DNA of 64,000 nucleotides. Source: Nitrospira sp. GTDB lineage: Bacteria; Nitrospirota; Nitrospiria; Nitrospirales; Nitrospiraceae. The notes below the pieces were generated by a model that was given only the letters and a program-made list of their open reading frames with translations, did not search any database and was not told the origin of the DNA. The translations under genes and the position numbers were made by a program. Location: NCBI GenBank assembly GCA_005116955.1, contig SWDI01000002.1, positions 416,954-480,953 of the forward strand, given 5' to 3'. Below, piece by piece: positions 1-64,000 of the stretch; position 1 is the stretch's first letter, and each line of letters starts with the position of its first letter.

Positions 1-1060
1 GGCTGACATAGCTACTATCCGGAAAGACTCCGCCAATAGTCGCGCTGTTCTTTCCGGACGTGAGAATTCCGGCCACATTTAGGGAAGCGGTCAAGGTTTC
101 TGAAAGCTCATAGGAACCAGCAACCTCTCCCCGATTGGTCTGAATCAATAATCCGAATCCACTGGGGGCCAGATCTCGGGCAAAACTCACGTGTACTGTG
201 GCCTTCTCCCAATTCTTTGTCATGCTCGCTCCTGCCAACCACACTGTCTCGTGAGCCGTGATGGCACCAAGCGGAACCTGCGAGGTTGAAGACAAGAATT
301 TCGGACCACCGTTGATAGTCCCTGTCAGCGATTCAGAGAAGGCATGCGTAAAGCTCATGTTGATTCCAGGATAATTAGCTTGAAACCCAAACAGTGAACC
401 GGTCGTGCGGAAATCCGTATACGACCCCAATAATTGGATTTGATCCCGTTCACTCAGTTGATACTGGAGTCCGCCTGAACCACCCATTAATCGATAGTCA
501 ACCAACCTTGCAGTCTCATACGTGGTATCGGAAAACTGTACGCTCGATTGAAATGATAGCTTTTCGGTCAACTTCCTTGCCCACGTAGGGTTAAACGTCC
601 ACTGATTACGCTGAGCGAACTGTAGAACGACGCCCGTCTCTTGCAATTCGCTCAGCAACGTATTGTCACGCGTGAAGCCCCCGCTAAAACCGATCTGATC
701 CTTCTCGGTCTTATACCGTACGGACAACGGCGCAAAGACATTGGTAAACTGTCTGTCCTCTCCACCGAAATATCCGACCACATCCGCGGCAATCCGGCTA
801 CTGACATCAAGACGTTCGGTCTTGCCGGAAAACTCTGCTGCTGGAGTTACCCAATAGCCGTACGTCTTGTTGTGAGGTAGAGGGGTCAAGAGCAAGTTGC
901 TGTTATAGACCCCTTTGGCACCGATAGAAGGTGCGAGCGACCATTCAGCAGCCTCGCTTCTCGGCGCCATATTGGCCGTCATGGTCACCGCCACGAGAAC
1001 CAGATAGACAATGTCGCTTCGACTCCACCCATGAGCTCTTCCCTTGCAACTCGGTCGCAT
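1..1060 (-). CDS. Outer-membrane beta-barrel-like protein of the exosortase/EPS locus (partial, 3' end off-window)
   Basis: Not in the ORF track because there is no stop inside the window. My own minus-strand translation from the ATG at 1060 reads MRPSCKGRAHGWSRSDIVYLVLVAVTMTANMAPRSEAAEWSLAPSIGAKGVYNSNLLL... and stays open to position 1. It has a signal-peptide-like start followed by G/S/T/Y/F-rich alternating segments (e.g. GSYTDFRTTGSLFGFQANYPGINMSFTHAF), as in beta-barrels. It begins 14 nt after the stop of the export gene at 1075. Confidence 0.5.
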   Translation of the reverse strand, partial: MRPSCKGRAHGWSRSDIVYLVLVAVTMTANMAPRSEAAEWSLAPSIGAKGVYNSNLLLTPLPHNKTYGYWVTPAAEFSGKTERLDVSSRIAADVVGYFGGEDRQFTNVFAPLSVRYKTEKDQIGFSGGFTRDNTLLSELQETGVVLQFAQRNQWTFNPTWARKLTEKLSFQSSVQFSDTTYETARLVDYRLMGGSGGLQYQLSERDQIQLLGSYTDFRTTGSLFGFQANYPGINMSFTHAFSESLTGTINGGPKFLSSTSQVPLGAITAHETVWLAGASMTKNWEKATVHVSFARDLAPSGFGLLIQTNRGEVAGSYELSETLTASLNVAGILTSGKNSATIGGVFPDSSYVS

Positions 1061-1074
1061 AGACGTGGCGTCGG

Positions 1075-1677
1075 TCAAGGCACCATGACGACATCACCAC
1101 GCTGGAGAATGATATTCTGCTCCAGGTCCCTGCCTTTCCGCACATCTCCATAGCGAAAGGGAATAGCATATTGCTCCCCTCTCACTCGCCGCATGACCTT
1201 GATCTCGTTTTCCGCGGCAAACGGAGTGAGTCCACCAGCCAGGCTGAGTGCCTGCAGCACATCGGTGTAGTGGCCGATCACGTATTCACCCGGCTTATTG
1301 ACTCGCCCGATCACATAGACCTTGTAACTGATGACTTTCGTGACCGCGACGGACACATTGGGATTGGGAATATACTTTGTCAGCCGCCTCACGAGCTCGC
1401 TACGAATGTCCTCGACCGTTCGGTCTTCGGCCTGGATATCGCCGACGAGTGGAAATGAAAACATCCCGTCCGGACGGACAATGACTTCACGCGTCAGCTG
1501 TTCATCCTTCCACACTGACACCAGCAGAGTATCTTCGGCACCCAGCCGGTACCCTGGATCGACTTGCGCCACCACGGCGAGAGCCCCCCCCTCACCTGCA
1601 TACATCGGCATGCCTGATCCCACTACCGCCGCCACCATAAGCACAATACCCATCACTAATCGAACAACACGAGCCAT
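1075..1677 (-). CDS. Polysaccharide export protein (Wza-like, Poly_export + SLBB; short form typical of PEP-CTERM loci)
   Basis: 200 aa with signal peptide MARVVRLVMGIVLMVAAVVGSG. YRLGAEDTLLVSVW...VRPDGMFSFPLVGDIQAEDRTVEDIRSEL matches the Poly_export pattern, and VIGRVNKPGEY...LQALSLAGGLTPFA matches the SLBB pattern. Confidence 0.85.
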   Translation of the reverse strand: MARVVRLVMGIVLMVAAVVGSGMPMYAGEGGALAVVAQVDPGYRLGAEDTLLVSVWKDEQLTREVIVRPDGMFSFPLVGDIQAEDRTVEDIRSELVRRLTKYIPNPNVSVAVTKVISYKVYVIGRVNKPGEYVIGHYTDVLQALSLAGGLTPFAAENEIKVMRRVRGEQYAIPFRYGDVRKGRDLEQNIILQRGDVVMVP

Positions 1678-1686
1678 GGAATTCCC

Positions 1687-4119
1687 TTACCCCTTTATCT
1701 GCGCAAGAACCTGCTCTGCTTCCTGCCGTCCTTCGAACGAATCGGAACTCTTGAGCGCCTTTGAAAGATAGGTGCGGGCCTCAGCGCGCTGACCGGACTG
1801 AAAGAAGGCGATCCCAAGATGGTAATTCAGGACGGATATGTCCGGAGATTTGGCGACGGCACCTTTCATCAACCGAATGGCCTCGTCCTGTTGCCCCATC
1901 TTAAAGCGCACCCAACCGAGGGTATCAATAAAGAGCGGATGAGGCGCATCCCGTTCAAAATCTCGGCTGAGCGCAAAGGCCCTTTGTAAACTCGACGGAT
2001 CACGCTTGTGGTCCACGAGTAGAACGGCCAGGTTATTCGCCGCCAGTAAGTTGCGAGGATTCAGTCGCAAAGTTGCCTCATAGGCATCCATCGCAAAATC
2101 GATCTGCCCTTGCTCGGAGTGTGCAGAAGCCAACAGCATGTAGAGTTCTTCACTCTCAGGATTGGCCTTGAGCCCTTCTTCGAGGACCTGTACGGCGACA
2201 TCCGGTTTCTTCTGGGACAACGACAACGTGGCCCAGTTGAGCCACGGCGTCATCCACTTTGGATTCAGTCGGACGGCCTCACGATAGTGAAGTGCCGCCG
2301 CTTCATGCTCTCGTGTGAGCGACAAGACCTCCCCCAGCAATCCATGCACGAATGGATGGTCCTTACGGGACGCAAGAAGGGCTTCCAGGCGAGTTCTGGA
2401 CTGTTGGGCTTGTCCCAACGCCACTTCCACCTTCACGAGAGACAGCAGCGGCTCCGGTTCGTTCGGAGCCAGTGCCGTTGCGCGCTCGTAGGCTCGACTT
2501 GCCTCGCTCGGACGGCGCTGGGCCTCGTAAAACCGTCCTTCGGCCAGCAAGGCCACAGAATTATTGCCGCTGGAGATCTGACGAAGCCTTGTCAACGTCC
2601 GCTCAGCTCCAGGCCAGTTCTTCGTCACCAAGTCCAACGTCATCAGCATGTCGAGCGCGGTCACATCATCAGGACGCTGTTTGAGCAAGTCGTCGAGCCG
2701 GGCACGAGCCTGTTCGTAGCGGCCGCTTTTGCTCTCGATCACGGCGAGAGACCGTTTGGCATCCACCTGGTCCGGATACAGAGCGACCGCTCGCTCAAAA
2801 CTTTCTTTCGCAAGAGTAGTGTCTCCGGTCAGCTGATAGGCCTGGCCAAGAAGATAGTGAATCGTGGCCAACTCTGGCTGATCGTGCAGAACGGTGCGAA
2901 ACGCCTGCACCGCTTCTTTTCCGTTTCGTCTGGCCAATGCCATACGTCCTGTAAGAATCAGTCCGTCCGATGAGCGGGGATTGGCCTTCAATACCTCCTG
3001 GACGTAACGCTCCGCATCTACCTGCTTTCCCTCCACAAAATCCATCTCCGCCAGTTTGACTTTGGCTTCCAGTCCGACAGGTTTATCTGTGTACTCCTCG
3101 ACCAATAGCGCGTAGCGCTGACGAGCCTTGAGGTCCTGTCCGCTCTTTCTGTACAGCGCACTAAGCCCGAATTGGATGTGGGTGGAATGCGGGATTTGCG
3201 CCGCCGCATCAAGAAGCACCTGTTCGGCAGCGGCCATATTTTTTGCGTTCACAAACAACTCCGCGAGCATGATCCGCCGCTGTTCGCTATTTGGATCCAG
3301 TGTGATTGCCTCTCGCAACACAGCTTCCGCTTTATTGTGAGCCCCCTGTCCGACATAGAAGCGGGCAAGTCTCACCCGATGATCAATGGATGTCGGTTCA
3401 GCCGCGACCATCAACCGCATCACAGCCTCGGAACCGGCCATATTATTAGCTTGCGTCAAGATCCTGCTCAAATTAATCAAAAGATCCAGATCCCTCGGAT
3501 GGGAGTCAAGGGCACGCCTCAACGTCGTCTCCGCTTCCCGATAGCGCCGTTGTTGGCCGTACAATGTCGCGAGTAGGACGGCGACATCTGGTTCTGTTGG
3601 AAACTCCTTCGCCAGTGACTCCGCGTTGGGAATGACCGAAGGAATGGCTGCTTCCGTTACGGCCTGTGCTGCGATTTTCAGCGCACTGGCCTGCGGATGG
3701 CTGGGATTGTTTTTGAGCACCATATCCGCTGCTTGAACCACCTGCTCCGTCAGTCTCGCTTCAAGATAGTACTTCGCGAGAGTAATGAGGGCGGCCGTGT
3801 GATCGGGAACCAGGCGTACAGCCTCCTGATACAGCTGAACGGCATTGCGCCAGTTTTTCTCTTTCTCTTCGACTTGAGCAAAGAGATAGTAGGCCTCCGC
3901 GTCTTTGGGATCGATCTTCAGGACGTTTCTCAGGGCGACCCGTGCCTTGGGATAATTGGCCGCCTCCATGTACTCATTCGCCTTGGCTAAGTACTTCGCT
4001 TTTCTTTCCTCCGGGCCACCGCACGCCGCCAGCGTGACGACGGTGAGAAGAACAATGCCGCTCATCACACGCATGCCAGACAACTCTCGACCACTGATGT
4101 GCAAAACTGATGTACTCAT
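1687..4119 (-). CDS. prsT: PEP-CTERM system TPR-repeat lipoprotein
   Basis: 810 aa with a lipoprotein signal (LLTVVTLAACGG) followed by uninterrupted TPR repeats. It sits next to the exosortase and export genes, the arrangement described for XrtA loci. Confidence 0.75.
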   Translation of the reverse strand: MSTSVLHISGRELSGMRVMSGIVLLTVVTLAACGGPEERKAKYLAKANEYMEAANYPKARVALRNVLKIDPKDAEAYYLFAQVEEKEKNWRNAVQLYQEAVRLVPDHTAALITLAKYYLEARLTEQVVQAADMVLKNNPSHPQASALKIAAQAVTEAAIPSVIPNAESLAKEFPTEPDVAVLLATLYGQQRRYREAETTLRRALDSHPRDLDLLINLSRILTQANNMAGSEAVMRLMVAAEPTSIDHRVRLARFYVGQGAHNKAEAVLREAITLDPNSEQRRIMLAELFVNAKNMAAAEQVLLDAAAQIPHSTHIQFGLSALYRKSGQDLKARQRYALLVEEYTDKPVGLEAKVKLAEMDFVEGKQVDAERYVQEVLKANPRSSDGLILTGRMALARRNGKEAVQAFRTVLHDQPELATIHYLLGQAYQLTGDTTLAKESFERAVALYPDQVDAKRSLAVIESKSGRYEQARARLDDLLKQRPDDVTALDMLMTLDLVTKNWPGAERTLTRLRQISSGNNSVALLAEGRFYEAQRRPSEASRAYERATALAPNEPEPLLSLVKVEVALGQAQQSRTRLEALLASRKDHPFVHGLLGEVLSLTREHEAAALHYREAVRLNPKWMTPWLNWATLSLSQKKPDVAVQVLEEGLKANPESEELYMLLASAHSEQGQIDFAMDAYEATLRLNPRNLLAANNLAVLLVDHKRDPSSLQRAFALSRDFERDAPHPLFIDTLGWVRFKMGQQDEAIRLMKGAVAKSPDISVLNYHLGIAFFQSGQRAEARTYLSKALKSSDSFEGRQEAEQVLAQIKG

Positions 4120-4148
4120 AAGCCTAGGTTATTACGTAACCCGTCTTG

Positions 4149-5783
4149 CTACAACAAAATCCGAATTCCGAGCCCAAACAGAATCCAGAGCGATACAAGG
4201 CCAAGCTGTCGGACACGGTTGGCAAACGCATGGAGCAGTAACTCAAACGAAAAGAAGAGCACCATCAGCTTGGCGGCGAAGATACCCAGATGCGCAATAT
4301 CGGCGCTCACTTCGGGAAGCAGCGGGAAGGTCACCGCCAAGAACACCATCAGATAATCGAGCGGTGTGGTTTGAAAGCGGTTCTCCTCGTTGAACCGGAG
4401 ACTCAAGAGGACCATGACGGCCACCACGACAAAAAATGCATTGTGGACCATCGCGACCGCGGACATGGACCGATACCGCGACGCCTCACAGACATAGAGG
4501 AGGAAAGTCGTCCCGACGTAGAGCCCACCACGAACAAAGTACGGCGCAATCCGAGGAGAGAACGAGAGGCCGAGTAACACAATCCCAAAAATGATGATCG
4601 AGAGGTACCCGACATCGGCCGGCACATTCGATGGGACAAATACCAGCACAATGAGGAAACATGGCACCGTCACGGCCAGAAACCGCATGGGCAGATCCGT
4701 CAACCATGGCCCACTCATCACTCGCCTCACGACCACATTCGAGAGGAAATGACCACTTTGTGCCGTGAGACTGGGTAGCAGTCCTCGCCCTGCTGCGATG
4801 AACAGCATCAAGACCGATCCCGCAATCGTGAGATAGAGTACTAGGACAACCAGCTCAGACTGCCATCGTAGGATATAGGCCAAGCTCAACATGCTTGCCT
4901 GAATCACATAGATGACGGTCACGGCCTCATAGTGCGTGAATCCAAAGCGAAGCAATTTATGGTGAATGTGCGCCCGGTCGCCGACGAATGGAGAACGGCC
5001 TTCTGCCAACCGCTGTCCTGTCACGCCGAGCGTGTCCAGAAACGGCAACCCCAACAGAAAGAATGCGAGGCTGGGAGTGAACGGACCATGTGACGAATCC
5101 GTCAACAAAACGGCCAGCACGCCCATGATGAAGCCCAACAATTGACTGCCGCCATCTCCCATAAAAATGCGAGCCGGATAGGTGTTATAGCGTAGGAATC
5201 CTAAAAGCCCGCCAAGAAATGGGACCGTCAAGAACAAGACAGTCGAATCATTGGAAAGATAGGCCAAATAGGCAATCCCAGATAGCGTAAGGAATGACAG
5301 CCCACCAGCCAACCCATCCAGCCCATCCGTCAGATTGACAGCGTTGGACACACTGACAAGAAACAGAACGGTGACACACATCCCGGCCCATGCCGGCACC
5401 TCTACATCAGGGAGAAACGGAAGAGTGGTAAACCAGATATCCCCACCTAACACCACGGCAAGAGCGGCGAACAGCTGGCCAACGAGTTTGCTTCGATAGC
5501 TAAGATCAACACGGTCATCCCAGACTCCGAACCCCACGATGATCACACAGCCCAGCAGAACCGACAGCGTCACGGCATCCTTCTCGCCCCACCAGACGAT
5601 CGACGCGCAGGCGCCGACAGCAAAAGCAATCCCGCCGATCCGTGGAATCGGATGTTCGTGAACTTTCCGCCCTCCAGGCTGATCCATGATCTGCAACCGC
5701 GCCGCCATGAGACGCAGGAGCGGGATCAGCGCCATGCACACAAGCAAGGCGGTCATGGAACTAAAAAACAGCTCGTTCACCAT
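4149..5783 (-). CDS. Undecaprenyl-phosphate HexNAc-1-phosphate transferase (WecA/MraY, glycosyltransferase family 4) with extra C-terminal membrane domain
   Basis: 544 aa, polytopic. It carries the MraY/WecA signatures VWDDRVDLS, NAVNLTDGLDGLAGG and FMGDGGSQLLGF. The roughly 200 C-terminal residues are additional hydrophobic helices not expected in WecA. Confidence 0.8.
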   Translation of the reverse strand: MVNELFFSSMTALLVCMALIPLLRLMAARLQIMDQPGGRKVHEHPIPRIGGIAFAVGACASIVWWGEKDAVTLSVLLGCVIIVGFGVWDDRVDLSYRSKLVGQLFAALAVVLGGDIWFTTLPFLPDVEVPAWAGMCVTVLFLVSVSNAVNLTDGLDGLAGGLSFLTLSGIAYLAYLSNDSTVLFLTVPFLGGLLGFLRYNTYPARIFMGDGGSQLLGFIMGVLAVLLTDSSHGPFTPSLAFFLLGLPFLDTLGVTGQRLAEGRSPFVGDRAHIHHKLLRFGFTHYEAVTVIYVIQASMLSLAYILRWQSELVVLVLYLTIAGSVLMLFIAAGRGLLPSLTAQSGHFLSNVVVRRVMSGPWLTDLPMRFLAVTVPCFLIVLVFVPSNVPADVGYLSIIIFGIVLLGLSFSPRIAPYFVRGGLYVGTTFLLYVCEASRYRSMSAVAMVHNAFFVVVAVMVLLSLRFNEENRFQTTPLDYLMVFLAVTFPLLPEVSADIAHLGIFAAKLMVLFFSFELLLHAFANRVRQLGLVSLWILFGLGIRILL

Positions 5784-5815
5784 AGATGCACTCTTAACGC
5801 CTTACTCACAACGAT

Positions 5816-7390
5816 TCAGTCTGGCACGAACCTCGTCAATTCCCGCTCAGCTACAACCGCGAACTCCTGAAGCCGTTGGTCAACTGTGGACTCAGATTCC
5901 CCCGAACCAACCAACGAGGCCAATCTCACAAGAGCCCCGTCAGTCCGTTGTCGAGAAAAGGCATCCCACAATAAGTAGACCTTGACCAGGTATTCATTGG
6001 TGAGATGTCGCTCGCGTTGCTTGAACCAGTACAAGACGATTTGTTTCTGATCCCCTTTCTGAATAACCGCCCGATTGACCCTGCGCGGCTGCATCATGCC
6101 CTGCGACATCGGCAGATCTCGTTGTGTCAGAGACGCGATCTCCCATCCCCCACCAGGTAGACAGCTGTGAGGCGAATGAGCCGATTGCCCCTTCCGTTGT
6201 GATCGGTAGTAGGCAGCGTAGAAATTCACCGGCTGTTCCTTATCGGACCGATAATCGGCGAGCACATAATCGTCAAAACGCAGGGCATCAATGTATTGTT
6301 GTTCCAGAGCAAAGGGTGCGCCTTGCCACCCATCGATCAGCATTGGAAAGTCGACGAATGCCGTTCGCGGAGGAGCCATTTCTTCACGATCCACAACCAC
6401 GGTCGAGAAAAGAGTAAACGGCGCGAGCAAGGCGACACTACACAGATAGGCCCGGCCCGAAGCCGATTGGATTCGGCATGGAACGCTTGGCACGGCTGGA
6501 TGGGTGTTATCTTCTGATCGCTCCCTCCAGGTAAATTGCTCGAGAAATGGCTTTCCGACTCGTGATGTCCCAACTCTTCCCAACAGTTCCATTTCCAGGA
6601 TCAACAGTCCGAGGCTCACCATAAAGATCACCCATCCCTCAAAGAGATGGTAAAAACCTTCCGCGGCTCCCTTCCCATAGAGATCAACTAAAACCCCAAT
6701 CATGCCGATGCGAAAGCCATTAATCAGGATGGAAATCGGGATGGCTGACAGCACGAGGACAATCCGTTTCCACATCCGATCTTTGAATAAATACGCGCAG
6801 AGAAGCGCGAGAGAAGTCAGTGGAAGAAGGTATCGAATCCCGCTACACGCTTCGACGACTTGCAGCTGCACTGGTCCAAGATCAATAACATTGCCCTCTT
6901 GAAATGCCATCACGCCGACAAGCTGCAAGCAGCCAACACCGAGCGATGACGACCACAGTTGAAGCTGGCTCGACAGATTCGCATTGATAAACGTCGGGAG
7001 CGGGATGGCGGTCAGAAGATAGCCGAGAGGAAACGCGATGACCTTCGCCCCGCGAATCCCAAGCAGTGTGATGGCCAATCCAACGATCACCATCCACAAC
7101 GAGAAATGGAGAACGATAAACAGTGTGGACAATTCCCCAACCACGTAGAGCATGAGACCCAGCGCGATGACCGCAAGACCCAACCATGACTTCTCCCTCG
7201 CAATATGGCTGAGCCGGAGCCTGGCTTGCCAAATCAAATACCCACTAATGAACGGCACAAAGATTCCGTGACTAGAATCTTCGGTGCCAACCCAGCGGCT
7301 GAACAAGAAGACAAGACTGTCCGCATACATGTAGCCCAATAGCGCCACGACCAGGGCTGAAGTGAAGAGAAGAGAGCGATTGCTAGTCAT
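5816..7390 (-). CDS. xrtA: Exosortase (EpsH/XrtA-type) fused to an EpsI-family C-terminal domain
   Basis: 524 aa. The N-terminal polytopic half carries the exosortase catalytic signatures VEACSGIRYLLP (Cys), INGFRIG (Arg) and YHLFEGW (His). The soluble C-terminal ~200 aa (FYAAYYRSQRKGQSAHSPHSCLPGGGWE) resembles EpsI. PrsT and PEP-CTERM cargo genes are adjacent. Confidence 0.8.
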   Translation of the reverse strand: MTSNRSLLFTSALVVALLGYMYADSLVFLFSRWVGTEDSSHGIFVPFISGYLIWQARLRLSHIAREKSWLGLAVIALGLMLYVVGELSTLFIVLHFSLWMVIVGLAITLLGIRGAKVIAFPLGYLLTAIPLPTFINANLSSQLQLWSSSLGVGCLQLVGVMAFQEGNVIDLGPVQLQVVEACSGIRYLLPLTSLALLCAYLFKDRMWKRIVLVLSAIPISILINGFRIGMIGVLVDLYGKGAAEGFYHLFEGWVIFMVSLGLLILEMELLGRVGTSRVGKPFLEQFTWRERSEDNTHPAVPSVPCRIQSASGRAYLCSVALLAPFTLFSTVVVDREEMAPPRTAFVDFPMLIDGWQGAPFALEQQYIDALRFDDYVLADYRSDKEQPVNFYAAYYRSQRKGQSAHSPHSCLPGGGWEIASLTQRDLPMSQGMMQPRRVNRAVIQKGDQKQIVLYWFKQRERHLTNEYLVKVYLLWDAFSRQRTDGALVRLASLVGSGESESTVDQRLQEFAVVAERELTRFVPD

Positions 7391-7515
7391 ACGACAGAGT
7401 CACTCACACCATGATGAGAAATGAGTCACACGAGCTACGTCGGTCCTGAAGAGTGGGGCGAGACCTGATTATCTAGGGTACCCGTCGATCTGTCGATTAA
7501 TTTTGAAGAACGAAC

Positions 7516-7547
7516 GGGCTTGATACCGCGTGATGGGTATCAAGCCC
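7516..7547 (-). terminator. Hairpin downstream of PEP-CTERM gene 1 (putative intrinsic terminator)
   Basis: GGGCTTGATACC (7516-7527) pairs with GGTATCAAGCCC (7536-7547) across an 8-nt loop, 26 nt after the stop. On the minus strand it is followed by GTTCGTTCTTC. A homologous hairpin follows the paralogue. Confidence 0.5.
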
Positions 7548-7572
7548 TAGTCGTCAAAAACGAAGTTTCTGA

Positions 7573-8268
7573 TTATGCCTTGGCCCCGCGGATATTTCTT
7601 AACCCTCCCGCTCCCAGCCCAACCAGCGAAATCAGACCAGCGCCGAACAGAAGCACAGCCGCCGGCAAAGGAACCGCGGTTAACGAGGTCACAACTCCAG
7701 AAACTCCTCCCGCCACACCATCAGGTCCAAATGCCAGTCGAAACTCGTTAAAGGCTAAGGAGGACAAACTTGGGGCAGACATTGGCAAAGCATCGCTGAC
7801 CAAAAGATTGCTTGGTCCCACAAGTGCAATGCCAAAGAGCCGGGGACCCAAGAAATTCCCATTGAAATTCTCATTAGCACCATTCAGCTCTTCCATGAGC
7901 GCGAAAACACCATCCAGTCCCTTGAGATCTGGCGAATCATTCAAGAATTGGGTGCTTCCTGCAAGAGAAGGTCCCAGCGTGGCCGTGTAGCCTCCAATTG
8001 TCAGGGTGAAACTTTCGACACCGTAGAGCCCGGAGGAGCTGTCGCCAGGATGTTGATCCACCAGGTCCATGTCGAAAGTCATGGAGCCTTTCATCGTCAT
8101 AGAGTTATTGAATCGTGGTGACACTAGCGGGTCGACTCGCGTCACGTCCCCAGTAAAGTTATAGGTAATTGATGCCGCCATGGCTGGCGTGGCCACCAAG
8201 CCGCTGCACAGTAGCAGCCCAGCCGCCAATATGCCCCCTCTCCTAAACCATGGATTACTCATCTGCAT
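7573..8268 (-). CDS. PEP-CTERM (VPLPA-variant) sorting-signal protein, exosortase cargo 1
   Basis: The start is placed at MQMSNPWFRRGGILAAGLLLCSGLVATPAMA (signal peptide), preceded by AAGGAG 7 nt upstream. The C-terminus is LTAVPLPAAVLLFGAGLISLVGLGAGGLRNIRGAKA, i.e. motif + TM helix + basic tail. Confidence 0.85.
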   Translation of the reverse strand: MQMSNPWFRRGGILAAGLLLCSGLVATPAMAASITYNFTGDVTRVDPLVSPRFNNSMTMKGSMTFDMDLVDQHPGDSSSGLYGVESFTLTIGGYTATLGPSLAGSTQFLNDSPDLKGLDGVFALMEELNGANENFNGNFLGPRLFGIALVGPSNLLVSDALPMSAPSLSSLAFNEFRLAFGPDGVAGGVSGVVTSLTAVPLPAAVLLFGAGLISLVGLGAGGLRNIRGAKA

Positions 8269-8450
8269 ATCACCGCTCCTTCTCGAAGTTGCACCATAAG
8301 AAACACGTATCAATTAGTAGCAATGGGATGATAGCTGAGCAAATCCCAGACCATTCGTTGAACCTTCTATGTGACTGAAAGCAAAGAATGGCGAGACAGG
8401 TTCTCTAAATCGACGTTGTGCACATTCCTTCTACGATGTTCAATTATGTA
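8269..8450 (-). promoter_or_regulatory. Conserved ~180-nt upstream leader/promoter block of PEP-CTERM gene 1
   Basis: Aligns by eye along most of its length with 9229-9414 upstream of the paralogue. Shared blocks on the plus strand are TCACCGCTCCTTCT, GTAGCAATGGGATGAT.GCT.AGCAAATCCCAGACC and GTTCAATTATGTA. The minus-strand reading TACATAATTGAAC contains a -10-like CATAAT. Confidence 0.4.
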
Positions 8451-8499
8451 AATATCTTATGCTACCCGGCGATCTGTCGATTGATTGCGGAGAAAGAAC

Positions 8500-8531
8500 G
8501 GGCTTGATACCCCGCTCGGGATATCAAGCCC
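8500..8531 (-). terminator. Hairpin downstream of PEP-CTERM gene 2 (putative intrinsic terminator)
   Basis: GGGCTTGATA (8500-8509) pairs with TATCAAGCCC (8522-8531). On the minus strand it is followed by GTTCTTTCTCC. It is homologous to 7516-7547. Confidence 0.5.
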
Positions 8532-8556
8532 CAACTGTCAGAAACGAGATTCTCGA

Positions 8557-9228
8557 CTACGCCTTGGCCCCGCGGAGATTTCTCAAACCTCCCGCACCCA
8601 GACCAACCAGCGAGATCAGGCCCGCACCGAATAGAAGCACTGCGGCTGGCAATGGAACTGCTGTCAGCTGATTGATCGCACCACGCACGTTCACTTCATT
8701 ACCGGTAAGATCCGAAAAGGTGAGCCGCCATCTCGTGCCCGTCAGGGATGCGAGGCTCGGAGGATTCTGCAGATTCGTACCTGTGAATGCTCCGCCGGTG
8801 TCATGATCAAGCTGCAGGTCAAATCGCGCAGCCGAATATCCGCTAGGCAATACCCCACCGGTCACATCCGTGGCTAGACGCCACCGATCACCAAACCCCA
8901 CATTGTCAAACAGGGTAATGGTATTCGATCCTACCGTATAGGATGCGGTATAACCTCCAATCTGAACAATCAGGCCCGTCACCGCGCCAGGGTAATTCCC
9001 AACGTGCGGACCGCTTGTCCCAGCGGTGGCGTTGTCAAATTGAAATGCACCTGAGACCGAGGAGGTCAGGTTCATCGTTGGCGAAAGCAGGGCTCCGCTG
9101 ATGTTGCTGACAGTCCCATTAAATGAATAGTCCACCAAGGCTGCTTGTGCCGCACCGATCTGAACCGAAACGACACATATCGCGGCAGCCGGCAGCAGAA
9201 GTCCTCTCCTAAACCACTGTTTCATCAT
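8557..9228 (-). CDS. PEP-CTERM (VPLPA-variant) sorting-signal protein, exosortase cargo 2
   Basis: The start is placed at MMKQWFRRGLLLPAAAICVVSVQIGAAQA, preceded by the same GAAGGAGCGGTGATA leader as gene 1. The C-terminus LTAVPLPAAVLLFGAGLISLVGLGAGGLRNLRGAKA is almost identical to gene 1, while the mature domain is diverged. Confidence 0.85.
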   Translation of the reverse strand: MMKQWFRRGLLLPAAAICVVSVQIGAAQAALVDYSFNGTVSNISGALLSPTMNLTSSVSGAFQFDNATAGTSGPHVGNYPGAVTGLIVQIGGYTASYTVGSNTITLFDNVGFGDRWRLATDVTGGVLPSGYSAARFDLQLDHDTGGAFTGTNLQNPPSLASLTGTRWRLTFSDLTGNEVNVRGAINQLTAVPLPAAVLLFGAGLISLVGLGAGGLRNLRGAKA

Positions 9229-9414
9229 CTCTATCACCGCTCCTTCTAGAGGTTGACACATAAGGAACACATATCAGTCGGTAGCAATGGGATGATTGCT
9301 CAGCAAATCCCAGACCACCGAATGCACCGTGCATGTCACTGAAAAATAAAGAGCACGATGGAAGCTTGCATCGGCAACTGTGTGCATGTCCCCACAACGT
9401 CGTTCAATTATGTA
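9229..9414 (-). promoter_or_regulatory. Conserved upstream leader/promoter block of PEP-CTERM gene 2
   Basis: Paralogous to 8269-8450. It contains the perfect palindrome TTGCTCAGCAA (9296-9306) nested in GGGAT...ATCCC. A possible minus-strand promoter TTGCCG-N18-CATAAT lies within 9404-9435. Confidence 0.4.
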
Positions 9415-9644
9415 TAGGCTATGTACAGGACGGCAAAAATTACCTAGAACCTTTTCCTGTTACCAGACTCGGCGCGTTCATATCGCTGCACCGCCCCTCA
9501 CTACGAGCATCCCCAGGGCCGACTACCTGGACTCGCCATTCATCTGCAACCTGGCCTTTAGGCGAGCCCCGTGCTCTGACTTCTAGGGCAGGTGCGAGCG
9601 GAAGATGAGAGGATATTGGGAAGGTCGGAGTTTCTTCGGTAAAG

Positions 9645-10907
9645 TCATCTCACAGAGACAGAGACTTCCTCAGCCTCAAGAACTGTCCCCCTGCCCACCG
9701 TTTCAAGTACAGAAGCGAGTTTTCTAGCGAGCACGATACGATCGAAATGTTCCATGACATATCGGCGCCCATTCCTACCCAGCTGTTGACACCGTTCAGG
9801 GTTTTGGGAAAGCTCCAGAACACATGTAGCGAGCTCATCAGCTTGTTCTGGCTCAATACAAATACCCGCCTTGGCCGCTCGGAGAAGATCCGCACTCTCC
9901 CCTTCCACTCCAAGAATGATCGGCTTCGTCATCGCCAGGCTTTCAAAGATCTTCGAGGGGATGACTGTCTTGAATAGGTCTGATTTTTTCAGAAGAACGA
10001 GACTGATGTCGGATAACGCCCAAAAGTCACGCATGCGGCTTTTGGGTTGTTGGTCGAGCATCATCACGTTGCCAAGCGCCATGTCGTCTCGCATCTGGAG
10101 AAGCGCTCGGCGCTCGGCCCCATCGCCCACCATCAGGAATATAATGTTTTTCGAGCCATTTAATCGGTGGGCTGCATGGAGGATCGTCTGCAGATGGTGA
10201 GCCATGCCATGGGTCCCAAAATAGGACACCACAAACTTTCCCTCGACCCCAAGCTCTTCAGCGAGAGCACTCGCACCATCGCGCGGCGCGTATTGGGCTA
10301 GATCGACACCGTTCTTGACGACAGTGATTTTCCTAGCCTCGATACCCTTGGCCAGCATGTATGTCTTGAATGACTCTGTCACCGGCACAATCCGATCCGC
10401 TTTTCGGTAGGCGAACCGTTCGATCCATTCCAACAGACTAATGATTACAGAGTTTTTGATCGCACCCACGGCCACAATCGATTCAGGCCATAGGTCACGG
10501 ATCTCCAACACCCAAGGTATTCTTCTCAGCTTGCTGACGATATAGCCCGCAAGTCCATTGAAGAATTGAGGGGAGGTAGAAAGGACGATGTCTGCTTTAG
10601 GGAGAACAAGGGAGACGATACACGCAGAACACATATACGAGATGTAGTTCAGCGTTCGTTTAAGGAACCCCTCGTTAGCCGTCACGAACGTCCAGACCCG
10701 AACAATGTTGATTCCGTCTTTCGTTTCCCGTTGATAGATCCGATTGCGGTAACCTTCGTAGACTCGTCCTTGAGGATGATTGGGTGCGCACGTCACGACC
10801 GTTACCTGGTGCCCATCTCTGGCCCATTGTCGACAGTGTTCATAGGTTCTGGTTGCCGGCGCGTTCACCTCGGGAGGGAAGTAATGTGATAGAAAGAGGA
10901 TTCGCAT
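9645..10907 (-). CDS. Glycosyltransferase, GT4 family (WcaI/WbuB-like)
   Basis: 420 aa. The N-terminus MRILFLSHYFPPEVNAPATRTYEHCRQWARDGHQVTVVTCAPNHP is characteristic of WbuB/WcaI-type enzymes. The C-terminal Glycos_transf_1 region contains the E-x7-E context (SKIFESLAMTKP). Confidence 0.8.
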   Translation of the reverse strand: MRILFLSHYFPPEVNAPATRTYEHCRQWARDGHQVTVVTCAPNHPQGRVYEGYRNRIYQRETKDGINIVRVWTFVTANEGFLKRTLNYISYMCSACIVSLVLPKADIVLSTSPQFFNGLAGYIVSKLRRIPWVLEIRDLWPESIVAVGAIKNSVIISLLEWIERFAYRKADRIVPVTESFKTYMLAKGIEARKITVVKNGVDLAQYAPRDGASALAEELGVEGKFVVSYFGTHGMAHHLQTILHAAHRLNGSKNIIFLMVGDGAERRALLQMRDDMALGNVMMLDQQPKSRMRDFWALSDISLVLLKKSDLFKTVIPSKIFESLAMTKPIILGVEGESADLLRAAKAGICIEPEQADELATCVLELSQNPERCQQLGRNGRRYVMEHFDRIVLARKLASVLETVGRGTVLEAEEVSVSVR

Positions 10908-12681
10908 GCCTGTGCACCTGAGTTTGTCGGTCGCTCGTTTTTTGGATTCGATAACTCAGCTGAAGTGGAACTTCTCCATGACAAGAAAAGGCTAGCACAG
11001 GGTTCTTCTGACTCAAACCAAACTCAGGAAAATAGCAGCCCTGCTGAATCTCTATCCGACAGGTATTCAACGCTTCGATCACCGCAATCGCCTCCCCGTC
11101 TCGTTCAATTCTGAAGACACCTTCACCTGACGGCACGAGTGAGTAATCAGGATGGAAATGGACAAAGCTCTCCATACGATGCGTCCCACTTCCTTCCAAC
11201 AGATCCCGAATCATCCAACTTCCTTGCCCATCATAGGACATGCGCCTTCTATGGATGGGCTTTCCGCTCAATCGCCTATATCCATCATGATCTCCTTCAA
11301 ACAGGACAGACTCGTGCCCCGTCTTATCGATATGACCCTGGATCGGCTTGGCCCGCCGAGCCACCCGAAACACTCCCCAGATCTCCGACTGTTCTTCTCC
11401 GTCAACCATGACAGTGTTGTGAGCCCTCGTGCTCCTTGCATAGGCCCGTTTCTGACTTAGCTCATAGTCACAGACCCCGCTATCGACCACCACTCGCCGT
11501 CCGTCAATCGCGAGCTCATAACTCAACGTATCGCAATGGGCATGTCCGGGCTGATAATCAGGACCTATTGGCCCACAATCAATAATGATCATATCGTCCG
11601 CCTTGCGACAGACATAGTAGCCGCTTTCGGGAAAGGCATTTACCATCAGATTCTTTGCTGACTCTGGGGCCTTGTACCCAATCACCCTCTCCGCGTAGTC
11701 AAAGATCTGATGAGGAGTTGGGGCAATGCCGAACGCCGAATCATTGAACAAGGGGATAGTACCGTCTGGGAAACAGATACCGTTTAGAAACTTGAGAGCA
11801 GCCGTAACCTTGCCAATAAATTCATCCGCTACGTCATCTGGAATCGCAGCCGGCGAGTTCCGTGCAAGATTCAACACATCAAGATAATCGACCACACAGA
11901 TGGAGTGATACATGGGGCTTCGCTCATAATGTCCTCCATCAGTAAGAAACTGTTCTTTTAGCTCTTCTCGCAGAATCCGCAAACCCTTTCGAAGCCACCT
12001 GTCTGCATCAACTCCTTCGAAGTACGCGCCAGCGAACACTAGCGCCACGCCATTTTTGAGATAGTGATTAGCCAGAATGTGATATTCGATGTTTTGTTCG
12101 AGCCACAGCGCTTGCGAGTAAAGACTCTTGAGCCATTCGGATTTCAACCCTGATTGAAGCTTCCCTTTTGTGCCTCCCTCTGCTCCTGTGCTTTTCTTCA
12201 GTGAAGCCGCCGACAGCGAGAGAAAGAATTTCACCCAATTCACGATCCTCAATGAGGCGGTGTACGGTTCCCAGGCATCCACTGTTCCCTGCGAATTGTG
12301 CTCGATCCAATCAGAGATCAGGTGAGACTTGTTTTCGACAGAGCGTTGAGGGTGCTGGAGGTAGTCAAAATAATGGAGATTGTATCGCCACAGCTTGGGC
12401 ATATCCTTGCAAACCCAACCTTCTCTTCCTAAGTGAAAGCGTTTCGACTGCCCCAGAAAACAGAAATGTGAATCGTCTCCTGTAGAATGAGTTGAAGAAA
12501 TACCAGGCACCATTGAGGTGCCTGAGCGGATTCTGGAACCAGTTGTTTTGGCTATAGAGCGAAATTCTGGGAGGATTCGGCGACAAAGAAAGTATGCTAC
12601 CTGTGAAGGACGAAGATATGCGAGCGTCCTGGCATAGAGGCCCAACTGCTTCATGAAGGGGAGGCGCCTATGTGAGTGCAT
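10840..12681 (-). CDS. Heparinase II/III-like (polysaccharide lyase fold) protein
   Basis: 613 aa. The segment GGHYERSPMYH...DCGPIGPDYQPGHAHCDTLSYEL...ARSTRAHNTV is typical of the heparinase II/III family found in O-antigen/capsule loci beside WbuB. MKQLGLYARTL (12654) is an alternative start. The 3' end overlaps the next gene by 68 nt. Confidence 0.7.
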   Translation of the reverse strand: MHSHRRLPFMKQLGLYARTLAYLRPSQVAYFLCRRILPEFRSIAKTTGSRIRSGTSMVPGISSTHSTGDDSHFCFLGQSKRFHLGREGWVCKDMPKLWRYNLHYFDYLQHPQRSVENKSHLISDWIEHNSQGTVDAWEPYTASLRIVNWVKFFLSLSAASLKKSTGAEGGTKGKLQSGLKSEWLKSLYSQALWLEQNIEYHILANHYLKNGVALVFAGAYFEGVDADRWLRKGLRILREELKEQFLTDGGHYERSPMYHSICVVDYLDVLNLARNSPAAIPDDVADEFIGKVTAALKFLNGICFPDGTIPLFNDSAFGIAPTPHQIFDYAERVIGYKAPESAKNLMVNAFPESGYYVCRKADDMIIIDCGPIGPDYQPGHAHCDTLSYELAIDGRRVVVDSGVCDYELSQKRAYARSTRAHNTVMVDGEEQSEIWGVFRVARRAKPIQGHIDKTGHESVLFEGDHDGYRRLSGKPIHRRRMSYDGQGSWMIRDLLEGSGTHRMESFVHFHPDYSLVPSGEGVFRIERDGEAIAVIEALNTCRIEIQQGCYFPEFGLSQKNPVLAFSCHGEVPLQLSYRIQKTSDRQTQVHRHANPLSITLLPSRGERAGNQNL

Positions 12682-14800
12682 CCATGATGTCGAAGGTAAC
12701 GTGAGCCACCTCTACAAGCTCATTCCAAGGAATTGGGGAGGACGTGCCTCGCCGAATAGCGTCCGCGAAAGCAGCAACGCACGCTGTCTGTCCTTTGTCC
12801 TGGTTCCACAGATCCATTTTTCTGAACCCGGACCAGCCATAGCCTCGAAGTTTTCTGAAGTTATCCAACTGCAGCACCTTGCCGGCACAAAATACTTCTA
12901 GCTGCTCTTTCGGAAAGGATTTATTGCCATTGGAGAAATAGTGGACGGTACCAATCGATCCGTCCTCGAATCGTAACGTGGCCGTCACATTATCCTCGCC
13001 GGCCGATATAGCTTGAACGCCAACAATCGGCGAAGCAGCGAGAAACCTGAGCAGATCGAAAAAATGGCAACCTTCCCCAATGATCCGCCCTCCCCCGATC
13101 AGTCGGTCCTGAGTCCAGTGGTCACGCGGAATATGGCCCGCATTGACCGTCATGACAAAGGTCTTGGGTTCCGTCACTCCATCCAGCAACTGTTTCATGC
13201 GCTGGACTTGTGGAGCAAATCGACGATTGAACCCAACCATCAGCAGAGGTGGCGATGCCTGCCGTCTGATACATTCTTCGTAATGTTCACACAGCTTCAC
13301 CAATTCTTCTCTCGTGATAGCCAAAGGCTTCTCGACGAAGACATGTTTCCCCACTTTCAAGGCTTCACCGGCGAGAGCCGCATGGCTATCATGCCTCGTC
13401 GCGATGACGATGGTGTTGATGTCAGCTGACTCAATAACACTTCGACCGTCGCTCGTGATTTCAGAAAATCCAAACTTACTCCCTGCGTGAGCAGCGCTTA
13501 CACCTGTGCTGCTTGCGACCGATCTAAAAGCAACTCCCGTCCTCTGAAAAGCCGGCAACAGAACTTGAGTGGCATAGCTTCCCGCGCCAATGCACCCGAC
13601 GACCGGGGTAGCGGCTGAACGATTCCCTTCGAACGGCTCCTCCGAACGCGTGATCGTTCTCCTCAGCAGTCGGCTTTGAGAGAAGGCGTCCGGTTCCGGA
13701 TATTGCAAAATAATTCCGAGCGATGGGGTTCGACTAGAAATAATGTCATATGCGGTCGTTGCCTGATCAAATGGGATACGATGCGAAATGAGCATATCGG
13801 TCTGAAGACGGCCGTCAGCCAGCATATCGAGGACCGCTTCGAAGTTACGCTGCTCCGTCCAGCGAACGTAACCAATGGGATAATCGTGTCCATTGTCCTC
13901 ATAGGAGCTGTCGTAACGACCGGGTCCATAGGAACAGGATACTTGAAAACTTAGTTCCTTTTCATAGAAGTCCGCACGCGACAGTTCCAGTCCTGTGACG
14001 CCGACGAGTACAATGCGCCCTCGCTTTCGGCACATCTGCGCTGCATGATGAACAGGGCCGTTGCTCTTCGTGGAAGCCGTGATGATCACCGAATCGACAC
14101 CACGTCCTCTTGAAAAAGCCATCGCCGCCCCAAGAGGATCTGCGTTCTGATTGAGATCAACAGTTTCTGCACCCAGCTTTTGAGCGAGCGCTAACTTGCT
14201 TGTGTCGTAATCCAACCCCAGGACTCGACACCCATGAGCTTTCAATAACTGAACGGTCATCAATCCGATCAACCCAAGCCCAGTGACTACAACGGCTTCA
14301 CCCAAGGTGGGTTGAATCAGCCGGATACCCTGTAACCCAATCGCACCAATAACGGTGAATGCAGCAGCTTCATCACTCACGGAATCTAGCACTCTTGCAC
14401 ATAGGTTCTTCGGGACGCAGATGATCTCCGCGTGCTTTCCGTTCGATGCCACTCGATCCCCAACTGAAAAGTCAGTGACTCCTTGGCCGACCTCAAGTAC
14501 CGTCCCGACATTGCAATAGCCCATCGGCAAGGGTTGATCCAATTTATTGCGGACTGCCTCCAATGTCGGCATCACTCCATCGGTCTTGACCTTATCCAGT
14601 ACTATCCGAACTTTCTCCGGCTGTTGGCGTGCCTTGTCAAGCAGGTTGGCTTTGCCAAATTCGACGAGCATGCGTTCGGTGCCAACAGAGACCAGTGAAG
14701 AAGACGAACGGATTAATAAATGACCAGAATGGCAACGTGGACTAGGAATCTCCGCTAGTTCTGTTAATCCGGTTCCTAAACTTTGAAGAATCTGCCTCAT
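12668..14800 (-). CDS. Bi-domain oxidoreductase (N-terminal zinc/MDR alcohol dehydrogenase + C-terminal Gfo/Idh/MocA)
   Basis: 710 aa. The N-terminal half has MDR features (GYCNVGTVLEVG...VVVTGLGLIGLMTVQLLKAHGCRVLGLD). The C-terminal half has a Rossmann GCIGAGSYATQVLLPA and the EKPLA motif of Gfo/Idh/MocA enzymes. Confidence 0.75.
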   Translation of the reverse strand: MRQILQSLGTGLTELAEIPSPRCHSGHLLIRSSSSLVSVGTERMLVEFGKANLLDKARQQPEKVRIVLDKVKTDGVMPTLEAVRNKLDQPLPMGYCNVGTVLEVGQGVTDFSVGDRVASNGKHAEIICVPKNLCARVLDSVSDEAAAFTVIGAIGLQGIRLIQPTLGEAVVVTGLGLIGLMTVQLLKAHGCRVLGLDYDTSKLALAQKLGAETVDLNQNADPLGAAMAFSRGRGVDSVIITASTKSNGPVHHAAQMCRKRGRIVLVGVTGLELSRADFYEKELSFQVSCSYGPGRYDSSYEDNGHDYPIGYVRWTEQRNFEAVLDMLADGRLQTDMLISHRIPFDQATTAYDIISSRTPSLGIILQYPEPDAFSQSRLLRRTITRSEEPFEGNRSAATPVVGCIGAGSYATQVLLPAFQRTGVAFRSVASSTGVSAAHAGSKFGFSEITSDGRSVIESADINTIVIATRHDSHAALAGEALKVGKHVFVEKPLAITREELVKLCEHYEECIRRQASPPLLMVGFNRRFAPQVQRMKQLLDGVTEPKTFVMTVNAGHIPRDHWTQDRLIGGGRIIGEGCHFFDLLRFLAASPIVGVQAISAGEDNVTATLRFEDGSIGTVHYFSNGNKSFPKEQLEVFCAGKVLQLDNFRKLRGYGWSGFRKMDLWNQDKGQTACVAAFADAIRRGTSSPIPWNELVEVAHVTFDIMDALT

Positions 14801-14849
14801 CGCATCCTCACCCGTACCTCATGCCGTGATAAATAATCCGCCTCAGTGC

Positions 14850-16436
14850 TTACACCCATGTCACATGCTCTTTTTCAAGGAGGGCGTTCAGGTGCTGCTC
14901 GAGCAACAGCACAGCACCTGTGGAGACCCTCACCGATTCAATCGTATCGCCGGGCTCCCCTTGTGCAATTTTTTGCCCAATCGACCGATACATGCGGCGA
15001 TAACTATCCATCTTATTAATGGTGTATTTCCTGAGCATTCGGTGTTTGGATTCCGCCTCATACATGGCACCATTACGGAGACGAGCGGTCACACCGTTGG
15101 CGCGCAGTTCGATATAGTCTTGCACCCCAATCCGTTCACTCCCGTGATCGGTTAGCATCATGGTAAAAAATGCTCCGTTCGTCAGCTCCATCGAGCAATT
15201 GATCGTCCCGTCTTTCGCCCAAAATAGATCAGCCCGGGCCACTTCACAATAATTATTGAGAAAAAGGAAGTGATCGATCCAGTGGCACCCATTCGAGACA
15301 AGCCGACTCTTCGAGTTTGGCCATCGATACCAATGCCGAGACGGTAGCGGCACCTCATACACAAGGCAATGGTATGAAACCGGTTCTCCAGGATGGAGAC
15401 GAAGATCCTGGAGCGCATGCCGGTTCAAGAGTTGATACCGCTTATGAAAACCACAATAGAGTGTCCCTGTGCTATGCGCCATGGCGTCGAGCAGGTCAGA
15501 GAGTTGGGCCGAATCAACGGCCAAAGGCTTCTCTAGCACGGCATAGGCACCCAACCGGAGTGCGTTCACAGCGAGTGGCGCATGTGAATGATGAAAGCCT
15601 GCAATGAAGTACGCGTCATAGCGTTCTGCTGGCCGGAGATCGCTCGCCGTATCCCATGCCACATCTGTCTTTCCAGTGATGGGAATTTGCAATGGATCAA
15701 TCTCGTGAATGCAGGAGATCTCGACGTATGGGGTGACATTCGGCAAAACCAGGACTTTGGCATAATTACCGTATCCAAACAGCACCCCTTGTTTACGCTG
15801 AGAGTCTTTGACACATTCCTTCTCGCGCCGCTCTGAAGGAACATCATCGACGTCGATTGGAAGTCGCTGGGCGTTCGTCCACATGGAAGAATCCCGAAGG
15901 AGGGCGAAGGCAGCGTTGAACACGTCGTGAAGGTCCGGGAGTGGGCTACCTGAGAATGCACTCCATCCAGCTAACTCCTGAAGCGCGGCAGGAAGGGCCA
16001 CGGACGAGCAGGCATGAAGAATAGTTCCATGCTGAAATTCGATCGGCAGCGCACCATCAACCGCACGGAGCAGTTCAGACGGCACCACTACGCGCTCCGC
16101 ACACATGGGGTGGGAGGGCGTAATGAACAGCATCAGATCGCTGTCGTCAAACTCTGAATCGCGTCCGGACTCGAGTATGGTCCCCACACCAATGGACAAG
16201 AATTTTCCGTTGCGAAACCGTTCGCCCCGACGGGACACAACCTTTCTACAGACATCACGAATGCCGATCTCCTGTATATAATTCCATAACAGCCGAGCAC
16301 TGCCCGATCGAACAAAGTACAGCTCTTCGATTTTGGTCAGTGTCAGACAGGCTAGCACTTTAATCCGGCACTCTTGAGGTTTCCGGTGATAATCGAGAAA
16401 CCCGTCGGTCCACCGACCATCGACTAATGTTTTCAT
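14850..16436 (-). CDS. Gfo/Idh/MocA-family oxidoreductase with uncharacterised ~200-aa N-terminal domain
   Basis: 528 aa. GVLFGYGNYAKVLVLPNV... and AYAVLEKPLAVDSAQLSDLLDAM match the Gfo/Idh/MocA NAD-binding pattern. I do not recognise the N-terminal third. Confidence 0.6.
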   Translation of the reverse strand: MKTLVDGRWTDGFLDYHRKPQECRIKVLACLTLTKIEELYFVRSGSARLLWNYIQEIGIRDVCRKVVSRRGERFRNGKFLSIGVGTILESGRDSEFDDSDLMLFITPSHPMCAERVVVPSELLRAVDGALPIEFQHGTILHACSSVALPAALQELAGWSAFSGSPLPDLHDVFNAAFALLRDSSMWTNAQRLPIDVDDVPSERREKECVKDSQRKQGVLFGYGNYAKVLVLPNVTPYVEISCIHEIDPLQIPITGKTDVAWDTASDLRPAERYDAYFIAGFHHSHAPLAVNALRLGAYAVLEKPLAVDSAQLSDLLDAMAHSTGTLYCGFHKRYQLLNRHALQDLRLHPGEPVSYHCLVYEVPLPSRHWYRWPNSKSRLVSNGCHWIDHFLFLNNYCEVARADLFWAKDGTINCSMELTNGAFFTMMLTDHGSERIGVQDYIELRANGVTARLRNGAMYEAESKHRMLRKYTINKMDSYRRMYRSIGQKIAQGEPGDTIESVRVSTGAVLLLEQHLNALLEKEHVTWV

Positions 16437-16443
16437 CGCTTCG

Positions 16444-17829
16444 TTACCTCTGTCGGCACTCGACGCGGCTCTTTTGCAGCTGAGGACACTCAGACATCCC
16501 GCTCAGATGCACCTCGGTGTCCCTAATGGCTTGACGTTTCACCGCGTCGACTGTAAGCGTAGCCCCACGCGCGACTTGGGCAAACAGCTTAAATGTATCG
16601 TCCGCGCATCGTTTCCACGAATAGGCCTGTGCCCGTGCATACGCATCCCGCGCGCAGCGTGCTCTCAGGACAGGGGAGGCCACCAGCTCCCGAAGCGAAT
16701 GGGCAATACTGTGTGCGTCTTCCGGATCAAAGTACACTCCGGCCCCATCAAGTATCTCAGGCATGGGGCCCATCTGAGAACACGCAATCGGCAGACCTGC
16801 TGCCATCCCTTCCAGTAAGATATTCGGCATGTTTTCACAGCTCGAAGCAAATACGCACATATCAGCCTTGGCATAAATCTCATCTAGACTCGCATACGGA
16901 ATTGCCCCCCGATAGACGATGAAGGTCCCGGACGGATCGAATCGGTGCATCGCGCGCGTCAGCCGACTCATCCCTCTGGCTGGAGGACCGACCAATTCCA
17001 ACACAACCGGAATACCTTCGCGCCTCAAGATGGCGATGGCTTCAGCCACATGCCATTGATGCTTGTAGACATCCACAATCGAGACGTACAGCACACGGCA
17101 CGGCCGGCTTGTCGTAAACTCCTCAAGCAGTCGTTGCATCCGTGGTGGTTTCATAAAGCGAGTGTTAATGCCGTGAGGGATGATCGGACAATCACTTGGC
17201 AATGCTCCGATGACGCGTCTCACGGTCTCACGCGCATAGTGAGTCAGAAAAATTACGCTGTCGGCTTTTTCAAACGTCCGACCCTGGGCCCATCGTAGGA
17301 GTAGTAGCTTAAGGGTATAGGTCGTCACTCCATAGCGTTTCAACTCCCACCATTCGAACGGAAGCAAGTTCTGACTCATGGTGACCAGCGGGGTAAAACC
17401 ACTTTCATTTGACCCTCCAGGCACAAACATCACATCGCAATCCGCTTGCCGTGCCACCCGTTGTTGTCTGAAACGATTCCACAACGCACGATGGAAGAGT
17501 CCTTTGTCTAAAAGCGGGTCACTCTTTTTTGTCAACCATATACGATCATCGATGTGTTCAAGCGTTTTGGTTGAACTCCAAATGATGACTCGGTGAAATC
17601 CATGGGCGGACGGTTCAGCCGCGCCCAGCAGTTCAGCCAGATGCGTCACTCCACCCCCTGCACGAATATTGAATGCATCAATACCGAGAATCACAGCCGC
17701 GCTCTCACCTATCCTGGGTTCTCCACCAGACCGATGCGTGCTCCCCGCGTCTCTCGACAGCACCAGATCGTGGAGCTCAATACCTCTACATACGAATCGA
17801 CCGCATGACTTCTGCGTCACCTGACGCAC
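16444..17829 (-). CDS. Glycosyltransferase, GT4 family
   Basis: 461-aa ORF. The conserved core starts near VILGIDAFNIRAGGGVTHL, so the true start is probably internal or non-ATG. The C-terminal ENMPNILLEGMAAGLPIACS is a typical Glycos_transf_1 motif. Confidence 0.7.
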   Translation of the reverse strand: MRQVTQKSCGRFVCRGIELHDLVLSRDAGSTHRSGGEPRIGESAAVILGIDAFNIRAGGGVTHLAELLGAAEPSAHGFHRVIIWSSTKTLEHIDDRIWLTKKSDPLLDKGLFHRALWNRFRQQRVARQADCDVMFVPGGSNESGFTPLVTMSQNLLPFEWWELKRYGVTTYTLKLLLLRWAQGRTFEKADSVIFLTHYARETVRRVIGALPSDCPIIPHGINTRFMKPPRMQRLLEEFTTSRPCRVLYVSIVDVYKHQWHVAEAIAILRREGIPVVLELVGPPARGMSRLTRAMHRFDPSGTFIVYRGAIPYASLDEIYAKADMCVFASSCENMPNILLEGMAAGLPIACSQMGPMPEILDGAGVYFDPEDAHSIAHSLRELVASPVLRARCARDAYARAQAYSWKRCADDTFKLFAQVARGATLTVDAVKRQAIRDTEVHLSGMSECPQLQKSRVECRQR

Positions 17830-17983
17830 TAACTACGTAGGCGAGCAGAATTTCACCATAGCGAAGTTACGTGAAATATCAATTCTAAATGATTTTTCAT
17901 CAAGCTGTACTAAGATGGAGGCGTGTCCGAACATCCTTGTGACTGGGCAGCCATTCTCAGTTCGCAGGTATCAATGAGCACAC

Positions 17984-19234
17984 ATGAAGAAATTACCGAT
18001 TAATCTGGTACTGAGTTATTCCTCCACGCTCATCGGCTTCTTGATCATTCTGGTCTTGGCGCGACTCCTGGGAGCAGAAACCTTTTCCTGGGTAGCCCTG
18101 GGTCTGGCGATCGGCGGCTTCATCGCTCCACTGTTTAACCTTGGAAGCGATCGAACATTTGTGAGAGATGCCGTCGCGCACACACACGTGCGTGCCATCG
18201 ATGAGATGGTCTTGTCCAATCTCAGCCAACGCATCATGATGCTTCTGCCGATCTCCGTCGCACTATTCGGCATCACTAGGGTCTTCACCAACGCGCTCTC
18301 AGATGTGGTGGCAGTGGTTGGCTTCTCGCTCTGGGCAGGCCTGATTGGTTTGTATCCCGCCGCATGGTTTGATTATTCGCACGATGTGCGACGTCAGAAC
18401 GTAATCGTCCTTGTTGAACGAGGAGTCTGCTTGGGTCTGATCTATGCGTTGTACGGCTTCGGCGACAAGGCCCCGGCGATGCTCGCAATTAGCCTGTGCC
18501 TCTTGGGGACACGGGTGCTCTCCATCTTAGTCCAGGTGAGAGCCTGGTGGGTTCAGCACGCCTCCATTCCATTTTCCCTCCGTGGTCTCCCACTGCAATC
18601 AGCTCACAATGGAATCAATATACACATAACGATTGCCACTGTAGCAAACGCGTTTCTGACATACGGCAACCAGCTTCTTCTGGCATCCACTGCGAATCCC
18701 ATCGAGCTCTCATCGTATAGCCTCGCATTTCAAATGATGATGATCGTCTTCTTGTTCCAAGGCCAGGCGATTCGATTGTCAAATCGGTCCATCATGGAAG
18801 CCTGTAGATCTCGACAATCACTTCTCCACTCGATGGCCCACAATGCTGGAATCCTCTTCGCCGGATCAGCCATCATGGCGTGCGGAGCATGGATCGTGAT
18901 TCAGATTCTGCCCCACATACTCGCCGATGCCCGATTCGCGACCATGTCGAAGATTGCGTTACCGCTCTGCATCTGGGTGGTTATGGCCGGCGTAGGATTT
19001 TCCATCTCTCAACACAGTATCGCCTTAGAGCAAGAGCGGTTCTTTCTCTTCACGTCACTGGCGGGAGCCTCCATCGCACTGCTCTTGGGCTCGATCTTTA
19101 TTCCACATTACGGAGCATTCGCTGTCGCGGTGATCCTGTTACTTATCCACAGCAGCATGATGCTGATCAATACAATCTGGTTGGTCTACAGCATCAATGT
19201 AAAGGAGTCTTGGGGTTGCTTAGAACGATCATGA
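17984..19234 (+). CDS. Oligo/polysaccharide flippase (Wzx-like, MOP/PST superfamily)
   Basis: 416 aa with about 12 predicted hydrophobic helices. The N-terminus MKKLPINLVLSYSSTLIGFLIILVLARLLGAETF is typical of PST-family flippases. Confidence 0.65.
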   Translation: MKKLPINLVLSYSSTLIGFLIILVLARLLGAETFSWVALGLAIGGFIAPLFNLGSDRTFVRDAVAHTHVRAIDEMVLSNLSQRIMMLLPISVALFGITRVFTNALSDVVAVVGFSLWAGLIGLYPAAWFDYSHDVRRQNVIVLVERGVCLGLIYALYGFGDKAPAMLAISLCLLGTRVLSILVQVRAWWVQHASIPFSLRGLPLQSAHNGINIHITIATVANAFLTYGNQLLLASTANPIELSSYSLAFQMMMIVFLFQGQAIRLSNRSIMEACRSRQSLLHSMAHNAGILFAGSAIMACGAWIVIQILPHILADARFATMSKIALPLCIWVVMAGVGFSISQHSIALEQERFFLFTSLAGASIALLLGSIFIPHYGAFAVAVILLLIHSSMMLINTIWLVYSINVKESWGCLERS

Positions 19235-19776
19235 GATGGGTAACCTCCTCGGTCTCCAGGATAAGACAATACGTCCAAATGCGCCTAGGTCTATTCCCAA
19301 TTGTGCATGAGGATTGCGACATCGCACCTAGTGCGTCCTTCTCTTGTATAACCAATCTCTCCCTCGGACACCATGTGTACATTGGACCGCACTCGTTTGT
19401 GGAAGCGAAAGGTGGAATCACCATCGACGACGGGGTCGTGATTTCCGCCCGTGTAACCATCCTTTCCAGCACCCATAATTATGAGAGTCTCGAATCGGTT
19501 CCCTATGGTGGGGAGGACATTCTTCGGTCAGTTCGAATAGAAAGAGGAGCATGGATCTGTTATGGCGCACTCATTCTTCCAGGCGTCACTATCGGCGAAG
19601 GGGCAATTGTTGGTGCTGGAGCGGTCGTGACAAAACCCATTGCCCCTGGGCTCATCGTAGGCGGAAATCCTGCACAAGTCATTGGCACCAGGCGCGGTGA
19701 AGTATGGCGAGGTTTACTCGACAATGGACTGTATCGTCTCAAAAAGAAAGGTACGGCTATGCCAACATCGTCCTGA
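19231..19776 (+). CDS. Hexapeptide-repeat (LbH) O-acetyltransferase
   Basis: The start ATG at 19231 overlaps the flippase stop (ATGA). The repeats IGPHSFVEAKGGITIDDGVVISARVTI...GAWICYGALILPGVTIGEGAIVGAGAVV are left-handed beta-helix hexapeptide repeats. The ORF-track extension back to 18880 lies inside the flippase gene. Confidence 0.8.
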   Translation: MRWVTSSVSRIRQYVQMRLGLFPIVHEDCDIAPSASFSCITNLSLGHHVYIGPHSFVEAKGGITIDDGVVISARVTILSSTHNYESLESVPYGGEDILRSVRIERGAWICYGALILPGVTIGEGAIVGAGAVVTKPIAPGLIVGGNPAQVIGTRRGEVWRGLLDNGLYRLKKKGTAMPTSS

Positions 19777-19917
19777 GCGACGATTGGACTACCATCTGTG
19801 CTGTTGCCGTGCGCGTCCGTCCCATCGTGGCTCAGCGCATGTCTCAGATGAGCGGGCCCGACAGATTGCATACCGGCAGTTATTTCTATAGCTCCCAGTC
19901 GGCACACGGAGCGAATC

Positions 19918-21192
19918 ATGAGCATGCCAGAACGAACGCCTAACACCCCCACCCAGGACACCGTCTGTAGGGACACAATGATCAGAGATCGCAGAGATAC
20001 ACTCAGACCACAAACAGCCACACTGGTGGGATACCATGGATATCACAATCTCGGTGATGATATCTTCAGACGACTCGTATGCCGCTGGCTCAATACTCTA
20101 CTCGGCATACAGACGTGTTACATAAGCACCAAACAAGGGGCAACACACGGCACCGACTCAACAATGACAGTCATTCCGTTCAGTACGCCCATTACCCGTA
20201 TTAGCCGTCTTCTCTGGCTCAATGTATTCAGACACTCCCTTTCGAGTCATGCGCTGATATTTTCCGCAGGCTCGATTTTCACGATCCAACCTTTTTTTCT
20301 CATCTACTGCGTCCTTCGATTGCTGAAACTATTTCGAGGTCACACATTAACCATCTTGGCTATTGGAGTTTCTATTGGCCCGTTCCACACCAACCGAGAT
20401 CGTCACTGGTGCTTCAAGTGCCTGTCCTTGATGGACCACGTCCTGGTACGCGACGCCCAATCTAAAAGGCTTATCGAGGGATCGCCACAACCCATCAAGA
20501 GTACACTGTCATTTGACTTGGCACTGTGTTGCACAGCAAAGCCTACCTGCGCGAAATCAGCCACACAGCCTCCCCTACTTGGAGTCGCAGTGACCGAACG
20601 AGCGTTTGGCACATGCAGCGCAGCTCATTCGCGTAATTGTGAAGCCCTCTTACAGGCACTACAACGCTCGCTCGCCAGATTCCGAAACGTCCGGATCCGG
20701 ATTCTCTGTGTCTGCACGGATGACCGTGATGGTGACAGAAATATCTCTCACCATCTGCATGAGACGGTATCAAAGACTTGGGGTGATCGTATTGAGGTGT
20801 GCGCTTACGAGTACGATCAGATAGACGATATGGTACGGTGGATTGCAGAGTGTTCTGCATTAATCTCAGCACGGATGCATGCCGGCATCATGGGCACATT
20901 GGCTTCAATTCCCGTCTATCAAATTTCCTATGCGGAAAAAATCAGAAACTTTTATCGCCATTCTCAGTTGTCGACTGAGTATCTGTATGATCACACCCAG
21001 GTCACTTCACACTCGATGTCCGAATTTATCTCACTCGCATTGGCGGGACAACTTCAGGACTTCGCCGATACTCAAAAATCCATTCTTGAGGGCAAAGGGA
21101 GACTGGTCTCTCAGCAGCTAGCGGACCTCGCACAGACACTGACCTCACGCCGCCCCCTACACATCCATTCCGACATGGCCCTGGACCGATGA
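19918..21192 (+). CDS. Polysaccharide pyruvyl transferase family protein (WcaK/CsaB-like)
   Basis: 424-aa ORF. LVGYHGYHNLGDDIF near the N-terminus and ISARMHAGIMG near the C-terminus match the PS_pyruv_trans pattern. The start could be the internal Met at 19978. Confidence 0.65.
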   Translation: MSMPERTPNTPTQDTVCRDTMIRDRRDTLRPQTATLVGYHGYHNLGDDIFRRLVCRWLNTLLGIQTCYISTKQGATHGTDSTMTVIPFSTPITRISRLLWLNVFRHSLSSHALIFSAGSIFTIQPFFLIYCVLRLLKLFRGHTLTILAIGVSIGPFHTNRDRHWCFKCLSLMDHVLVRDAQSKRLIEGSPQPIKSTLSFDLALCCTAKPTCAKSATQPPLLGVAVTERAFGTCSAAHSRNCEALLQALQRSLARFRNVRIRILCVCTDDRDGDRNISHHLHETVSKTWGDRIEVCAYEYDQIDDMVRWIAECSALISARMHAGIMGTLASIPVYQISYAEKIRNFYRHSQLSTEYLYDHTQVTSHSMSEFISLALAGQLQDFADTQKSILEGKGRLVSQQLADLAQTLTSRRPLHIHSDMALDR

Positions 21193-21237
21193 GGATGACA
21201 AACAGGAGGGCATAGTCTTTCTGAGCCAGCGACATCG

Positions 21238-22482
21238 TCAGCGTGTCGACGTGAGAAGAGGCTGAGCGGCTTCTGCGGCTGCGGTGGTGTACATCTGATG
21301 ATACGACTCTCCACGACTCGACCATGAGTAATACCTGCGAGCCAATTCTCGTCCGGCGAGTTTCAAATCTTGGCACCGGGCTTGATTCTCAATCAGTTTT
21401 GCAATGTCATGCCCCATGCTTTCGTAGTCCGCGGTTTGAATAAAATGTACGCCGGGTTTGCCGTGAGGAATGCCCGCGAATGTCTTCTCAAAACCGACGA
21501 CGACTAAGCCTGCTGCCATTGCCTCTATAACCTTATTCACTAATCCGCAGTTTTGATCAACCGGAGCGATCGCAATGCCACACATACGGTAGACATCCGA
21601 CAAATGTGGAACATATCCTGTAAATGTAACCTCTGGAACCGTGCGGTATTCTTCCTGTACCCGTCGTGCATCCGGTCCAATTTTCCCCACGACAAATAAT
21701 CTGATCTTGGGGTGGTGCCTCCGAATAATAGGCCAAGAGAGGCTGAGAAACCGTTGCAGACCTTTGAGATGAGTACCCGTTAGGGTGGCCACAAAAATGA
21801 TGTCCAACTGCTGATGATTCGATGGTGGGATATCAAATAACGAGTCTTCCGCTCCATTGGGAATCACCGACACACTCAAGTTGTCATTCAATTGAAGCAG
21901 ATACGCCTTATCGATTTCACTCATCACATGCACTCGTTGAAACTTCGCGTAGACTGTTTTTTCGTACTGTCGAGTACTATGGTATTGCCACTTCTTATAA
22001 AGATATTCGAAGCCCTTGAAGTACCCAGCACGTAAAGCATTCTCCAACGTGAGGGCATAACTATCATTGATGGAGGCGACAGTCCCCACGCCAACTGGAG
22101 TTACATCCTGATACTGCGCCATGGGAATTAAATCAAAGTGAATCACGTCTGGACAAAACTCGCCGATACAGTCCATCAATCGCCTTCGGAAGCTATCTGA
22201 GCGATATCGTTCCACGTAGAGTAACCGCTTCCCAAGAATGGCGGTGAGTTGCATCTCCAAAGAATGTCGTCTAGGAATTCTTTCCACAAAGCTTCTTCTA
22301 GTGCGAAACTTTTCCGTAAGACTTTTAAATCGTGCCTCAACCTCATCGGCTTCAGCTGTAAGTACGGCAAGCGCTACATGATGTCCGGCCCGATACATGA
22401 GGCGCATAGCGTGATAGATCGGTATTCGAACCCCATTATCAGGGGGATAAGGAACCTCATTTGCGACAAAGAGTATCTTCAT
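21238..22482 (-). CDS. Glycosyltransferase, GT4 family
   Basis: The start is placed at MKILFVANEVPYPPDNGVRIP (ATG 22482). The C-terminal GLVNKVIEAMAAGLVVVG is a Glycos_transf_1 motif. Confidence 0.75.
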   Translation of the reverse strand: MKILFVANEVPYPPDNGVRIPIYHAMRLMYRAGHHVALAVLTAEADEVEARFKSLTEKFRTRRSFVERIPRRHSLEMQLTAILGKRLLYVERYRSDSFRRRLMDCIGEFCPDVIHFDLIPMAQYQDVTPVGVGTVASINDSYALTLENALRAGYFKGFEYLYKKWQYHSTRQYEKTVYAKFQRVHVMSEIDKAYLLQLNDNLSVSVIPNGAEDSLFDIPPSNHQQLDIIFVATLTGTHLKGLQRFLSLSWPIIRRHHPKIRLFVVGKIGPDARRVQEEYRTVPEVTFTGYVPHLSDVYRMCGIAIAPVDQNCGLVNKVIEAMAAGLVVVGFEKTFAGIPHGKPGVHFIQTADYESMGHDIAKLIENQARCQDLKLAGRELARRYYSWSSRGESYHQMYTTAAAEAAQPLLTSTR

Positions 22483-22576
22483 ATGTGTGCCACCACCGGC
22501 AGCTCCAAAGAAACTGTTGAACTGTGTGAGCAACCCATCGACACGAGCATGCACCACTCAGCACGTTCGTCCATCT

Positions 22577-24094
22577 CTAACCGACTATCAATCTACCTTC
22601 CGGATGGGACAACACTGCCTGCTCACTCTCACAATCTTCATCCGCACTCAGCGTCCGGGTTCGATAGCAAACACGCTCGACACAATACAAACAGCCAACG
22701 ATCAACATCAGCTCTTTTATATAGAGCGACAGCATCCCTCCCGCACTCAGCATCTTAATCCATAAAATGCACAATAATGGTAAATATGCATAAAACGTCA
22801 TGTGGGAGATGAGTAGCTTATTCTTCAAATATCCCGTGAGCCATCTAAACGCCCATCCCAACACAAAGCACCCCGCGATGAGCAATGGAATGCCTCCGAC
22901 TAAATACAGAACTGAAAATTGTGTGGTCCCAAATGCCGTCACCGCTTTATCTTTGTCGTAGCCGTACAACTTCACAAGGATCAAATCCATTACGTTATCG
23001 TTGAGGAGACTCTCCAGCGAAAACTCTTTGCCCCTCCCCAGTTTGACCGCTGCATAATAGGCGTCAATGCCATTGATTCGGTTGTAGATCGGATACAGGC
23101 TCGCCGAAGACGTGCTTTTCTTTTCTCTATCTTCCGCTTTGTCAATCGCTTCGGACATCGTTCGTCCGCTCAAGACGTAGTTACGATACTCGCTTACCAA
23201 GGTGTACAAATTGACCGTGGCCACCATCACCCCAACGGCCACGATCGCGACAACGCGTCGCCTGCCCGGCTCCATATGGCCGTAAACATCGACCAGATAG
23301 AACGCGATGAGCAGTCCTTGGATCACGAGCTCACCTTTCCAGCCAACACGGACAGCCAAGAGAAGATTGAGCAACATCAAAGACAGCCCAATGAGTAAGC
23401 CGCGACGTTCATTCAGCCGAAGCACACAGTAAAAGTAGAGGTTGACCGTGGCGAATAATACAGGCCGAGTCAGCATGTCCAACAATCCCACCAGAAACGG
23501 AACAGAAGTCATTCGTGGCCGAACACCCGGCAGCCCAATATCCAATACGAGTTGTACGAAGATTTTGAGCAACATCAAACCAATGACGATGGCGATGAAC
23601 CTGCCATGCCGGAGACGCATCGGCACCTCACGATCACGAGAGACGTTCTTACCCCCAACGAGAAATCCAAGAAACAGGGCAAAAATTCCGGGAATGACGG
23701 TATAAAACGCGCCTACAATTTCCCTCCGCACAGTGTTCACATCGAACAGTTGATGGGACACCCATGACGCCATCGGGTCATGAATCATCAGAATGACTTT
23801 CAACGGGTAAGCAATCCAGACATAGACACTCAGCACGGCAAACATGAGAGATGCTGCATTGTTATGCCGTAAAAGAAACTGCCCACCACCTATGATCAAA
23901 GCAAATATGGTGATGAGGACCAAGAGCGTCAATTGGTCCTCAGACGATCGATCTGACATGATGATCCCGACCAGGGCGCTCACCAAGGCAAGCGCATTGA
24001 AAGCTTGAGCAAAACTCGCTCGCTTATCGCTGGCCAGAGGCGCTTCCGTCACCTCTGGAACATCATGAGTCATGATCGCTGAATGACTATGCAT
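22577..24094 (-). CDS. Polytopic membrane protein, Wzy-like repeat-unit polymerase candidate
   Basis: 505 aa with more than 10 hydrophobic helices and one larger loop. No catalytic motif was recognised. The call rests on topology and the Wzx/GT context. Confidence 0.45.
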   Translation of the reverse strand: MHSHSAIMTHDVPEVTEAPLASDKRASFAQAFNALALVSALVGIIMSDRSSEDQLTLLVLITIFALIIGGGQFLLRHNNAASLMFAVLSVYVWIAYPLKVILMIHDPMASWVSHQLFDVNTVRREIVGAFYTVIPGIFALFLGFLVGGKNVSRDREVPMRLRHGRFIAIVIGLMLLKIFVQLVLDIGLPGVRPRMTSVPFLVGLLDMLTRPVLFATVNLYFYCVLRLNERRGLLIGLSLMLLNLLLAVRVGWKGELVIQGLLIAFYLVDVYGHMEPGRRRVVAIVAVGVMVATVNLYTLVSEYRNYVLSGRTMSEAIDKAEDREKKSTSSASLYPIYNRINGIDAYYAAVKLGRGKEFSLESLLNDNVMDLILVKLYGYDKDKAVTAFGTTQFSVLYLVGGIPLLIAGCFVLGWAFRWLTGYLKNKLLISHMTFYAYLPLLCILWIKMLSAGGMLSLYIKELMLIVGCLYCVERVCYRTRTLSADEDCESEQAVLSHPEGRLIVG

Positions 24095-24315
24095 GGAGAG
24101 AACCTTGAACGCTGCTGAGATTCATGCGTGTTCACAGACGCTCCTGAAGCTCGTCCGGGTGTGACCGACGCTTCCGTCAGAAGTGGCTGCGATTCGATTC
24201 GTCTGCGTGACCGATACGATCAACCACGCGGACTCTGGCTGGACGCCTTTGCACTCAACGATCTCCTGCTCGACGCATCGAGTTGCCAACCGCTCCGTCA
24301 CATCGACCCAACGGG

Positions 24316-25647
24316 CTAGTTTCGTCGGTTCTCTCTCGTGATCGGATCACAAATAAATGAGTAATCCCTGGCTAGATTATTCTCGATGGTGACAGGCCCG
24401 ACATAATAATCGCAGTGCTGGCCTGTTTGGATCACGGACATGGGGTGACTTCCTCGGTTCAAATTATTATTGGCAATCGTCACATTGTGGACACGGCTGA
24501 CCATATGCGGGTCGAGCCCATCTGGGTCCCTCCAAACGGATCCTTTCAGGAACGCGAACGGCAACAGATGAATGCCCGATGCGGTCGTCGCGGAAGAATT
24601 ATTAACAACGATGTTATCCGACACCGTGACATTCCGTGGTCCATACACATAAATCGCGGCACCACGATCAACTGCACCAGGGTTATACGTCAGAGTGTTT
24701 CCTCGCGCCGTGATGTGCGTGGGGGCGCTTTCGTTGTTGGGGACATCCGCCTCATGTCCGATATAGAGCAACGCGATACCCGGATACCACAACCCTGTCA
24801 ATTTCGACGCCTCGCGGGAGACTTTATTATTGACGATCGTCACATGGCGTGAATTGGCCACGAACAGCCTCCCGTCGACTCCAGAAAGATCATTGTCATG
24901 AATATTGATATTACGTGAGAAGTGGATCCCAATCATGTCATCGCCGACACCGCTAACCGTGTTGTAGGCGATTTCTGCGCCATCCCATTGATTGAGGCCA
25001 ATCCCCTCATTGCCGATCAGATCGGTTCCTTTCGCTGTGATGACATTCGCAATGATCTTGATATTTTTCCGAATACAATGGGCATTGCCATTTCTGACGA
25101 CATGGTTGTTATTCCCTGATGAAGTTGGACCATACCCGTACGCTCCGACGTTGAAGATATTATTAGCGATCGTCGCTCCATCCGAACGCCACAAGAAAAT
25201 GATCCGTCCCGTACCTGGCCCCACAGCTTGAAACGTGACATGCTGGATTCTTCCTGTCCATGGTGACTTCAGTTGCTGTGTACCGGCTATTCCAATGTTC
25301 AGTATGTACGGCACGGATCCTGTATTCAGATGCAAGCTACTCGTCGAGTCTGTACCGACGAGATTGCCTGCTCCCCATAAATAGAGCTCTTTTGTAATGA
25401 GGAAGCTCTTGTTTGATGGGATCAGACAAGTCAAACCTTGGTTTGAGCACACCGTCAAGGCCATTTGCACTCGAGACGTATCATCCGTAACCCCGTCACC
25501 AACGGCACCCGAGTACGCGGCGATATCGATCGTATCGCCAAAGGGAATCGGGGGATCCGACTGTGCCGCCGAGGCATTCGCCAATATCGTGAACACGACG
25601 ATACTATTCAAACCGTTTAGAATCTTTTTGGATATCATTAAGCTCAT
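24316..25647 (-). CDS. Secreted right-handed parallel beta-helix protein (pectate-lyase/glycanase fold)
   Basis: The start is placed at MSLMISKKILNGLNSIVVFTILANASA (signal peptide). The N-terminal DIAAYSGAVGDGVTDDTSRVQMAL resembles a Pectate_lyase_3-type segment. Repeated I/V-x-N-N/G-x turns follow (ANVITAKG, IAYNTVSG, INIHDNDLSG, VTIVNNKVS, VTVSDNIVVNN). Confidence 0.65.
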   Translation of the reverse strand: MSLMISKKILNGLNSIVVFTILANASAAQSDPPIPFGDTIDIAAYSGAVGDGVTDDTSRVQMALTVCSNQGLTCLIPSNKSFLITKELYLWGAGNLVGTDSTSSLHLNTGSVPYILNIGIAGTQQLKSPWTGRIQHVTFQAVGPGTGRIIFLWRSDGATIANNIFNVGAYGYGPTSSGNNNHVVRNGNAHCIRKNIKIIANVITAKGTDLIGNEGIGLNQWDGAEIAYNTVSGVGDDMIGIHFSRNINIHDNDLSGVDGRLFVANSRHVTIVNNKVSREASKLTGLWYPGIALLYIGHEADVPNNESAPTHITARGNTLTYNPGAVDRGAAIYVYGPRNVTVSDNIVVNNSSATTASGIHLLPFAFLKGSVWRDPDGLDPHMVSRVHNVTIANNNLNRGSHPMSVIQTGQHCDYYVGPVTIENNLARDYSFICDPITRENRRN

Positions 25648-25946
25648 TATTCTCCCTCTCAACAGCATGCCGCTGCTATAAATGCTCGAATCAGCGCCCT
25701 CTCCCATCGCAACACACCTCATTCCCATCACCGACAACCATCACAATATTGATCTTCGGTGAATGGTGTGATTCAGCACCGCATTGAAGAACGACCGATA
25801 CGTGCGTGACGCCGACAAGGGTTGCACCGCATTCGCAGCAAACCCACAAGTAGAGGCTGCAATGATAATATTCAGGAAGAATAGATGTGACAAACTAAAA
25901 CGAATTTTATGACGGAAAAATGTTGTTCAAATACGGCTCATAGGAA

Positions 25947-25974
25947 GTGGAGAGATCCGTACCGATCTCTCCAC
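25947..25974. other. Perfect 11-bp stem hairpin in the non-coding tract downstream of the wecB-end array
   Basis: GTGGAGAGATC (25947-25957) pairs with GATCTCTCCAC (25964-25974) across a 6-nt loop. There is no clear U-tract on either strand. Confidence 0.3.
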
Positions 25975-26379
25975 CGTAACGAACGAGCACCAATGCACAA
26001 CACGTACGGGAATCCACCACTACTGCGGCGCTCCGTGCAACCTCTTCTACACAAGCTGCTCTGCGCTACAGACACATTAACCCGTCTCCTATTGAGACAG
26101 GCTAATGAGAGCACCCCGTCGCTTTTCACAATGTGCGATTCAAGGTCCGTCCCCTAGGTTAGCGTCTGTCTAGATCGCACGACACAGCACTGGCGATTTT
26201 TCACTCTCTGCATGGATGGTATCTCTCACGTTACTCCTCGATCACACTCGAAGAACCGAGCCAACCATGAAGGGATTCAAACACCGGACTCGTACATCAA
26301 GCGTTTGTCAATATCGTATTACGCCCCTCAGGACGCAGACGCATCTGACTTCAGGGTCCGTTGCTTGATGAATCTTCGC

Positions 26380-26583
26380 CTACTGTTTCTGTAGAACGAT
26401 GCGCTCCAAACACGCCACAATTCTCTCTGCGGCCTTCCCATCCCAGAGGGGCGGGATCGCCCCTTTCTTCCACTGCCCGGCCATCAATCGCCCAAGCGCG
26501 GGTGGAAGCTTCCTTGGATCGGTCCCGATCAATTCGTTGGTGCCGATGGTGATAGTCTCGGGGCGTTCGGTGTTGTCACGCAA
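26380..26583 (-). pseudogene. Displaced wecB 3'-end fragment A (most distal copy)
   Basis: The ORF-track peptide (M/L)RDNTERPETITIGTNELIGTDPRKLPPALGRLMAGQWKKGAIPPLWDGKAAERIVACLERIVLQKQ aligns with the last ~66 aa of intact WecB. There is no upstream wecB sequence, and the preceding codons (GGN) are unrelated. Confidence 0.85.
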
Positions 26584-26635
26584 GGTATTTCCTCCACCCC
26601 TTTGCTTCGACGCGTATTCTGCCCCAAGGCCTCGA

Positions 26636-26893
26636 TCATTTTCGGTAGACTTCCCGGCGGAGACCGATCATCACGACGGTCACCAGGTGTTGTGCGTCAT
26701 TCACCTCATAGACGATGCGAAAGGTCCCTACCCGTATACGATATAACCGTACGCCACTGAGTTTCTTTGCGCCATGTGGCCGTGGGTTTTCGGCTAACTT
26801 TAGGATGGCCTCATCTACCCGACGAAGTACTTGATTATCCAGGTGCCCAAGTTCCCGGCTGGCCGAAGGCTTGATGGCGGGGCGATAGCTCAC
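26636..26893 (-). CDS. RelE/ParE-family type II toxin
   Basis: 85 aa. LYRIRVGTFRIVYEVNDAQHLVTVVMIGLRREVY is the classic RelE/ParE C-terminal pattern. Its GTG start overlaps the upstream antitoxin stop (GTGA). Confidence 0.85.
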   Translation of the reverse strand: MSYRPAIKPSASRELGHLDNQVLRRVDEAILKLAENPRPHGAKKLSGVRLYRIRVGTFRIVYEVNDAQHLVTVVMIGLRREVYRK

Positions 26894-27102
26894 AGACGGC
26901 CGGCCTTTTTCAGGCGTGCACGCACACGCTGATACGGAATGGCCCGTTCTGCGTGGCGCTCATACCATGTGGCCACATCGATGAGATCTTCCTTCAATGC
27001 CGGGTTGGCAAAGAGTCGCTGCATGATTACTTCACGCTCGGACTTCGGTAAAGACTCAAATGCGGTCATGAACACTTCTGCTGTGGCATTGGCTGTTCTC
27101 AC
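26890..27102 (-). CDS. Antitoxin partner of the RelE/ParE toxin
   Basis: GTG at 27102 is preceded by AGGAGG 6 nt upstream. The 70-aa product is VRTANATAEVFMTAFESLPKSEREVIMQRLFANPALKEDLIDVATWYERHAERAIPYQRVRARLKKAGRL. Its small size and translational coupling to the toxin support the call. The longer ORF-track start (27174) runs into wecB fragment B territory. Confidence 0.65.
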   Translation of the reverse strand: MRTANATAEVFMTAFESLPKSEREVIMQRLFANPALKEDLIDVATWYERHAERAIPYQRVRARLKKAGRL

Positions 27103-27186
27103 AATGGTGCCCTCCTTTGAACTGCACACATGAAAGATGAAACGGGAGTCATTGTTTGGTCCACTCCATTGCACTTACCTGCTCCG

Positions 27187-27408
27187 CTATACCAGCTCAT
27201 TTTCGAGACACTGGACAATCCGCTCCGCCGCTCTGCCATCTCATTTCGGAGGAATCGCGCCTTTGTTCCATTGCCCGGCCATCACTCGCGCGAGCGCGGG
27301 TGGAAGCTTCTCCGGATTCGTTCCGATCAGTTCATTGGTCCCGATGGTGATAGTCTCGGGGCGTTCGGTGTTGTCGTGCAGGGTCAGGCACGGAATGCAG
27401 AACACGGT
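27187..27408 (-). pseudogene. Displaced wecB 3'-end fragment B, carrying an in-frame stop
   Basis: My own translation gives TVFCIPCLTLHDNTERPETITIGTNELIGTNPEKLPPALARVMAGQWNKGAIPPK*DGRAAERIVQCLENELV*. TGA at 27241-27243 replaces the TGG (Trp) seen in the other copies. Confidence 0.85.
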
Positions 27409-27420
27409 CGGGTTCCTTGT

Positions 27421-27651
27421 TCATACCGTCAGCGGGATTTCACGGCGGTGCCCTTCCGATTCTACGATCAGGGCGCCGTGGTCGTCCGACAATTGCTTCT
27501 TCGCATTCAGCAATTCGATACCGTAGACGGTCCCATCCGGTGCGATGTCGATGTTCATCTCGTCGCTGACTTTAATGGTCATGACCTGGGCCGTCTTTTC
27601 GTGCAGGCGCAGATACGCGACGTTGTATTTCTGGTCGTAGCTAAGCTTCAT
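27421..27651 (-). CDS. DUF2283-family small protein (usual partner of DUF4258)
   Basis: 76 aa. MKLSYDQKYNVAYLRL...DIAPDGTVYGIELLNAKKQL matches the DUF2283 pattern (Y-D-x-x-x-D-x-L-Y-I ... G-I-E-I-L-x-A). Confidence 0.7.
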   Translation of the reverse strand: MKLSYDQKYNVAYLRLHEKTAQVMTIKVSDEMNIDIAPDGTVYGIELLNAKKQLSDDHGALIVESEGHRREIPLTV

Positions 27652-27664
27652 ACGTCCTCCCCGT

Positions 27665-27889
27665 TCAGAAGAATTTGACTACGACGGTGATCACAAGCCA
27701 TCCGTTTTCTTCGACGGCATACGCTTCGACCGGTTTCGTGGCATACCGTGTTCCAGCCCAATCTTTGTTGAACGGAAAGTTACGTCTATACCGTCCACGA
27801 AAATTCGAGGAGGTTATTGACTCAATTGTGACAAGATGTCCAGGAACATCCGAGCAGTCACGACACGAACCTTTCCCAGTGCATGACAC
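27665..27889 (-). pseudogene. DUF4258-like toxin-type gene, apparently 5'-truncated
   Basis: The C-terminal NFPFNKDWAGTRYATKPVEAYAVEENGWLVITVVVKFF resembles the DUF4258 C-terminus. The recognisable part begins right where the PIN gene ends (27814). The ORF's first ~25 codons overlap the PIN gene and look unrelated. Confidence 0.5.
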
Positions 27890-28224
27890 GACAGTAAATG
27901 ATGATCACCACTCACCAGATACTCAACGTTGGCAATCTGGGCAGTTTCGACAAACTTGTCATCCGATGGATCATCCGACACAACGTGCACGGTACCGGTG
28001 ATCTCCACCACACTCGCGGCTCCTCGTACCACTGCGACCGCCTCGTCAACCTGTGCCGAGGGAAGTTGAAATTTGACTTGGAGCACACGCACCAACTCGG
28101 CGAGAATCGGCGGGGAAACATATAAGTCCACGAGCCCCGCTTGAGCGGCAAGAAGACACCGGTAGGGAGATCCTCTCCAGAAAACGGCGGAAATCAGAAT
28201 ATTGGTATCGAAGACCGCCTTCAC
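27814..28224 (-). CDS. PIN-domain toxin (VapC-like)
   Basis: 136 aa. (V/M)KAVFDTNILISAVF supplies the first acidic residue, and ...VSDDPSDDKFVETA...YLVSGDHHLL the later acidic residues of the PIN fold. Its GTG start directly follows the antitoxin TAA. Confidence 0.85.
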   Translation of the reverse strand: MKAVFDTNILISAVFWRGSPYRCLLAAQAGLVDLYVSPPILAELVRVLQVKFQLPSAQVDEAVAVVRGAASVVEITGTVHVVSDDPSDDKFVETAQIANVEYLVSGDHHLLSCHALGKVRVVTARMFLDILSQLSQ

Positions 28225-28464
28225 TTATGCCGACTCATGGAGAATGTGATCCACAAATCGCTCGCGCTCTTCCTCCGTCAGCCTCCCGAAATCCACCCCA
28301 CGGGCCTTACATACGGCATCAAGCCGTTCGCGATTCTTCTCAACGAGGCGGTCAAGACGCTCCAGCCCCCCCAGGAGTTGTCGTAGCGCCGTTTTTTTTC
28401 CTTCTGGGGAGAGTTGATCCAAGCATCGAAGAATCTGCTGGTCATTGATCTCGATGGTCGGCAT
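28225..28464 (-). CDS. Putative antitoxin of the PIN toxin
   Basis: 79 aa, charged and helical (LERLDRLVEKNRERLDAVCKARGVDFGRLTEEERERFVDHILHE). It abuts the PIN gene with no gap. I did not recognise the family. Confidence 0.55.
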   Translation of the reverse strand: MPTIEINDQQILRCLDQLSPEGKKTALRQLLGGLERLDRLVEKNRERLDAVCKARGVDFGRLTEEERERFVDHILHESA

Positions 28465-28897
28465 GCCTGACCTCCTTCATTCAAGCCAGAACCTTCGTCT
28501 TCGCGTCATTCTACGCACTGTTTGTACACCTGTCGAGATCTTGCTGAAGAGAAGCATCGTCAATATTCCTGGGACACGCGGTCTGGTCGGTTGGTCGGTC
28601 TGGTTGATCCGGTTCTTTGGATGATCAAGCCTCATGCATGGCCCCCATCAGCGCCAGACTGACGCCAACCGCTTGAGCGCATCGGCACTGTTTACGACCT
28701 ACGTTCCATCACGTAATCGATGGGTTGCTCGCGTCCGGCACGCGATCAATTCTGCTTCACCCTTCCCCTTTCTACAGCCTCGATCACTGCTGATAATCTG
28801 CAACCACCGTGCAAATCATGCAATCTTCTTGACTATCACCTTCAAGACAACCACCTAGGTTGAGCCCTTACCCTTGAGTGCCGCAGGCAGGCCCGTG

Positions 28898-29110
28898 TTA
28901 TCGAGGTTCGAGCAGCAGTCTCTCCAACTGCTCCACAATCCACTCCGCCGCTTTGCCATCCCACAGCGGTGGGATCGCCCCTTTCTTCCACTGCCCGGCC
29001 ATCAATCGCGCCAGCGCGGGTGGAAGCTTGCTCGGATCAGTCCCGATCAATTCGTTGGTGCCGATGGTGATGGTCTCAGGGCGCTCGGTGTTGTCACGCA
29101 AGGTGAGGCA
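28898..29110 (-). pseudogene. Displaced wecB 3'-end fragment C
   Basis: The ORF-track peptide ...CLTLRDNTERPETITIGTNELIGTDPSKLPPALARLMAGQWKKGAIPPLWDGKAAEWIVEQLERLLLEPR differs from the intact WecB tail at only a handful of positions. The upstream part of the 83-aa ORF (MLHRSFLNRLPAS) is unrelated. Confidence 0.85.
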
Positions 29111-29162
29111 CGATGCAGGAAGCCTATTCAAGAACGACCTGTGCAACACTTAGATTTCCCCA

Positions 29163-29528
29163 CTATTCGAATGGTAAGACGCGTGCTCTGGCGCGTTGGA
29201 GGTCAATGGAAATCAGCGCCCCTTCTTCGAGTTCCCGGCGGAATTGCTTGATTGCATTGATGAGCACGATTCGAAGCGCGTCGGGCAGAACATTCTGTGT
29301 GCGCACTTGGATGACGCTTGGGCCGATTGCCCGTGTTGCCGCGAGCAATGCTGAGAAATCAAGATCGTGCGTCACGATCACATAGGCATTGTCTCTGGCC
29401 CATTTCATAATAACGTCATCGGTAGCACAAGGCTCGCCGACGGTCGCCCAGTGCATGGCGTCCCACCCTTCTGCGGCGAATGGGTCTAACCAGTCAGGCG
29501 AGAGATTCATATCGATGAGGAATTTCAT
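29163..29528 (-). CDS. DUF5615-family PIN-like (Mut7-C-like) putative toxin
   Basis: 121 aa. MKFLIDMNLSPDW...DDVIMKWARDNAYVIVTHDLDFSALL matches the DUF5615 pattern. It overlaps the upstream DUF433 gene by 1 nt. Confidence 0.7.
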   Translation of the reverse strand: MKFLIDMNLSPDWLDPFAAEGWDAMHWATVGEPCATDDVIMKWARDNAYVIVTHDLDFSALLAATRAIGPSVIQVRTQNVLPDALRIVLINAIKQFRRELEEGALISIDLQRARARVLPFE

Positions 29529-29767
29529 CAGGAGACCAAGGGAAGATCCTTTTCTTCCGATCTCCAGGCTGCGTAGGTTAAGGCTTGCAAGATATCTTCC
29601 CGTTCGATGTAGGGATAGGCTGCCAACACCTCCTCAATCACTTTCCCCGCCGCCATTAAGCCAACGATAGTCCCGACGGTCACTCGCATACCCCGGATAC
29701 AGGGTTTCCCTCCCATGACTGCTGGGTCCATGGTGATACGATCCAATTCCTTCATGGTTTCCTCCAT
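29528..29767 (-). CDS. DUF433-family putative antitoxin
   Basis: 79 aa. The DUF433 signature is DPAVMGGKPCIRGMRVTVGTIVGLMAAGKVIEEVLAAYPYIEREDILQAL. Confidence 0.75.
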   Translation of the reverse strand: MEETMKELDRITMDPAVMGGKPCIRGMRVTVGTIVGLMAAGKVIEEVLAAYPYIEREDILQALTYAAWRSEEKDLPLVS

Positions 29768-29873
29768 GCCATCGGAGTTTCAGTCCCTGTTCATCGATTC
29801 AGATGATGCTGTGCGGCAGTGTTGTGCTGCATGTATTACTCATGTGTGACGAGACCAGGCGCACGGGCCGCTC

Positions 29874-30152
29874 CTACTCTATGGGAAGTCTCGCTATCAG
29901 GCAAGACCGAAGCACGCGCTTCCTGCTTACCCCCACCTCAGTTCTCGCCAGTATCCGCTCCAACTGTTCCGCGATCCGTTCCGCCGCCTTGCCATCCCAT
30001 TTCGAAGGAATCGCGCCTTTCTTCCACTGCCCGGCCATCAATCGCGCCAGCGCGGGTGGCAGCTTGTTCGGATCAGTCCCGATCAATTCGTTGGTGCCGA
30101 TGGTGATGGTCTCAGGGCGTTCCGTGTTGTCCCGAAGGATCAGACATTCCAA
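29874..30152 (-). pseudogene. Displaced wecB 3'-end fragment D (homology 29949-30146, reads through into unrelated tail)
   Basis: The ORF-track peptide is MECLILRDNTERPETITIGTNELIGTDPNKLPPALARLMAGQWKKGAIPSKWDGKAAERIAEQLERILARTEVGVSRK... The stop position of the other copies is lost. Confidence 0.85.
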
Positions 30153-30243
30153 GAATTGTCGTTTCTTCCCCAGGAGTATTGTTTCTCTGCCGCCTCCTTA
30201 CAGATAACCTTCTCGGCGTTTGTGCGTGAGTAACTCATACAAG

Positions 30244-30525
30244 TTAGGCCGCGCGTCCTGTGGATGTTCTTGGACGATGAGCCGGAGCTCCGTGCAGCAT
30301 GCCCTCAACGCTGATATCTTCGTCGATATCAGGCCAATGAACCCCCTGACCGTCGCCAAGGATTTCCCAATGTTGTCGCTGCTCCTGGGTTGCTTCCGAT
30401 AAGCGCCATGACCAGACCAACGGTACGCTGATTGTCCGTCCATCCACCAAATGCGCAATGATCTCATCGTCGGTGACTTCAACGGTCATGACGCGAGGGT
30501 CAACGATCTTCGCCGCAGTGTTCAT
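30244..30525 (-). CDS. DUF2442-family small protein (solo; usual DUF4160 partner absent)
   Basis: 93 aa. DGRTISVPLVWSWRLSEATQEQRQHWEILGDGQGVHWPDIDEDISVEGML matches the DUF2442 pattern. It starts 70 nt after the wecB stop. Confidence 0.7.
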   Translation of the reverse strand: MNTAAKIVDPRVMTVEVTDDEIIAHLVDGRTISVPLVWSWRLSEATQEQRQHWEILGDGQGVHWPDIDEDISVEGMLHGAPAHRPRTSTGRAA

Positions 30526-30594
30526 GCCAGGCCTCCAGAATCAGATCAGTATACTGGGACAGGCACCGCCGAAGACTGCGGAGCCAGTCCCGTA

Positions 30595-31698
30595 TCAACA
30601 GCCTGCGAGCAGCAGTCTCTCCAACTGTTCCACAATCCGCTCCGCCGCTTTGCCATCCCACTTCGGCGGAATTGCCCCTTTCTTCCACTGTCCCGCCATC
30701 AAGCGCGCGAGCGCAGGAGGGAGTTTGCTCGGATCAGTCCCGATCAATTCGTTGGTGCCGATGGTGATGGTTTCCGGGCGTTCGGTGTTATCGCGCAACG
30801 TGAGACAGGGCACACCAAGCACCGTCGTTTCCTCGGTAATCCCCCCCGAATCGGTAATCACGCCTTTGGCATGTTTGACGAGGTAATTAAATTCCAAGTA
30901 GCCCAAGGGGTCAACGTAGTGCATTGACGGAAGCGTGTTCCCCGTGTCTCTTAGATTCTTAGCCGTCCTGGGATGGACCGGAAAGATAACGGATAGGCCT
31001 CTGGTTCCATCGGCAATGGTGCGCAGCAGTCGGAGCAATTGTTGTTCTCCATCCACATTGGCCGGACGATGGAGCGTGATGACCATATAGTGACCGGGTT
31101 GTAATGCGAGTGACTCCCAGCAGGCCGGCTGACGCAATCGAGGCAACTGTTTGAGCAACGTGTCGATCATGGTGTTGCCCACAAAAAAGATTCGATCGTC
31201 GGTGACACCGCTACGGCGCAAATGGTCGTTGGCCGTTTCGCTCGTTGTAAAAAACCAATTGGTAATGGAGTCGGTGACCACCCGGTTGATTTCCTCTGGC
31301 ATCGTCCAATCCCCGGACCGAATCCCGCCTTCGACATGAGCCACCGGCACACCCAGTTTTCGCGCCGCGATGGAGCACGCCATGGTCGATGTCACATCAC
31401 CGACGACCAGACAGAGGTCACTCTTTTCCTTCAGCAAAACTTTTTCATACCCGACCATAATGCCGGCGGTCTGTTCGGCTTGAGTGCCCGACCCCACCTC
31501 GAGATTGATGTCCGGATCAGGAATCCCGAGCTCTTCAAAGAAGCTGCCGGACATGGCGCGGTCGTAGTGTTGCCCCGTATGGACCAGGCGATAGCGCAGC
31601 GGCCCTCCCCGCTTCTCCGCTGCCTTCAGGGCATCAATGATCGGCGCAATTTTCATGAAATTCGGGCGTGCTCCGGCGATAATATCAATGCGCTTCAC
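30595..31698 (-). CDS. wecB: UDP-N-acetylglucosamine 2-epimerase (non-hydrolysing)
   Basis: 367 aa, full length. GARPNFMKIAPI, HTGQHYD, VHVEGGIRS and TDSGGITEETTVLGVPCLTLRDNTERPET are canonical WecB/MnaA motifs. It has a GTG start with GAGGTG upstream. Confidence 0.95.
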   Translation of the reverse strand: MKRIDIIAGARPNFMKIAPIIDALKAAEKRGGPLRYRLVHTGQHYDRAMSGSFFEELGIPDPDINLEVGSGTQAEQTAGIMVGYEKVLLKEKSDLCLVVGDVTSTMACSIAARKLGVPVAHVEGGIRSGDWTMPEEINRVVTDSITNWFFTTSETANDHLRRSGVTDDRIFFVGNTMIDTLLKQLPRLRQPACWESLALQPGHYMVITLHRPANVDGEQQLLRLLRTIADGTRGLSVIFPVHPRTAKNLRDTGNTLPSMHYVDPLGYLEFNYLVKHAKGVITDSGGITEETTVLGVPCLTLRDNTERPETITIGTNELIGTDPSKLPPALARLMAGQWKKGAIPPKWDGKAAERIVEQLERLLLAGC

Positions 31699-31911
31699 TC
31701 AGCACCTCATCTTGCAGTTATACAGTTATATGGTCATGTAGCTAGCGTGATGGTAGTCACTCCCGCCAGACAGAGCAACTCAAAATTGTTTTCAGGACCA
31801 CTGAGACATGATCGATAGAGACGCGACACAGCCGATCATGAGAATAGACTGGCATGGCATCGCTACAGGGTATAGCTGCCGCTAACAAAACGAGAAGGAT
31901 GACGAGAAATA

Positions 31912-32874
31912 TCAGAAGTGCACTTCGCGGATCGACTGACTATTCGTTTGGAACCACTGGACGGTTTTCTTCAGCCCGCTGCGCAAGGCATGACGTGCCT
32001 GAAAGCCGAAGAGCTGCTTGGCGCGGCTCACATCAAGACAACGGCGAGGTTGGCCATTCGGTTTCGCGGTATCCCACTGAATTATTCCGGTGAATCCCAC
32101 TTCATTTGCAATCAATCCGGCTAGGTCTCGAATCGAAACTTCTTCACCAGTCCCTAAGTTGACCGGTAGATTTCCATCATATTGTTCGGCCGCAAGTAGA
32201 ATGCCCTTGGCCGCATCCTCGACGTATAAAAACTCCCGGCTCGGCGACCCATCTCCCCAGAGCGTCATCGAAGTCTGTCCTGCGTCCTTGGCCGCCACGC
32301 ATTTCCGGATGAGGGCTGGAATGACGTGAGACGTTTCTAGATCGAAGTTATCGCGAGGTCCGTATAGGTTCACGGGGAAAAGTACGATCGAATTGAACCC
32401 GTACTGTTGCCGATAGGCCTGGGACTGCACCAACATCATTTTCTTCGCCAATCCGTAGGGAGCATTAGTTTCCTCCGGGTACCCGTTCCAGATATCGTCC
32501 TCTTTAAAGGGGATTGGAGCGAACTTTGGATACGCACAGATGGTTCCAAGCGCCACAAACTTCTTCAACCCCCGTTGGCGGCCGACCTCGATCAGCTGGG
32601 TGCCAATCATCAAGTTGTCATAGAAAAACCGACCTGGATTGGCCTGATTGGCCCCGATGCCGCCGACACGAGCTGCTAAATGGATGACCAGATCCGGCTT
32701 CGCGTCGCTATACAATTGCTTCACCGCGTCCATCTGCACCAAATCATAGTCCCGGCTCCGCGGAATAACGATCTCTCGACAGTCTTTCGCCCGTAACTGG
32801 TCCACGACGAACGAACCAAGAAACCCGGCACCGCCAGTTACAACAACTCGCTTGTCCTTCCAAAATGACATCAT
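31912..32874 (-). CDS. fcl: GDP-L-fucose synthase (GDP-4-keto-6-deoxymannose 3,5-epimerase/4-reductase)
   Basis: 320 aa. It has [10 protein letters not shown] (Rossmann), the catalytic Y-x3-K context NAPYGLAKK and a [17 protein letters not shown] segment. It lies directly downstream of gmd. Confidence 0.9.
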
Positions 32875-32893
32875 GCTTCAGTTACCCCACTCG

Positions 32894-33901
32894 TTAGGTT
32901 CGTTTCCTGGTCCCATCCAATTTCTCTTTTTCCGACGCTAAATCCGCGTCCACCATCATGGCAATCAGTTCTTCGAACCGAACTTTTGGCTGCCACCCCA
33001 ACTGTTGCTTGGCTTTACTGGCATCGCCGATGAGTAGGTCGACCTCGGTTGGTCGGTAGTACGCGGCATCGATCTTCACATGTTTCGTCCAGTCCAGTTG
33101 CAGACGGTCGAACGCCAGCTCCAACATTTCCTTGACTGTATGGGTCTCCCCCGTGGCAATGACATAATCATCCGCCGTCGGCGCCTGCAACATCATCCAC
33201 ATGGCTTCGACATAGTCCCCGGCATATCCCCAGTCGCGTTTCGCATCGAGATTGCCCAGAAACACATCTTGTTGGATGCCGAGCTTGATGCGAGCTGCAG
33301 CCTTGGTAATCTTCCTCGTCACGAAGGTTTCGCCTCGACGTGGCGACTCATGATTGAACAGAATGCCGTTGCAGGCAAAAAGATTGTACGCTTCCCGGTA
33401 GTTCACAGTAATCCAATACGAGTAGACCTTGGCCGCCCCGTACGGACTCCTGGGGTAGAACGGCGTCGTTTCCTTCTGTGGCACCTCCAGGACTTTGCCG
33501 AACATTTCACTGGATGAGGCTTGATAAAACTTGGGCTTCAATCCTGACTCGCGAATCGCTTCCAGCAGACGGATGGTGCCTAGTCCTGTAATCTCTCCGG
33601 TATATTCCGGAATATCGAAGCTGACACGCACATGGCTCTGGGCCCCGAGATTGTAGATTTCATCGGGCTGGACGGTCCGCAAGATCCGATTGAGGGAACT
33701 GGCGTCGTTCAGGTCGCCATAGACCAAGTGGAGACGCCGATGCGGGACATGCGGATCTTCATAGATGGGATCAATGCGACCCGTATTGAACGAGCTGGAC
33801 CGACGGATGATGCCGTAGACTTCGTAGCCCTTCCCAAGTAAAAGCTCCGACAAATACGACCCATCTTGGCCCGTAATACCGGTAATCAAGGCTTTCTTCA
33901 C
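32894..33901 (-). CDS. gmd: GDP-mannose 4,6-dehydratase
   Basis: 335 aa. [41 protein letters not shown] and [17 protein letters not shown] are canonical Gmd motifs. Confidence 0.95.
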
Positions 33902-34076
33902 GCGTAGACCCTCCCTAATATGAGCAAGGACGGGATTATTGCGTGCTTCGGTCTCTTTGTCTACTTATGACCTAAAAGAGGTTGCTAAAAGATTCTTGCG
34001 GCCACGGATATGGGCCATGTACCATGAGGCAGGTAGAATCAGAGAATATATCGTGCCACCAATACCTCATCAACAT

Positions 34077-34964
34077 ATGCGTCGCATCGGCCTCTTCCTC
34101 TGTCTGGTCGGAAGTGGTCTCCTAATCGCCCACTCCATCAATGCCTTTGTTGCCGAGGCGTTGTATGTGATCCCGACACATTCGGTGGCATCCGGCGAGA
34201 CACGATCGACTGGCTCGTCGTTACTCGCCTCCTATTCACCGACCCAGGCAGTGGAGGATGTGCGCTCAAGCGGCCTGTTCGTCCTCCCCGCTGCACCTCA
34301 GAGTGGAGTCACGAATGCGACCGGTCGAGGACCCTCCGGCGCCCCAGTTCGAGCCTCGCTCGGCTTGGCGGCCAGGATGCGCTTGCTCGGTATCGTGTTT
34401 GGCGATCAGCGCGGTGTGTTTGCGATCGTCGAAGAGCTCGCCTCTAAACAACAGGCCCTGTATCGTGTCCATGATCAGATTCTTGATCTTGGAGAAGTGA
34501 GTGAGATTCGGCGGAATGGAATCTTGGTCCGCCAGGGCGACCTCGAGGAATTATTAGAGCTGGCGCTGTTGGAGCACCCACCGGTGCCAGGTGGTACTAC
34601 TGGTACCGCGCCGTCCGCCGTTCAGCAACCGACCGCCGGCGTTCCGCTCCGCAAAGTCGTCGATCGCCGCGAAGTGGAACAGGCCATGAGCGATCTGCCA
34701 AAACTATTATCCCAAGCCAGAGCCGCACCACATATGGTGAACGGAAGCGTCAACGGGTTTCGCCTGGACTATATCGCGCCGGCCAGTTTCTATGAAAAAA
34801 TCGGGGTCCAGACGGGAGATGTCCTGCAGCGCGTCAACGGAGTCGATATTCGCGACCCTAGTACCATGTTGAATTTACTGCAACAACTGAAGAATGAACA
34901 GATCGTCAAGCTCGACATGCTCCGGAACAATCAGCGCTCGACGATTACGTACGAGCTTCGCTGA
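34077..34964 (+). CDS. gspC: Type II secretion system protein C (TM + HR domain + C-terminal PDZ)
   Basis: The start is placed at MRRIGLFLCLVGSGLLIAHS (TM helix); the ORF opens at 33939, so the start is uncertain. An HR-like segment LLGIVFGDQRGVFAIVEE...YRVHDQILDLGEVSEIRRNGILV is followed by a PDZ domain (GFRLDYIAPASFYEKIGVQTGDVLQRVNGVDI). Confidence 0.7.
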   Translation: MRRIGLFLCLVGSGLLIAHSINAFVAEALYVIPTHSVASGETRSTGSSLLASYSPTQAVEDVRSSGLFVLPAAPQSGVTNATGRGPSGAPVRASLGLAARMRLLGIVFGDQRGVFAIVEELASKQQALYRVHDQILDLGEVSEIRRNGILVRQGDLEELLELALLEHPPVPGGTTGTAPSAVQQPTAGVPLRKVVDRREVEQAMSDLPKLLSQARAAPHMVNGSVNGFRLDYIAPASFYEKIGVQTGDVLQRVNGVDIRDPSTMLNLLQQLKNEQIVKLDMLRNNQRSTITYELR

Positions 34965-35157
34965 CACGACAGTCAGCACACTACCCCTTCGTATTCCTGT
35001 CAACTGGTGCTCCTCAACGCCTTCATGGTACGCAAGGAATGAGCGCGGTCCTTGCCAGGCCGTCGGAAGGGAGAGTATCTTTACGACCGAGATAGTGGCA
35101 GAGTGGGGAAACGACCAATAATGGCGCGGGTCTCCAGGCAGAAGAGGTCAGGGTAAA

Positions 35158-36909
35158 TTGTCCGAACAGCTCGACAACGATCAGTCCATTCCTCGCGTTC
35201 ATCGCCCGCTCTTGGGACGTATTCTCGGGGAAAAGTTCAATCTCTTGGACTCAAAACTCGAGGAGGCCTTAGCCTACCAGCACGAAAAAGGCGGCCTGCT
35301 GGGAGAAGTACTGCTGCATTTGCGCCTCCTGAGGGAAGAGCAGGTGCTGGAGGCGCTCGCCCAACAATTTGAGATGTCCTGGATGCCTCAGCTCGACACC
35401 ACCCAGGTGGATCACGAGCTGATCAGGAAGATCCCCATCGCGTTTTGTCGACGCTATCGAGTCTTGCCGCTTCGATATGAAGAAGGGGCCATTCTGACCG
35501 CATCGACCGATCCTCTGGAAACCGTCGCGCTGGACGATCTTCGATTACTGTTGGGCAAACCGATTAAACCGATCTTGACCAGCAGCGTCGCGCTGCTGGC
35601 CTGCTTGAACCGAGCCTACGACGAAATCGCCAACCCGGCCGGCGCGGAACAAGTGATGGAAGACATCGCGGCCAACCAGAGTCTCGACCAACTCGCGCAT
35701 GAACTCGATGAGCCGCAAGACTTGCTGGATGCCACCGACGAAGCGCCGATCATTCGACTGGTCAACTCGGTGCTGTTTCAAGCGGTTCGACAACGGGCGA
35801 GCGACATCCATTTCGAATCGTTCGAGCGAGGGTTGGTGGTGAGGTATCGCATCGACGGCGTGCTCTACCCGGTCCTTACGCCGCCCAAACATTTGCAAGC
35901 CAGCATTATCGCGCGCCTCAAAATCATGGCCGGCCTCAACATTGCCGAGAAGCGCTTGCCGCAAGATGGCCGATTCGCCATCCGAACCTCCGGGAAAGAC
36001 GTCGACCTTCGAGTCTCGGTCTTACCCACCTCGCACGGCGAGCGGGTCGTCTTGCGATTACTGGAGAAGGAAAATCGCCTGCTGAACCTCTCGGAAATGG
36101 GCTTCTCGAAGGAGCGACTGGCCGTGATCCATCAGCTGATCCAATTGGCGCACGGGATTATTCTCGTGACCGGCCCCACGGGAAGCGGCAAAACCACAAC
36201 CCTGTATGCCGCCTTGAGCCACATCAATGCGCCGGACAAGAACATCATCACGGTCGAAGATCCAGTGGAGTACCAGCTCCTCGGCATCGGACAAATGCAA
36301 GTGAACCCCAAGATCAACTTGTCGTTTGCCGCCGGACTGCGCTCGATTCTCCGGCAAGACCCTGATGTCATCATGATCGGCGAGATTCGAGACCGCGAAA
36401 CGGCGGAGATCGCCATTCATGCCTCCCTCACCGGACACTTGGTGTTTTCCACCCTGCATACGAACGACGCGGCGAGCGCCGCCACCCGTCTCATCGATAT
36501 GGGGATCGAACCGTTTCTGGTCGCCTCGTCGGTCGTGGCGGTCCTGGCCCAACGCCTGCTGAGAAGAATTTGTCCGGACTGCAAGCGCCCCTATGCGCCA
36601 AGCGAGGAAGAGCTCAGTCGCTTGGACGTCGCGCCTGGGTCCACCGTGACCCTCTATCGAGGAGCCGGGTGCGCCGCCTGTTCCCAAACCGGCTATCGCG
36701 GGCGCATTGGAATTTTTGAGCTCATGGTGCTCAACGACGACATCCGGCGGCTTATCGGGAGCAAAGCCGACTCGACGGCCATCAAACACGCCGCGATCAC
36801 GAACGGCATGGTGACGTTGAAACAGGAGGGTGCCGAGCGTGTCCTCCAAGGCCAGACCACGCTGGAAGAAGTCATGCGAATCACGCAACAGGAAATCGAC
36901 GTCGACTAA
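35158..36909 (+). CDS. gspE: Type II secretion ATPase
   Basis: 583 aa. It has an N-terminal T2SSE_N region, Walker A GPTGSGKTT, Asp/His boxes and Walker B (DPDVIMIGEIRD). The tetracysteine motif CPDC...CAAC is typical of GspE. Confidence 0.9.
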   Translation: MSEQLDNDQSIPRVHRPLLGRILGEKFNLLDSKLEEALAYQHEKGGLLGEVLLHLRLLREEQVLEALAQQFEMSWMPQLDTTQVDHELIRKIPIAFCRRYRVLPLRYEEGAILTASTDPLETVALDDLRLLLGKPIKPILTSSVALLACLNRAYDEIANPAGAEQVMEDIAANQSLDQLAHELDEPQDLLDATDEAPIIRLVNSVLFQAVRQRASDIHFESFERGLVVRYRIDGVLYPVLTPPKHLQASIIARLKIMAGLNIAEKRLPQDGRFAIRTSGKDVDLRVSVLPTSHGERVVLRLLEKENRLLNLSEMGFSKERLAVIHQLIQLAHGIILVTGPTGSGKTTTLYAALSHINAPDKNIITVEDPVEYQLLGIGQMQVNPKINLSFAAGLRSILRQDPDVIMIGEIRDRETAEIAIHASLTGHLVFSTLHTNDAASAATRLIDMGIEPFLVASSVVAVLAQRLLRRICPDCKRPYAPSEEELSRLDVAPGSTVTLYRGAGCAACSQTGYRGRIGIFELMVLNDDIRRLIGSKADSTAIKHAAITNGMVTLKQEGAERVLQGQTTLEEVMRITQQEIDVD

Positions 36910-37208
36910 TAGTCTGCTGAAAAACTCGGTTTCTACATCAACCACCGTTGAAATATGACAGACCGAAGAACAACACGATGCGCCCCAGGATGCACGAAAA
37001 GGCCGTCCGGCAAGACCGCAGCGAGCGAAGAGGCGAGGCGTACGCTGCGGTACGTTGAGCCTCTGAGCGATGCGAGAACGCCGCTGGCGCACTTTTTCAG
37101 CATCCTGCTAATGTGGCACCGATGCGCTGACCCCCTCCTCCAGCCGGTTCGATCATGGACTGTCAGGCACCGGTCAGTCCAGCCCGATACGTCCGGAGTC
37201 TGCTGATC

Positions 37209-38447
37209 ATGCCGGTCTATCAATACCAGGGCTACCGAAACGACGGTGGAACCACGACCGGGATCATTGATGCGGAGAACCCCAAGGTCGCCCGCCTCAA
37301 ACTCAGGAAAGAGGGCGTCTATCCGACCGATGTTGTCGAGCAGGGCCAAGCCCCGACCCACTCGCAAGAACAATCCCGCGGCCGCACCGAGCGATCCATC
37401 GGCCGATCGGCCACTCTCGCCTCCACCGACCTGGCCCTCCTGACCAGGCAGTTTGCGACACTCCTCGTAGCCGGCCTTCCGTTGGTCGAAGCCCTCGGCG
37501 TCTTAGTGGACCAAGCCGAGAAGAAACCCATCAAGGCGCTCCTCGCCGATATCCGAGAGCAAGTCCGGGGAGGAAAAGCATTGAGTGCCGTCTTGGAGAC
37601 GTACGAGAAGGATTTCTCTCCGATCTATGTGCACATGGTACGAGCCGGCGAGACCAGTGGCGCGCTGGATCAGATTCTGTTCCGGCTCACGGAGTTCTTG
37701 GAGAAACAACTGGCCCTGAGGAATAAAGTCACCAATGCGATGCTCTACCCGCTCATCATGCTCGTGATCGGGTCGGCGATCCTCTTTTTCCTCATTACGT
37801 TTGTCGTTCCCAAGATTACGATGGTGTTCGCGCAACAGAAACAAGCCTTGCCCTGGCCGACGGTCGCCTTGATGTCCATCAGCCAGTTCTTTGCCGACTA
37901 CTGGATGATATTGGTCGGGGTTCTCCTCGGAGGCCTCTATATGGCGCGACGATTCATTCGAACCGGTGCCGGTCGCATGATGGCGGACCGGATGATCCTG
38001 AGACTCCCCTTGATCGGAGACGTCGCGCGGATGGTGTCGATTTCCAGACTCACCAGCACATTGGCCACGATGTTGGCCAGCGGGGTTCAGCTGCTCGACG
38101 CGATGGATGTCTCGAAACGCGTCATGAACAATCGCGTGCTGGAAGAAACGGTCGAAGCGGCACGGCAGAACATCCGCGAGGGCGAGACGATCGCCGATCC
38201 GCTCAAGCGAAGCGGCGAATTTCCAGCCCTGGTCACCCACATGATCGCCGTCGGTGAAAAGAGCGGTGAAATGGAGGAGATGTTGCGCCGAGTGAGTCAG
38301 ATCTACGACGGAGAAGTGGAACGGGTCATCGCCCGCTTGACCTCGCTCATGGAGCCGGTCATGATCCTGGCCATGGGTACCGTCGTCCTCTTCATCGTCG
38401 TCGCGATTCTCTTGCCCATCTTCGAAATGGGCCAGATGGTTCGATAA
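37209..38447 (+). CDS. gspF: Type II secretion inner-membrane platform protein
   Basis: The start is placed at MPVYQYQGYRNDGGTTTGII, the classic GspF/PilC opening. There are two T2SSF repeats and three hydrophobic segments. Confidence 0.9.
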   Translation: MPVYQYQGYRNDGGTTTGIIDAENPKVARLKLRKEGVYPTDVVEQGQAPTHSQEQSRGRTERSIGRSATLASTDLALLTRQFATLLVAGLPLVEALGVLVDQAEKKPIKALLADIREQVRGGKALSAVLETYEKDFSPIYVHMVRAGETSGALDQILFRLTEFLEKQLALRNKVTNAMLYPLIMLVIGSAILFFLITFVVPKITMVFAQQKQALPWPTVALMSISQFFADYWMILVGVLLGGLYMARRFIRTGAGRMMADRMILRLPLIGDVARMVSISRLTSTLATMLASGVQLLDAMDVSKRVMNNRVLEETVEAARQNIREGETIADPLKRSGEFPALVTHMIAVGEKSGEMEEMLRRVSQIYDGEVERVIARLTSLMEPVMILAMGTVVLFIVVAILLPIFEMGQMVR

Positions 38448-38505
38448 GACAGTCTTCTGTGAAGGGGTGAGGCGTGATAGGCAGAAAGGAACAGGGAGGC
38501 ATTCG

Positions 38506-39063
38506 ATGAGCACACGAGAGCAGCACAACAATGGACCCATGATCATGATGTGGAGAAGAATGCCGGGGGCTTCCAGTCTTCACCCAGCACTCAGCACCCA
38601 ACACTCGTCACGCCGTCGTATCTACGAGGAACAGGCCTTCACCTTCATCGAGATCATGGTCGTCGTGGCCATCTTGGCCATTCTCGCGGCCCTGGTCGTC
38701 CCACGCATCATGGGCAGGACGGATGACGCCAAGCGCACGGCGGCCAAAGTCCAGATTCGCAATATCGAGGGGGCGCTGCAACTCTATAAACTGGATAACG
38801 GTGTCTATCCCTCGACAGAACAGGGCCTCAAGTCGCTCGTTGAAAAGCCCTCTGTCGGAGTGATCCCGAAGAAATGGAAGCTCGGAGGATACCTGCCCAA
38901 GCTGCCGGAAGATCCCTGGAGCAATCCCTACAAATATCTCAGCCCGGTCCAACGAGGAGAGTACAAAGTGGAGTATGAAATCACCTCCCTTGGAACGGAC
39001 GGCGAGGTCGGTGGCGAGGGTGTGAACGCCGACATCACCAATTGGAACCTCGACAAAGAATAG
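38506..39063 (+). CDS. gspG: Type II secretion major pseudopilin
   Basis: The mature part FTFIEIMVVVAILAILAALVVPRIMGRTDDAKRTAAKVQIRNIEGALQLYKLDNGVYPSTEQGLKSLVEKP...LPEDPWSNPY...GTDGEVGGEGVNADITNW is closely GspG-like. The ATG at 38506 has GGGAGG 6 nt upstream, but the start, and therefore the leader length, is uncertain. Confidence 0.85.
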   Translation: MSTREQHNNGPMIMMWRRMPGASSLHPALSTQHSSRRRIYEEQAFTFIEIMVVVAILAILAALVVPRIMGRTDDAKRTAAKVQIRNIEGALQLYKLDNGVYPSTEQGLKSLVEKPSVGVIPKKWKLGGYLPKLPEDPWSNPYKYLSPVQRGEYKVEYEITSLGTDGEVGGEGVNADITNWNLDKE

Positions 39064-39070
39064 GAACGTA

Positions 39071-39760
39071 ATGGTCACCGGTTATTGGTCGCTGGAGAGG
39101 ACATCCGCGCGTGGCGGCTCATGCCGTCCCGTATGCCTTCATCCATCCGCCTCACCCTTCATCGCTCACCCTTTACGCGTGGCAACAGGCTTCACCATTC
39201 TCGAAATGCTGATCGTCCTGTTTCTCCTAACCGTTGTCGTGGCCGTCGTCTTCCCTCGAATTAGTCTTACCGAGGACTTGAGTCCCACAGGGCGGAAACT
39301 GGTCGGCGTCCTTCGAACCGTTCAAGGGCTGGCGGCCACGAGCCAAAAGCCCCTGAAGCTCTACCTCGACATCGATCAGGGAACCTACTGGATGATGCTG
39401 GTCGAGGGCAAGGAAGAGCGGATCCCGCTTGATCCTGCCTGGAAGATCCCTCGTGCGCTCCCGGAATCAATCCGATTTACGGAGGTCTCCATCGGCCAAG
39501 ACAAACGATTTTCCGGACGTGTCGACGTGTCCTTCTTCGCCAATGGCCGGATTGAGCCGATCACACTGTATCTGACGGATGCGAAGAACAATCTCTTGGG
39601 ACTGGCGGTCGATTCATTGACAGGAGGAATTCGGGTCAGCGACGAACGACTCGACCCTCCACTGAACCCAATCATCCCCGACCGAGTCCGGTTGCTCTTG
39701 AAGGCAAACCAGCAAGGAGGAGCAGGAGCCTCGCAGAGAGGGTTGGTTCCGAACCAGTAA
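39071..39760 (+). CDS. gspH: Minor pseudopilin GspH-like
   Basis: Prepilin motif ATG|FTILEMLIVLFLLTVVVAVVFP. A GTG at 39179 would give the short leader (M)ATG; the ORF opens at 39071. Size and position after gspG fit GspH. Confidence 0.7.
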   Translation: MVTGYWSLERTSARGGSCRPVCLHPSASPFIAHPLRVATGFTILEMLIVLFLLTVVVAVVFPRISLTEDLSPTGRKLVGVLRTVQGLAATSQKPLKLYLDIDQGTYWMMLVEGKEERIPLDPAWKIPRALPESIRFTEVSIGQDKRFSGRVDVSFFANGRIEPITLYLTDAKNNLLGLAVDSLTGGIRVSDERLDPPLNPIIPDRVRLLLKANQQGGAGASQRGLVPNQ

Positions 39761-39769
39761 TAAATTCCA

Positions 39770-40207
39770 ATGGCCCACGATGGACATCGAGCCGAGCCTA
39801 ACGAAGATGGATTCACGCTACTCGAAGTGCTACTCGCCATCGCCCTGCTGGCGATCGCGCTCCCGATTCTGCTCGGCCTCAGAAATTTCGACCTGGGACT
39901 TCAAGAGAGAGCGTCCGAACTAACCTCCGCCACCCTGTTGGCCCAGGAGAAACTATTGGAGACCGAACTTTCAGGACAATATGCCATCGGGGAAACCAGC
40001 GGAGAGTTCCTGAACCTCCCGCTTGGTGCACAAACCGCCATCCAAGCAGTTCCGAGAGCGATCGGGTACAGATGGAAACGGACGATCGCCCCCACTCCAT
40101 TGGAGTTGGTTCGGGAAATCCGGATCAAGGTTTCGTGGCTACGAGGCGAGTTTGAAGAATCAATAGAGGTCAGCACCTATGTCTTTGCCGGCCGTTCCAC
40201 ATTCTAA
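39770..40207 (+). CDS. gspI: Minor pseudopilin GspI
   Basis: 145 aa. The leader MAHDGHRAEPNEDG|FTLLEVLLAIALLAIAL and a small C-terminal beta domain ending IRIKVSW are typical of GspI. Confidence 0.75.
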   Translation: MAHDGHRAEPNEDGFTLLEVLLAIALLAIALPILLGLRNFDLGLQERASELTSATLLAQEKLLETELSGQYAIGETSGEFLNLPLGAQTAIQAVPRAIGYRWKRTIAPTPLELVREIRIKVSWLRGEFEESIEVSTYVFAGRSTF

Positions 40208-40802
40208 ATCCGACGCGGGCTTTACGCTCGTCGAAGTCATGGTGGCCGTGGCCTTGCTCGGCATGATCGGCGCCATGGTCTTCGGGTCGCTTGTCATGAC
40301 GACGAGAGCCGTGGAGGCCGGACGAGACCATGTGGCGAAGGAACAAACAATCAGACGAATATTGCGTCTCATGGCCGAAGAAATCGCGCTCAGCAAACGC
40401 ACTCCCCAGTACCCGTGGGTGGGAACGAACGGGACGCAGGACGGGCAACCGGCCGACATCCTCGCCATCCTCGCGATGAGTCAGGAATTGAGCACGTCGA
40501 CCGTCAAGGAAAGCGAGACGGTTCGCGTGGTGTACACACGAGAACGAGATCGGCTGATTCGGTTCGTCCGCCGAAATCTCTATACGCTGACGGATACGCA
40601 TGAGTCGTTGAGCCAGATGGAATTGGCCGACCGTGTCCACGCGTTCAACATTCGCTATTACGACGACCAGAACCGGATCTGGATTGACGAATGGCCGGCG
40701 GTCTCAAAAATCCCCAAGGCCCTGTTGATCGAAGTGACGTTTCAATACCCCGATGCCGATCCATGGACGGTGCGGGAATGGGTGACGATCGGCGCATCAT
40801 GA
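40179..40802 (+). CDS. gspJ: Minor pseudopilin GspJ
   Basis: 207 aa. The leader is ...SDAG|FTLVEVMVAVALLGMIGAMVFG. The C-terminal FNIRYYDDQNRIWIDEWP...LLIEVTF is typical of GspJ. Confidence 0.75.
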   Translation: MSLPAVPHSKSDAGFTLVEVMVAVALLGMIGAMVFGSLVMTTRAVEAGRDHVAKEQTIRRILRLMAEEIALSKRTPQYPWVGTNGTQDGQPADILAILAMSQELSTSTVKESETVRVVYTRERDRLIRFVRRNLYTLTDTHESLSQMELADRVHAFNIRYYDDQNRIWIDEWPAVSKIPKALLIEVTFQYPDADPWTVREWVTIGAS

Positions 40803-41683
40803 CCATCAAATGGCCTGAAGCATGGCGAGAAATCCTGGCGTGGACGGGAGGGGGAATCTCCATCCTGGTGCTGTGCCTGATCGCGACGTTCCCGTACGGA
40901 ATGCTCCAGGCACGGATCGTTGCGGAACTCACGCGGGCCACGGGGATGGACGTCCGAGTGACCGATTGGACAGTGGGCCTCCCACCGGGTCTTGAATGGC
41001 GAGACATCACCTTCTCGAAACCGAGCTGGACCCCGATCCAGTTGGCCGCGATGCACGCCAAGCTCGGCGTCACATCCGCGTTAAGCGGCACGCTCGGGCT
41101 CGATATCGTCGCAAAACTGACGGAAACCGCGTCCCCGACAGACCTCGCGAAAGCCACCATCACGGCCTCGTCACTGTCCTTCGACGGCCCCATCACGGTC
41201 AAGGGACAAGTGCAACACGTGGACCTGTCCAAACTCCTCCGTCGCTACGTCACGCACGGCACGCTCACCGGCAACTTCTCCCACCGCATCGACTCCGGCC
41301 AGGCAACCGTCACCGCGATGAAGGGGGAAGGCACGTGGACGGCCGAGGCGACGGACCTAGTGATCGATCAGATTCCGCTCGGAAACGGGCGCACCCTGTC
41401 GCTCACATTCAGCCAGGTCTCGGCCGGACTGGCATGCCGCGACCTCCGTTGCGATGTGACGCAACTGAAGGGCGCGGGCATCGACGGTTCCTTTACAGGC
41501 GAAGGATACCTCACCCTCCAACAGCCCATGCAACAGAGCCACGTGAATCTCACGGTGACGGTCGTCCCCGGCCCCGGATTTGCCTCAAAAGCCGGTACAC
41601 TGGGCTTTCCCTCACCCCCGCCTGGAACGCCCATGACCGTCAAGATTGTCGGGACCTTGGCACAAGCGAGGATTGCATTGTAA
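40799..41683 (+). CDS. Bitopic membrane protein, GspN-like candidate
   Basis: The ATG at 40799 overlaps the gspJ stop (ATGA). The product is MTIKWPEAWREILAWTGGGISILVLCLIATFPYGML (single TM) followed by a ~250-aa periplasmic beta-rich region. Size, topology and operon position suggest T2SS protein N. The family was not verified. Confidence 0.4.
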   Translation: MTIKWPEAWREILAWTGGGISILVLCLIATFPYGMLQARIVAELTRATGMDVRVTDWTVGLPPGLEWRDITFSKPSWTPIQLAAMHAKLGVTSALSGTLGLDIVAKLTETASPTDLAKATITASSLSFDGPITVKGQVQHVDLSKLLRRYVTHGTLTGNFSHRIDSGQATVTAMKGEGTWTAEATDLVIDQIPLGNGRTLSLTFSQVSAGLACRDLRCDVTQLKGAGIDGSFTGEGYLTLQQPMQQSHVNLTVTVVPGPGFASKAGTLGFPSPPPGTPMTVKIVGTLAQARIAL

Positions 41684-41695
41684 AGTAGTTCGAAA

Positions 41696-41743
41696 GTTTC
41701 AGGTTCCAAGTGTCATGTTTCGCGTATTCCGACAACATGACAC
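41696..41743 (+). repeat. Heptamer-family motif plus 10-bp perfect hairpin between the gspN-like gene and gspL
   Basis: GTTTCAGGTTCCAAG (41696-41710) is followed by the stem GTGTCATGTT (41710-41719), which pairs with AACATGACAC (41734-41743). Confidence 0.5.
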
Positions 41744-41776
41744 TCAGAACGAGAAAGATGAGACTCACGTAGATTC

Positions 41777-43360
41777 ATGTCCATTACAAACGAATGTGTC
41801 GGGCTGGACATTGGGCAAACGGGCTTGAAAGCCGTGCGTTTCCGCCGCCGTCTGAGCGGGCGCGAAACGATCGATTACTTTCAACAGCCCCTGCCGTTTT
41901 CCCGTCCCGAGGATCTCGAACCGGCTCGACGCGTGCAGTCGCTGCGCGGGTTCCTCTGGCGTAACGGACTCTATGCCACCGACCGATTGGTGACCGCGAT
42001 TCCTTGTCAGGATCTGTTCGTCAGAACGCTCTCCTTCCCCTTCAAGGATTCGACCAAGCTCGCTCAAGTCGTCCCCTTTGAGGTCGAGAATCTCGTTCCG
42101 ATGCCGCTCGAAGATCTCGCGATCGGAAGCCTGATCTTACCGCCCGGACATACAGCGGAAGGCCTGGCCCGCGAAAGCAAGGGCTCGGAGGTCCTGGTCA
42201 CGGCCGCACCGAGAGACAAGGTCGCGGAGCATCTCCGATTTCTGGCCCAAGCCGATGTGGAACCCTCGGCGATCAATGTCGACGCAATGGCCCTCTTCTC
42301 CGTTACGCAATATCTGCAAGAAGAAGGAGCCGCCGTCCCGCAAGACCTCGCCATCATCGACGTCGGAGCTTCGAAGACGACACTCTGCCTGGTGCAGGGA
42401 GGACGCCCCCTGCTCCTCCGAACGATCCTGTGGGGCGGCAATCATCTGACGCATGCCTTGGCCGTCCGGCACGCCTGTAGTTTCGCCGACGCAGAGCGTC
42501 TGAAGCGGACGATGGCCGTCGATCAAGTAGGCGGGTTGTTGGAGCCCATCCTGAAAGAGCTCCGCATCACCTTGCAGGCCCAGCTGGGCAACGAGCGCAG
42601 CCGCTTGACCCACTGTTGGGTATGCGGAGGCGGGGCAAAACTTCAAGAAGTCGGCGGTTACCTCTCGCGACAATTGGGACTCTATCCAGTCGGCCCGCGA
42701 CAGGGATTCGGAGCCGACACCCCACGGGCATTTTCCATCGCGTTCGGCTTGGCGATTCACCCCAAGATCATCCGGCCGCGATGGCGCTTCGCGTCGGCGC
42801 CCATGGAGCTCGCGCTCGATCTCAAAGGCGTCACCGACGCAGCGTCGCCGGACAGCGCCACAACCAAGCAAGACCGTCGCCTGGCAATCGCCGCCGGTCT
42901 GGTCATTGCCATCCTGGCGATCGTGGATTTCTCGATTCACTTCTGGCTGCACGACCAGCGGGTCGCTCGGCTGAAAACGACACTGCACAGCCAGTATGAG
43001 CAGTTCTTTGGACCGGGCACGGCGCCAGGAGAAGAGCTCGATCAAGCCCAGTACCGCATCGGAGTCCTGGATAAAGCACTCGGCGCCGTCGATACGGCGG
43101 AGGGCAAGGTCTTGCACACGCTCTCAACGTTCGTGAAACAACTCCCGCCCGGAACGACGGTCAAGGTGCGCGAACTGACCGTCGACGGAACGACCGTCCT
43201 CATGGAGGGTGAGACGACCTCCTTCGACGCCGTGGAGCGACTCAAGCAAACCTTCGCCTCGAGCCCTCGATTGAAAGATGTCGCGGTGACGGAAACCCGA
43301 GTGGGCGCAGGCCCCAATCAAGTCGTCTTTCGAATCACGGTCACGGTGGAGAAGTCATGA
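41777..43360 (+). CDS. gspL: Type II secretion protein L (PilM-like actin-fold cytoplasmic domain + TM + periplasmic domain)
   Basis: 527 aa. The N-terminus VGLDIGQTGLKAVRF and IIDVGASKTTLCLV are actin-like ATPase phosphate motifs as in PilM/GspL. A single TM (LAIAAGLVIAILAIVDF) follows. Translation is coupled to gspM (ATGA). Confidence 0.7.
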   Translation: MSITNECVGLDIGQTGLKAVRFRRRLSGRETIDYFQQPLPFSRPEDLEPARRVQSLRGFLWRNGLYATDRLVTAIPCQDLFVRTLSFPFKDSTKLAQVVPFEVENLVPMPLEDLAIGSLILPPGHTAEGLARESKGSEVLVTAAPRDKVAEHLRFLAQADVEPSAINVDAMALFSVTQYLQEEGAAVPQDLAIIDVGASKTTLCLVQGGRPLLLRTILWGGNHLTHALAVRHACSFADAERLKRTMAVDQVGGLLEPILKELRITLQAQLGNERSRLTHCWVCGGGAKLQEVGGYLSRQLGLYPVGPRQGFGADTPRAFSIAFGLAIHPKIIRPRWRFASAPMELALDLKGVTDAASPDSATTKQDRRLAIAAGLVIAILAIVDFSIHFWLHDQRVARLKTTLHSQYEQFFGPGTAPGEELDQAQYRIGVLDKALGAVDTAEGKVLHTLSTFVKQLPPGTTVKVRELTVDGTTVLMEGETTSFDAVERLKQTFASSPRLKDVAVTETRVGAGPNQVVFRITVTVEKS

Positions 43361-43905
43361 CGCAGAGCTTTCGAGAACGCTGGCGCCAGATGTCGCAGCG
43401 TGAGCGCACCCTTGTCCTAGCAGGCGGCATCGTGCTTGGCCTCAGCCTCCTCTTTATCTTGATCGTCGACCCTCTGTTGGACACCCTGGACCGCCTCGGG
43501 CGCCAAGAGATTCGAAAGCAGAAAGAGCTGGCCGAACTCACGGTGCTCGGCCAAGCCTATCTCACCAAACGAGAGCGCCTGACCAAGACCGAGAGTCGCA
43601 TGCCCGGAGCCGACAGCCATTTCTCCCTGCTGACGTTCATGGAGGAAGCGGCTACCACCGCCCATGTGCGCGAGCGCATCACCAGCATGCAGCCGCAAGT
43701 CCAATCGCTGGCGCAAGGCTACGAAGAAACGGCCGTCGATCTCCGATTGGACGGCATCCAATTGCCGGACTTGTTGGCATTACTCGTGGCCATTGATCAA
43801 GCCCCGTACGACCTTCAGGTTCGCCACCTGCAGATCCGCCCAAAATTCGACAATCCGGTCAATCTCGACGCAACCGTGCGGGTCTTGAGCTATGCGAAAA
43901 GCTGA
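43357..43905 (+). CDS. gspM: Type II secretion protein M
   Basis: 182 aa. The N-terminal WRQMSQRERTLVLAGGIVLGLSLLFILIVDPL (TM) and the size and position after gspL fit GspM. Confidence 0.7.
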   Translation: MTQSFRERWRQMSQRERTLVLAGGIVLGLSLLFILIVDPLLDTLDRLGRQEIRKQKELAELTVLGQAYLTKRERLTKTESRMPGADSHFSLLTFMEEAATTAHVRERITSMQPQVQSLAQGYEETAVDLRLDGIQLPDLLALLVAIDQAPYDLQVRHLQIRPKFDNPVNLDATVRVLSYAKS

Positions 43906-44836
43906 TGAACGAGGCGTCGCACTGCTCTTAGCCCTGCTGGTGCTCACGCTGCTCACCGCCATGATTCTTGAGTTCGATGCGGAAGCGCGCCGTGAATACC
44001 GAGCCGCCGCCGCCTTTCGGGACGACTACAAAACAGGCATGCTGACCCGAGCCGCCGTGCAGGCCGCGCGAGCCGTGCTGCTGCAGGATCTCTTGCGTGA
44101 GAAGACGACGGGGCAGAAATACGATGCGCCGACCGATATCTGGGCCATGCCGATCAAGAACTATCCGATTGGGGACGGATTCCTGACCGCGCAGATCCAG
44201 GATGAGACCGGAAAATTCAACCTGAACGACCTCGCCTCGGCTACGGGAGGCGACATTGAACAGAAAAAGAAAATCCTCCGAGCCAAGCGATTGTTCGAGC
44301 TGCTCAGGGTCAGCCCCACCCTGATTGATGCGCTCATTGATTGGGTCGACCAGGATGAAGTGCCTCAGCCGGCCGGTGCCGAGAGCCTCTACTACCAATC
44401 GTTGAGGCCACCCTATCGGTCCGCGAATAGCCCGTTACCTGGGCTGGGAGATCTCCGGCTCATCAAGGGATTCACGCCGGAAATTATCGAGCGGATCTCC
44501 CCCTACGTAACGGTTTTCCCACAAGAGGGAGGCGTGCCGATAAACCTCAACACCGCGGATCCCATCGTCCTTCAGACGCTGGATCCAAGTGTCACCCAAA
44601 CCGTTGCCATAGAGATCGTCCAAGGACGCCCATACAAGACGAAAGTGGAACTCGATCGAGTGAGCAGCTTTCAAGAGATCGGTCGAACACTCAGAAACGA
44701 CTATGATATCAAATCTGACTACTTCTCCGCGCGCCTCGCCGTCACCGTGAACGAAACAACCAAGGCCTCATGGGCCGTCCTGAAGCGAGACGCCAGCAAG
44801 GGCGAGACGACAGTCGAATATCTACGGATTCTCTAG
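43892..44836 (+). CDS. gspK: Type II secretion minor pseudopilin K
   Basis: 314 aa. ERGVALLLALLVLTLLTAMILEF is followed by ...KFNLNDL...LIDWVDQDE...INLNTA, which are typical T2SSK motifs. Confidence 0.8.
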   Translation: MRKADERGVALLLALLVLTLLTAMILEFDAEARREYRAAAAFRDDYKTGMLTRAAVQAARAVLLQDLLREKTTGQKYDAPTDIWAMPIKNYPIGDGFLTAQIQDETGKFNLNDLASATGGDIEQKKKILRAKRLFELLRVSPTLIDALIDWVDQDEVPQPAGAESLYYQSLRPPYRSANSPLPGLGDLRLIKGFTPEIIERISPYVTVFPQEGGVPINLNTADPIVLQTLDPSVTQTVAIEIVQGRPYKTKVELDRVSSFQEIGRTLRNDYDIKSDYFSARLAVTVNETTKASWAVLKRDASKGETTVEYLRIL

Positions 44837-44840
44837 GAAT

Positions 44841-44918
44841 GTTTTCAGGTTTGAGGTTTCAGGTTCCAAGTTGTCGAGGCCTCTCTCAACATGAAACGTG
44901 AAACGTTGAACTTGCAAC
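44841..44918. repeat. Imperfect palindromic element built from inverted heptamer repeats, at the convergent T2SS / signalling operon junction
   Basis: The left arm GTTTTCAGGTTTGAGGTTTCAGGTTCCAAGTTG contains tandem GGTTT(C/G)A units. The right arm CAACATGAAACGTGAAACGTTGAAC contains tandem (C/A)(G/T)TGAAAC units. The arms can pair, making it a likely bidirectional terminator. Confidence 0.55.
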
Positions 44919-45818
44919 TCAGCCCATCGGCACCGTGATCGTGACCTCATTTCCCCGTTCGTTGTAAGTCAGACTGGGAAAGAAGGCTCGCGTCAGTAGA
45001 ATCCCTCGACCGCTCGTGCCCTCGGATTCGCGCATCTCCTGAGATCGCGTCAGCATAGTCCGCCACGGGAATCCCTTTCCCTCATCGGTGATTCGGTACT
45101 CCAAGTGGTTGTGACTCCGCTCGTGAAATACACGGATCATCACGCGGCGTGCGCTGAGGCGAGACTGCGCCAAGCGTTGAGCCAATAACTGATCATAACA
45201 ACCGTCGGCCATGGCCTCCCGTTTTTCACGATCCTGAATCTCCAGATTCCCATGTTCAACGGCATTAAAGAGCAACTCTTGCAGCGCACCCTGAATATGG
45301 ATTCTCTGGACCGGCGGTAATGCGGAAGCGGTCATCTTGAGGAGCCACGAAATAACCCCGGGGATATTCGCAGGATCCGTATCAACGGTTAATTCATAGT
45401 CAAATTGTCGAGCCCCTGGCACGTCCAGGGGATGACAGGGCAAGAAGTCCTGAGCCCGCTGCAGCACAGAGGACAGCTCTTCTTCGGCAATCGGCTTATG
45501 CAGATAATCGATCGCCCCGCCACGCAGGGCCTCGACAATAAGCGGTTCCGGCGCATTGTGCCCCATGACAATCACCGGACATGGCTCATGCCGAGCCTTG
45601 AGTTCCTTGACCAATGCCAATCCGGCACCGTCCGGAAGAAACATGTCGGTGATCACAATATCAGGAACGACCTCCTCAAGCTTGGCCATCGCAGCCACGG
45701 CGTCCGGGACGCTCACAACCGAAAACCCTCTGTCTTTCGCATAGTGCGCAATACGAGATTGCGTCTCCAAACAAGGATCAATGACCAAGAGATGATCAGC
45801 TGGTAGTGGCAGATTCAT
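44919..45818 (-). CDS. Response-regulator receiver fused to an RsbW/SpoIIAB-like HATPase (anti-sigma-type serine kinase) domain
   Basis: The ATG at 45818 overlaps the Hpt stop (ATGA). REC features are LLVIDPC...DIVITDMFLPDGAG...YLHKP. The C-terminal ELLFNAVEHGNLE...YRITDEGKGF...GRGILLTRAF are the N, G1 and G2 boxes of HATPase_c_2-type kinases. Confidence 0.7.
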   Translation of the reverse strand: MNLPLPADHLLVIDPCLETQSRIAHYAKDRGFSVVSVPDAVAAMAKLEEVVPDIVITDMFLPDGAGLALVKELKARHEPCPVIVMGHNAPEPLIVEALRGGAIDYLHKPIAEEELSSVLQRAQDFLPCHPLDVPGARQFDYELTVDTDPANIPGVISWLLKMTASALPPVQRIHIQGALQELLFNAVEHGNLEIQDREKREAMADGCYDQLLAQRLAQSRLSARRVMIRVFHERSHNHLEYRITDEGKGFPWRTMLTRSQEMRESEGTSGRGILLTRAFFPSLTYNERGNEVTITVPMG

Positions 45819-46174
45819 GCGGCCATCCCTTTGTCGGACACCTGACGAAGCGCGATGAGAAGCCGCTGGACTTCCTGCTCCAAGGTGGCATATAGCTGTC
45901 CGCCGTTCGCTAGATTTCCCGCTTTCGCGGACTCTTCCAATTCTTTGCAGGCATGAAGAGCAGCCGGAGCGCAAAACTGGAGAAGGGCGCCCTTCAACTT
46001 GTGGCTCGATCGCGCGACACCCGGCGCGTTTCCAGCGTCTAAGGCCGATTGCGCCTCCACCAAGTCCTTCGGACCATGCTCTATAAACAATTCGATCATC
46101 ATCTGGAACGTCTCTCGGTCATCATCGACGCGGGCGAGGGCCTCATCAAAGCTGAAGACAGGATCCTGACTCAT
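45815..46174 (-). CDS. Histidine phosphotransfer (Hpt) protein
   Basis: 119 aa. ARSSHKLKGALLQF is the Hpt phospho-histidine motif (H-x-L-K-G). A strong GGGAGGAG RBS lies upstream. Confidence 0.85.
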   Translation of the reverse strand: MSQDPVFSFDEALARVDDDRETFQMMIELFIEHGPKDLVEAQSALDAGNAPGVARSSHKLKGALLQFCAPAALHACKELEESAKAGNLANGGQLYATLEQEVQRLLIALRQVSDKGMAA

Positions 46175-46204
46175 GAGATCACTCCTCCCGAACTATCCCA
46201 GCGG

Positions 46205-47401
46205 TCAGATGGCGACCTCGACGCCCATCAAGGCCACATCATCAGGAAATTGCTCATGCCCCTGCCAGCGCACCGCCTCTGCGATCGTCTCCGTGATGAC
46301 GGTCTCTAAGGGTTGCTGACCCAGTGCTTGAATCGTCATGTCCAACCGCCTCTGTCCCCACAACTCCCCGCTCGCTGCAGGGAATTCGTACAGTCCGTCG
46401 CTGAGCAGATACAACCGATCGCCCCGACCAATAGGAAGCGTCGCGGTGACGTAGGTTGTTGAAGGATCAAACCCAAGCGGCAAATTTGGTTGGGCCATCC
46501 AACAGACTTCACCGGACCGGCGGTGAAGCAACGCTCCGCCGTGCCCGGCTGTCGCATAGGAGAGGGTATGGCATCGAAGATCGAGACTCGCGAAGACAAT
46601 CGTGAAATAGTGTCCAGATTCCGTGAGTGGGAATTGCTTATTGGCTTCCGTCAGAATGGCTCCAGGGTCATTCGAGCCGACATGACGGAGCAAACTGTCT
46701 CTTCGAAGAAAGGTGGCGAATGAGGCGGATCGCAACGCCGGTGACACACCATGGCCCGACGCATCGAGCAGATACAAACCCAGCGCATCCTCACTCCACG
46801 GCACGACATTGAAGAGGTCGCCGCCCAAGGCGAGAGAGGGTCGGTAGGCATGGACCATCCGCACACCCGGCAAGATGGCCCCCGGGGGAGGAAGCAGCGA
46901 CTCCACATAACGCGCGGCGGACTGCAACTCCTGTTCGAGCGCCTCCTGCTTCTGGCGGATCTCCTCGGTGGCATCGCTCAACCTTCTGACCAACGTCGCC
47001 GCACGTATCCCGGCCTGCACGCGGGCCGTAATTTCATACTTACTGGCCGCTTTACTCAGAAAGTCATCGGCGCCGCGAGCCAAGCCTTCAGCGATCTGCT
47101 CCGGTTGATCGTGACTCGTCATCATCAAGATCTGACTCGTCAGGAGTTCCGGATCTCGCCGAACATATTCGCAGAAGGACGGCCCGTCCATTTCCGGCAT
47201 CATCCAATCCAGGATGGTGAGACTGGGCCGCTCACGCCGAAGCGCCTCCAACCCGGCTTTCCCGTCGCCGGCTTGGATCACCCGATAGCCGAGCCGTTTC
47301 AGTCGAGCCGCTAAGGCCAGCCGTGCCGTGGGCTCATCATCCACGACCAGCACGGTTTGCGACACCACCTGAGCTGTCTGTTCAACCGACGTTAACGGCA
47401 T
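46205..47401 (-). CDS. Response-regulator receiver fused to PP2C (SpoIIE/RsbU-type) phosphatase
   Basis: The start is placed at MPLTSVEQTAQVVSQTVLVVDDEP. REC features are DDE...ILDWMMPEMDG...SKA. The C-terminal half has the PP2C motifs GGDLFNV, YLLDASGHGV and LYLLSDGLYE...DDVALMGVEV. Confidence 0.85.
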   Translation of the reverse strand: MPLTSVEQTAQVVSQTVLVVDDEPTARLALAARLKRLGYRVIQAGDGKAGLEALRRERPSLTILDWMMPEMDGPSFCEYVRRDPELLTSQILMMTSHDQPEQIAEGLARGADDFLSKAASKYEITARVQAGIRAATLVRRLSDATEEIRQKQEALEQELQSAARYVESLLPPPGAILPGVRMVHAYRPSLALGGDLFNVVPWSEDALGLYLLDASGHGVSPALRSASFATFLRRDSLLRHVGSNDPGAILTEANKQFPLTESGHYFTIVFASLDLRCHTLSYATAGHGGALLHRRSGEVCWMAQPNLPLGFDPSTTYVTATLPIGRGDRLYLLSDGLYEFPAASGELWGQRRLDMTIQALGQQPLETVITETIAEAVRWQGHEQFPDDVALMGVEVAI

Positions 47402-47604
47402 TGAGTATCCAGACTTGCGGCTGTGAGGTGTAGGTTTCCGCAGGATGTTCAAACAGGCTGTCGTTCTCACCCGCCCACCCCGGCGCGCCAAGACGCGCCC
47501 TTCCACAGGCAAGGCCACAGCGAGCGAGAGTGAGCAGGCTCAGAGGAGACTTGATTCGCTCAACCTTGACTTCCCTGATGCTGGCGGCCTGTTTCAGCAT
47601 CCGG

Positions 47605-47955
47605 CTAGGCTGCGCGTTGATGTCCAGTCAAGGCATCCTGCTCATTATCATAGACTGGAATCAGTTTCTGAATGTTAGCCAGGCTCATGATTTCCCGAAC
47701 ATAACTTTGCGGCTTCAACATGCTGACTTTCGCCTGACTCAACTTGAAGTTTTGAGACACAAGCGCCAGCAAGCCGAGGCCGGAGCTGTCCACGAATCGA
47801 ACCTCCGCCATGTTCAAGATCAGATGACGGCAGCCCTTCTGCCGGATCGCTTCAACCGCGGTCTTGAACTGTTCACGATTGGCATAAGTGAGATCGCCCG
47901 TCATCTCAAGAATCACACCGTTCGGCACGGGGCGTTCTTTTGTTTGCATCGCCAT
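47605..47955 (-). CDS. STAS-domain anti-sigma-factor antagonist (RsbV/SpoIIAA/HsbA-like)
   Basis: The start is MAMQTKERP, preceded by AGGAGG. LILNMAEVRFVDSSGLGLLAL contains the conserved phosphorylatable Ser context (D-S-S-G-L). Confidence 0.85.
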   Translation of the reverse strand: MAMQTKERPVPNGVILEMTGDLTYANREQFKTAVEAIRQKGCRHLILNMAEVRFVDSSGLGLLALVSQNFKLSQAKVSMLKPQSYVREIMSLANIQKLIPVYDNEQDALTGHQRAA

Positions 47956-48040
47956 GACTTCCTCCTTCATTTAGATCGGCAAGATTGCCTCATATATGTG
48001 AAGCGCCGCACGTGACGCGTATCTCGTTCCGGATTCGGAC

Positions 48041-48077
48041 GTTTCACGTTACTTCCCATCGCTTCACGTTTCACGAA
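48041..48077. repeat. Direct copies of the GTTTCACG motif downstream of cheB
   Basis: GTTTCACGTT (48041-48050) and GCTTCACGTTTCACGAA (48061-48077) show the same motif family as 44841-44918 and 53739-53800. Confidence 0.45.
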
Positions 48078-48129
48078 CCACACATCGAGGCGAATCCGTT
48101 GGATGATCGGCAGAGAAACTCCTGATTTC

Positions 48130-49200
48130 TCAACGGCTCACATGGGCCAAAATGGCGCCGGCGATATCATCCAGTGGCAACACTTTGTCGACCCCGCCCA
48201 TTTTGATTGCCTCTTTGGGCATCCCAAAGACGACACAACTCGCTTCATCCTGAGCAATCGTGAAGGCACCGGCCTGTTTCATGGTCAACATTTCCTTCGC
48301 GCCGTCTCCCCCCATCCCCGTGAGGATCACCCCGACGGCATTCGCACCGGCATACTGGGCGACCGAGGCAAACATCACATCCACCGATGGCCGATGGCGG
48401 TTGACGGGAGGATCCTGATTCAGATGCACAGTGTATCGAGCGCCGCTCCTGACGAGTGTCATATGAAAATTCCCCGGAGCCACCAGTGCATGTCCCGGCA
48501 ACACACTGTCGCCATGCTGGGCTTCTTTGACACCGATACGGCAGAGGCTGTCCAGCCGATCGGCCCAGGTCTTCGTAAACCGTTCTGGCATATGCTGGGT
48601 AATGAGAATCGGGGGGGTGTCCGGCGGCAGCATTTCCAAGAGATCCTTCACCGCCTCAGTGCCACCGGTTGAAGACCCGATAGCGATGATGGTATCGGTG
48701 GTCTTGATCATCGAAGTTCGCGACGCGTAGTTCGTGACGCGTGAAGTGTCTAATTCTGAAGGCGAGAGAGGTTTCACCTTCAACGGACGCACCCGTGCCA
48801 TAGCAGCAGCCTTGACCTTGGCGATCAAATCCTGCGCAACCTCCTCCATCCCTTCACGAAGATCGAGCTTCGGCTTCGTAATGAAGTCAACCGCGCCAAG
48901 CTCCAAGGCCCGCATCGTCGTCTGGCAACCGGCTTCCGTCAGAGAGCTCACCATCACGACCGGCATCGGATGCCCGCGCATCAGTTTCTCAAGAAACGTG
49001 ATCCCATCCATTTTTGGCATTTCGACGTCAAGCGTGAGCACGTCGGGATTCAGGGCTTTGATTTTCTCCCGAGCGATGAATGGATCCGGAGCCGATCCAA
49101 CCACCTCGATGTCCGGATCTTTAGCAAGTAAGGTCGCGAGCACTTGCCGCATCAGGGCCGAATCATCCACGGTCAGTACTCGAATTTTTGGCATAGCCAC
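48130..49200 (-). CDS. cheB: Chemotaxis protein-glutamate methylesterase/glutaminase (REC + CheB catalytic domain)
   Basis: 356 aa. REC features are [13 protein letters not shown]...[14 protein letters not shown]. The catalytic domain has [21 protein letters not shown] and GMGGDGA. GTG 49200 or ATG 49194 could be the start. Confidence 0.95.
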
Positions 49201-49210
49201 CCTTGTATCT

Positions 49211-49254
49211 CGTGAAGCGCGAAACGTCTCGAACCCATCAAGGGCCGCTTCACG
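49211..49254. repeat. 9-bp perfect inverted repeat of the same motif family in the cheD-cheB spacer
   Basis: CGTGAAGCG (49211-49219) pairs with CGCTTCACG (49246-49254). GCGAAACGTCTCGAAC lies in between. Confidence 0.45.
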
Positions 49255-49258
49255 CCGC

Positions 49259-49876
49259 TCAGAACAGTGTCACATCCTCTTCCGCCGCCACGACATGTTT
49301 CTCTACTTGCAACTTGGACGCATATTCACGTTCCCGTGTCGCGATCGTGTCATTTTTGACTTTCTCAATTTTTTTCATCAGCACACGTCCCGACTCAGTA
49401 AAATAATAGACTTTCCTCGGCAAGACGTCTCCGAGATCCGTCTTGCACGCGGTGAGTCCTTCCGTCTTGATATACTCAAGGACCCACTCGGCATTTCTCG
49501 CCCCCACATCGATGTTCCCCTCATAGATGCGTCCCGCCCCGAACAGTTTTATCTCCAGACGGCTCTTCACTCCACCCCGCTTCAGAATGCCGTTGATCAA
49601 CGACTCCATGGCATAAGGCCCATAGCGAGTCGATTCGCCCCATGAGTCAGTTCCTGCCTCTTTGGGCTTTGGCAACATGAAATGGTTCATTCCCCCGACA
49701 CCGGCAAGAGGGTCACGAATACAGGCGGACACACAGGACCCGAGAACGGTATACACAATCATCGGCTGGTCGCTAACGAAATATTCTCCCGGAAGAATCG
49801 CGGCAATCTCATGCGGGAACCGATGATCCTTCATACGCCGGATATGGGCGAATTGATCGCTTGCGACACGCGGCAT
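49259..49876 (-). CDS. cheD: Chemoreceptor glutamine deamidase
   Basis: [43 protein letters not shown] is the canonical CheD core. The ATG at 49876 lies 4 nt after the cheR stop; the ORF-track start at 49915 would overlap cheR. Confidence 0.9.
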
Positions 49877-49880
49877 CGGC

Positions 49881-50708
49881 TCAACCGTCCTTCCGATAGA
49901 TCGTCGGAGCGACACCCGTAAAGGGATGAGTCACCCATTGGAGACTTTCGGAATGGCCGATAAAGAGATGTCCACCAGGCTTCAAGTATCGATAAAACTT
50001 ATTCACGAGCCGCTCTTGAGTCGGGCGGTCAAAATAAATCATCACATTCCGGCAAAAGATGAGATCGAGAGGGCTCTTGATCGGAAACTGTTCATCCATC
50101 AAGTTCAGGCGCCGGAATTGAATCATCGCCGACAGATGAGGCTTGACTTTGAGCATGCCGTCGCTCCCCCCTTGCCCACGGAGAAAGTGCCGCCTCACCG
50201 TCTCCAACGGAACATCCTGGACACGTTCCGCGTCGTAGACACCGGCTGCCGCCTTCGCCAGCACGCGCGTGGACAGATCGGATGCCAGAATCTTGCAATT
50301 CCACTGCGTAGGATCGGATACGCCATCGTACAACGTCATTGCGATCGTATAGGGCTCTTCGCCCGTCGAACAGGCCGACGACCAAATACGGATCCTTTTC
50401 TCGGATTCCAGTTGAGGAAGAATCTCTTCACGGAGAAACTCGAAGTGCCTTGGCTCACGGAAAAAGTCCGTTTTATTGGTCGAGATCAAGTCCAGCATCC
50501 TGGTGAATTCTTCCCGGCTGGAATCCTTGGTCACGTGATCGTGGTATTCGGAAAAGGTTGAGAGCTTGAGCTCGCGCAGACGTTTCGAGAGTCTGGAGGC
50601 CACCAATCCCTGTTTCTGATCATTGAGCGAAATCCCGCTCTCGTCATAGATCAACGTCCGAAACCGTTGAAATTCTTCAGTTGAGATCTCAAGGTCCATA
50701 CCAATCAC
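49881..50708 (-). CDS. cheR: Chemotaxis protein methyltransferase
   Basis: 275 aa. TDFFREPRHFEFL, IWSSACSTGEEPYTIAM and IFCRNVMIYFD are canonical CheR motifs. GTG 50708 or ATG 50699 could be the start. Confidence 0.95.
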   Translation of the reverse strand: MIGMDLEISTEEFQRFRTLIYDESGISLNDQKQGLVASRLSKRLRELKLSTFSEYHDHVTKDSSREEFTRMLDLISTNKTDFFREPRHFEFLREEILPQLESEKRIRIWSSACSTGEEPYTIAMTLYDGVSDPTQWNCKILASDLSTRVLAKAAAGVYDAERVQDVPLETVRRHFLRGQGGSDGMLKVKPHLSAMIQFRRLNLMDEQFPIKSPLDLIFCRNVMIYFDRPTQERLVNKFYRYLKPGGHLFIGHSESLQWVTHPFTGVAPTIYRKDG

Positions 50709-50896
50709 TCCACCACTCGGTTTGTCACCATGGGAGTCGAATGGTTTCTTTATCGGTCGCTTGGCGTGATTTCTTAACCGCTATTGCAGCGATGGTTTGG
50801 AGACCGAGAGCAGACGCGAACGCGCTGACTCATGCGCCGAGGGTCTTGTGGGTCACTGAGGCCTGGGCAAGCGGAAGGGAGCGTCCTGTGGCCATC

Positions 50897-53563
50897 CTAA
50901 AACTCCTCAAAGCTGTCGTTGGGCCCATGATGCCCCTGGTTGTGTTGGACTGTTTCGCCGACCGGCACTTTCCGTGCGAGCGCCGATGCCATAGCCGAAT
51001 TTTTAGCGGAACGGCCACCCTCGTGGGCGACAGACCTCACCATGGGTTTGACAGTCGACGGCATCACTGACACCGGCTCAGCGTGACGGCCCGGAGCGAT
51101 TTTGAAGGCCTGCACCTGTTGCAGAAGCTCCCTGGCCTGATCCTGCATCGACTGCGCTGCGTTGGCGGTTTCTTCGACCACGCCGACATTCTGCTGCGTC
51201 GCTTGATCCATCGCCATGATGGCCCGGTTAACCTGATCAATCCCGATCGCCTGTTCCTGCGAGGCGGCGCTGATCTCCGCAATGATATCCGTCACACGCT
51301 TGACGGAATTGACGATCTCCTCCAGCGTCTTGCCCGATTGATTGACCAGCTCGCTCCCGTCATTCACCCGCTGGATCGACTCCTTGATTAACCCCTTGAT
51401 CTCCTTCGCGGCTGTGGCCGACCGCTGGGCCAGATTCCGCACTTCGGTCGCCACCACGGCAAAGCCTCGCCCATGTTCGCCTGCCCTCGCTGCTTCGACC
51501 GCCGCATTCAAGGCCAACAGATTCGTCTGGAACGCAATCTCATCGATCACCGTGATGATGTCGGCGATCTTCTTGCTACTCTTGTTGATCTCGTCCATGG
51601 CCCCCACAGCCTGCTGCGTCACGACCCGGCCCTTATCCGCAGTGGCGCGAGCGTTAATCGCCAGCTGATCGGCCTGCTTGGCATTGTCCGCGTTTTGCTT
51701 CACCGTCGACGTCATCTCCTCCATGGAAGCGGAGGTCTCTTCGAGCGCAGCCGCCTGTTGACTCGTGCGCTGCGAAAGATCCTTATTCGCGTCGGCAATT
51801 TGTTCCGCGCCGGCCGTGACCCCTTCCACCGCCTGGTGGACGGTCGCGATGGTGGCGGTCAGGTTGGTGAGTGCCGTATTGATACTGCTCTTGATCTTGT
51901 CCAGCTCCCCTGCGTAGACCCCCTGCATAGACTGGGTCAAATCGCCGTTCGCCAAGGCAAAGAGCGTATCTTGCGCCTCCGTCATGCAGGCCTGCAACGT
52001 GGCCTGAGCTTGCGTCTGCACCGTGATATCAGTGGCATACATCACGACCTTGTAGGCAACCCCGTTCGCATTTAGAATCGGCGTATACGAGGCCTGCAGC
52101 CAAAGTTCCTTGCCACCCTTGGCCTGCAAATGATAGACACCCGTGTCCGCTTCATTTCGGCTGAACTTCTGCCAGAACGCTGTGTACTCACTCGTGTTCG
52201 TACTGGGGGCATCATAGAACATCCGGTGGTGCTGCCCCTTCACTTCATCGAAGCTGTACCCCGTACACTCCAAGAATTGCTGATTGGCGTCCACTACCGT
52301 TCCGTCCAGCGTGAATTCAATCACCGCCTGTAATTTCATGATGGCCGCAATTTTCCCCTCATACTCCGCGTTGCGCTGTCTCCGGGCCGTTACGTCGGTC
52401 GCGAAAGTCATGATCTTGGTCAGCTTGCCATGGGTATCCAGAATCGGGGTAAACGCATTCTGGAACCAAAACTCTTTTCCACCTTGGCCCAGCCACAGAT
52501 GAACCGCGGAGTTGAATTCGCCCCGGTTTAACTTCTGCCAAAAGGCGACATAGTCACCCGTAGCGGTAAAGACCGGATCGCAAAACATCCGGTGATGCCG
52601 CCCGCTAATGTCATCGAGCCGATAGCCCAGCGTCGTCAGGAAGTTCTCGTTAGCCGTGAGGACCGTCCCGTCAAGCTTGAACTCGATCACCATTTGCGAC
52701 TGGCCTAAGGCATTCGTCACTCCCGACATCTCCGCCGCCTGGGTCGCCAGCGCCTCGGCCTGCTTGGCCGACGCGGCCTCCAGCGACCCCGCCATCTGAT
52801 TGAACGCCTGCGCGAGCTGCCCGATTTCCTCCGCCGTGGTCACCGTGGACCGATACCCCAGATTTCCACGTTGCAATTGAGTGGCCGCCTCCAGAACATT
52901 CTCCAACCCCGACACCAGGAACTTGGAGATGGCCCAATTACCGAACAAGCTCAGAGCAAGCGCTCCCACAATGAGGGCGATCATGAATATCGTCAGGGTC
53001 ATGGCGGCACTTCGGCTGGATTCATGGTTCTCTTGGGCTTGACCTTCGTTCTCCTCGACCAAGGCGTTGACGGAATCCAGCAGCTGCGCAAGTTTCTCCG
53101 CCAATTGCGTATCTTGTAGTTCCGACGCAGCGTCTTTGCTGTAGTTGTCGCTCAACGTCAGGACCTTCGTGCGAATCTCTTTATAGCCGGCCCACTCAGC
53201 TTTGAGCTTGTCAAAGGTCTTTTGTTCTGACTCGGTCACGATGATCGAAGCATAGTCTGCTTGAAATTTGTCGATCCTGTCGTCGAGCTTGGCAATCTCG
53301 GCCATCCACTTTTTCATCGTGGCCGCATCGCGGCCCAGAATATGCCACGCCACGAGGGAGCTCATCCGATTGGACGCGCCCTGCAATTCACCCAGCTGCT
53401 TGAGCGGCAACACATTAATCTTGAAGATGGTTTCGATACGGTCGCTGAGGTGCATCAAGCCGGCAATGGACATGCCCCCCACAATCAGCAGGGCCAGACA
53501 GATCATGCCGGAACTGAGCAACAGCTTGGCTTTCGTCTTAAGATTGTTCAGTATGTTCATCAT
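50897..53563 (-). CDS. Methyl-accepting chemotaxis protein 1 (4HB sensor - HAMP - PAS - PAS - MA domain)
   Basis: The start is placed at [16 protein letters not shown] with GAGGA upstream. A periplasmic four-helix-bundle-type region lies between two TM helices, followed by HAMP ([13 protein letters not shown]). Two PAS domains carry G.HHRMF(C/Y)D...FWQK. The signalling hairpin is [41 protein letters not shown]. The protein ends ...DSFEEF. Confidence 0.9.
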
Positions 53564-53738
53564 AGATATCCTCAGCTTGTGAATCTCGCTCCCTCCGGTC
53601 CCGGTACGATCTTTAGGAAGAAATTCACCCGCTTGGTGCCCACTATTGGACTTCCCAGCAACTTCTTCATCGGTTGTGGATAGAGGAAACATGAGAAGGG
53701 TAAGGAACGACGAGGCGAGCGTCTCGGGCAACGGCTTT

Positions 53739-53800
53739 GAGTTTCATGTCTCAGGTTTCATGTTGAGAGAACAGTCTCTGAGAACGTGAAACGTGAAACT
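53739..53800. repeat. Imperfect palindromic heptamer-repeat element between MCP2 and MCP1
   Basis: GAGTTTCATGTCTCAGGTTTCATGTTGAGAGA - ACAG - TCTCTGAGAACGTGAAACGTGAAACT. GTTTCATGTT pairs with AACGTGAAAC, with a G.U wobble only in the plus-strand RNA sense. Confidence 0.55.
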
Positions 53801-56486
53801 AGAATTCCTCAAAATCCTCTCTGGACGTCTGCTGCCCTCCCCCACCAACGGCAACGCGAGGGCTTTCTCGTACCGTCGCTCGAGGTACTGGCGGCGGAAG
53901 CCCTCTCGACTCCTCTACGGATTCACTGAAGGCTTTTGCAATCGAACGAGCCGCATGTTCCCGTACCGCGGCAATGGACGGGATAGCGGCCTTCTCTTCT
54001 TCAGAGATCGTGAGCTTGAAGATGGCCATTCGGCGCAACAGTTCATCCGCTTGGGCCTTCATCGAGTAACTCGCACTGGTGATTTCTTCCACTAAGGCCG
54101 CATTCTGTTGGGTCGTCTGATCCACCACCATCACCGCCTTGTTGACTTGAGCAACCCCACTGGCCTGTTCCTGCGACGCCGCGCTGATCTCCGCGATGAT
54201 GTCCGTGACACGCTTGACCGAATTGACGATGTCTTCCAACGTCCTCCCGGACTGATTGACCAACTCGCTGCCATTGGTCACGCGCTGGATCGACTCATTG
54301 ATCAACCCTTTGATCTGCTTGGCGGCCGATGCCGACCGCTGCGCCAGGTTCCGCACTTCGGCCGCCACCACGGCAAAGCCCCGTCCATGTTCGCCCGCCC
54401 GCGCCGCTTCCACCGCCGCGTTCAAGGCCAACAGATTCGTCTGGAACGCAATCTCATCGATCACCGTGATGATATCGGCGATCTTCTTGCTGCTCTTGTT
54501 GATCTCCATCATGGCCGCAACGGCCTGCTTGGTGACATCTCCTCCCAGGTTGGCTGTCTCCCGGGCTTCAAGCGCCAGTTGGTTGGCTTGCTTGGCATTG
54601 TCGGCGTTTTGTTTCACCGTCTCCGTCATCTCCTGCATCGATGAGGAGGTTTCTTCAAGCGAGCTCGCCTGTTCACCGGTCCGCTGCGACAGATCGGAAT
54701 TGCCCTTATTAATCTCCTCGGAGCCGCTCACGACCGACTCCACGACTTCCCGAACGGTGGTGATGGTCTGAATGAGATTTCGCACCACCGCATTGACACT
54801 CGTCTTCACCTTCTCCAGCCCGCCGTGGTAGACCCCGGTCATCTCCTGCGACAGATCGCTCGCCGCAACCCGCTCCAGAATCGTTTCTACCTCAGCCACA
54901 AGGTGCTCCATCTCAGCCGACGCCTGTTTCTGCGCCGTCATATCGGTTGCGAAGGTGACGACTTTGTAGGGTTTCCCGGAGACATCGAGAATCGGGGTGA
55001 ACGTGGCTTGCAGCCAGCACTCCTTGCCTCCCTTGCTTGACCACTGATACAAGCCGGCATCAGATTCCCCTCGGTTGAGCTTCTGCCAGAAAGCCACACA
55101 GTGCCCGCTGTTTGCAGAAGCCGGAGGACAGAACAGCCGATAATGCTGGTTCTTAATTTCATCGAGCCGATAGCCCACGGCACTCAAAAAGATGGCGTTG
55201 GCGTTTCGCACCGTCCCATCCATATTGAATTCCACCATCGCCTGCCCCTGGTCGATGGCTTTCAGGATGCCCTCGGATTCAATCGCCGCCAACTTCTGTG
55301 CGGTCACATCCATCGCATACTTCACGACTTTGTAGACCTTCCCGTCGGCGCTAAGAATTGGGTTATACGAAGCCTGGATCCACACATCCTGGCCGTTCTT
55401 GCGTTTTCGAGCATACACCCCTGCATCGACCTCACCACGGCCCAGCTTCGACCAAAACGCCTGATACTCGGCACTGTTCACATAGCTGGAATCACAGAAC
55501 ATCCGATGGTGCTTACCCTTGATGTCACCCAGACGGTATCCCAGGCATTGGAGGAAGTTGTCGTTCGCCGTGATAACCGTGCCGTCAATGTCGAACTCGA
55601 TTACCGCTTGAGCTCGACTGATCGCGTCTGTAATACTCTTGACCTCGGAATTCGTGGCGGCGATTTCGGCCTGTTGTACCTGTTGTGCCGTCGCGGCGGT
55701 GCGGAGCTTCTCTCCCATGTCATTAAAGGCCTGGGCCAGCTTCCCCACCTCATCTTGCGCCTCCACGGAGGCCCGTGCCGACAGATCGCCACTGCCCAGC
55801 CGCTGCGCTGCCTGCAGGACCTCTCTCATGTTTCGTGCGATGAACCGAGCCATCAACGAACTAAACACGATCCCCAAGACGACCCCGCCAAGGTTGACGA
55901 TCATCAACATCACTTTGCCGATGGCATAGAGCGACTGCGCGCGCTCATATTGCTGCCGGGCCTCTGTCTGGGTGGCCTCAACCATCTGCGCAAGGCGCTT
56001 GCTGACAGCCTCGTACGACAACCGCGTTTCGTGATCGATACGTGCCATCGCCTGAGTCTGCTTACCCTCCATCGCCAATTCGATGGTGATCAACCGACTA
56101 GTGCGATAGTCCGCGAGCGCCTCCTTGAATTCGCCGAATGATTTCCGGACTGCATCCGTGCTGATCATTTTTTCGAAGAGAGCTTTGTTCTCGTCGTTCT
56201 GCTTTGACAATTCGGCTATCTTGACGAGCGACGCCTCTTGGTGCTCCTTGTCCGGAGCCGTCACCGCACGCAGCACCCAGAACCGCACCATCGATATATT
56301 GTTTTGAATGGTGAGTGCTTGGCGGACGGCATTGAGCTGTACCTCATAGAGATTCTCGCTGCTAGCATTGATCGACCTCAAACTCATCACGCCCATCGTC
56401 CCAACCACCGTCATAATGACGCCGATCAGGGCAGACCCGATCATGAGTTTTGCCATCACGGTTTGATTCTTAAACCAGGTCACCAT
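53799..56486 (-). CDS. Methyl-accepting chemotaxis protein 2 (4HB - HAMP - PAS - PAS - MA)
   Basis: The start is placed at MVTWFKNQTVMAKLMIG with AGGAGG upstream. The architecture and signalling hairpin match MCP1. The protein ends ...REDFEEF. Confidence 0.9.
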   Translation of the reverse strand: MVTWFKNQTVMAKLMIGSALIGVIMTVVGTMGVMSLRSINASSENLYEVQLNAVRQALTIQNNISMVRFWVLRAVTAPDKEHQEASLVKIAELSKQNDENKALFEKMISTDAVRKSFGEFKEALADYRTSRLITIELAMEGKQTQAMARIDHETRLSYEAVSKRLAQMVEATQTEARQQYERAQSLYAIGKVMLMIVNLGGVVLGIVFSSLMARFIARNMREVLQAAQRLGSGDLSARASVEAQDEVGKLAQAFNDMGEKLRTAATAQQVQQAEIAATNSEVKSITDAISRAQAVIEFDIDGTVITANDNFLQCLGYRLGDIKGKHHRMFCDSSYVNSAEYQAFWSKLGRGEVDAGVYARKRKNGQDVWIQASYNPILSADGKVYKVVKYAMDVTAQKLAAIESEGILKAIDQGQAMVEFNMDGTVRNANAIFLSAVGYRLDEIKNQHYRLFCPPASANSGHCVAFWQKLNRGESDAGLYQWSSKGGKECWLQATFTPILDVSGKPYKVVTFATDMTAQKQASAEMEHLVAEVETILERVAASDLSQEMTGVYHGGLEKVKTSVNAVVRNLIQTITTVREVVESVVSGSEEINKGNSDLSQRTGEQASSLEETSSSMQEMTETVKQNADNAKQANQLALEARETANLGGDVTKQAVAAMMEINKSSKKIADIITVIDEIAFQTNLLALNAAVEAARAGEHGRGFAVVAAEVRNLAQRSASAAKQIKGLINESIQRVTNGSELVNQSGRTLEDIVNSVKRVTDIIAEISAASQEQASGVAQVNKAVMVVDQTTQQNAALVEEITSASYSMKAQADELLRRMAIFKLTISEEEKAAIPSIAAVREHAARSIAKAFSESVEESRGLPPPVPRATVRESPRVAVGGGGQQTSREDFEEF

Positions 56487-56658
56487 CGTCCCTCCTACGG
56501 TGAAAGACGCTCCCATAATCTTGTTCCCGCAACCCTAGGTGATTTAGGGAGAGGTACTTATCGTCGACCCTCAGGCCAACGGTGCGAATTCCGCAACCAT
56601 GACCTCCACAGGTACCTTATCGGCATCTTCCTGTGACAAGTAAAAGCAAGAGACCCGC

Positions 56659-59451
56659 CTAGAACTCCTGGAATTCCTCCCCAAACTCGTTGGCATTGGT
56701 GCCCTTGCCTGCGACAAGGCTGGCCGGCACTGGTCTAGCTGACGCGGTCCCTCCACGCTGAGGGAGCTTGGATAGGCGCACCGGTGCGCTTGAACGAGAC
56801 ATCGCCCTCTCCCGTGGTTGTACGATCTCTCGCGAACGGTTCACGGCGGGAGCGCCCACCATGCTCTTGGCCGGCTCATGGTCTCGCGTCTTGAACTCGG
56901 CCACCTGACTGAGAAGCTCATTGGCCTGCTCCTTCATGGACTGAGCCGATGAAGTGGTCTCTTCCACCAACGCCACGTTCTGCTGCGTCGTCTTGTCCAT
57001 CGCCAGAATAGCGGTATTGGTCTGATCGATCCCGCTGGCCTGCTCCTGCGAGGCCGTGCTGATCTCCGCGATGATGTCCGTCACCCGCTTGACCGAATTG
57101 ACGATGTCTTCCAACGTCTTCCCAGACTGATTGACCAACTCGCTGCCATCCGTCACCCGTTGGATCGACTCATTGATCAACTCCTTAATCTCCTTGGCAG
57201 CCAACGCCGACCGCTGCGCCAGATTCCGCACTTCGGCCGAGACCACGGCAAACCCTCTCCCATGTTCACCCGCCCGCGCGGCTTCCACCGCCGCGTTCAA
57301 GGCCAAGAGATTCGTCTGGAACGCAATCTCATCGATCACCGTGATGATGTCGGCGATCTTTTTGCTACTTTTGTTGATTTCGTCCATGGCATCGACAGCC
57401 TGTTGCGTGACAGCCCGACCCTTGTCTGCCATCTCATGGGCGGTAATCGCCAGCTGATCAGCCTGCTTCGCGTTGTCCGCGTTTTGTTTGACCGTCGCGG
57501 TCATTTGCTCCATGGATGCGCTGGTCTCTTCCAACGAGGCCGCTTGTTCACTCGTGCGCTGGGAGAGATCTTCATTACCCTTTGAGATGCGATCCGCGCC
57601 AGAAGACACTGCCTCGACCGCCGCCCGCACCGTTGTCATCGTCTCCGAGAGGCTGTGAAGGGCGCCGTTCACATTGGCCTTCATCTGTTCAAACTCACCC
57701 TGATAGACCCCTGACATGCTGTGCGTCAGATCTTTCTTGGCCAGCGCAGCGAGCACCGTCTGCGCTTCACGCAGCGGGCTGGCCACGGCATCGAGCAGCC
57801 GATTGACAGCCTCTGTCAGCTCTCGTGAGGTGCCGCTGAACGCTCCTGTCTCAATCCGCTCGGACAACTGCCCAGCCGTCGCTGCCTTGATCAGTTTCTC
57901 GACCTCGACCTGCGCCTGTTTTTGGCCAGTAATGTCCATCGCCAGCAGGATCACCTTGAACGGTCGCCCCATGTCGTCCAAGACTGGGTTGTAGCTCGCC
58001 TGCAACCAGACCTCCCGTCCGCCCTTTCCCATGCGTTGGTATTGGCCGGCGTCATGCTCACCACGCCCAAGTTTCTCCCAGAAGGAGTGATACTCGGAGG
58101 TCCCGCGGTCCGACGGCGTCACGAACATGCTGTGATGTTTCCCCTTGAGTTCCTCCAGACTGTATCCCATCGTCTGGAGAAACAGGCCATTGGCGGTTTG
58201 AATCGTACCGGTGAGGTCAAACTCGATCGTGGCATACGACTTGTCGATCGCCTCCACCAGCCCCTTCATATTCTGCCGAGCGATCTCATGTTGAGTAATG
58301 TCGTAACGGACGCCCAAATACTTCCTCGGCTTGCCGTTTGGCCCCATAATGGGTTTGATCACCGCATCGACGTAATAGGGCGTGCCGTCCTTTGCTCGAT
58401 TCTTGATAATGCCCCGGAAGATCTCACCCCGTCCGATGGTCTGCCACATGGTCTTGAAGGTCTCTTTGGGCATGTCCGGATGCCGCGTGATGCTGTGCGG
58501 GCGCCCCATCATCTCTTCGCGTGAATACTTGGAAATTTCCATATACTTGTCATTGGCGGCAATGATGTCGCCCTTGAGATCAGCTTCCGACACGATGCTC
58601 GTCGTGTTCATGATGTCGATCCGAGCATTCATCTCCTCGATCGCCTCCTGCTGTTTCGCCGCTGACTGAGCCAGGGCCTCGCCCATTTGATTGAACGCGA
58701 TCGCCAACTGCCCTGTCTCCTCGGTGGTCGTCACGCGACTCCGCGCGGTCAGGTCTCCCTCAGCCAGCTTCTTCGCCGCGTCCAGGACATCCGACACATT
58801 CTTCGTAATACGCGTTGCAACTACCCACGCCGTCACCATACCCAGCAACGACATCAGAACGACGATGGCGATCAGCCCCCCCGTCAGCTGGACGCTCAAC
58901 CGTTGACTGCCCTGATAATTCTCTTGGGCTTGCGTTTCGTTTTCACTGATCAGCGATTGGAGGTTGCCAAGCATCGCCTCCCGAACCGGCGTCAGTTCAT
59001 TCACGCGCACCTCTGTCGCGCCGTCCTTGCTGTAGAGGCGACTGAGTTTCAAGACTTTTTCACGGACTTCCTTAAACTTCGCCAAGTTGCTGGCATACTG
59101 CGCAAACGCCTTCCGTTCCAAGTCGCTGACAACAATCGGAGCATACTGAGCCAAGAGGTCGTCGATCTCTTTGTCGATGGTCTCGATGTCTTTCTCCGCC
59201 TTGGCCACTGCGGCACTGTCGAAGGCCTGAATATGGAATCCAATCTGGGCGACCATTTTGTAATTGAGGGCTTTCAATTCGCCGAGCTCCTTGACCGGAA
59301 GCAAGTTCACCCGATAGAGCGCCTCCGTACGCTGGCTCAACTCAGACAGCCCCCAGGTTGAGAAGATCGTCCCGACCACCTGGCCGGCCAAGAAGATGCC
59401 CGCAATGACGATTAGCTTGTGAACGGTTTTGAGATTATCGAGCGTCTTCAT
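56659..59451 (-). CDS. Methyl-accepting chemotaxis protein 3 (4HB - HAMP - Aer-like PAS - PAS - MA)
   Basis: 930 aa starting [20 protein letters not shown]. The first PAS carries [41 protein letters not shown]. The second PAS is of the HHSMF type. It has the same signalling hairpin as MCP1 and ends ...GEEFQEF. Confidence 0.9.
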
Positions 59452-59790
59452 GATTTCTCCAGCGCGGCTAGAGGGTGAGAGCCACGTACTACTGGGTTGA
59501 CCGGTAGCGTTATCATTACCTACTCGGATTCAGACTCCAAATTATGGTGTGTCCTGTGCTGGTCATACCCATGGATACCCTGACTCCACATCAAAGGCTG
59601 CTTCACTTCATATCCACCAAGGTCAGACAGGTCAAAACAAAAGCGCATTCCCTGCCACTCTTGTGAGAGTGCCGGAATACGCCTCCAACTGACAGGTCTT
59701 GCTCCTGCCCGTTCAGGCGATCAGGCCATAGGCCTGATCGTTATGAGATGCCTTCTTGTACCTTTATCGGCTGGGGAGGATGAATCTTGA

Positions 59791-59799
59791 GGGGGGGGG
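59791..59799. repeat. G9 homopolymer tract in the response regulator - MCP3 intergenic region
   Basis: Read directly as CTTGA-GGGGGGGGG-ACACAC. Confidence 0.9.
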
Positions 59800-59933
59800 A
59801 CACACGCTGAGGCGGGTCTCACACACTCCGCAAACTGAGGGGACAGATCGCCCCTGTCGCACGCGGCACGACACGGGCCAGCCAATCGGCAGATCCTGCT
59901 TGGTGGGAATAGTGCTGTGAGTCGGACGGGTGT

Positions 59934-60692
59934 TCACTCATCAGCGTGGAGCACCTGTTCGAGCTTGGCCCGAAGCAACCCCAGTTCTTTAGACCGAAAC
60001 GAATGTTTCGTCTTCGCGAGCACCTCGACCGTCCCCTCGAGCGCGCCTCGATAGGCGGTGAGTCTGGGGCACTCCATCATCCGGCACACATCCGTTGGCG
60101 CCTCGGCCTGGCCATGTAATTGGCTCCTCAGCACAGCACGGAGCCTATCGGACAGAATGGCCATCTGGGTAAAACTTTGCGAGAGATAGGTATCCAACGA
60201 CCAGGCCAGCTCCGACCCGTTTGCGCCGCTGCCCATCGGCGGGAGGTCCTGATTCAGATGTTCCAACGAGGCAACCAATCGTTTCGCCTCTTCACGCACG
60301 GCGGCCGTCATCCGCAACATCGTCGTCTTTTTGACCGCCTCGACGACCGCCCGACGCAGATCCGGCCAATCCACCGGCTTGAGGAGATAGTCGGTGAAGG
60401 ACAAACGAAGCGACTCTATGGCCGTTTGGACGGAGGGATAGCCGGTCACCAGTACGATCGGCAACATCGGGAAGCGGCTGCGGATGTCCCGGAGAAATTC
60501 GAACTGCATATTGCCCGGCATGCGGATATCGGAAATGAGGGCGTCGTGCTCCTTCGTCAGCAGCCGACTGGCCTCCTGCGAGTCCTGTGCGCAATCACAG
60601 CGATACCCTTCCTGTTCAAAGAGCCGGCACGTCGAGCGACGAAACGTGTCTTCATCGTCGGCCAATAGAATCCTGGGAGCTTCAGCAACCAT
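59934..60692 (-). CDS. Response regulator (REC domain + uncharacterised ~130-aa helical C-terminal domain)
   Basis: 252 aa. REC features are [11 protein letters not shown]...[18 protein letters not shown]...IVLVTGYP...DYLLKP. It overlaps the upstream kinase gene by 11 nt. Confidence 0.85.
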
Positions 60693-63645
60693 GTGTCATG
60701 ACCTCCTTGGTAGTACGTGTCTGACCACGCGCATCAGCAACACCTGTCTGGCGTGGCAGTAGGATCGAAAAGGTCGATCCCTGCCCCAGCTCCGTATGGA
60801 CGTCGATCCTCCCCCCCATCGCCGCCACCAGACTTTGAGAGACTGAAAGACCCAGTCCCATGCCCTTCTGAACACCCTCAGTCTTCGTCGTAAAGAACGG
60901 ATCAAAGATATGCGGTAAGACCTCCGGGGAAATCCCTGCCCCTTGATCAGCCAACGCAATCTGGATGACCTCTGCCTTTTCAAGAATGTTCAGCGTAATC
61001 GTCGTCCCTTCACGGGAGCAATCGATAGCGTTGTTCAACAGATTCAGCAAGACTTGCAGGAGGTCGCTCCGCGGCACATCGAGTCTGTGTACCCCAGGCG
61101 CTGCCTCAACGACCAGCCTGAGTTGCCGCTGCTGCAACTGCTTCGCAAACAGAGCCTTAATATCCCCAATCATCGCCCGGAGATCGACGGTCTCCGCCTT
61201 ACCGGACTCCCGCCGGTAGAGCTGGTACATATTCTGAACGATAGACGAAACGCGCGCGATTTCCCGATCGATCAGGTCCACAAATTCGTACTGCGCATGT
61301 GCGGGATCGATCGCCTGCTTCACGAGGGTAAACGCGTTTTTGATCCCGGCGATCGGGTTGTTGATTTCATGGGCCACGCCGGCCGCAAGGCGGCCCAGCG
61401 CCGCCAGTCGTTCCGACTGGGCTCGCTGCGATTCCAGCTTGGCGATCTGGGCAGTGCGTTCGACAACTTGGCGTTCGAGCTCTTCCGTGTGCCGCAGCCG
61501 CTCTGCTTCCAGATGTTTCCGCTCGGTAATATCGCGGCCTGCCACCAGTCGAACTTCCTTCCCACGATACCTATAGGGCCTGACGACAACCTCACCCGGA
61601 AAGGTGATGCCATTTTTGCGACATCCCATGGCTTCATAGGGTCCAGTCACACCATTTGCCATGTTGGCCAGAACGAGGTCTCGAGATTCGTCCGCGATCA
61701 GATTAAAGATGGAGCGTCCGACGAGTTCGCCTGATTCGTATCCAAACATTCTCTCTAGACCGGCATTTACTTCGAGCATGATGCCCTGATCGTGGATGGC
61801 GATCCCGTCGAACGTCGCCTCCGTCAACAATTTGTACCGCAATTCGCTCTCGCGCAGAGCCGTCTCTGCTTGCCGGCGATCAGTGATATCGCGCACGACG
61901 GCGTAATCGAGTTCCTGACCGTCGTGGCACAGGTAATTCGCCACCACCTCCACGGGATAGATCTCACCGGACTTAGTGCGATGCCTGGTTTCCAAGCGCA
62001 ACTGCCCTGCTCGCGTAAGCCTCGCCCAACACTCACCCCATGCTGCTGGTGGAAAATCCGGGTCGAGATCCATAACGGACATCCTGAGCAATTCCTCTTT
62101 TGTATATCCCAGACGGTGACAGGCCGACTCGTTCACATCGAGGAAGAAGCCGTCCGGACCGATGACGAAGATTTGATCGGCAGCATGATCGACGGCGTAC
62201 TGGGTCGTTCGTAGACGAGCCTCCACACGCTGCCGCTCGGCAATCTCCTCCTGAAGCAAACGGATGGCCTGAGCGAGCTGCGCCGTTCGCTCGACAACTC
62301 GCTGCTCCAATCCATCATGCACTTGCTGCAGTGCCGCCTCCGCCCTCTTCCGTTCACTGACATCCCGGACATAGGCGCAATGGAATTCTTGACCGCCATA
62401 GGCGAGGAAACTCACACGAATATCGATAGGAATCCGCCGCCCATCCTTCGTCAGATGGACTGACTCGAACGATAGGGCTATCGTTCCTCTGGTCTCCTCC
62501 CAAAACCCCGGCCACATCTCCTTCGGGAAATCCGGATTCAGGTCGTGGACCGTCATACGCCGAAACTCGTCTGCGGTATAGCCCAGCATCTCACTCGCCG
62601 CATTGTTCGTATACAAAATCCTAGCTTGAGGATCGATCCAGTACACCGCATCCACTGCCTGATCCATGGCAAACTGCGTACGCTGGAGGCTTTCCTCTGC
62701 CCGCTTCTGTTCAGTGATGTCCTCTGAAATACCGAGCAAATACTGTGGTGTCCCGTCTATCCCAAAAATCGGCAGTTTCTTGGTATGCAGGATTCGTGGA
62801 CCGGCGGCGGTTTGGATGGTTTCTTCCGGAATATCCATGAGGCCACCATTGGCCAACACTTCACGGTCTTTCGTGGTGAAAAACTCAGCTTCCCGCTTGG
62901 GAAAGAAGTCGTAGTCTGTCTTGCCCAAAAGTTCGCTCCGGACTTTCCCTAATAGCGCTTCGCCCGCCCTGTTGAATCGCACAAAGCGAAGGTCGGAAGC
63001 CTCCTTTACAAACACCATATGTGGCAGGTGCTCCAAAACCGATGTGACGAATGCCTCCGATTGACGCGAATGTTCCTCCGCCTGCTTCTGCGTCGTGATG
63101 TCACGAAACGACGAGACCACGCCTGACGGCTGCTCACCCTCGCCCTCCATGATAGGCTGCGTATTGATCGAGATCCACACGAGCGAGCCATCAGGCCGAT
63201 GCACACCCATGACGACGTTCTCGCTGACGCAACCAGTTCGGAGCGTCACCATCGCTGGATGGGTTTCGCCGGGAAATGGGGAGCCGTCTTCGTGGATCGT
63301 GCGCCACTGCGGATCGAGCGAGGTACGGCCCAATACCTGGTCTTCTGTCAGTCCAAGAACCCGACAGGCGCTGGCGTTACACGAGCGGATGCGCCCATCC
63401 TGGTCCTGAATGACGACCCCCTCCGCCATCGCCGCCACAACGCTCCGGTACCGTTGTTCGCTCTCACGCAGCGAGGCTTCGAGTTGTCGGCGTTCAGCCA
63501 TCTCTGGGCGTAGGGCCCTATTGGGTTGAGCGCGTGCAGCGGCTCGCTTGTTGCCCTCCTGCTTGGATTTGCGGTGAGCGCCTGTCACAACCCTTGGGCG
63601 CTTCGGCGTGTTACCGGCCACGAGCAGCTCCTTGGCGCACAACAC
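60682..63645 (-). CDS. Multi-PAS sensor histidine kinase (five PAS domains + HisKA + HATPase_c)
   Basis: 987-aa ORF with a non-ATG start, so the exact start is uncertain. Five PAS units are each closed by a D(I/V)(T/S)E(Q/R)K(R/H).E-type linker. The H-box is [14 protein letters not shown]. The N/G boxes are [17 protein letters not shown] and GMGLGLS. There is no receiver domain, so it is not a hybrid kinase. Confidence 0.9.
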
Positions 63646-63922
63646 CCATTTGAAAAAGACTCTGGACGGGAAATAACGTAGTCACGAGAAGAGGAGAAAA
63701 AATGAACTGCTGTTGACCGATGGTCAACCAGGCAGGGACAGAGCCAGATGACTGAGCCTTGAATAGGCCAGGAATGCCTGTCCTGATTATGCAGACTCCT
63801 TTCTATATCTATTAGGGTTCAATACTACTTACATGATTTTAAAAACCCTGTCTATCGATTGTTCTTCTGAGTCCGGATAGCCCTACGCTGCCGCGCACGG
63901 AACATCGACGAGGCCGATTCCG

Positions 63923-64000
63923 TTACCACTGCGTTCTGATAGGGTATTGAACGATGAGCGGATCGGGAGTCAGCAGCACGCAATCGTGCTCAATGGCCTG
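63923..64000 (-). CDS. 3' end of a gene running off-window, possibly a PIN/VapC-like nuclease
   Basis: My own minus-strand translation gives ...QAIEHDCVLLTPDPLIVQYPIRTQW* with stop TAA at 63923-63925. It resembles VapC C-termini, but only 25 codons are visible. Confidence 0.25.
   Translation of the reverse strand, partial: QAIEHDCVLLTPDPLIVQYPIRTQW

Follow-up and report, generated by a model that had tools for sequence, protein, structure and literature searches.

Downstream of an intact wecB gene, in the 64-kb stretch of Nitrospira sp. DNA analysed here (the window), stand four co-oriented copies (A to D) of the final ~65-78 codons of that gene, with type II toxin-antitoxin (TA) cassettes between them. 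The copies were once functional alleles of wecB, and the array structure is common and variable across Nitrospira. The reading that we favour, and to which we give about an even chance, is C-terminal displacement: RecA-type homologous recombination through the ~200-bp wecB end would insert, shuffle and delete the TA cassettes, which TA function would protect. A TA-cassette array of this kind at wecB seems not to have been described before.

Anatomy of the array

Alignment and a repeat finder confirm, on the minus strand, the five co-oriented wecB ends reported in the first-pass annotation (Table 1). They form one five-member repeat family (242 nt, 71-84% identity to copy C), the sole family of its kind in the window, paralogous genes aside. 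The shared starting point claimed for the copies also holds: strict local alignment of the copies places the 5' boundaries of A-D within 15 nt (offsets -27 to -42 from a common anchor), corresponding to codons ~297-301, with weak additional similarity in B and D reaching back to codon ~288-290. The other limit had been put at or just after the stop codon; instead, similarity among A, B, D and the intact end dwindles across the final ~10 codons, and the intact end and copy C remain alike for ~20 nt beyond the stop. Copy C keeps its own TAA stop and 97% amino acid identity to the intact end. Copy B, the most diverged, carries an in-frame TGA in place of Trp347, and copy D, with a gap of 5 nt close to its 5' end, no longer has a stop codon, so that ORF 29874-30152 continues past the normal end; the TGA and the missing stop had both been read correctly before.

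Table 1. Features of the wecB array and its flanks, in window coordinates
Feature	Position	Strand	Evidence
wecB, intact, UDP-GlcNAc 2-epimerase, 367 aa	30595-31698	-	PF02350, full-length profile match, E=1.6e-99
wecB intact end, last ~70 codons, first repeat-family member	30598-30810	-	repeat finder
DUF4160 gene 3'-end remnant ('...ILEAWHEHCGEDR'), overlaps DUF2442 start	30503-30550	-	by-eye match
Cassette 1, DUF2442 gene, DUF4160 partner lost	30244-30525	-	PF10387, E=1.7e-20
Copy D, displaced wecB end, codons ~290/298-363	29949-30185	-	strict alignment 29958-30134, weaker similarity to 30185
Cassette 2, DUF433 antitoxin-like (29528-29767) and DUF5615/PIN_10 toxin-like (29163-29528)	29163-29767	-	PF04255, E=1.9e-24; PF18480, E=5.4e-26
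Copy C, displaced wecB end, codons ~298-367	28898-29110	-	strict alignment 28909-29110
Non-coding spacer between copy C and cassette 3	28465-28897	-	
Cassette 3, 79-aa putative antitoxin (28225-28464, no Pfam hit) and PIN_3 toxin (27814-28224)	27814-28464	-	PF13470, E=2.2e-16
Cassette 4, 5'-truncated DUF4258-like gene and DUF2283 gene (27421-27651)	27421-27792	-	PF10049, E=1.5e-10
Copy B, displaced wecB end, codons ~288/297-364	27190-27420	-	strict alignment 27215-27393, weaker similarity to 27420
Cassette 5, 94-aa putative antitoxin (26890-27174, no Pfam hit) and ParE-family toxin (26636-26893)	26636-27174	-	PF05016, E=5.6e-10
Copy A, last displaced wecB end, codons ~300-364, own stop	26380-26586	-	strict alignment 26415-26586
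Non-coding DNA between array and beta-helix protein gene (24316-25737)	25738-26379	-	

Several cassettes can be traced in related loci (L numbers). The C-terminus of ORF 30500-30688 matches by eye that of full 81-aa DUF4160 genes, which stand before DUF2442 in L005 and L136, and the unit of DUF2442 gene plus copy D is conserved (82-93%) in L002, L005, L011, L013, L136 and L098. The family of cassette 2 (DUF433 with DUF5615/PIN_10) is present in nine arrays. The spacer beside copy C holds a short ACCAGACC-type tandem repeat (28579-28606), a promoter-like site upstream of cassette 3 (28536-28508), and parts homologous to the spacers of L188, L143 and L174. The antitoxin region of cassette 3 is 86% identical to L174 (11399-11665), where it occupies another array position. 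In cassette 4 we keep the label DUF4258-like for a 74-aa ORF without a Pfam hit and correct the first reading of it, since the gene lacks its 5' part: full-length relatives match it only from ~27792, residue ~42, onwards. Cassettes 3 and 4 are separate and in the opposite order in L174, with wecB fragments between them, and their join in the window (~27792-27814) looks like a deletion scar from which an intervening wecB fragment would have been removed. The toxin of cassette 5, initially called RelE, is assigned by Pfam to ParE; in L013 the antitoxin of this cassette is joined straight to a copy-A-like fragment, and the toxin gene is absent. Beyond copy A, only the distal part of the non-coding DNA is similar to the intergenic region natively found downstream of wecB in L090, an array-free relative, and the proximal ~470 nt have no homologue among all fetched loci.

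An assembly artefact, in which a chimera of strains was joined at the repeats, is a poorly supported reading that we consider extremely improbable. The DNA comes from a metagenome-assembled genome, the close relative L098 departs from the window past copy C, and the adjacency around copy B is known from the window assembly alone. A public MAG contig (L001, JBASFJ010000028.1) ends 490 nt beyond copy C, yet it is 99.99% identical to the window over positions 41698 to 28411 and so repeats the intact end, copy D, copy C and the start of cassette 3. Dozens of independent contigs, drawn from many samples, have the same architecture, as do GTDB species representatives, and the copies, only 71-90% identical, are too different to be collapsed or confused in assembly. 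The ParE-to-copy-A junction is found again in L145 and L013; in L145 an identical 75-nt copy A junction is followed by a VapBC cassette and a further fragment.

Spread, variation and origin of the copies

At least two wecB-end copies occur in 41 of 134 Nitrospira-like loci, and 1-6 fragments are present in 16 of the 40 such loci that reach at least 2.5 kb beyond wecB. One genome of the betaproteobacterium Rubrivivax (L038) also carries wecB-end fragments. No locus surveyed has copies in mixed orientation. The 64 inter-copy intervals of the 41 arrays all measure 71-2363 nt (median ~820 nt) and contain TA pairs or a single small gene, nearly all co-oriented with wecB. Packing is tight: for example, a VapC stop codon abuts a fragment, and a cassette promoter region begins right at the wecB stop.

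Related genomes display the presence, absence and reordering of individual cassettes that the first-pass annotation had proposed to look for, including empty and intermediate states. L090 is an empty site with conserved flanks. In L134 the intact wecB end is the copy D allele of the window (93% identity), matching it from the first base of the fragment, and is followed by the same DUF433/DUF5615 cassette and then by copy C. L098, 93-95% identical to the window, has the first two units in common and then departs from it. The cassettes of the window are present in other orders in L174, and the VapBC cassette stands first or second, depending on the array.

In 15 clean pairs, differences between intact ends and fragments fall on the three codon positions as 54/42/229, so that ~70% (229/325) lie at third positions; the copies were therefore working alleles at one time and not local duplicates in decay. 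The closest match of a fragment is the intact end of another strain and not that of its own genome; for copy C the nearest relative is the intact end of L098 (93% nucleotide identity). Together with the identity of copy D as the intact end of L134 and the empty site in L090, this bears out the earlier suggestion that each copy is a former or alternative working wecB end. It also leaves simple tandem duplication poorly supported. More broadly, we judge it very unlikely that the repeats were made in place, by local tandem duplication or long target-site duplications, with the TA genes arriving independently: decaying pseudo-copies would change roughly equally at all three codon positions, fragments group with foreign intact ends rather than resident alleles, spacer contents are all different, and no long fragments that could be early stages appear in the inter-copy survey. 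What speaks for it is that some fragments are nearly identical to the resident end (97.7% over 174 nt in L154) and that L130 and L137 share a PemK cassette flanked by a second gene-end repeat of ~203 nt, from the 3' end of an IS110-family transposase gene, which hints at a process not specific to wecB.

Recombination at the wecB end

The 3' end of the window wecB has a history different from that of the gene body: compared with L172, L125, L098 and L136, the body is 94-96% identical and the end 84-89%, with mosaic breakpoints at codons ~255-260, 288, 300 and 320. The intact end of L098 is copy-C-like over codons 299-357 and thereafter like the intact end of the window, and the downstream fragment of L138 is a chimera, like L108 in its 5' half and like L082 in its 3' half. 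These mosaics indicate that homologous recombination is active, with crossovers inside the repeats.

The 5' limits of the fragments are less readily accounted for. At least eight different cassette-to-fragment junction sequences all lie in codons 289-303 of the 367-codon gene, and two fragments in Rubrivivax, whose own wecB is coded differently, begin at codon 297/298 of that gene; a site-specific enzyme would produce such clustering. Homologous recombination spreads existing junctions but cannot make new ones, which counts against a model based on homologous recombination only. The junction positions are spread over at least 11 nt, with a separate class 24 nt further upstream. Allele switches in the window wecB begin at codon 300 relative to the closest array-free relative (L125) and at codon 288 relative to L172, matching two boundary classes. 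The most conserved DNA block of the wecB end, DNTERPETITIGTNELIG, covers codons 302-322.

No recombinase was found in cis. Recombinase motifs are absent from every Nitrospira-like locus searched, the 41 arrays included, and the large ORFs of the 64-kb window give no integrase or transposase Pfam hit. The 64 inter-copy intervals contain no integrase remnant and no other mobile-element, phage or conjugation gene; up to 10 kb downstream in 40 loci there is no integrase or fragment of one and no phage or conjugation gene, although the metagenome contigs are short and their breaks could hide a large element with an integrase. Single-strand folding of the repeat gave nothing attC-like (z = +1.3 and +0.5). 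In 78 intact genes, third codon positions near the boundary are not additionally conserved, and no DNA-level site therefore stands out from the coding constraint. Viral contigs yielded full-length wecB-like genes only, with no 3'-end mimic beside an integrase. The one cassette scanned for it has a promoter-like site of its own. Pfam, motif and fold searches agree with the first-pass annotation that no integrase, transposase or attC-like site is visible, and its view that the arrays differ mechanistically from integrons stands as far as tested, on the missing fold and the promoter-like site.

These results bear on two further explanations. A site-specific recombinase encoded elsewhere could use wecB codons ~297-303 as its attachment site, with small circular cassettes each carrying a wecB 3'-end mimic; it would work like an integron integrase or an integrase that mobilises CIMEs in trans, and homologous recombination would only reshuffle its products. 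We regard this, the main rival, as possible, if rather less probable than C-terminal displacement. The independent junction families at codons 289-303, the common start at codon 297/298 in Rubrivivax, the agreement of the L134 end with copy D from its first base, and the compact, co-oriented cassettes of integron-cassette size all fit such an enzyme. The allele switches at codons 300 and 288 fit it as well, but homologous recombination, too, should place switch points at a fragment boundary, where homology stops. Against it stand the lack of a candidate near any of the 41 arrays or in the window, the absence of an attC-like fold and of third-position conservation, and the spread and split of the junctions. 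The other explanation, which we think improbable, is that several integrase-bearing elements (phage, ICE or IME) integrated serially at the wecB 3' end and lost all but their TA genes, leaving CIME-like relics. In its geometry the array resembles e14 icd/icdC, where the functional end is replaced and a pseudo-end of about the same size is displaced. Elements are known to accrete in tandem at gene 3' ends, with CIMEs that lack an integrase and microCIMEs of 130-220 bp among them (PMC7563491), and successive tycheposon integrations are known to leave partial-tRNA arrays (bioRxiv 10.1101/2020.12.28.424599). However, the intervals and downstream regions lack any integrase, phage or conjugation gene, viral contigs lack the expected 3'-end mimic, and random erosion would not produce intervals so uniformly small and tightly packed. 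Of the two readings offered at first pass, cassette capture through a conserved gene end is favoured by the mosaics inside the repeats, and eroded integrative elements, given the compact cassettes free of integrase remnants, are poorly supported.

Known counterparts and a proposed model of C-terminal displacement

The arrays most resemble rhs (and cdiA or T6SS effector-immunity) loci, in which an intact gene is followed by co-oriented displaced 3' fragments with small genes, there is no dedicated recombinase, and arrays vary between strains. The entry of a new rhs unit is attributed to homologous recombination in the conserved part, by way of a circular intermediate, with the old end displaced downstream (PMC2935791; PMC5361080), and a two-step model of this kind has been proposed for rhs C-terminal displacement (PMC2935791). 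Here, in contrast, the gene is a housekeeping sugar epimerase rather than a polymorphic toxin, the displaced ends are conserved and near-synonymous rather than variable toxin tips, the cargo consists of self-contained TA modules rather than immunity genes matched to the displaced tip, and the fragments start within a narrow interval, unlike rhs core fragments, which are of variable length. In E. coli, e14 and phage 21 bring a substitute icd 3' end whose differences are mostly silent, leaving the original end on the far side as a C-terminal pseudogene (icdC); the element is removed when the two ends recombine (PMC13626634). The substitute end and displaced pseudo-end are alike in the two cases, but e14 is a single 15-kb prophage with its own integrase, whereas wecB units measure 0.5-1.7 kb, lack an integrase and are stacked up to 6-7 deep.

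Repeated partial copies of a target gene also lie between the elements of Streptococcus ICE/IME/CIME accretions at gene 3' ends, whose decayed members lack recombination genes (PMC7563491), and in Prochlorococcus tycheposon arrays, where successive integrations at one site leave repeated partial tRNA copies (bioRxiv 10.1101/2020.12.28.424599). Those arrays contain or adjoin integrase-bearing elements and their att repeats are short; in contrast, ~130 Nitrospira-like loci include no integrase-bearing member, and every wecB unit is cassette-sized. Long, co-oriented, TA-rich arrays of compact cassettes are typical of sedentary chromosomal integrons, which TA cassettes are thought to stabilise against deletion. 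The wecB arrays differ in having no intI, attI or attC-like folded site, in that 200 bp of coding sequence from a conserved gene form the repeat, and in that their cassettes appear, from prediction, to carry their own promoters.

In the C-terminal displacement model, the last ~200-230 bp of wecB (from ~codon 297 to ~14 nt past the stop) would serve as a portable homology arm, and a unit would consist of a wecB 3' end and a compact TA cassette. Such a unit would enter at the resident wecB end by homologous, probably RecA-dependent, recombination, either as a circle excised from another array, through a Campbell-type single crossover, or as linear DNA from an array-bearing donor, through a double crossover whose left arm would be the donor wecB body or end and whose right arm would be a donor downstream fragment. 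The incoming end would keep wecB intact and displace the former end downstream as a pseudo-end, and repeated rounds would build the array. The clustered 5' boundary may reflect selection for the shortest arm that still holds the DNTERPETITIGTNELIG block. Recombination between any two repeats would delete, duplicate, reorder or convert units, and cassettes lying between 200-bp direct repeats would otherwise be quickly deleted; only addiction-type cargo may therefore persist, since loss of a TA cassette would harm the cell.

Displaced wecB ends and their cassettes in the window

Downstream of the intact wecB gene the window carries four extra copies (D, C, B and A, in that order) of the last ~65–78 codons of wecB, all co-oriented with the gene. 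Together with the intact end the copies constitute one repeat family (71–84% identity to copy C by repeat finder); ordinary paralogues excepted, there is no comparable family elsewhere in the 64-kb window. The displaced ends are 82–97% identical to the working end at the protein level. Copy B carries TGA in place of Trp347, and copy D has lost its stop codon. All five intervening cassettes are encoded on the wecB strand, and their predicted cargo fits type II toxin-antitoxin (TA) modules, with adjacent pairs of small genes and toxin- or antitoxin-family domains; three partner genes gave no Pfam match. The first-pass annotation, which had described an array of displaced wecB ends alternating with TA cassettes, was correct in all essentials. 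The pair that it called antitoxin/RelE is present, with a toxin that Pfam assigns to the ParE family instead, and its DUF4258-like/DUF2283 pair is present with the DUF4258-like gene truncated at the 5' end. The common starting point that it had noted for the five copies holds on strict local alignment, in which the 5' limits of D, C, B and A (−27, −39, −42 and −33 nt relative to one common anchor) are not scattered but fall within at most 15 nt, at about codons 297–301. Weaker similarity extends back to ~codon 288–290 in copies B and D.

Coordinates and assignments of features in the window and in loci fetched from other genomes or metagenome contigs (L numbers)
Feature	Locus	Coordinates	Strand	Assignment
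Intact wecB	window	30595–31698	−	PF02350 (UDP-GlcNAc 2-epimerase), full-length, E=1.6e-99
DUF4160 remnant, ~45 nt	window	30503–30550		last ~14 codons; between wecB stop and DUF2442 start
DUF2442 cassette	window		wecB strand	Pfam
DUF433 + DUF5615/PIN_10 cassette	window		wecB strand	Pfam
79-aa ORF + PIN_3 cassette	window		wecB strand	Pfam (no match for the ORF)
74-aa ORF + DUF2283 cassette	window		wecB strand	Pfam (no match for the ORF)
94-aa ORF + ParE-family toxin cassette	window		wecB strand	Pfam (no match for the ORF)
DUF4258-like gene, 5'-truncated	window	~27792 (truncation)		lacks first ~41 codons; 20 nt after PIN_3 stop
PIN/DUF4258-like join	window	27792–27814		probable deletion scar
ParE-family toxin gene	window	26636–26893		cleanly absent from L013
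ACCAGAC/ACCAACC-type runs	window	28579–28606		low complexity
Tandem paralogues (246, 237 aa)	window	7470–9414		no Pfam match; ~80% DNA identity in blocks
Three tandem methyl-accepting chemotaxis paralogues (905–944 aa)	window	50897–59451		4HB_MCP-HAMP-PAS-MCPsignal; 74–82% DNA identity in parts
ParE-pair antitoxin directly adjoining copy-A-like fragment	L013	9202–9667
wecB and TA-rich island	L038 (CAYZGL010000008.1)	7052–16828		Rubrivivax MAG
DUF433 + DUF5615 pair upstream of wecB	L262/L263/L264	9756–11997		83% identical to the window's pair
IS30-like transposase gene	L126	1162–2175		translation reading, no Pfam scan
IS630-like transposase gene, frameshifted	L137	19–1237		translation reading, no Pfam scan
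IS110-end repeats	L130	whole contig	−
IS110-end repeats	L137	1892–2143
IS110-end repeats	L088	~3140–3300

In the Nitrospira-like locus L174 the PIN and DUF2283 cassettes stand apart, in the opposite order to that in the window and with wecB fragments in between, which suggests that the PIN/DUF4258-like join is probably a deletion scar; the deletion would have removed one more wecB fragment and the 5' end of the toxin gene, leaving DUF2283 orphaned. The full DUF4160+DUF2442 pair, represented in the window by DUF2442 and the DUF4160 remnant, is present in the relatives L005, L136 and L137. The 640-nt non-coding tail after the array has no homologue in any fetched locus, with weak similarity to L090 only, near the promoter of the next gene.

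The public MAG contig L001 (JBASFJ010000028.1, assembly GCA_049652965.1) corresponds to window positions 41698–28411 with 1 mismatch in 13,288 nt and covers the intact end, copies D and C and the start of cassette 3, where it stops. The junction from ParE to copy A recurs base-for-base in L145, diverged versions of it are present in L013 and L097, and the adjacency of copy B is the only part of the array without independent support from other assemblies. The copies are 71–90% identical and therefore too different to be confused in assembly.

The window, from a Nitrospira, is an exopolysaccharide/exosortase locus with clusters for type II secretion and for chemotaxis after it. No integrase or transposase Pfam match was found among the large window ORFs scanned, and no Rfam family or tRNA in the window. 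The chemotaxis paralogues adjoin cheB, cheD and cheR; the smaller paralogue pair adjoins the exosortase (EpsH) gene and has a related pair in L172.

Former working ends and their states across relatives

Differences between intact ends and fragments, summed over 15 indel-free pairs, number 54 at first, 42 at second and 229 at third codon positions; the corresponding counts in the window are 1/2/19 for copy D, 2/1/16 for C, 7/3/28 for B and 3/4/26 for A. Decay in place would hit the three positions equally, and the third-position excess thus indicates that most of the divergence arose while both sequences were coding. The body of the window wecB (codons 103–293) is 94–96% identical to those of L172, L125, L098 and L136, but its end (codons 303–360) is only 84–89% identical to theirs. 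The nearest relative of copy D is the L134 intact end, and that of copy C the L098 intact end (93% identity each). These sequence comparisons support the view that the displaced copies were once working wecB ends; the third-position bias and, for copies D and C, the foreign intact ends as closest relatives both support the earlier proposal that each copy is a replacement end.

Related loci exhibit different states of the site. L090 has an empty site: ~0.5 kb beyond its wecB come beta-helix, Wzy-like and glycosyltransferase genes, the same set as downstream of the array in the window. In L134 wecB is intact with the copy-D allele as its end, and DUF433/DUF5615 and then copy C come next (90% identical over 1.2 kb); compared with it, the window carries an additional proximal unit made up of a new end and DUF2442. 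L098 (93–95% identical) has wecB-DUF2442-D-DUF433/DUF5615-C in common with the window and differs afterwards, and L145 has a VapBC cassette and another fragment beyond copy A. The VapBC cassette lies directly after intact wecB in L100, L127, L169 and L174 and after a fragment in L082, L108, L138 and L145. The presence and order of cassettes thus vary among relatives, and the fixed structure with identical spacers that the first-pass annotation had named as the contrary outcome was not seen.

Loci were collected from species-representative genomes (wecB protein search) and from metagenomes (DNA pattern for MAGQWKKGAIP). At least two copies are present in 41 of 134 Nitrospira-like loci with wecB matches, always co-oriented and with a maximum of seven (L174). 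When an intact wecB and at least 2.5 kb of downstream sequence were required, 16 of 40 loci contained one to six fragments. The 64 intervals between consecutive copies range from 71 to 2363 nt (typically 700–1400), and their well-supported genes are nearly all on the wecB strand. The cargo consists of MazE+PIN (14 arrays) and DUF433+DUF5615 (9 arrays), together with DUF4160+DUF2442, DUF4258+DUF2283, Phd+PIN, DUF2281+PemK, BrnA, antitoxin+ParE and an AAA_14/DUF4143 ATPase; one methyltransferase and one DUF218 gene also occur. Array maps revealed no clear trend toward older, more decayed copies farther from wecB.

In other phyla, fragments occur in one of 68 wecB loci, that of the Rubrivivax MAG L038, where a betaproteobacterial wecB precedes an ~8-kb TA-rich island with genes in both orientations and three wecB fragments. 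Two of these start at codon 297/298 of Rubrivivax's own GC-rich allele. Translation reading of the island, with no Pfam scan, gave PIN, RES/Xre-like, RelE-like and MNT-like nucleotidyltransferase cargo. In another Nitrospira lineage (L262/L263/L264) a DUF433+DUF5615 pair lies between type II secretion genes and wecB, and in a 2.68-Mb contig of this lineage wecB is annotated as a 200-aa piece.

The first-pass annotation had also suggested looking for other genes with the same 3'-end stutter. Self-comparison of all loci yielded one further kind, in L130, L137 and L088, and no others: three ~203-nt direct repeats code for the C-terminal ~55–80 aa of an IS110-family transposase (PF02371 in homologues) and have only short fragments as database relatives. 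These repeats alternate with DUF2281+PemK and BrnT+BrnA cassettes beside a wecB fragment, and the IS110-flanked PemK cassette shares 90% identity with its counterpart between wecB ends in L003, L013, L186 and L188. Two DUF5615 homologues have no flanking gene-end repeats.

Fragment boundaries, recombination within the repeats and the search for a recombinase

Fragments join cassette tails through at least eight distinct junction sequences clustered in codons 289–303. Measured back from the Asp303 codon, homology starts at 8–19 nt in most of them, a spread of at least 11 nt, and at ~42 nt in a second class of four families; two comparisons placed switch points at codons 288 and 300. Crossovers also occur elsewhere, at codon ~358 and in mid-fragment. 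Column conservation among pooled fragments is random up to codon 296 and ~1.0 at codons 302–303. No fragment is longer than ~83 codons, and shorter ones starting at codons 305–336 are common. In the VapBC family the sequence turns into a cassette-specific promoter region right at the wecB stop, and at the other end the next fragment directly adjoins the stop codon of the toxin gene. Low-complexity ACCAGAC/ACCAACC-type runs recur in array spacers and in several contigs directly precede 5'-shortened fragments (before truncated wecB fragments in L093, L200, L097 and L109); five clusters were counted against three in a reverse-strand control, not clearly above it.

Homologous recombination (HR) within the repeats is evident from mosaics. 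The first ~90 nt of the downstream fragment of L138 are identical to L108 and the rest to L082, with only 63–83% identity to the alternative partner. The intact end of L098 resembles copy C from codon 299 to ~357; beyond that it is an exact match to the window's intact tail and the cassette downstream. Among close relatives wecB itself is mosaic, with switch points near codons 255–260, 288, 300 and 320. Against L172, L125, L098, L136, L134 and L100 its identity flips between 66–80% and 96–100%, with further switch points near the 5' end (codons ~20–40 and 70–80), and this patchwork points to frequent recombination across the polysaccharide locus. We retained as evidence for HR the sharp cases of 100% versus 63–83%. 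The comparison of L082 with L174 (cassette 98%, flanks 88–90% identical), considered as a cassette moving without its flanks, was dropped because purifying selection on a unit inherited as a whole explains the ~15 mismatches over 640 coding nt. L188 was rejected as a cassette circle; its 606-nt terminal repeat flanks a 5'-truncated wecB instead.

A recombinase beyond the array, another search suggested by the first-pass annotation, did not come to light: a crude six-frame motif scan (HxLRH[STAG]; YxRxS..Q) found no tyrosine recombinase in the window and neither a tyrosine nor a serine recombinase at any Nitrospira-like locus scanned, and neither the 64 intervals between copies nor the flanking regions of ~130 loci, whose contigs are short, yielded an integrase. 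On inspection all motif matches were false positives (an Arg/Pro-rich antisense ORF in L126, and membrane or sensor proteins). The transposase genes within or beside the fragment arrays of L126 and L137 look like ordinary IS insertions outside the cassette mechanism. Single-stranded folding of the 261-nt repeat was no better than that of shuffled sequences on either strand (z = +1.27 and +0.54), and within positions 24000–33500 no inverted repeat reaches 25 nt. The repeat DNA pattern had no match in viral contigs. A wecB C-terminus profile retrieved 60 viral loci; the wecB-like gene is full-length in every one, and none had an isolated wecB 3' end beside an integrase.

Origin and significance of the array

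The nearest working analogy is rhs C-terminal displacement, for which a two-step HR model with a circular intermediate has been proposed (PMC2935791); sequential displacement is described for T6SS effector-immunity modules (PMC5361080). As in rhs/cdiA, an intact gene is followed by co-oriented 3' fragments starting in the conserved segment of the same gene, and the exchange through that segment expected of such systems was found in both mosaic fragments and a mosaic intact end. The wecB array differs in having no variable toxic tips with cognate immunity genes, its cargo being autonomous TA pairs. e14 in icd/icdC provides a substituted, mostly silent 3' end and leaves a pseudo-end (PMC13626634); likewise, direct repeats of the target 3' end flank the wecB units and wecB stays intact. 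CIME/microCIME elements accrete as integrase-less units between partial target copies (PMC7563491) and, like tycheposon islands, resemble the array in their stacked units. In contrast to e14, ICE, IME and CIME elements, no integrase was found on the wecB units or on a tandem partner in any locus examined on these short contigs, and the array differs from integrons in that neither an adjacent integron integrase gene nor an attC-like folding site was found. What separates it from each known system is a housekeeping gene with conserved displaced ends, autonomous TA cargo, clustered fragment starts and no integrase-bearing member found. Literature searches, including full text, turned up no earlier account of gene-end arrays involving wecB or TA modules, and the array is apparently undescribed.

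HR-driven displacement of the gene end, with TA modules as cargo, is in our judgement the best explanation, at about even odds of being right. HR moves junctions but does not create them, and it leaves the junction clustering unaccounted for. Survivorship might contribute: a fragment would need the longest conserved DNA block (codons 302–322) to recombine with diverged alleles, extra length would only raise its deletion rate, and later deletions could only shorten it. The same clustering at codons 289–303 is the strongest argument for the main rival, a site-specific recombinase encoded elsewhere and acting in trans, as is the start of the Rubrivivax fragments at a matching point of their own allele. 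We nevertheless consider such an enzyme rather unlikely: no candidate gene is in sight, the boundaries do not fall at a single nucleotide, the repeat has no attC-type fold, and third positions near the boundary show ordinary conservation among 78 intact genes, which offers no sign of an additional DNA-level site. Still more doubtful is its specific form, an undescribed platform in which an unlinked recombinase would read wecB codons ~297–303, conserved across phyla, and insert TA cassettes with substitute ends.

The first-pass annotation had offered two readings. Capture of cassettes through a conserved gene end is supported, whereas the eroded footprint of serial integrative elements is a weak explanation: elements of 10–50 kb eroding at random should leave pieces of integrase and of other genes in intervals of widely varying size, but every interval is a compact cassette, and the viral contigs hold only full-length wecB-like genes.

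Nitrospira is environmentally important and includes nitrite-oxidising and comammox members. To our knowledge, the spread of chromosomal TA modules is poorly understood; they are mobile, yet usually have no visible vehicle. Here, many TA families form a recurrent, strain-variable stack at one conserved gene end with no recombinase nearby. The repeats also have practical consequences: metagenome assemblies break at them (the public contig ends inside the array), and they give rise to spurious short "epimerase" ORFs in annotations. If HR alone builds the array, a ~200-bp piece of a conserved gene would be a universal entry ticket for selfish cassettes, and "C-terminal displacement" would no longer be confined to toxin genes but would include housekeeping genes. 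A hidden recombinase as its builder would make the array a new kind of cassette system; were that enzyme to act at codons 297–303, the system would function as an integron with part of a housekeeping gene in the role of 'attC', and would provide a direct mechanism for free-standing TA modules to move between genomes.
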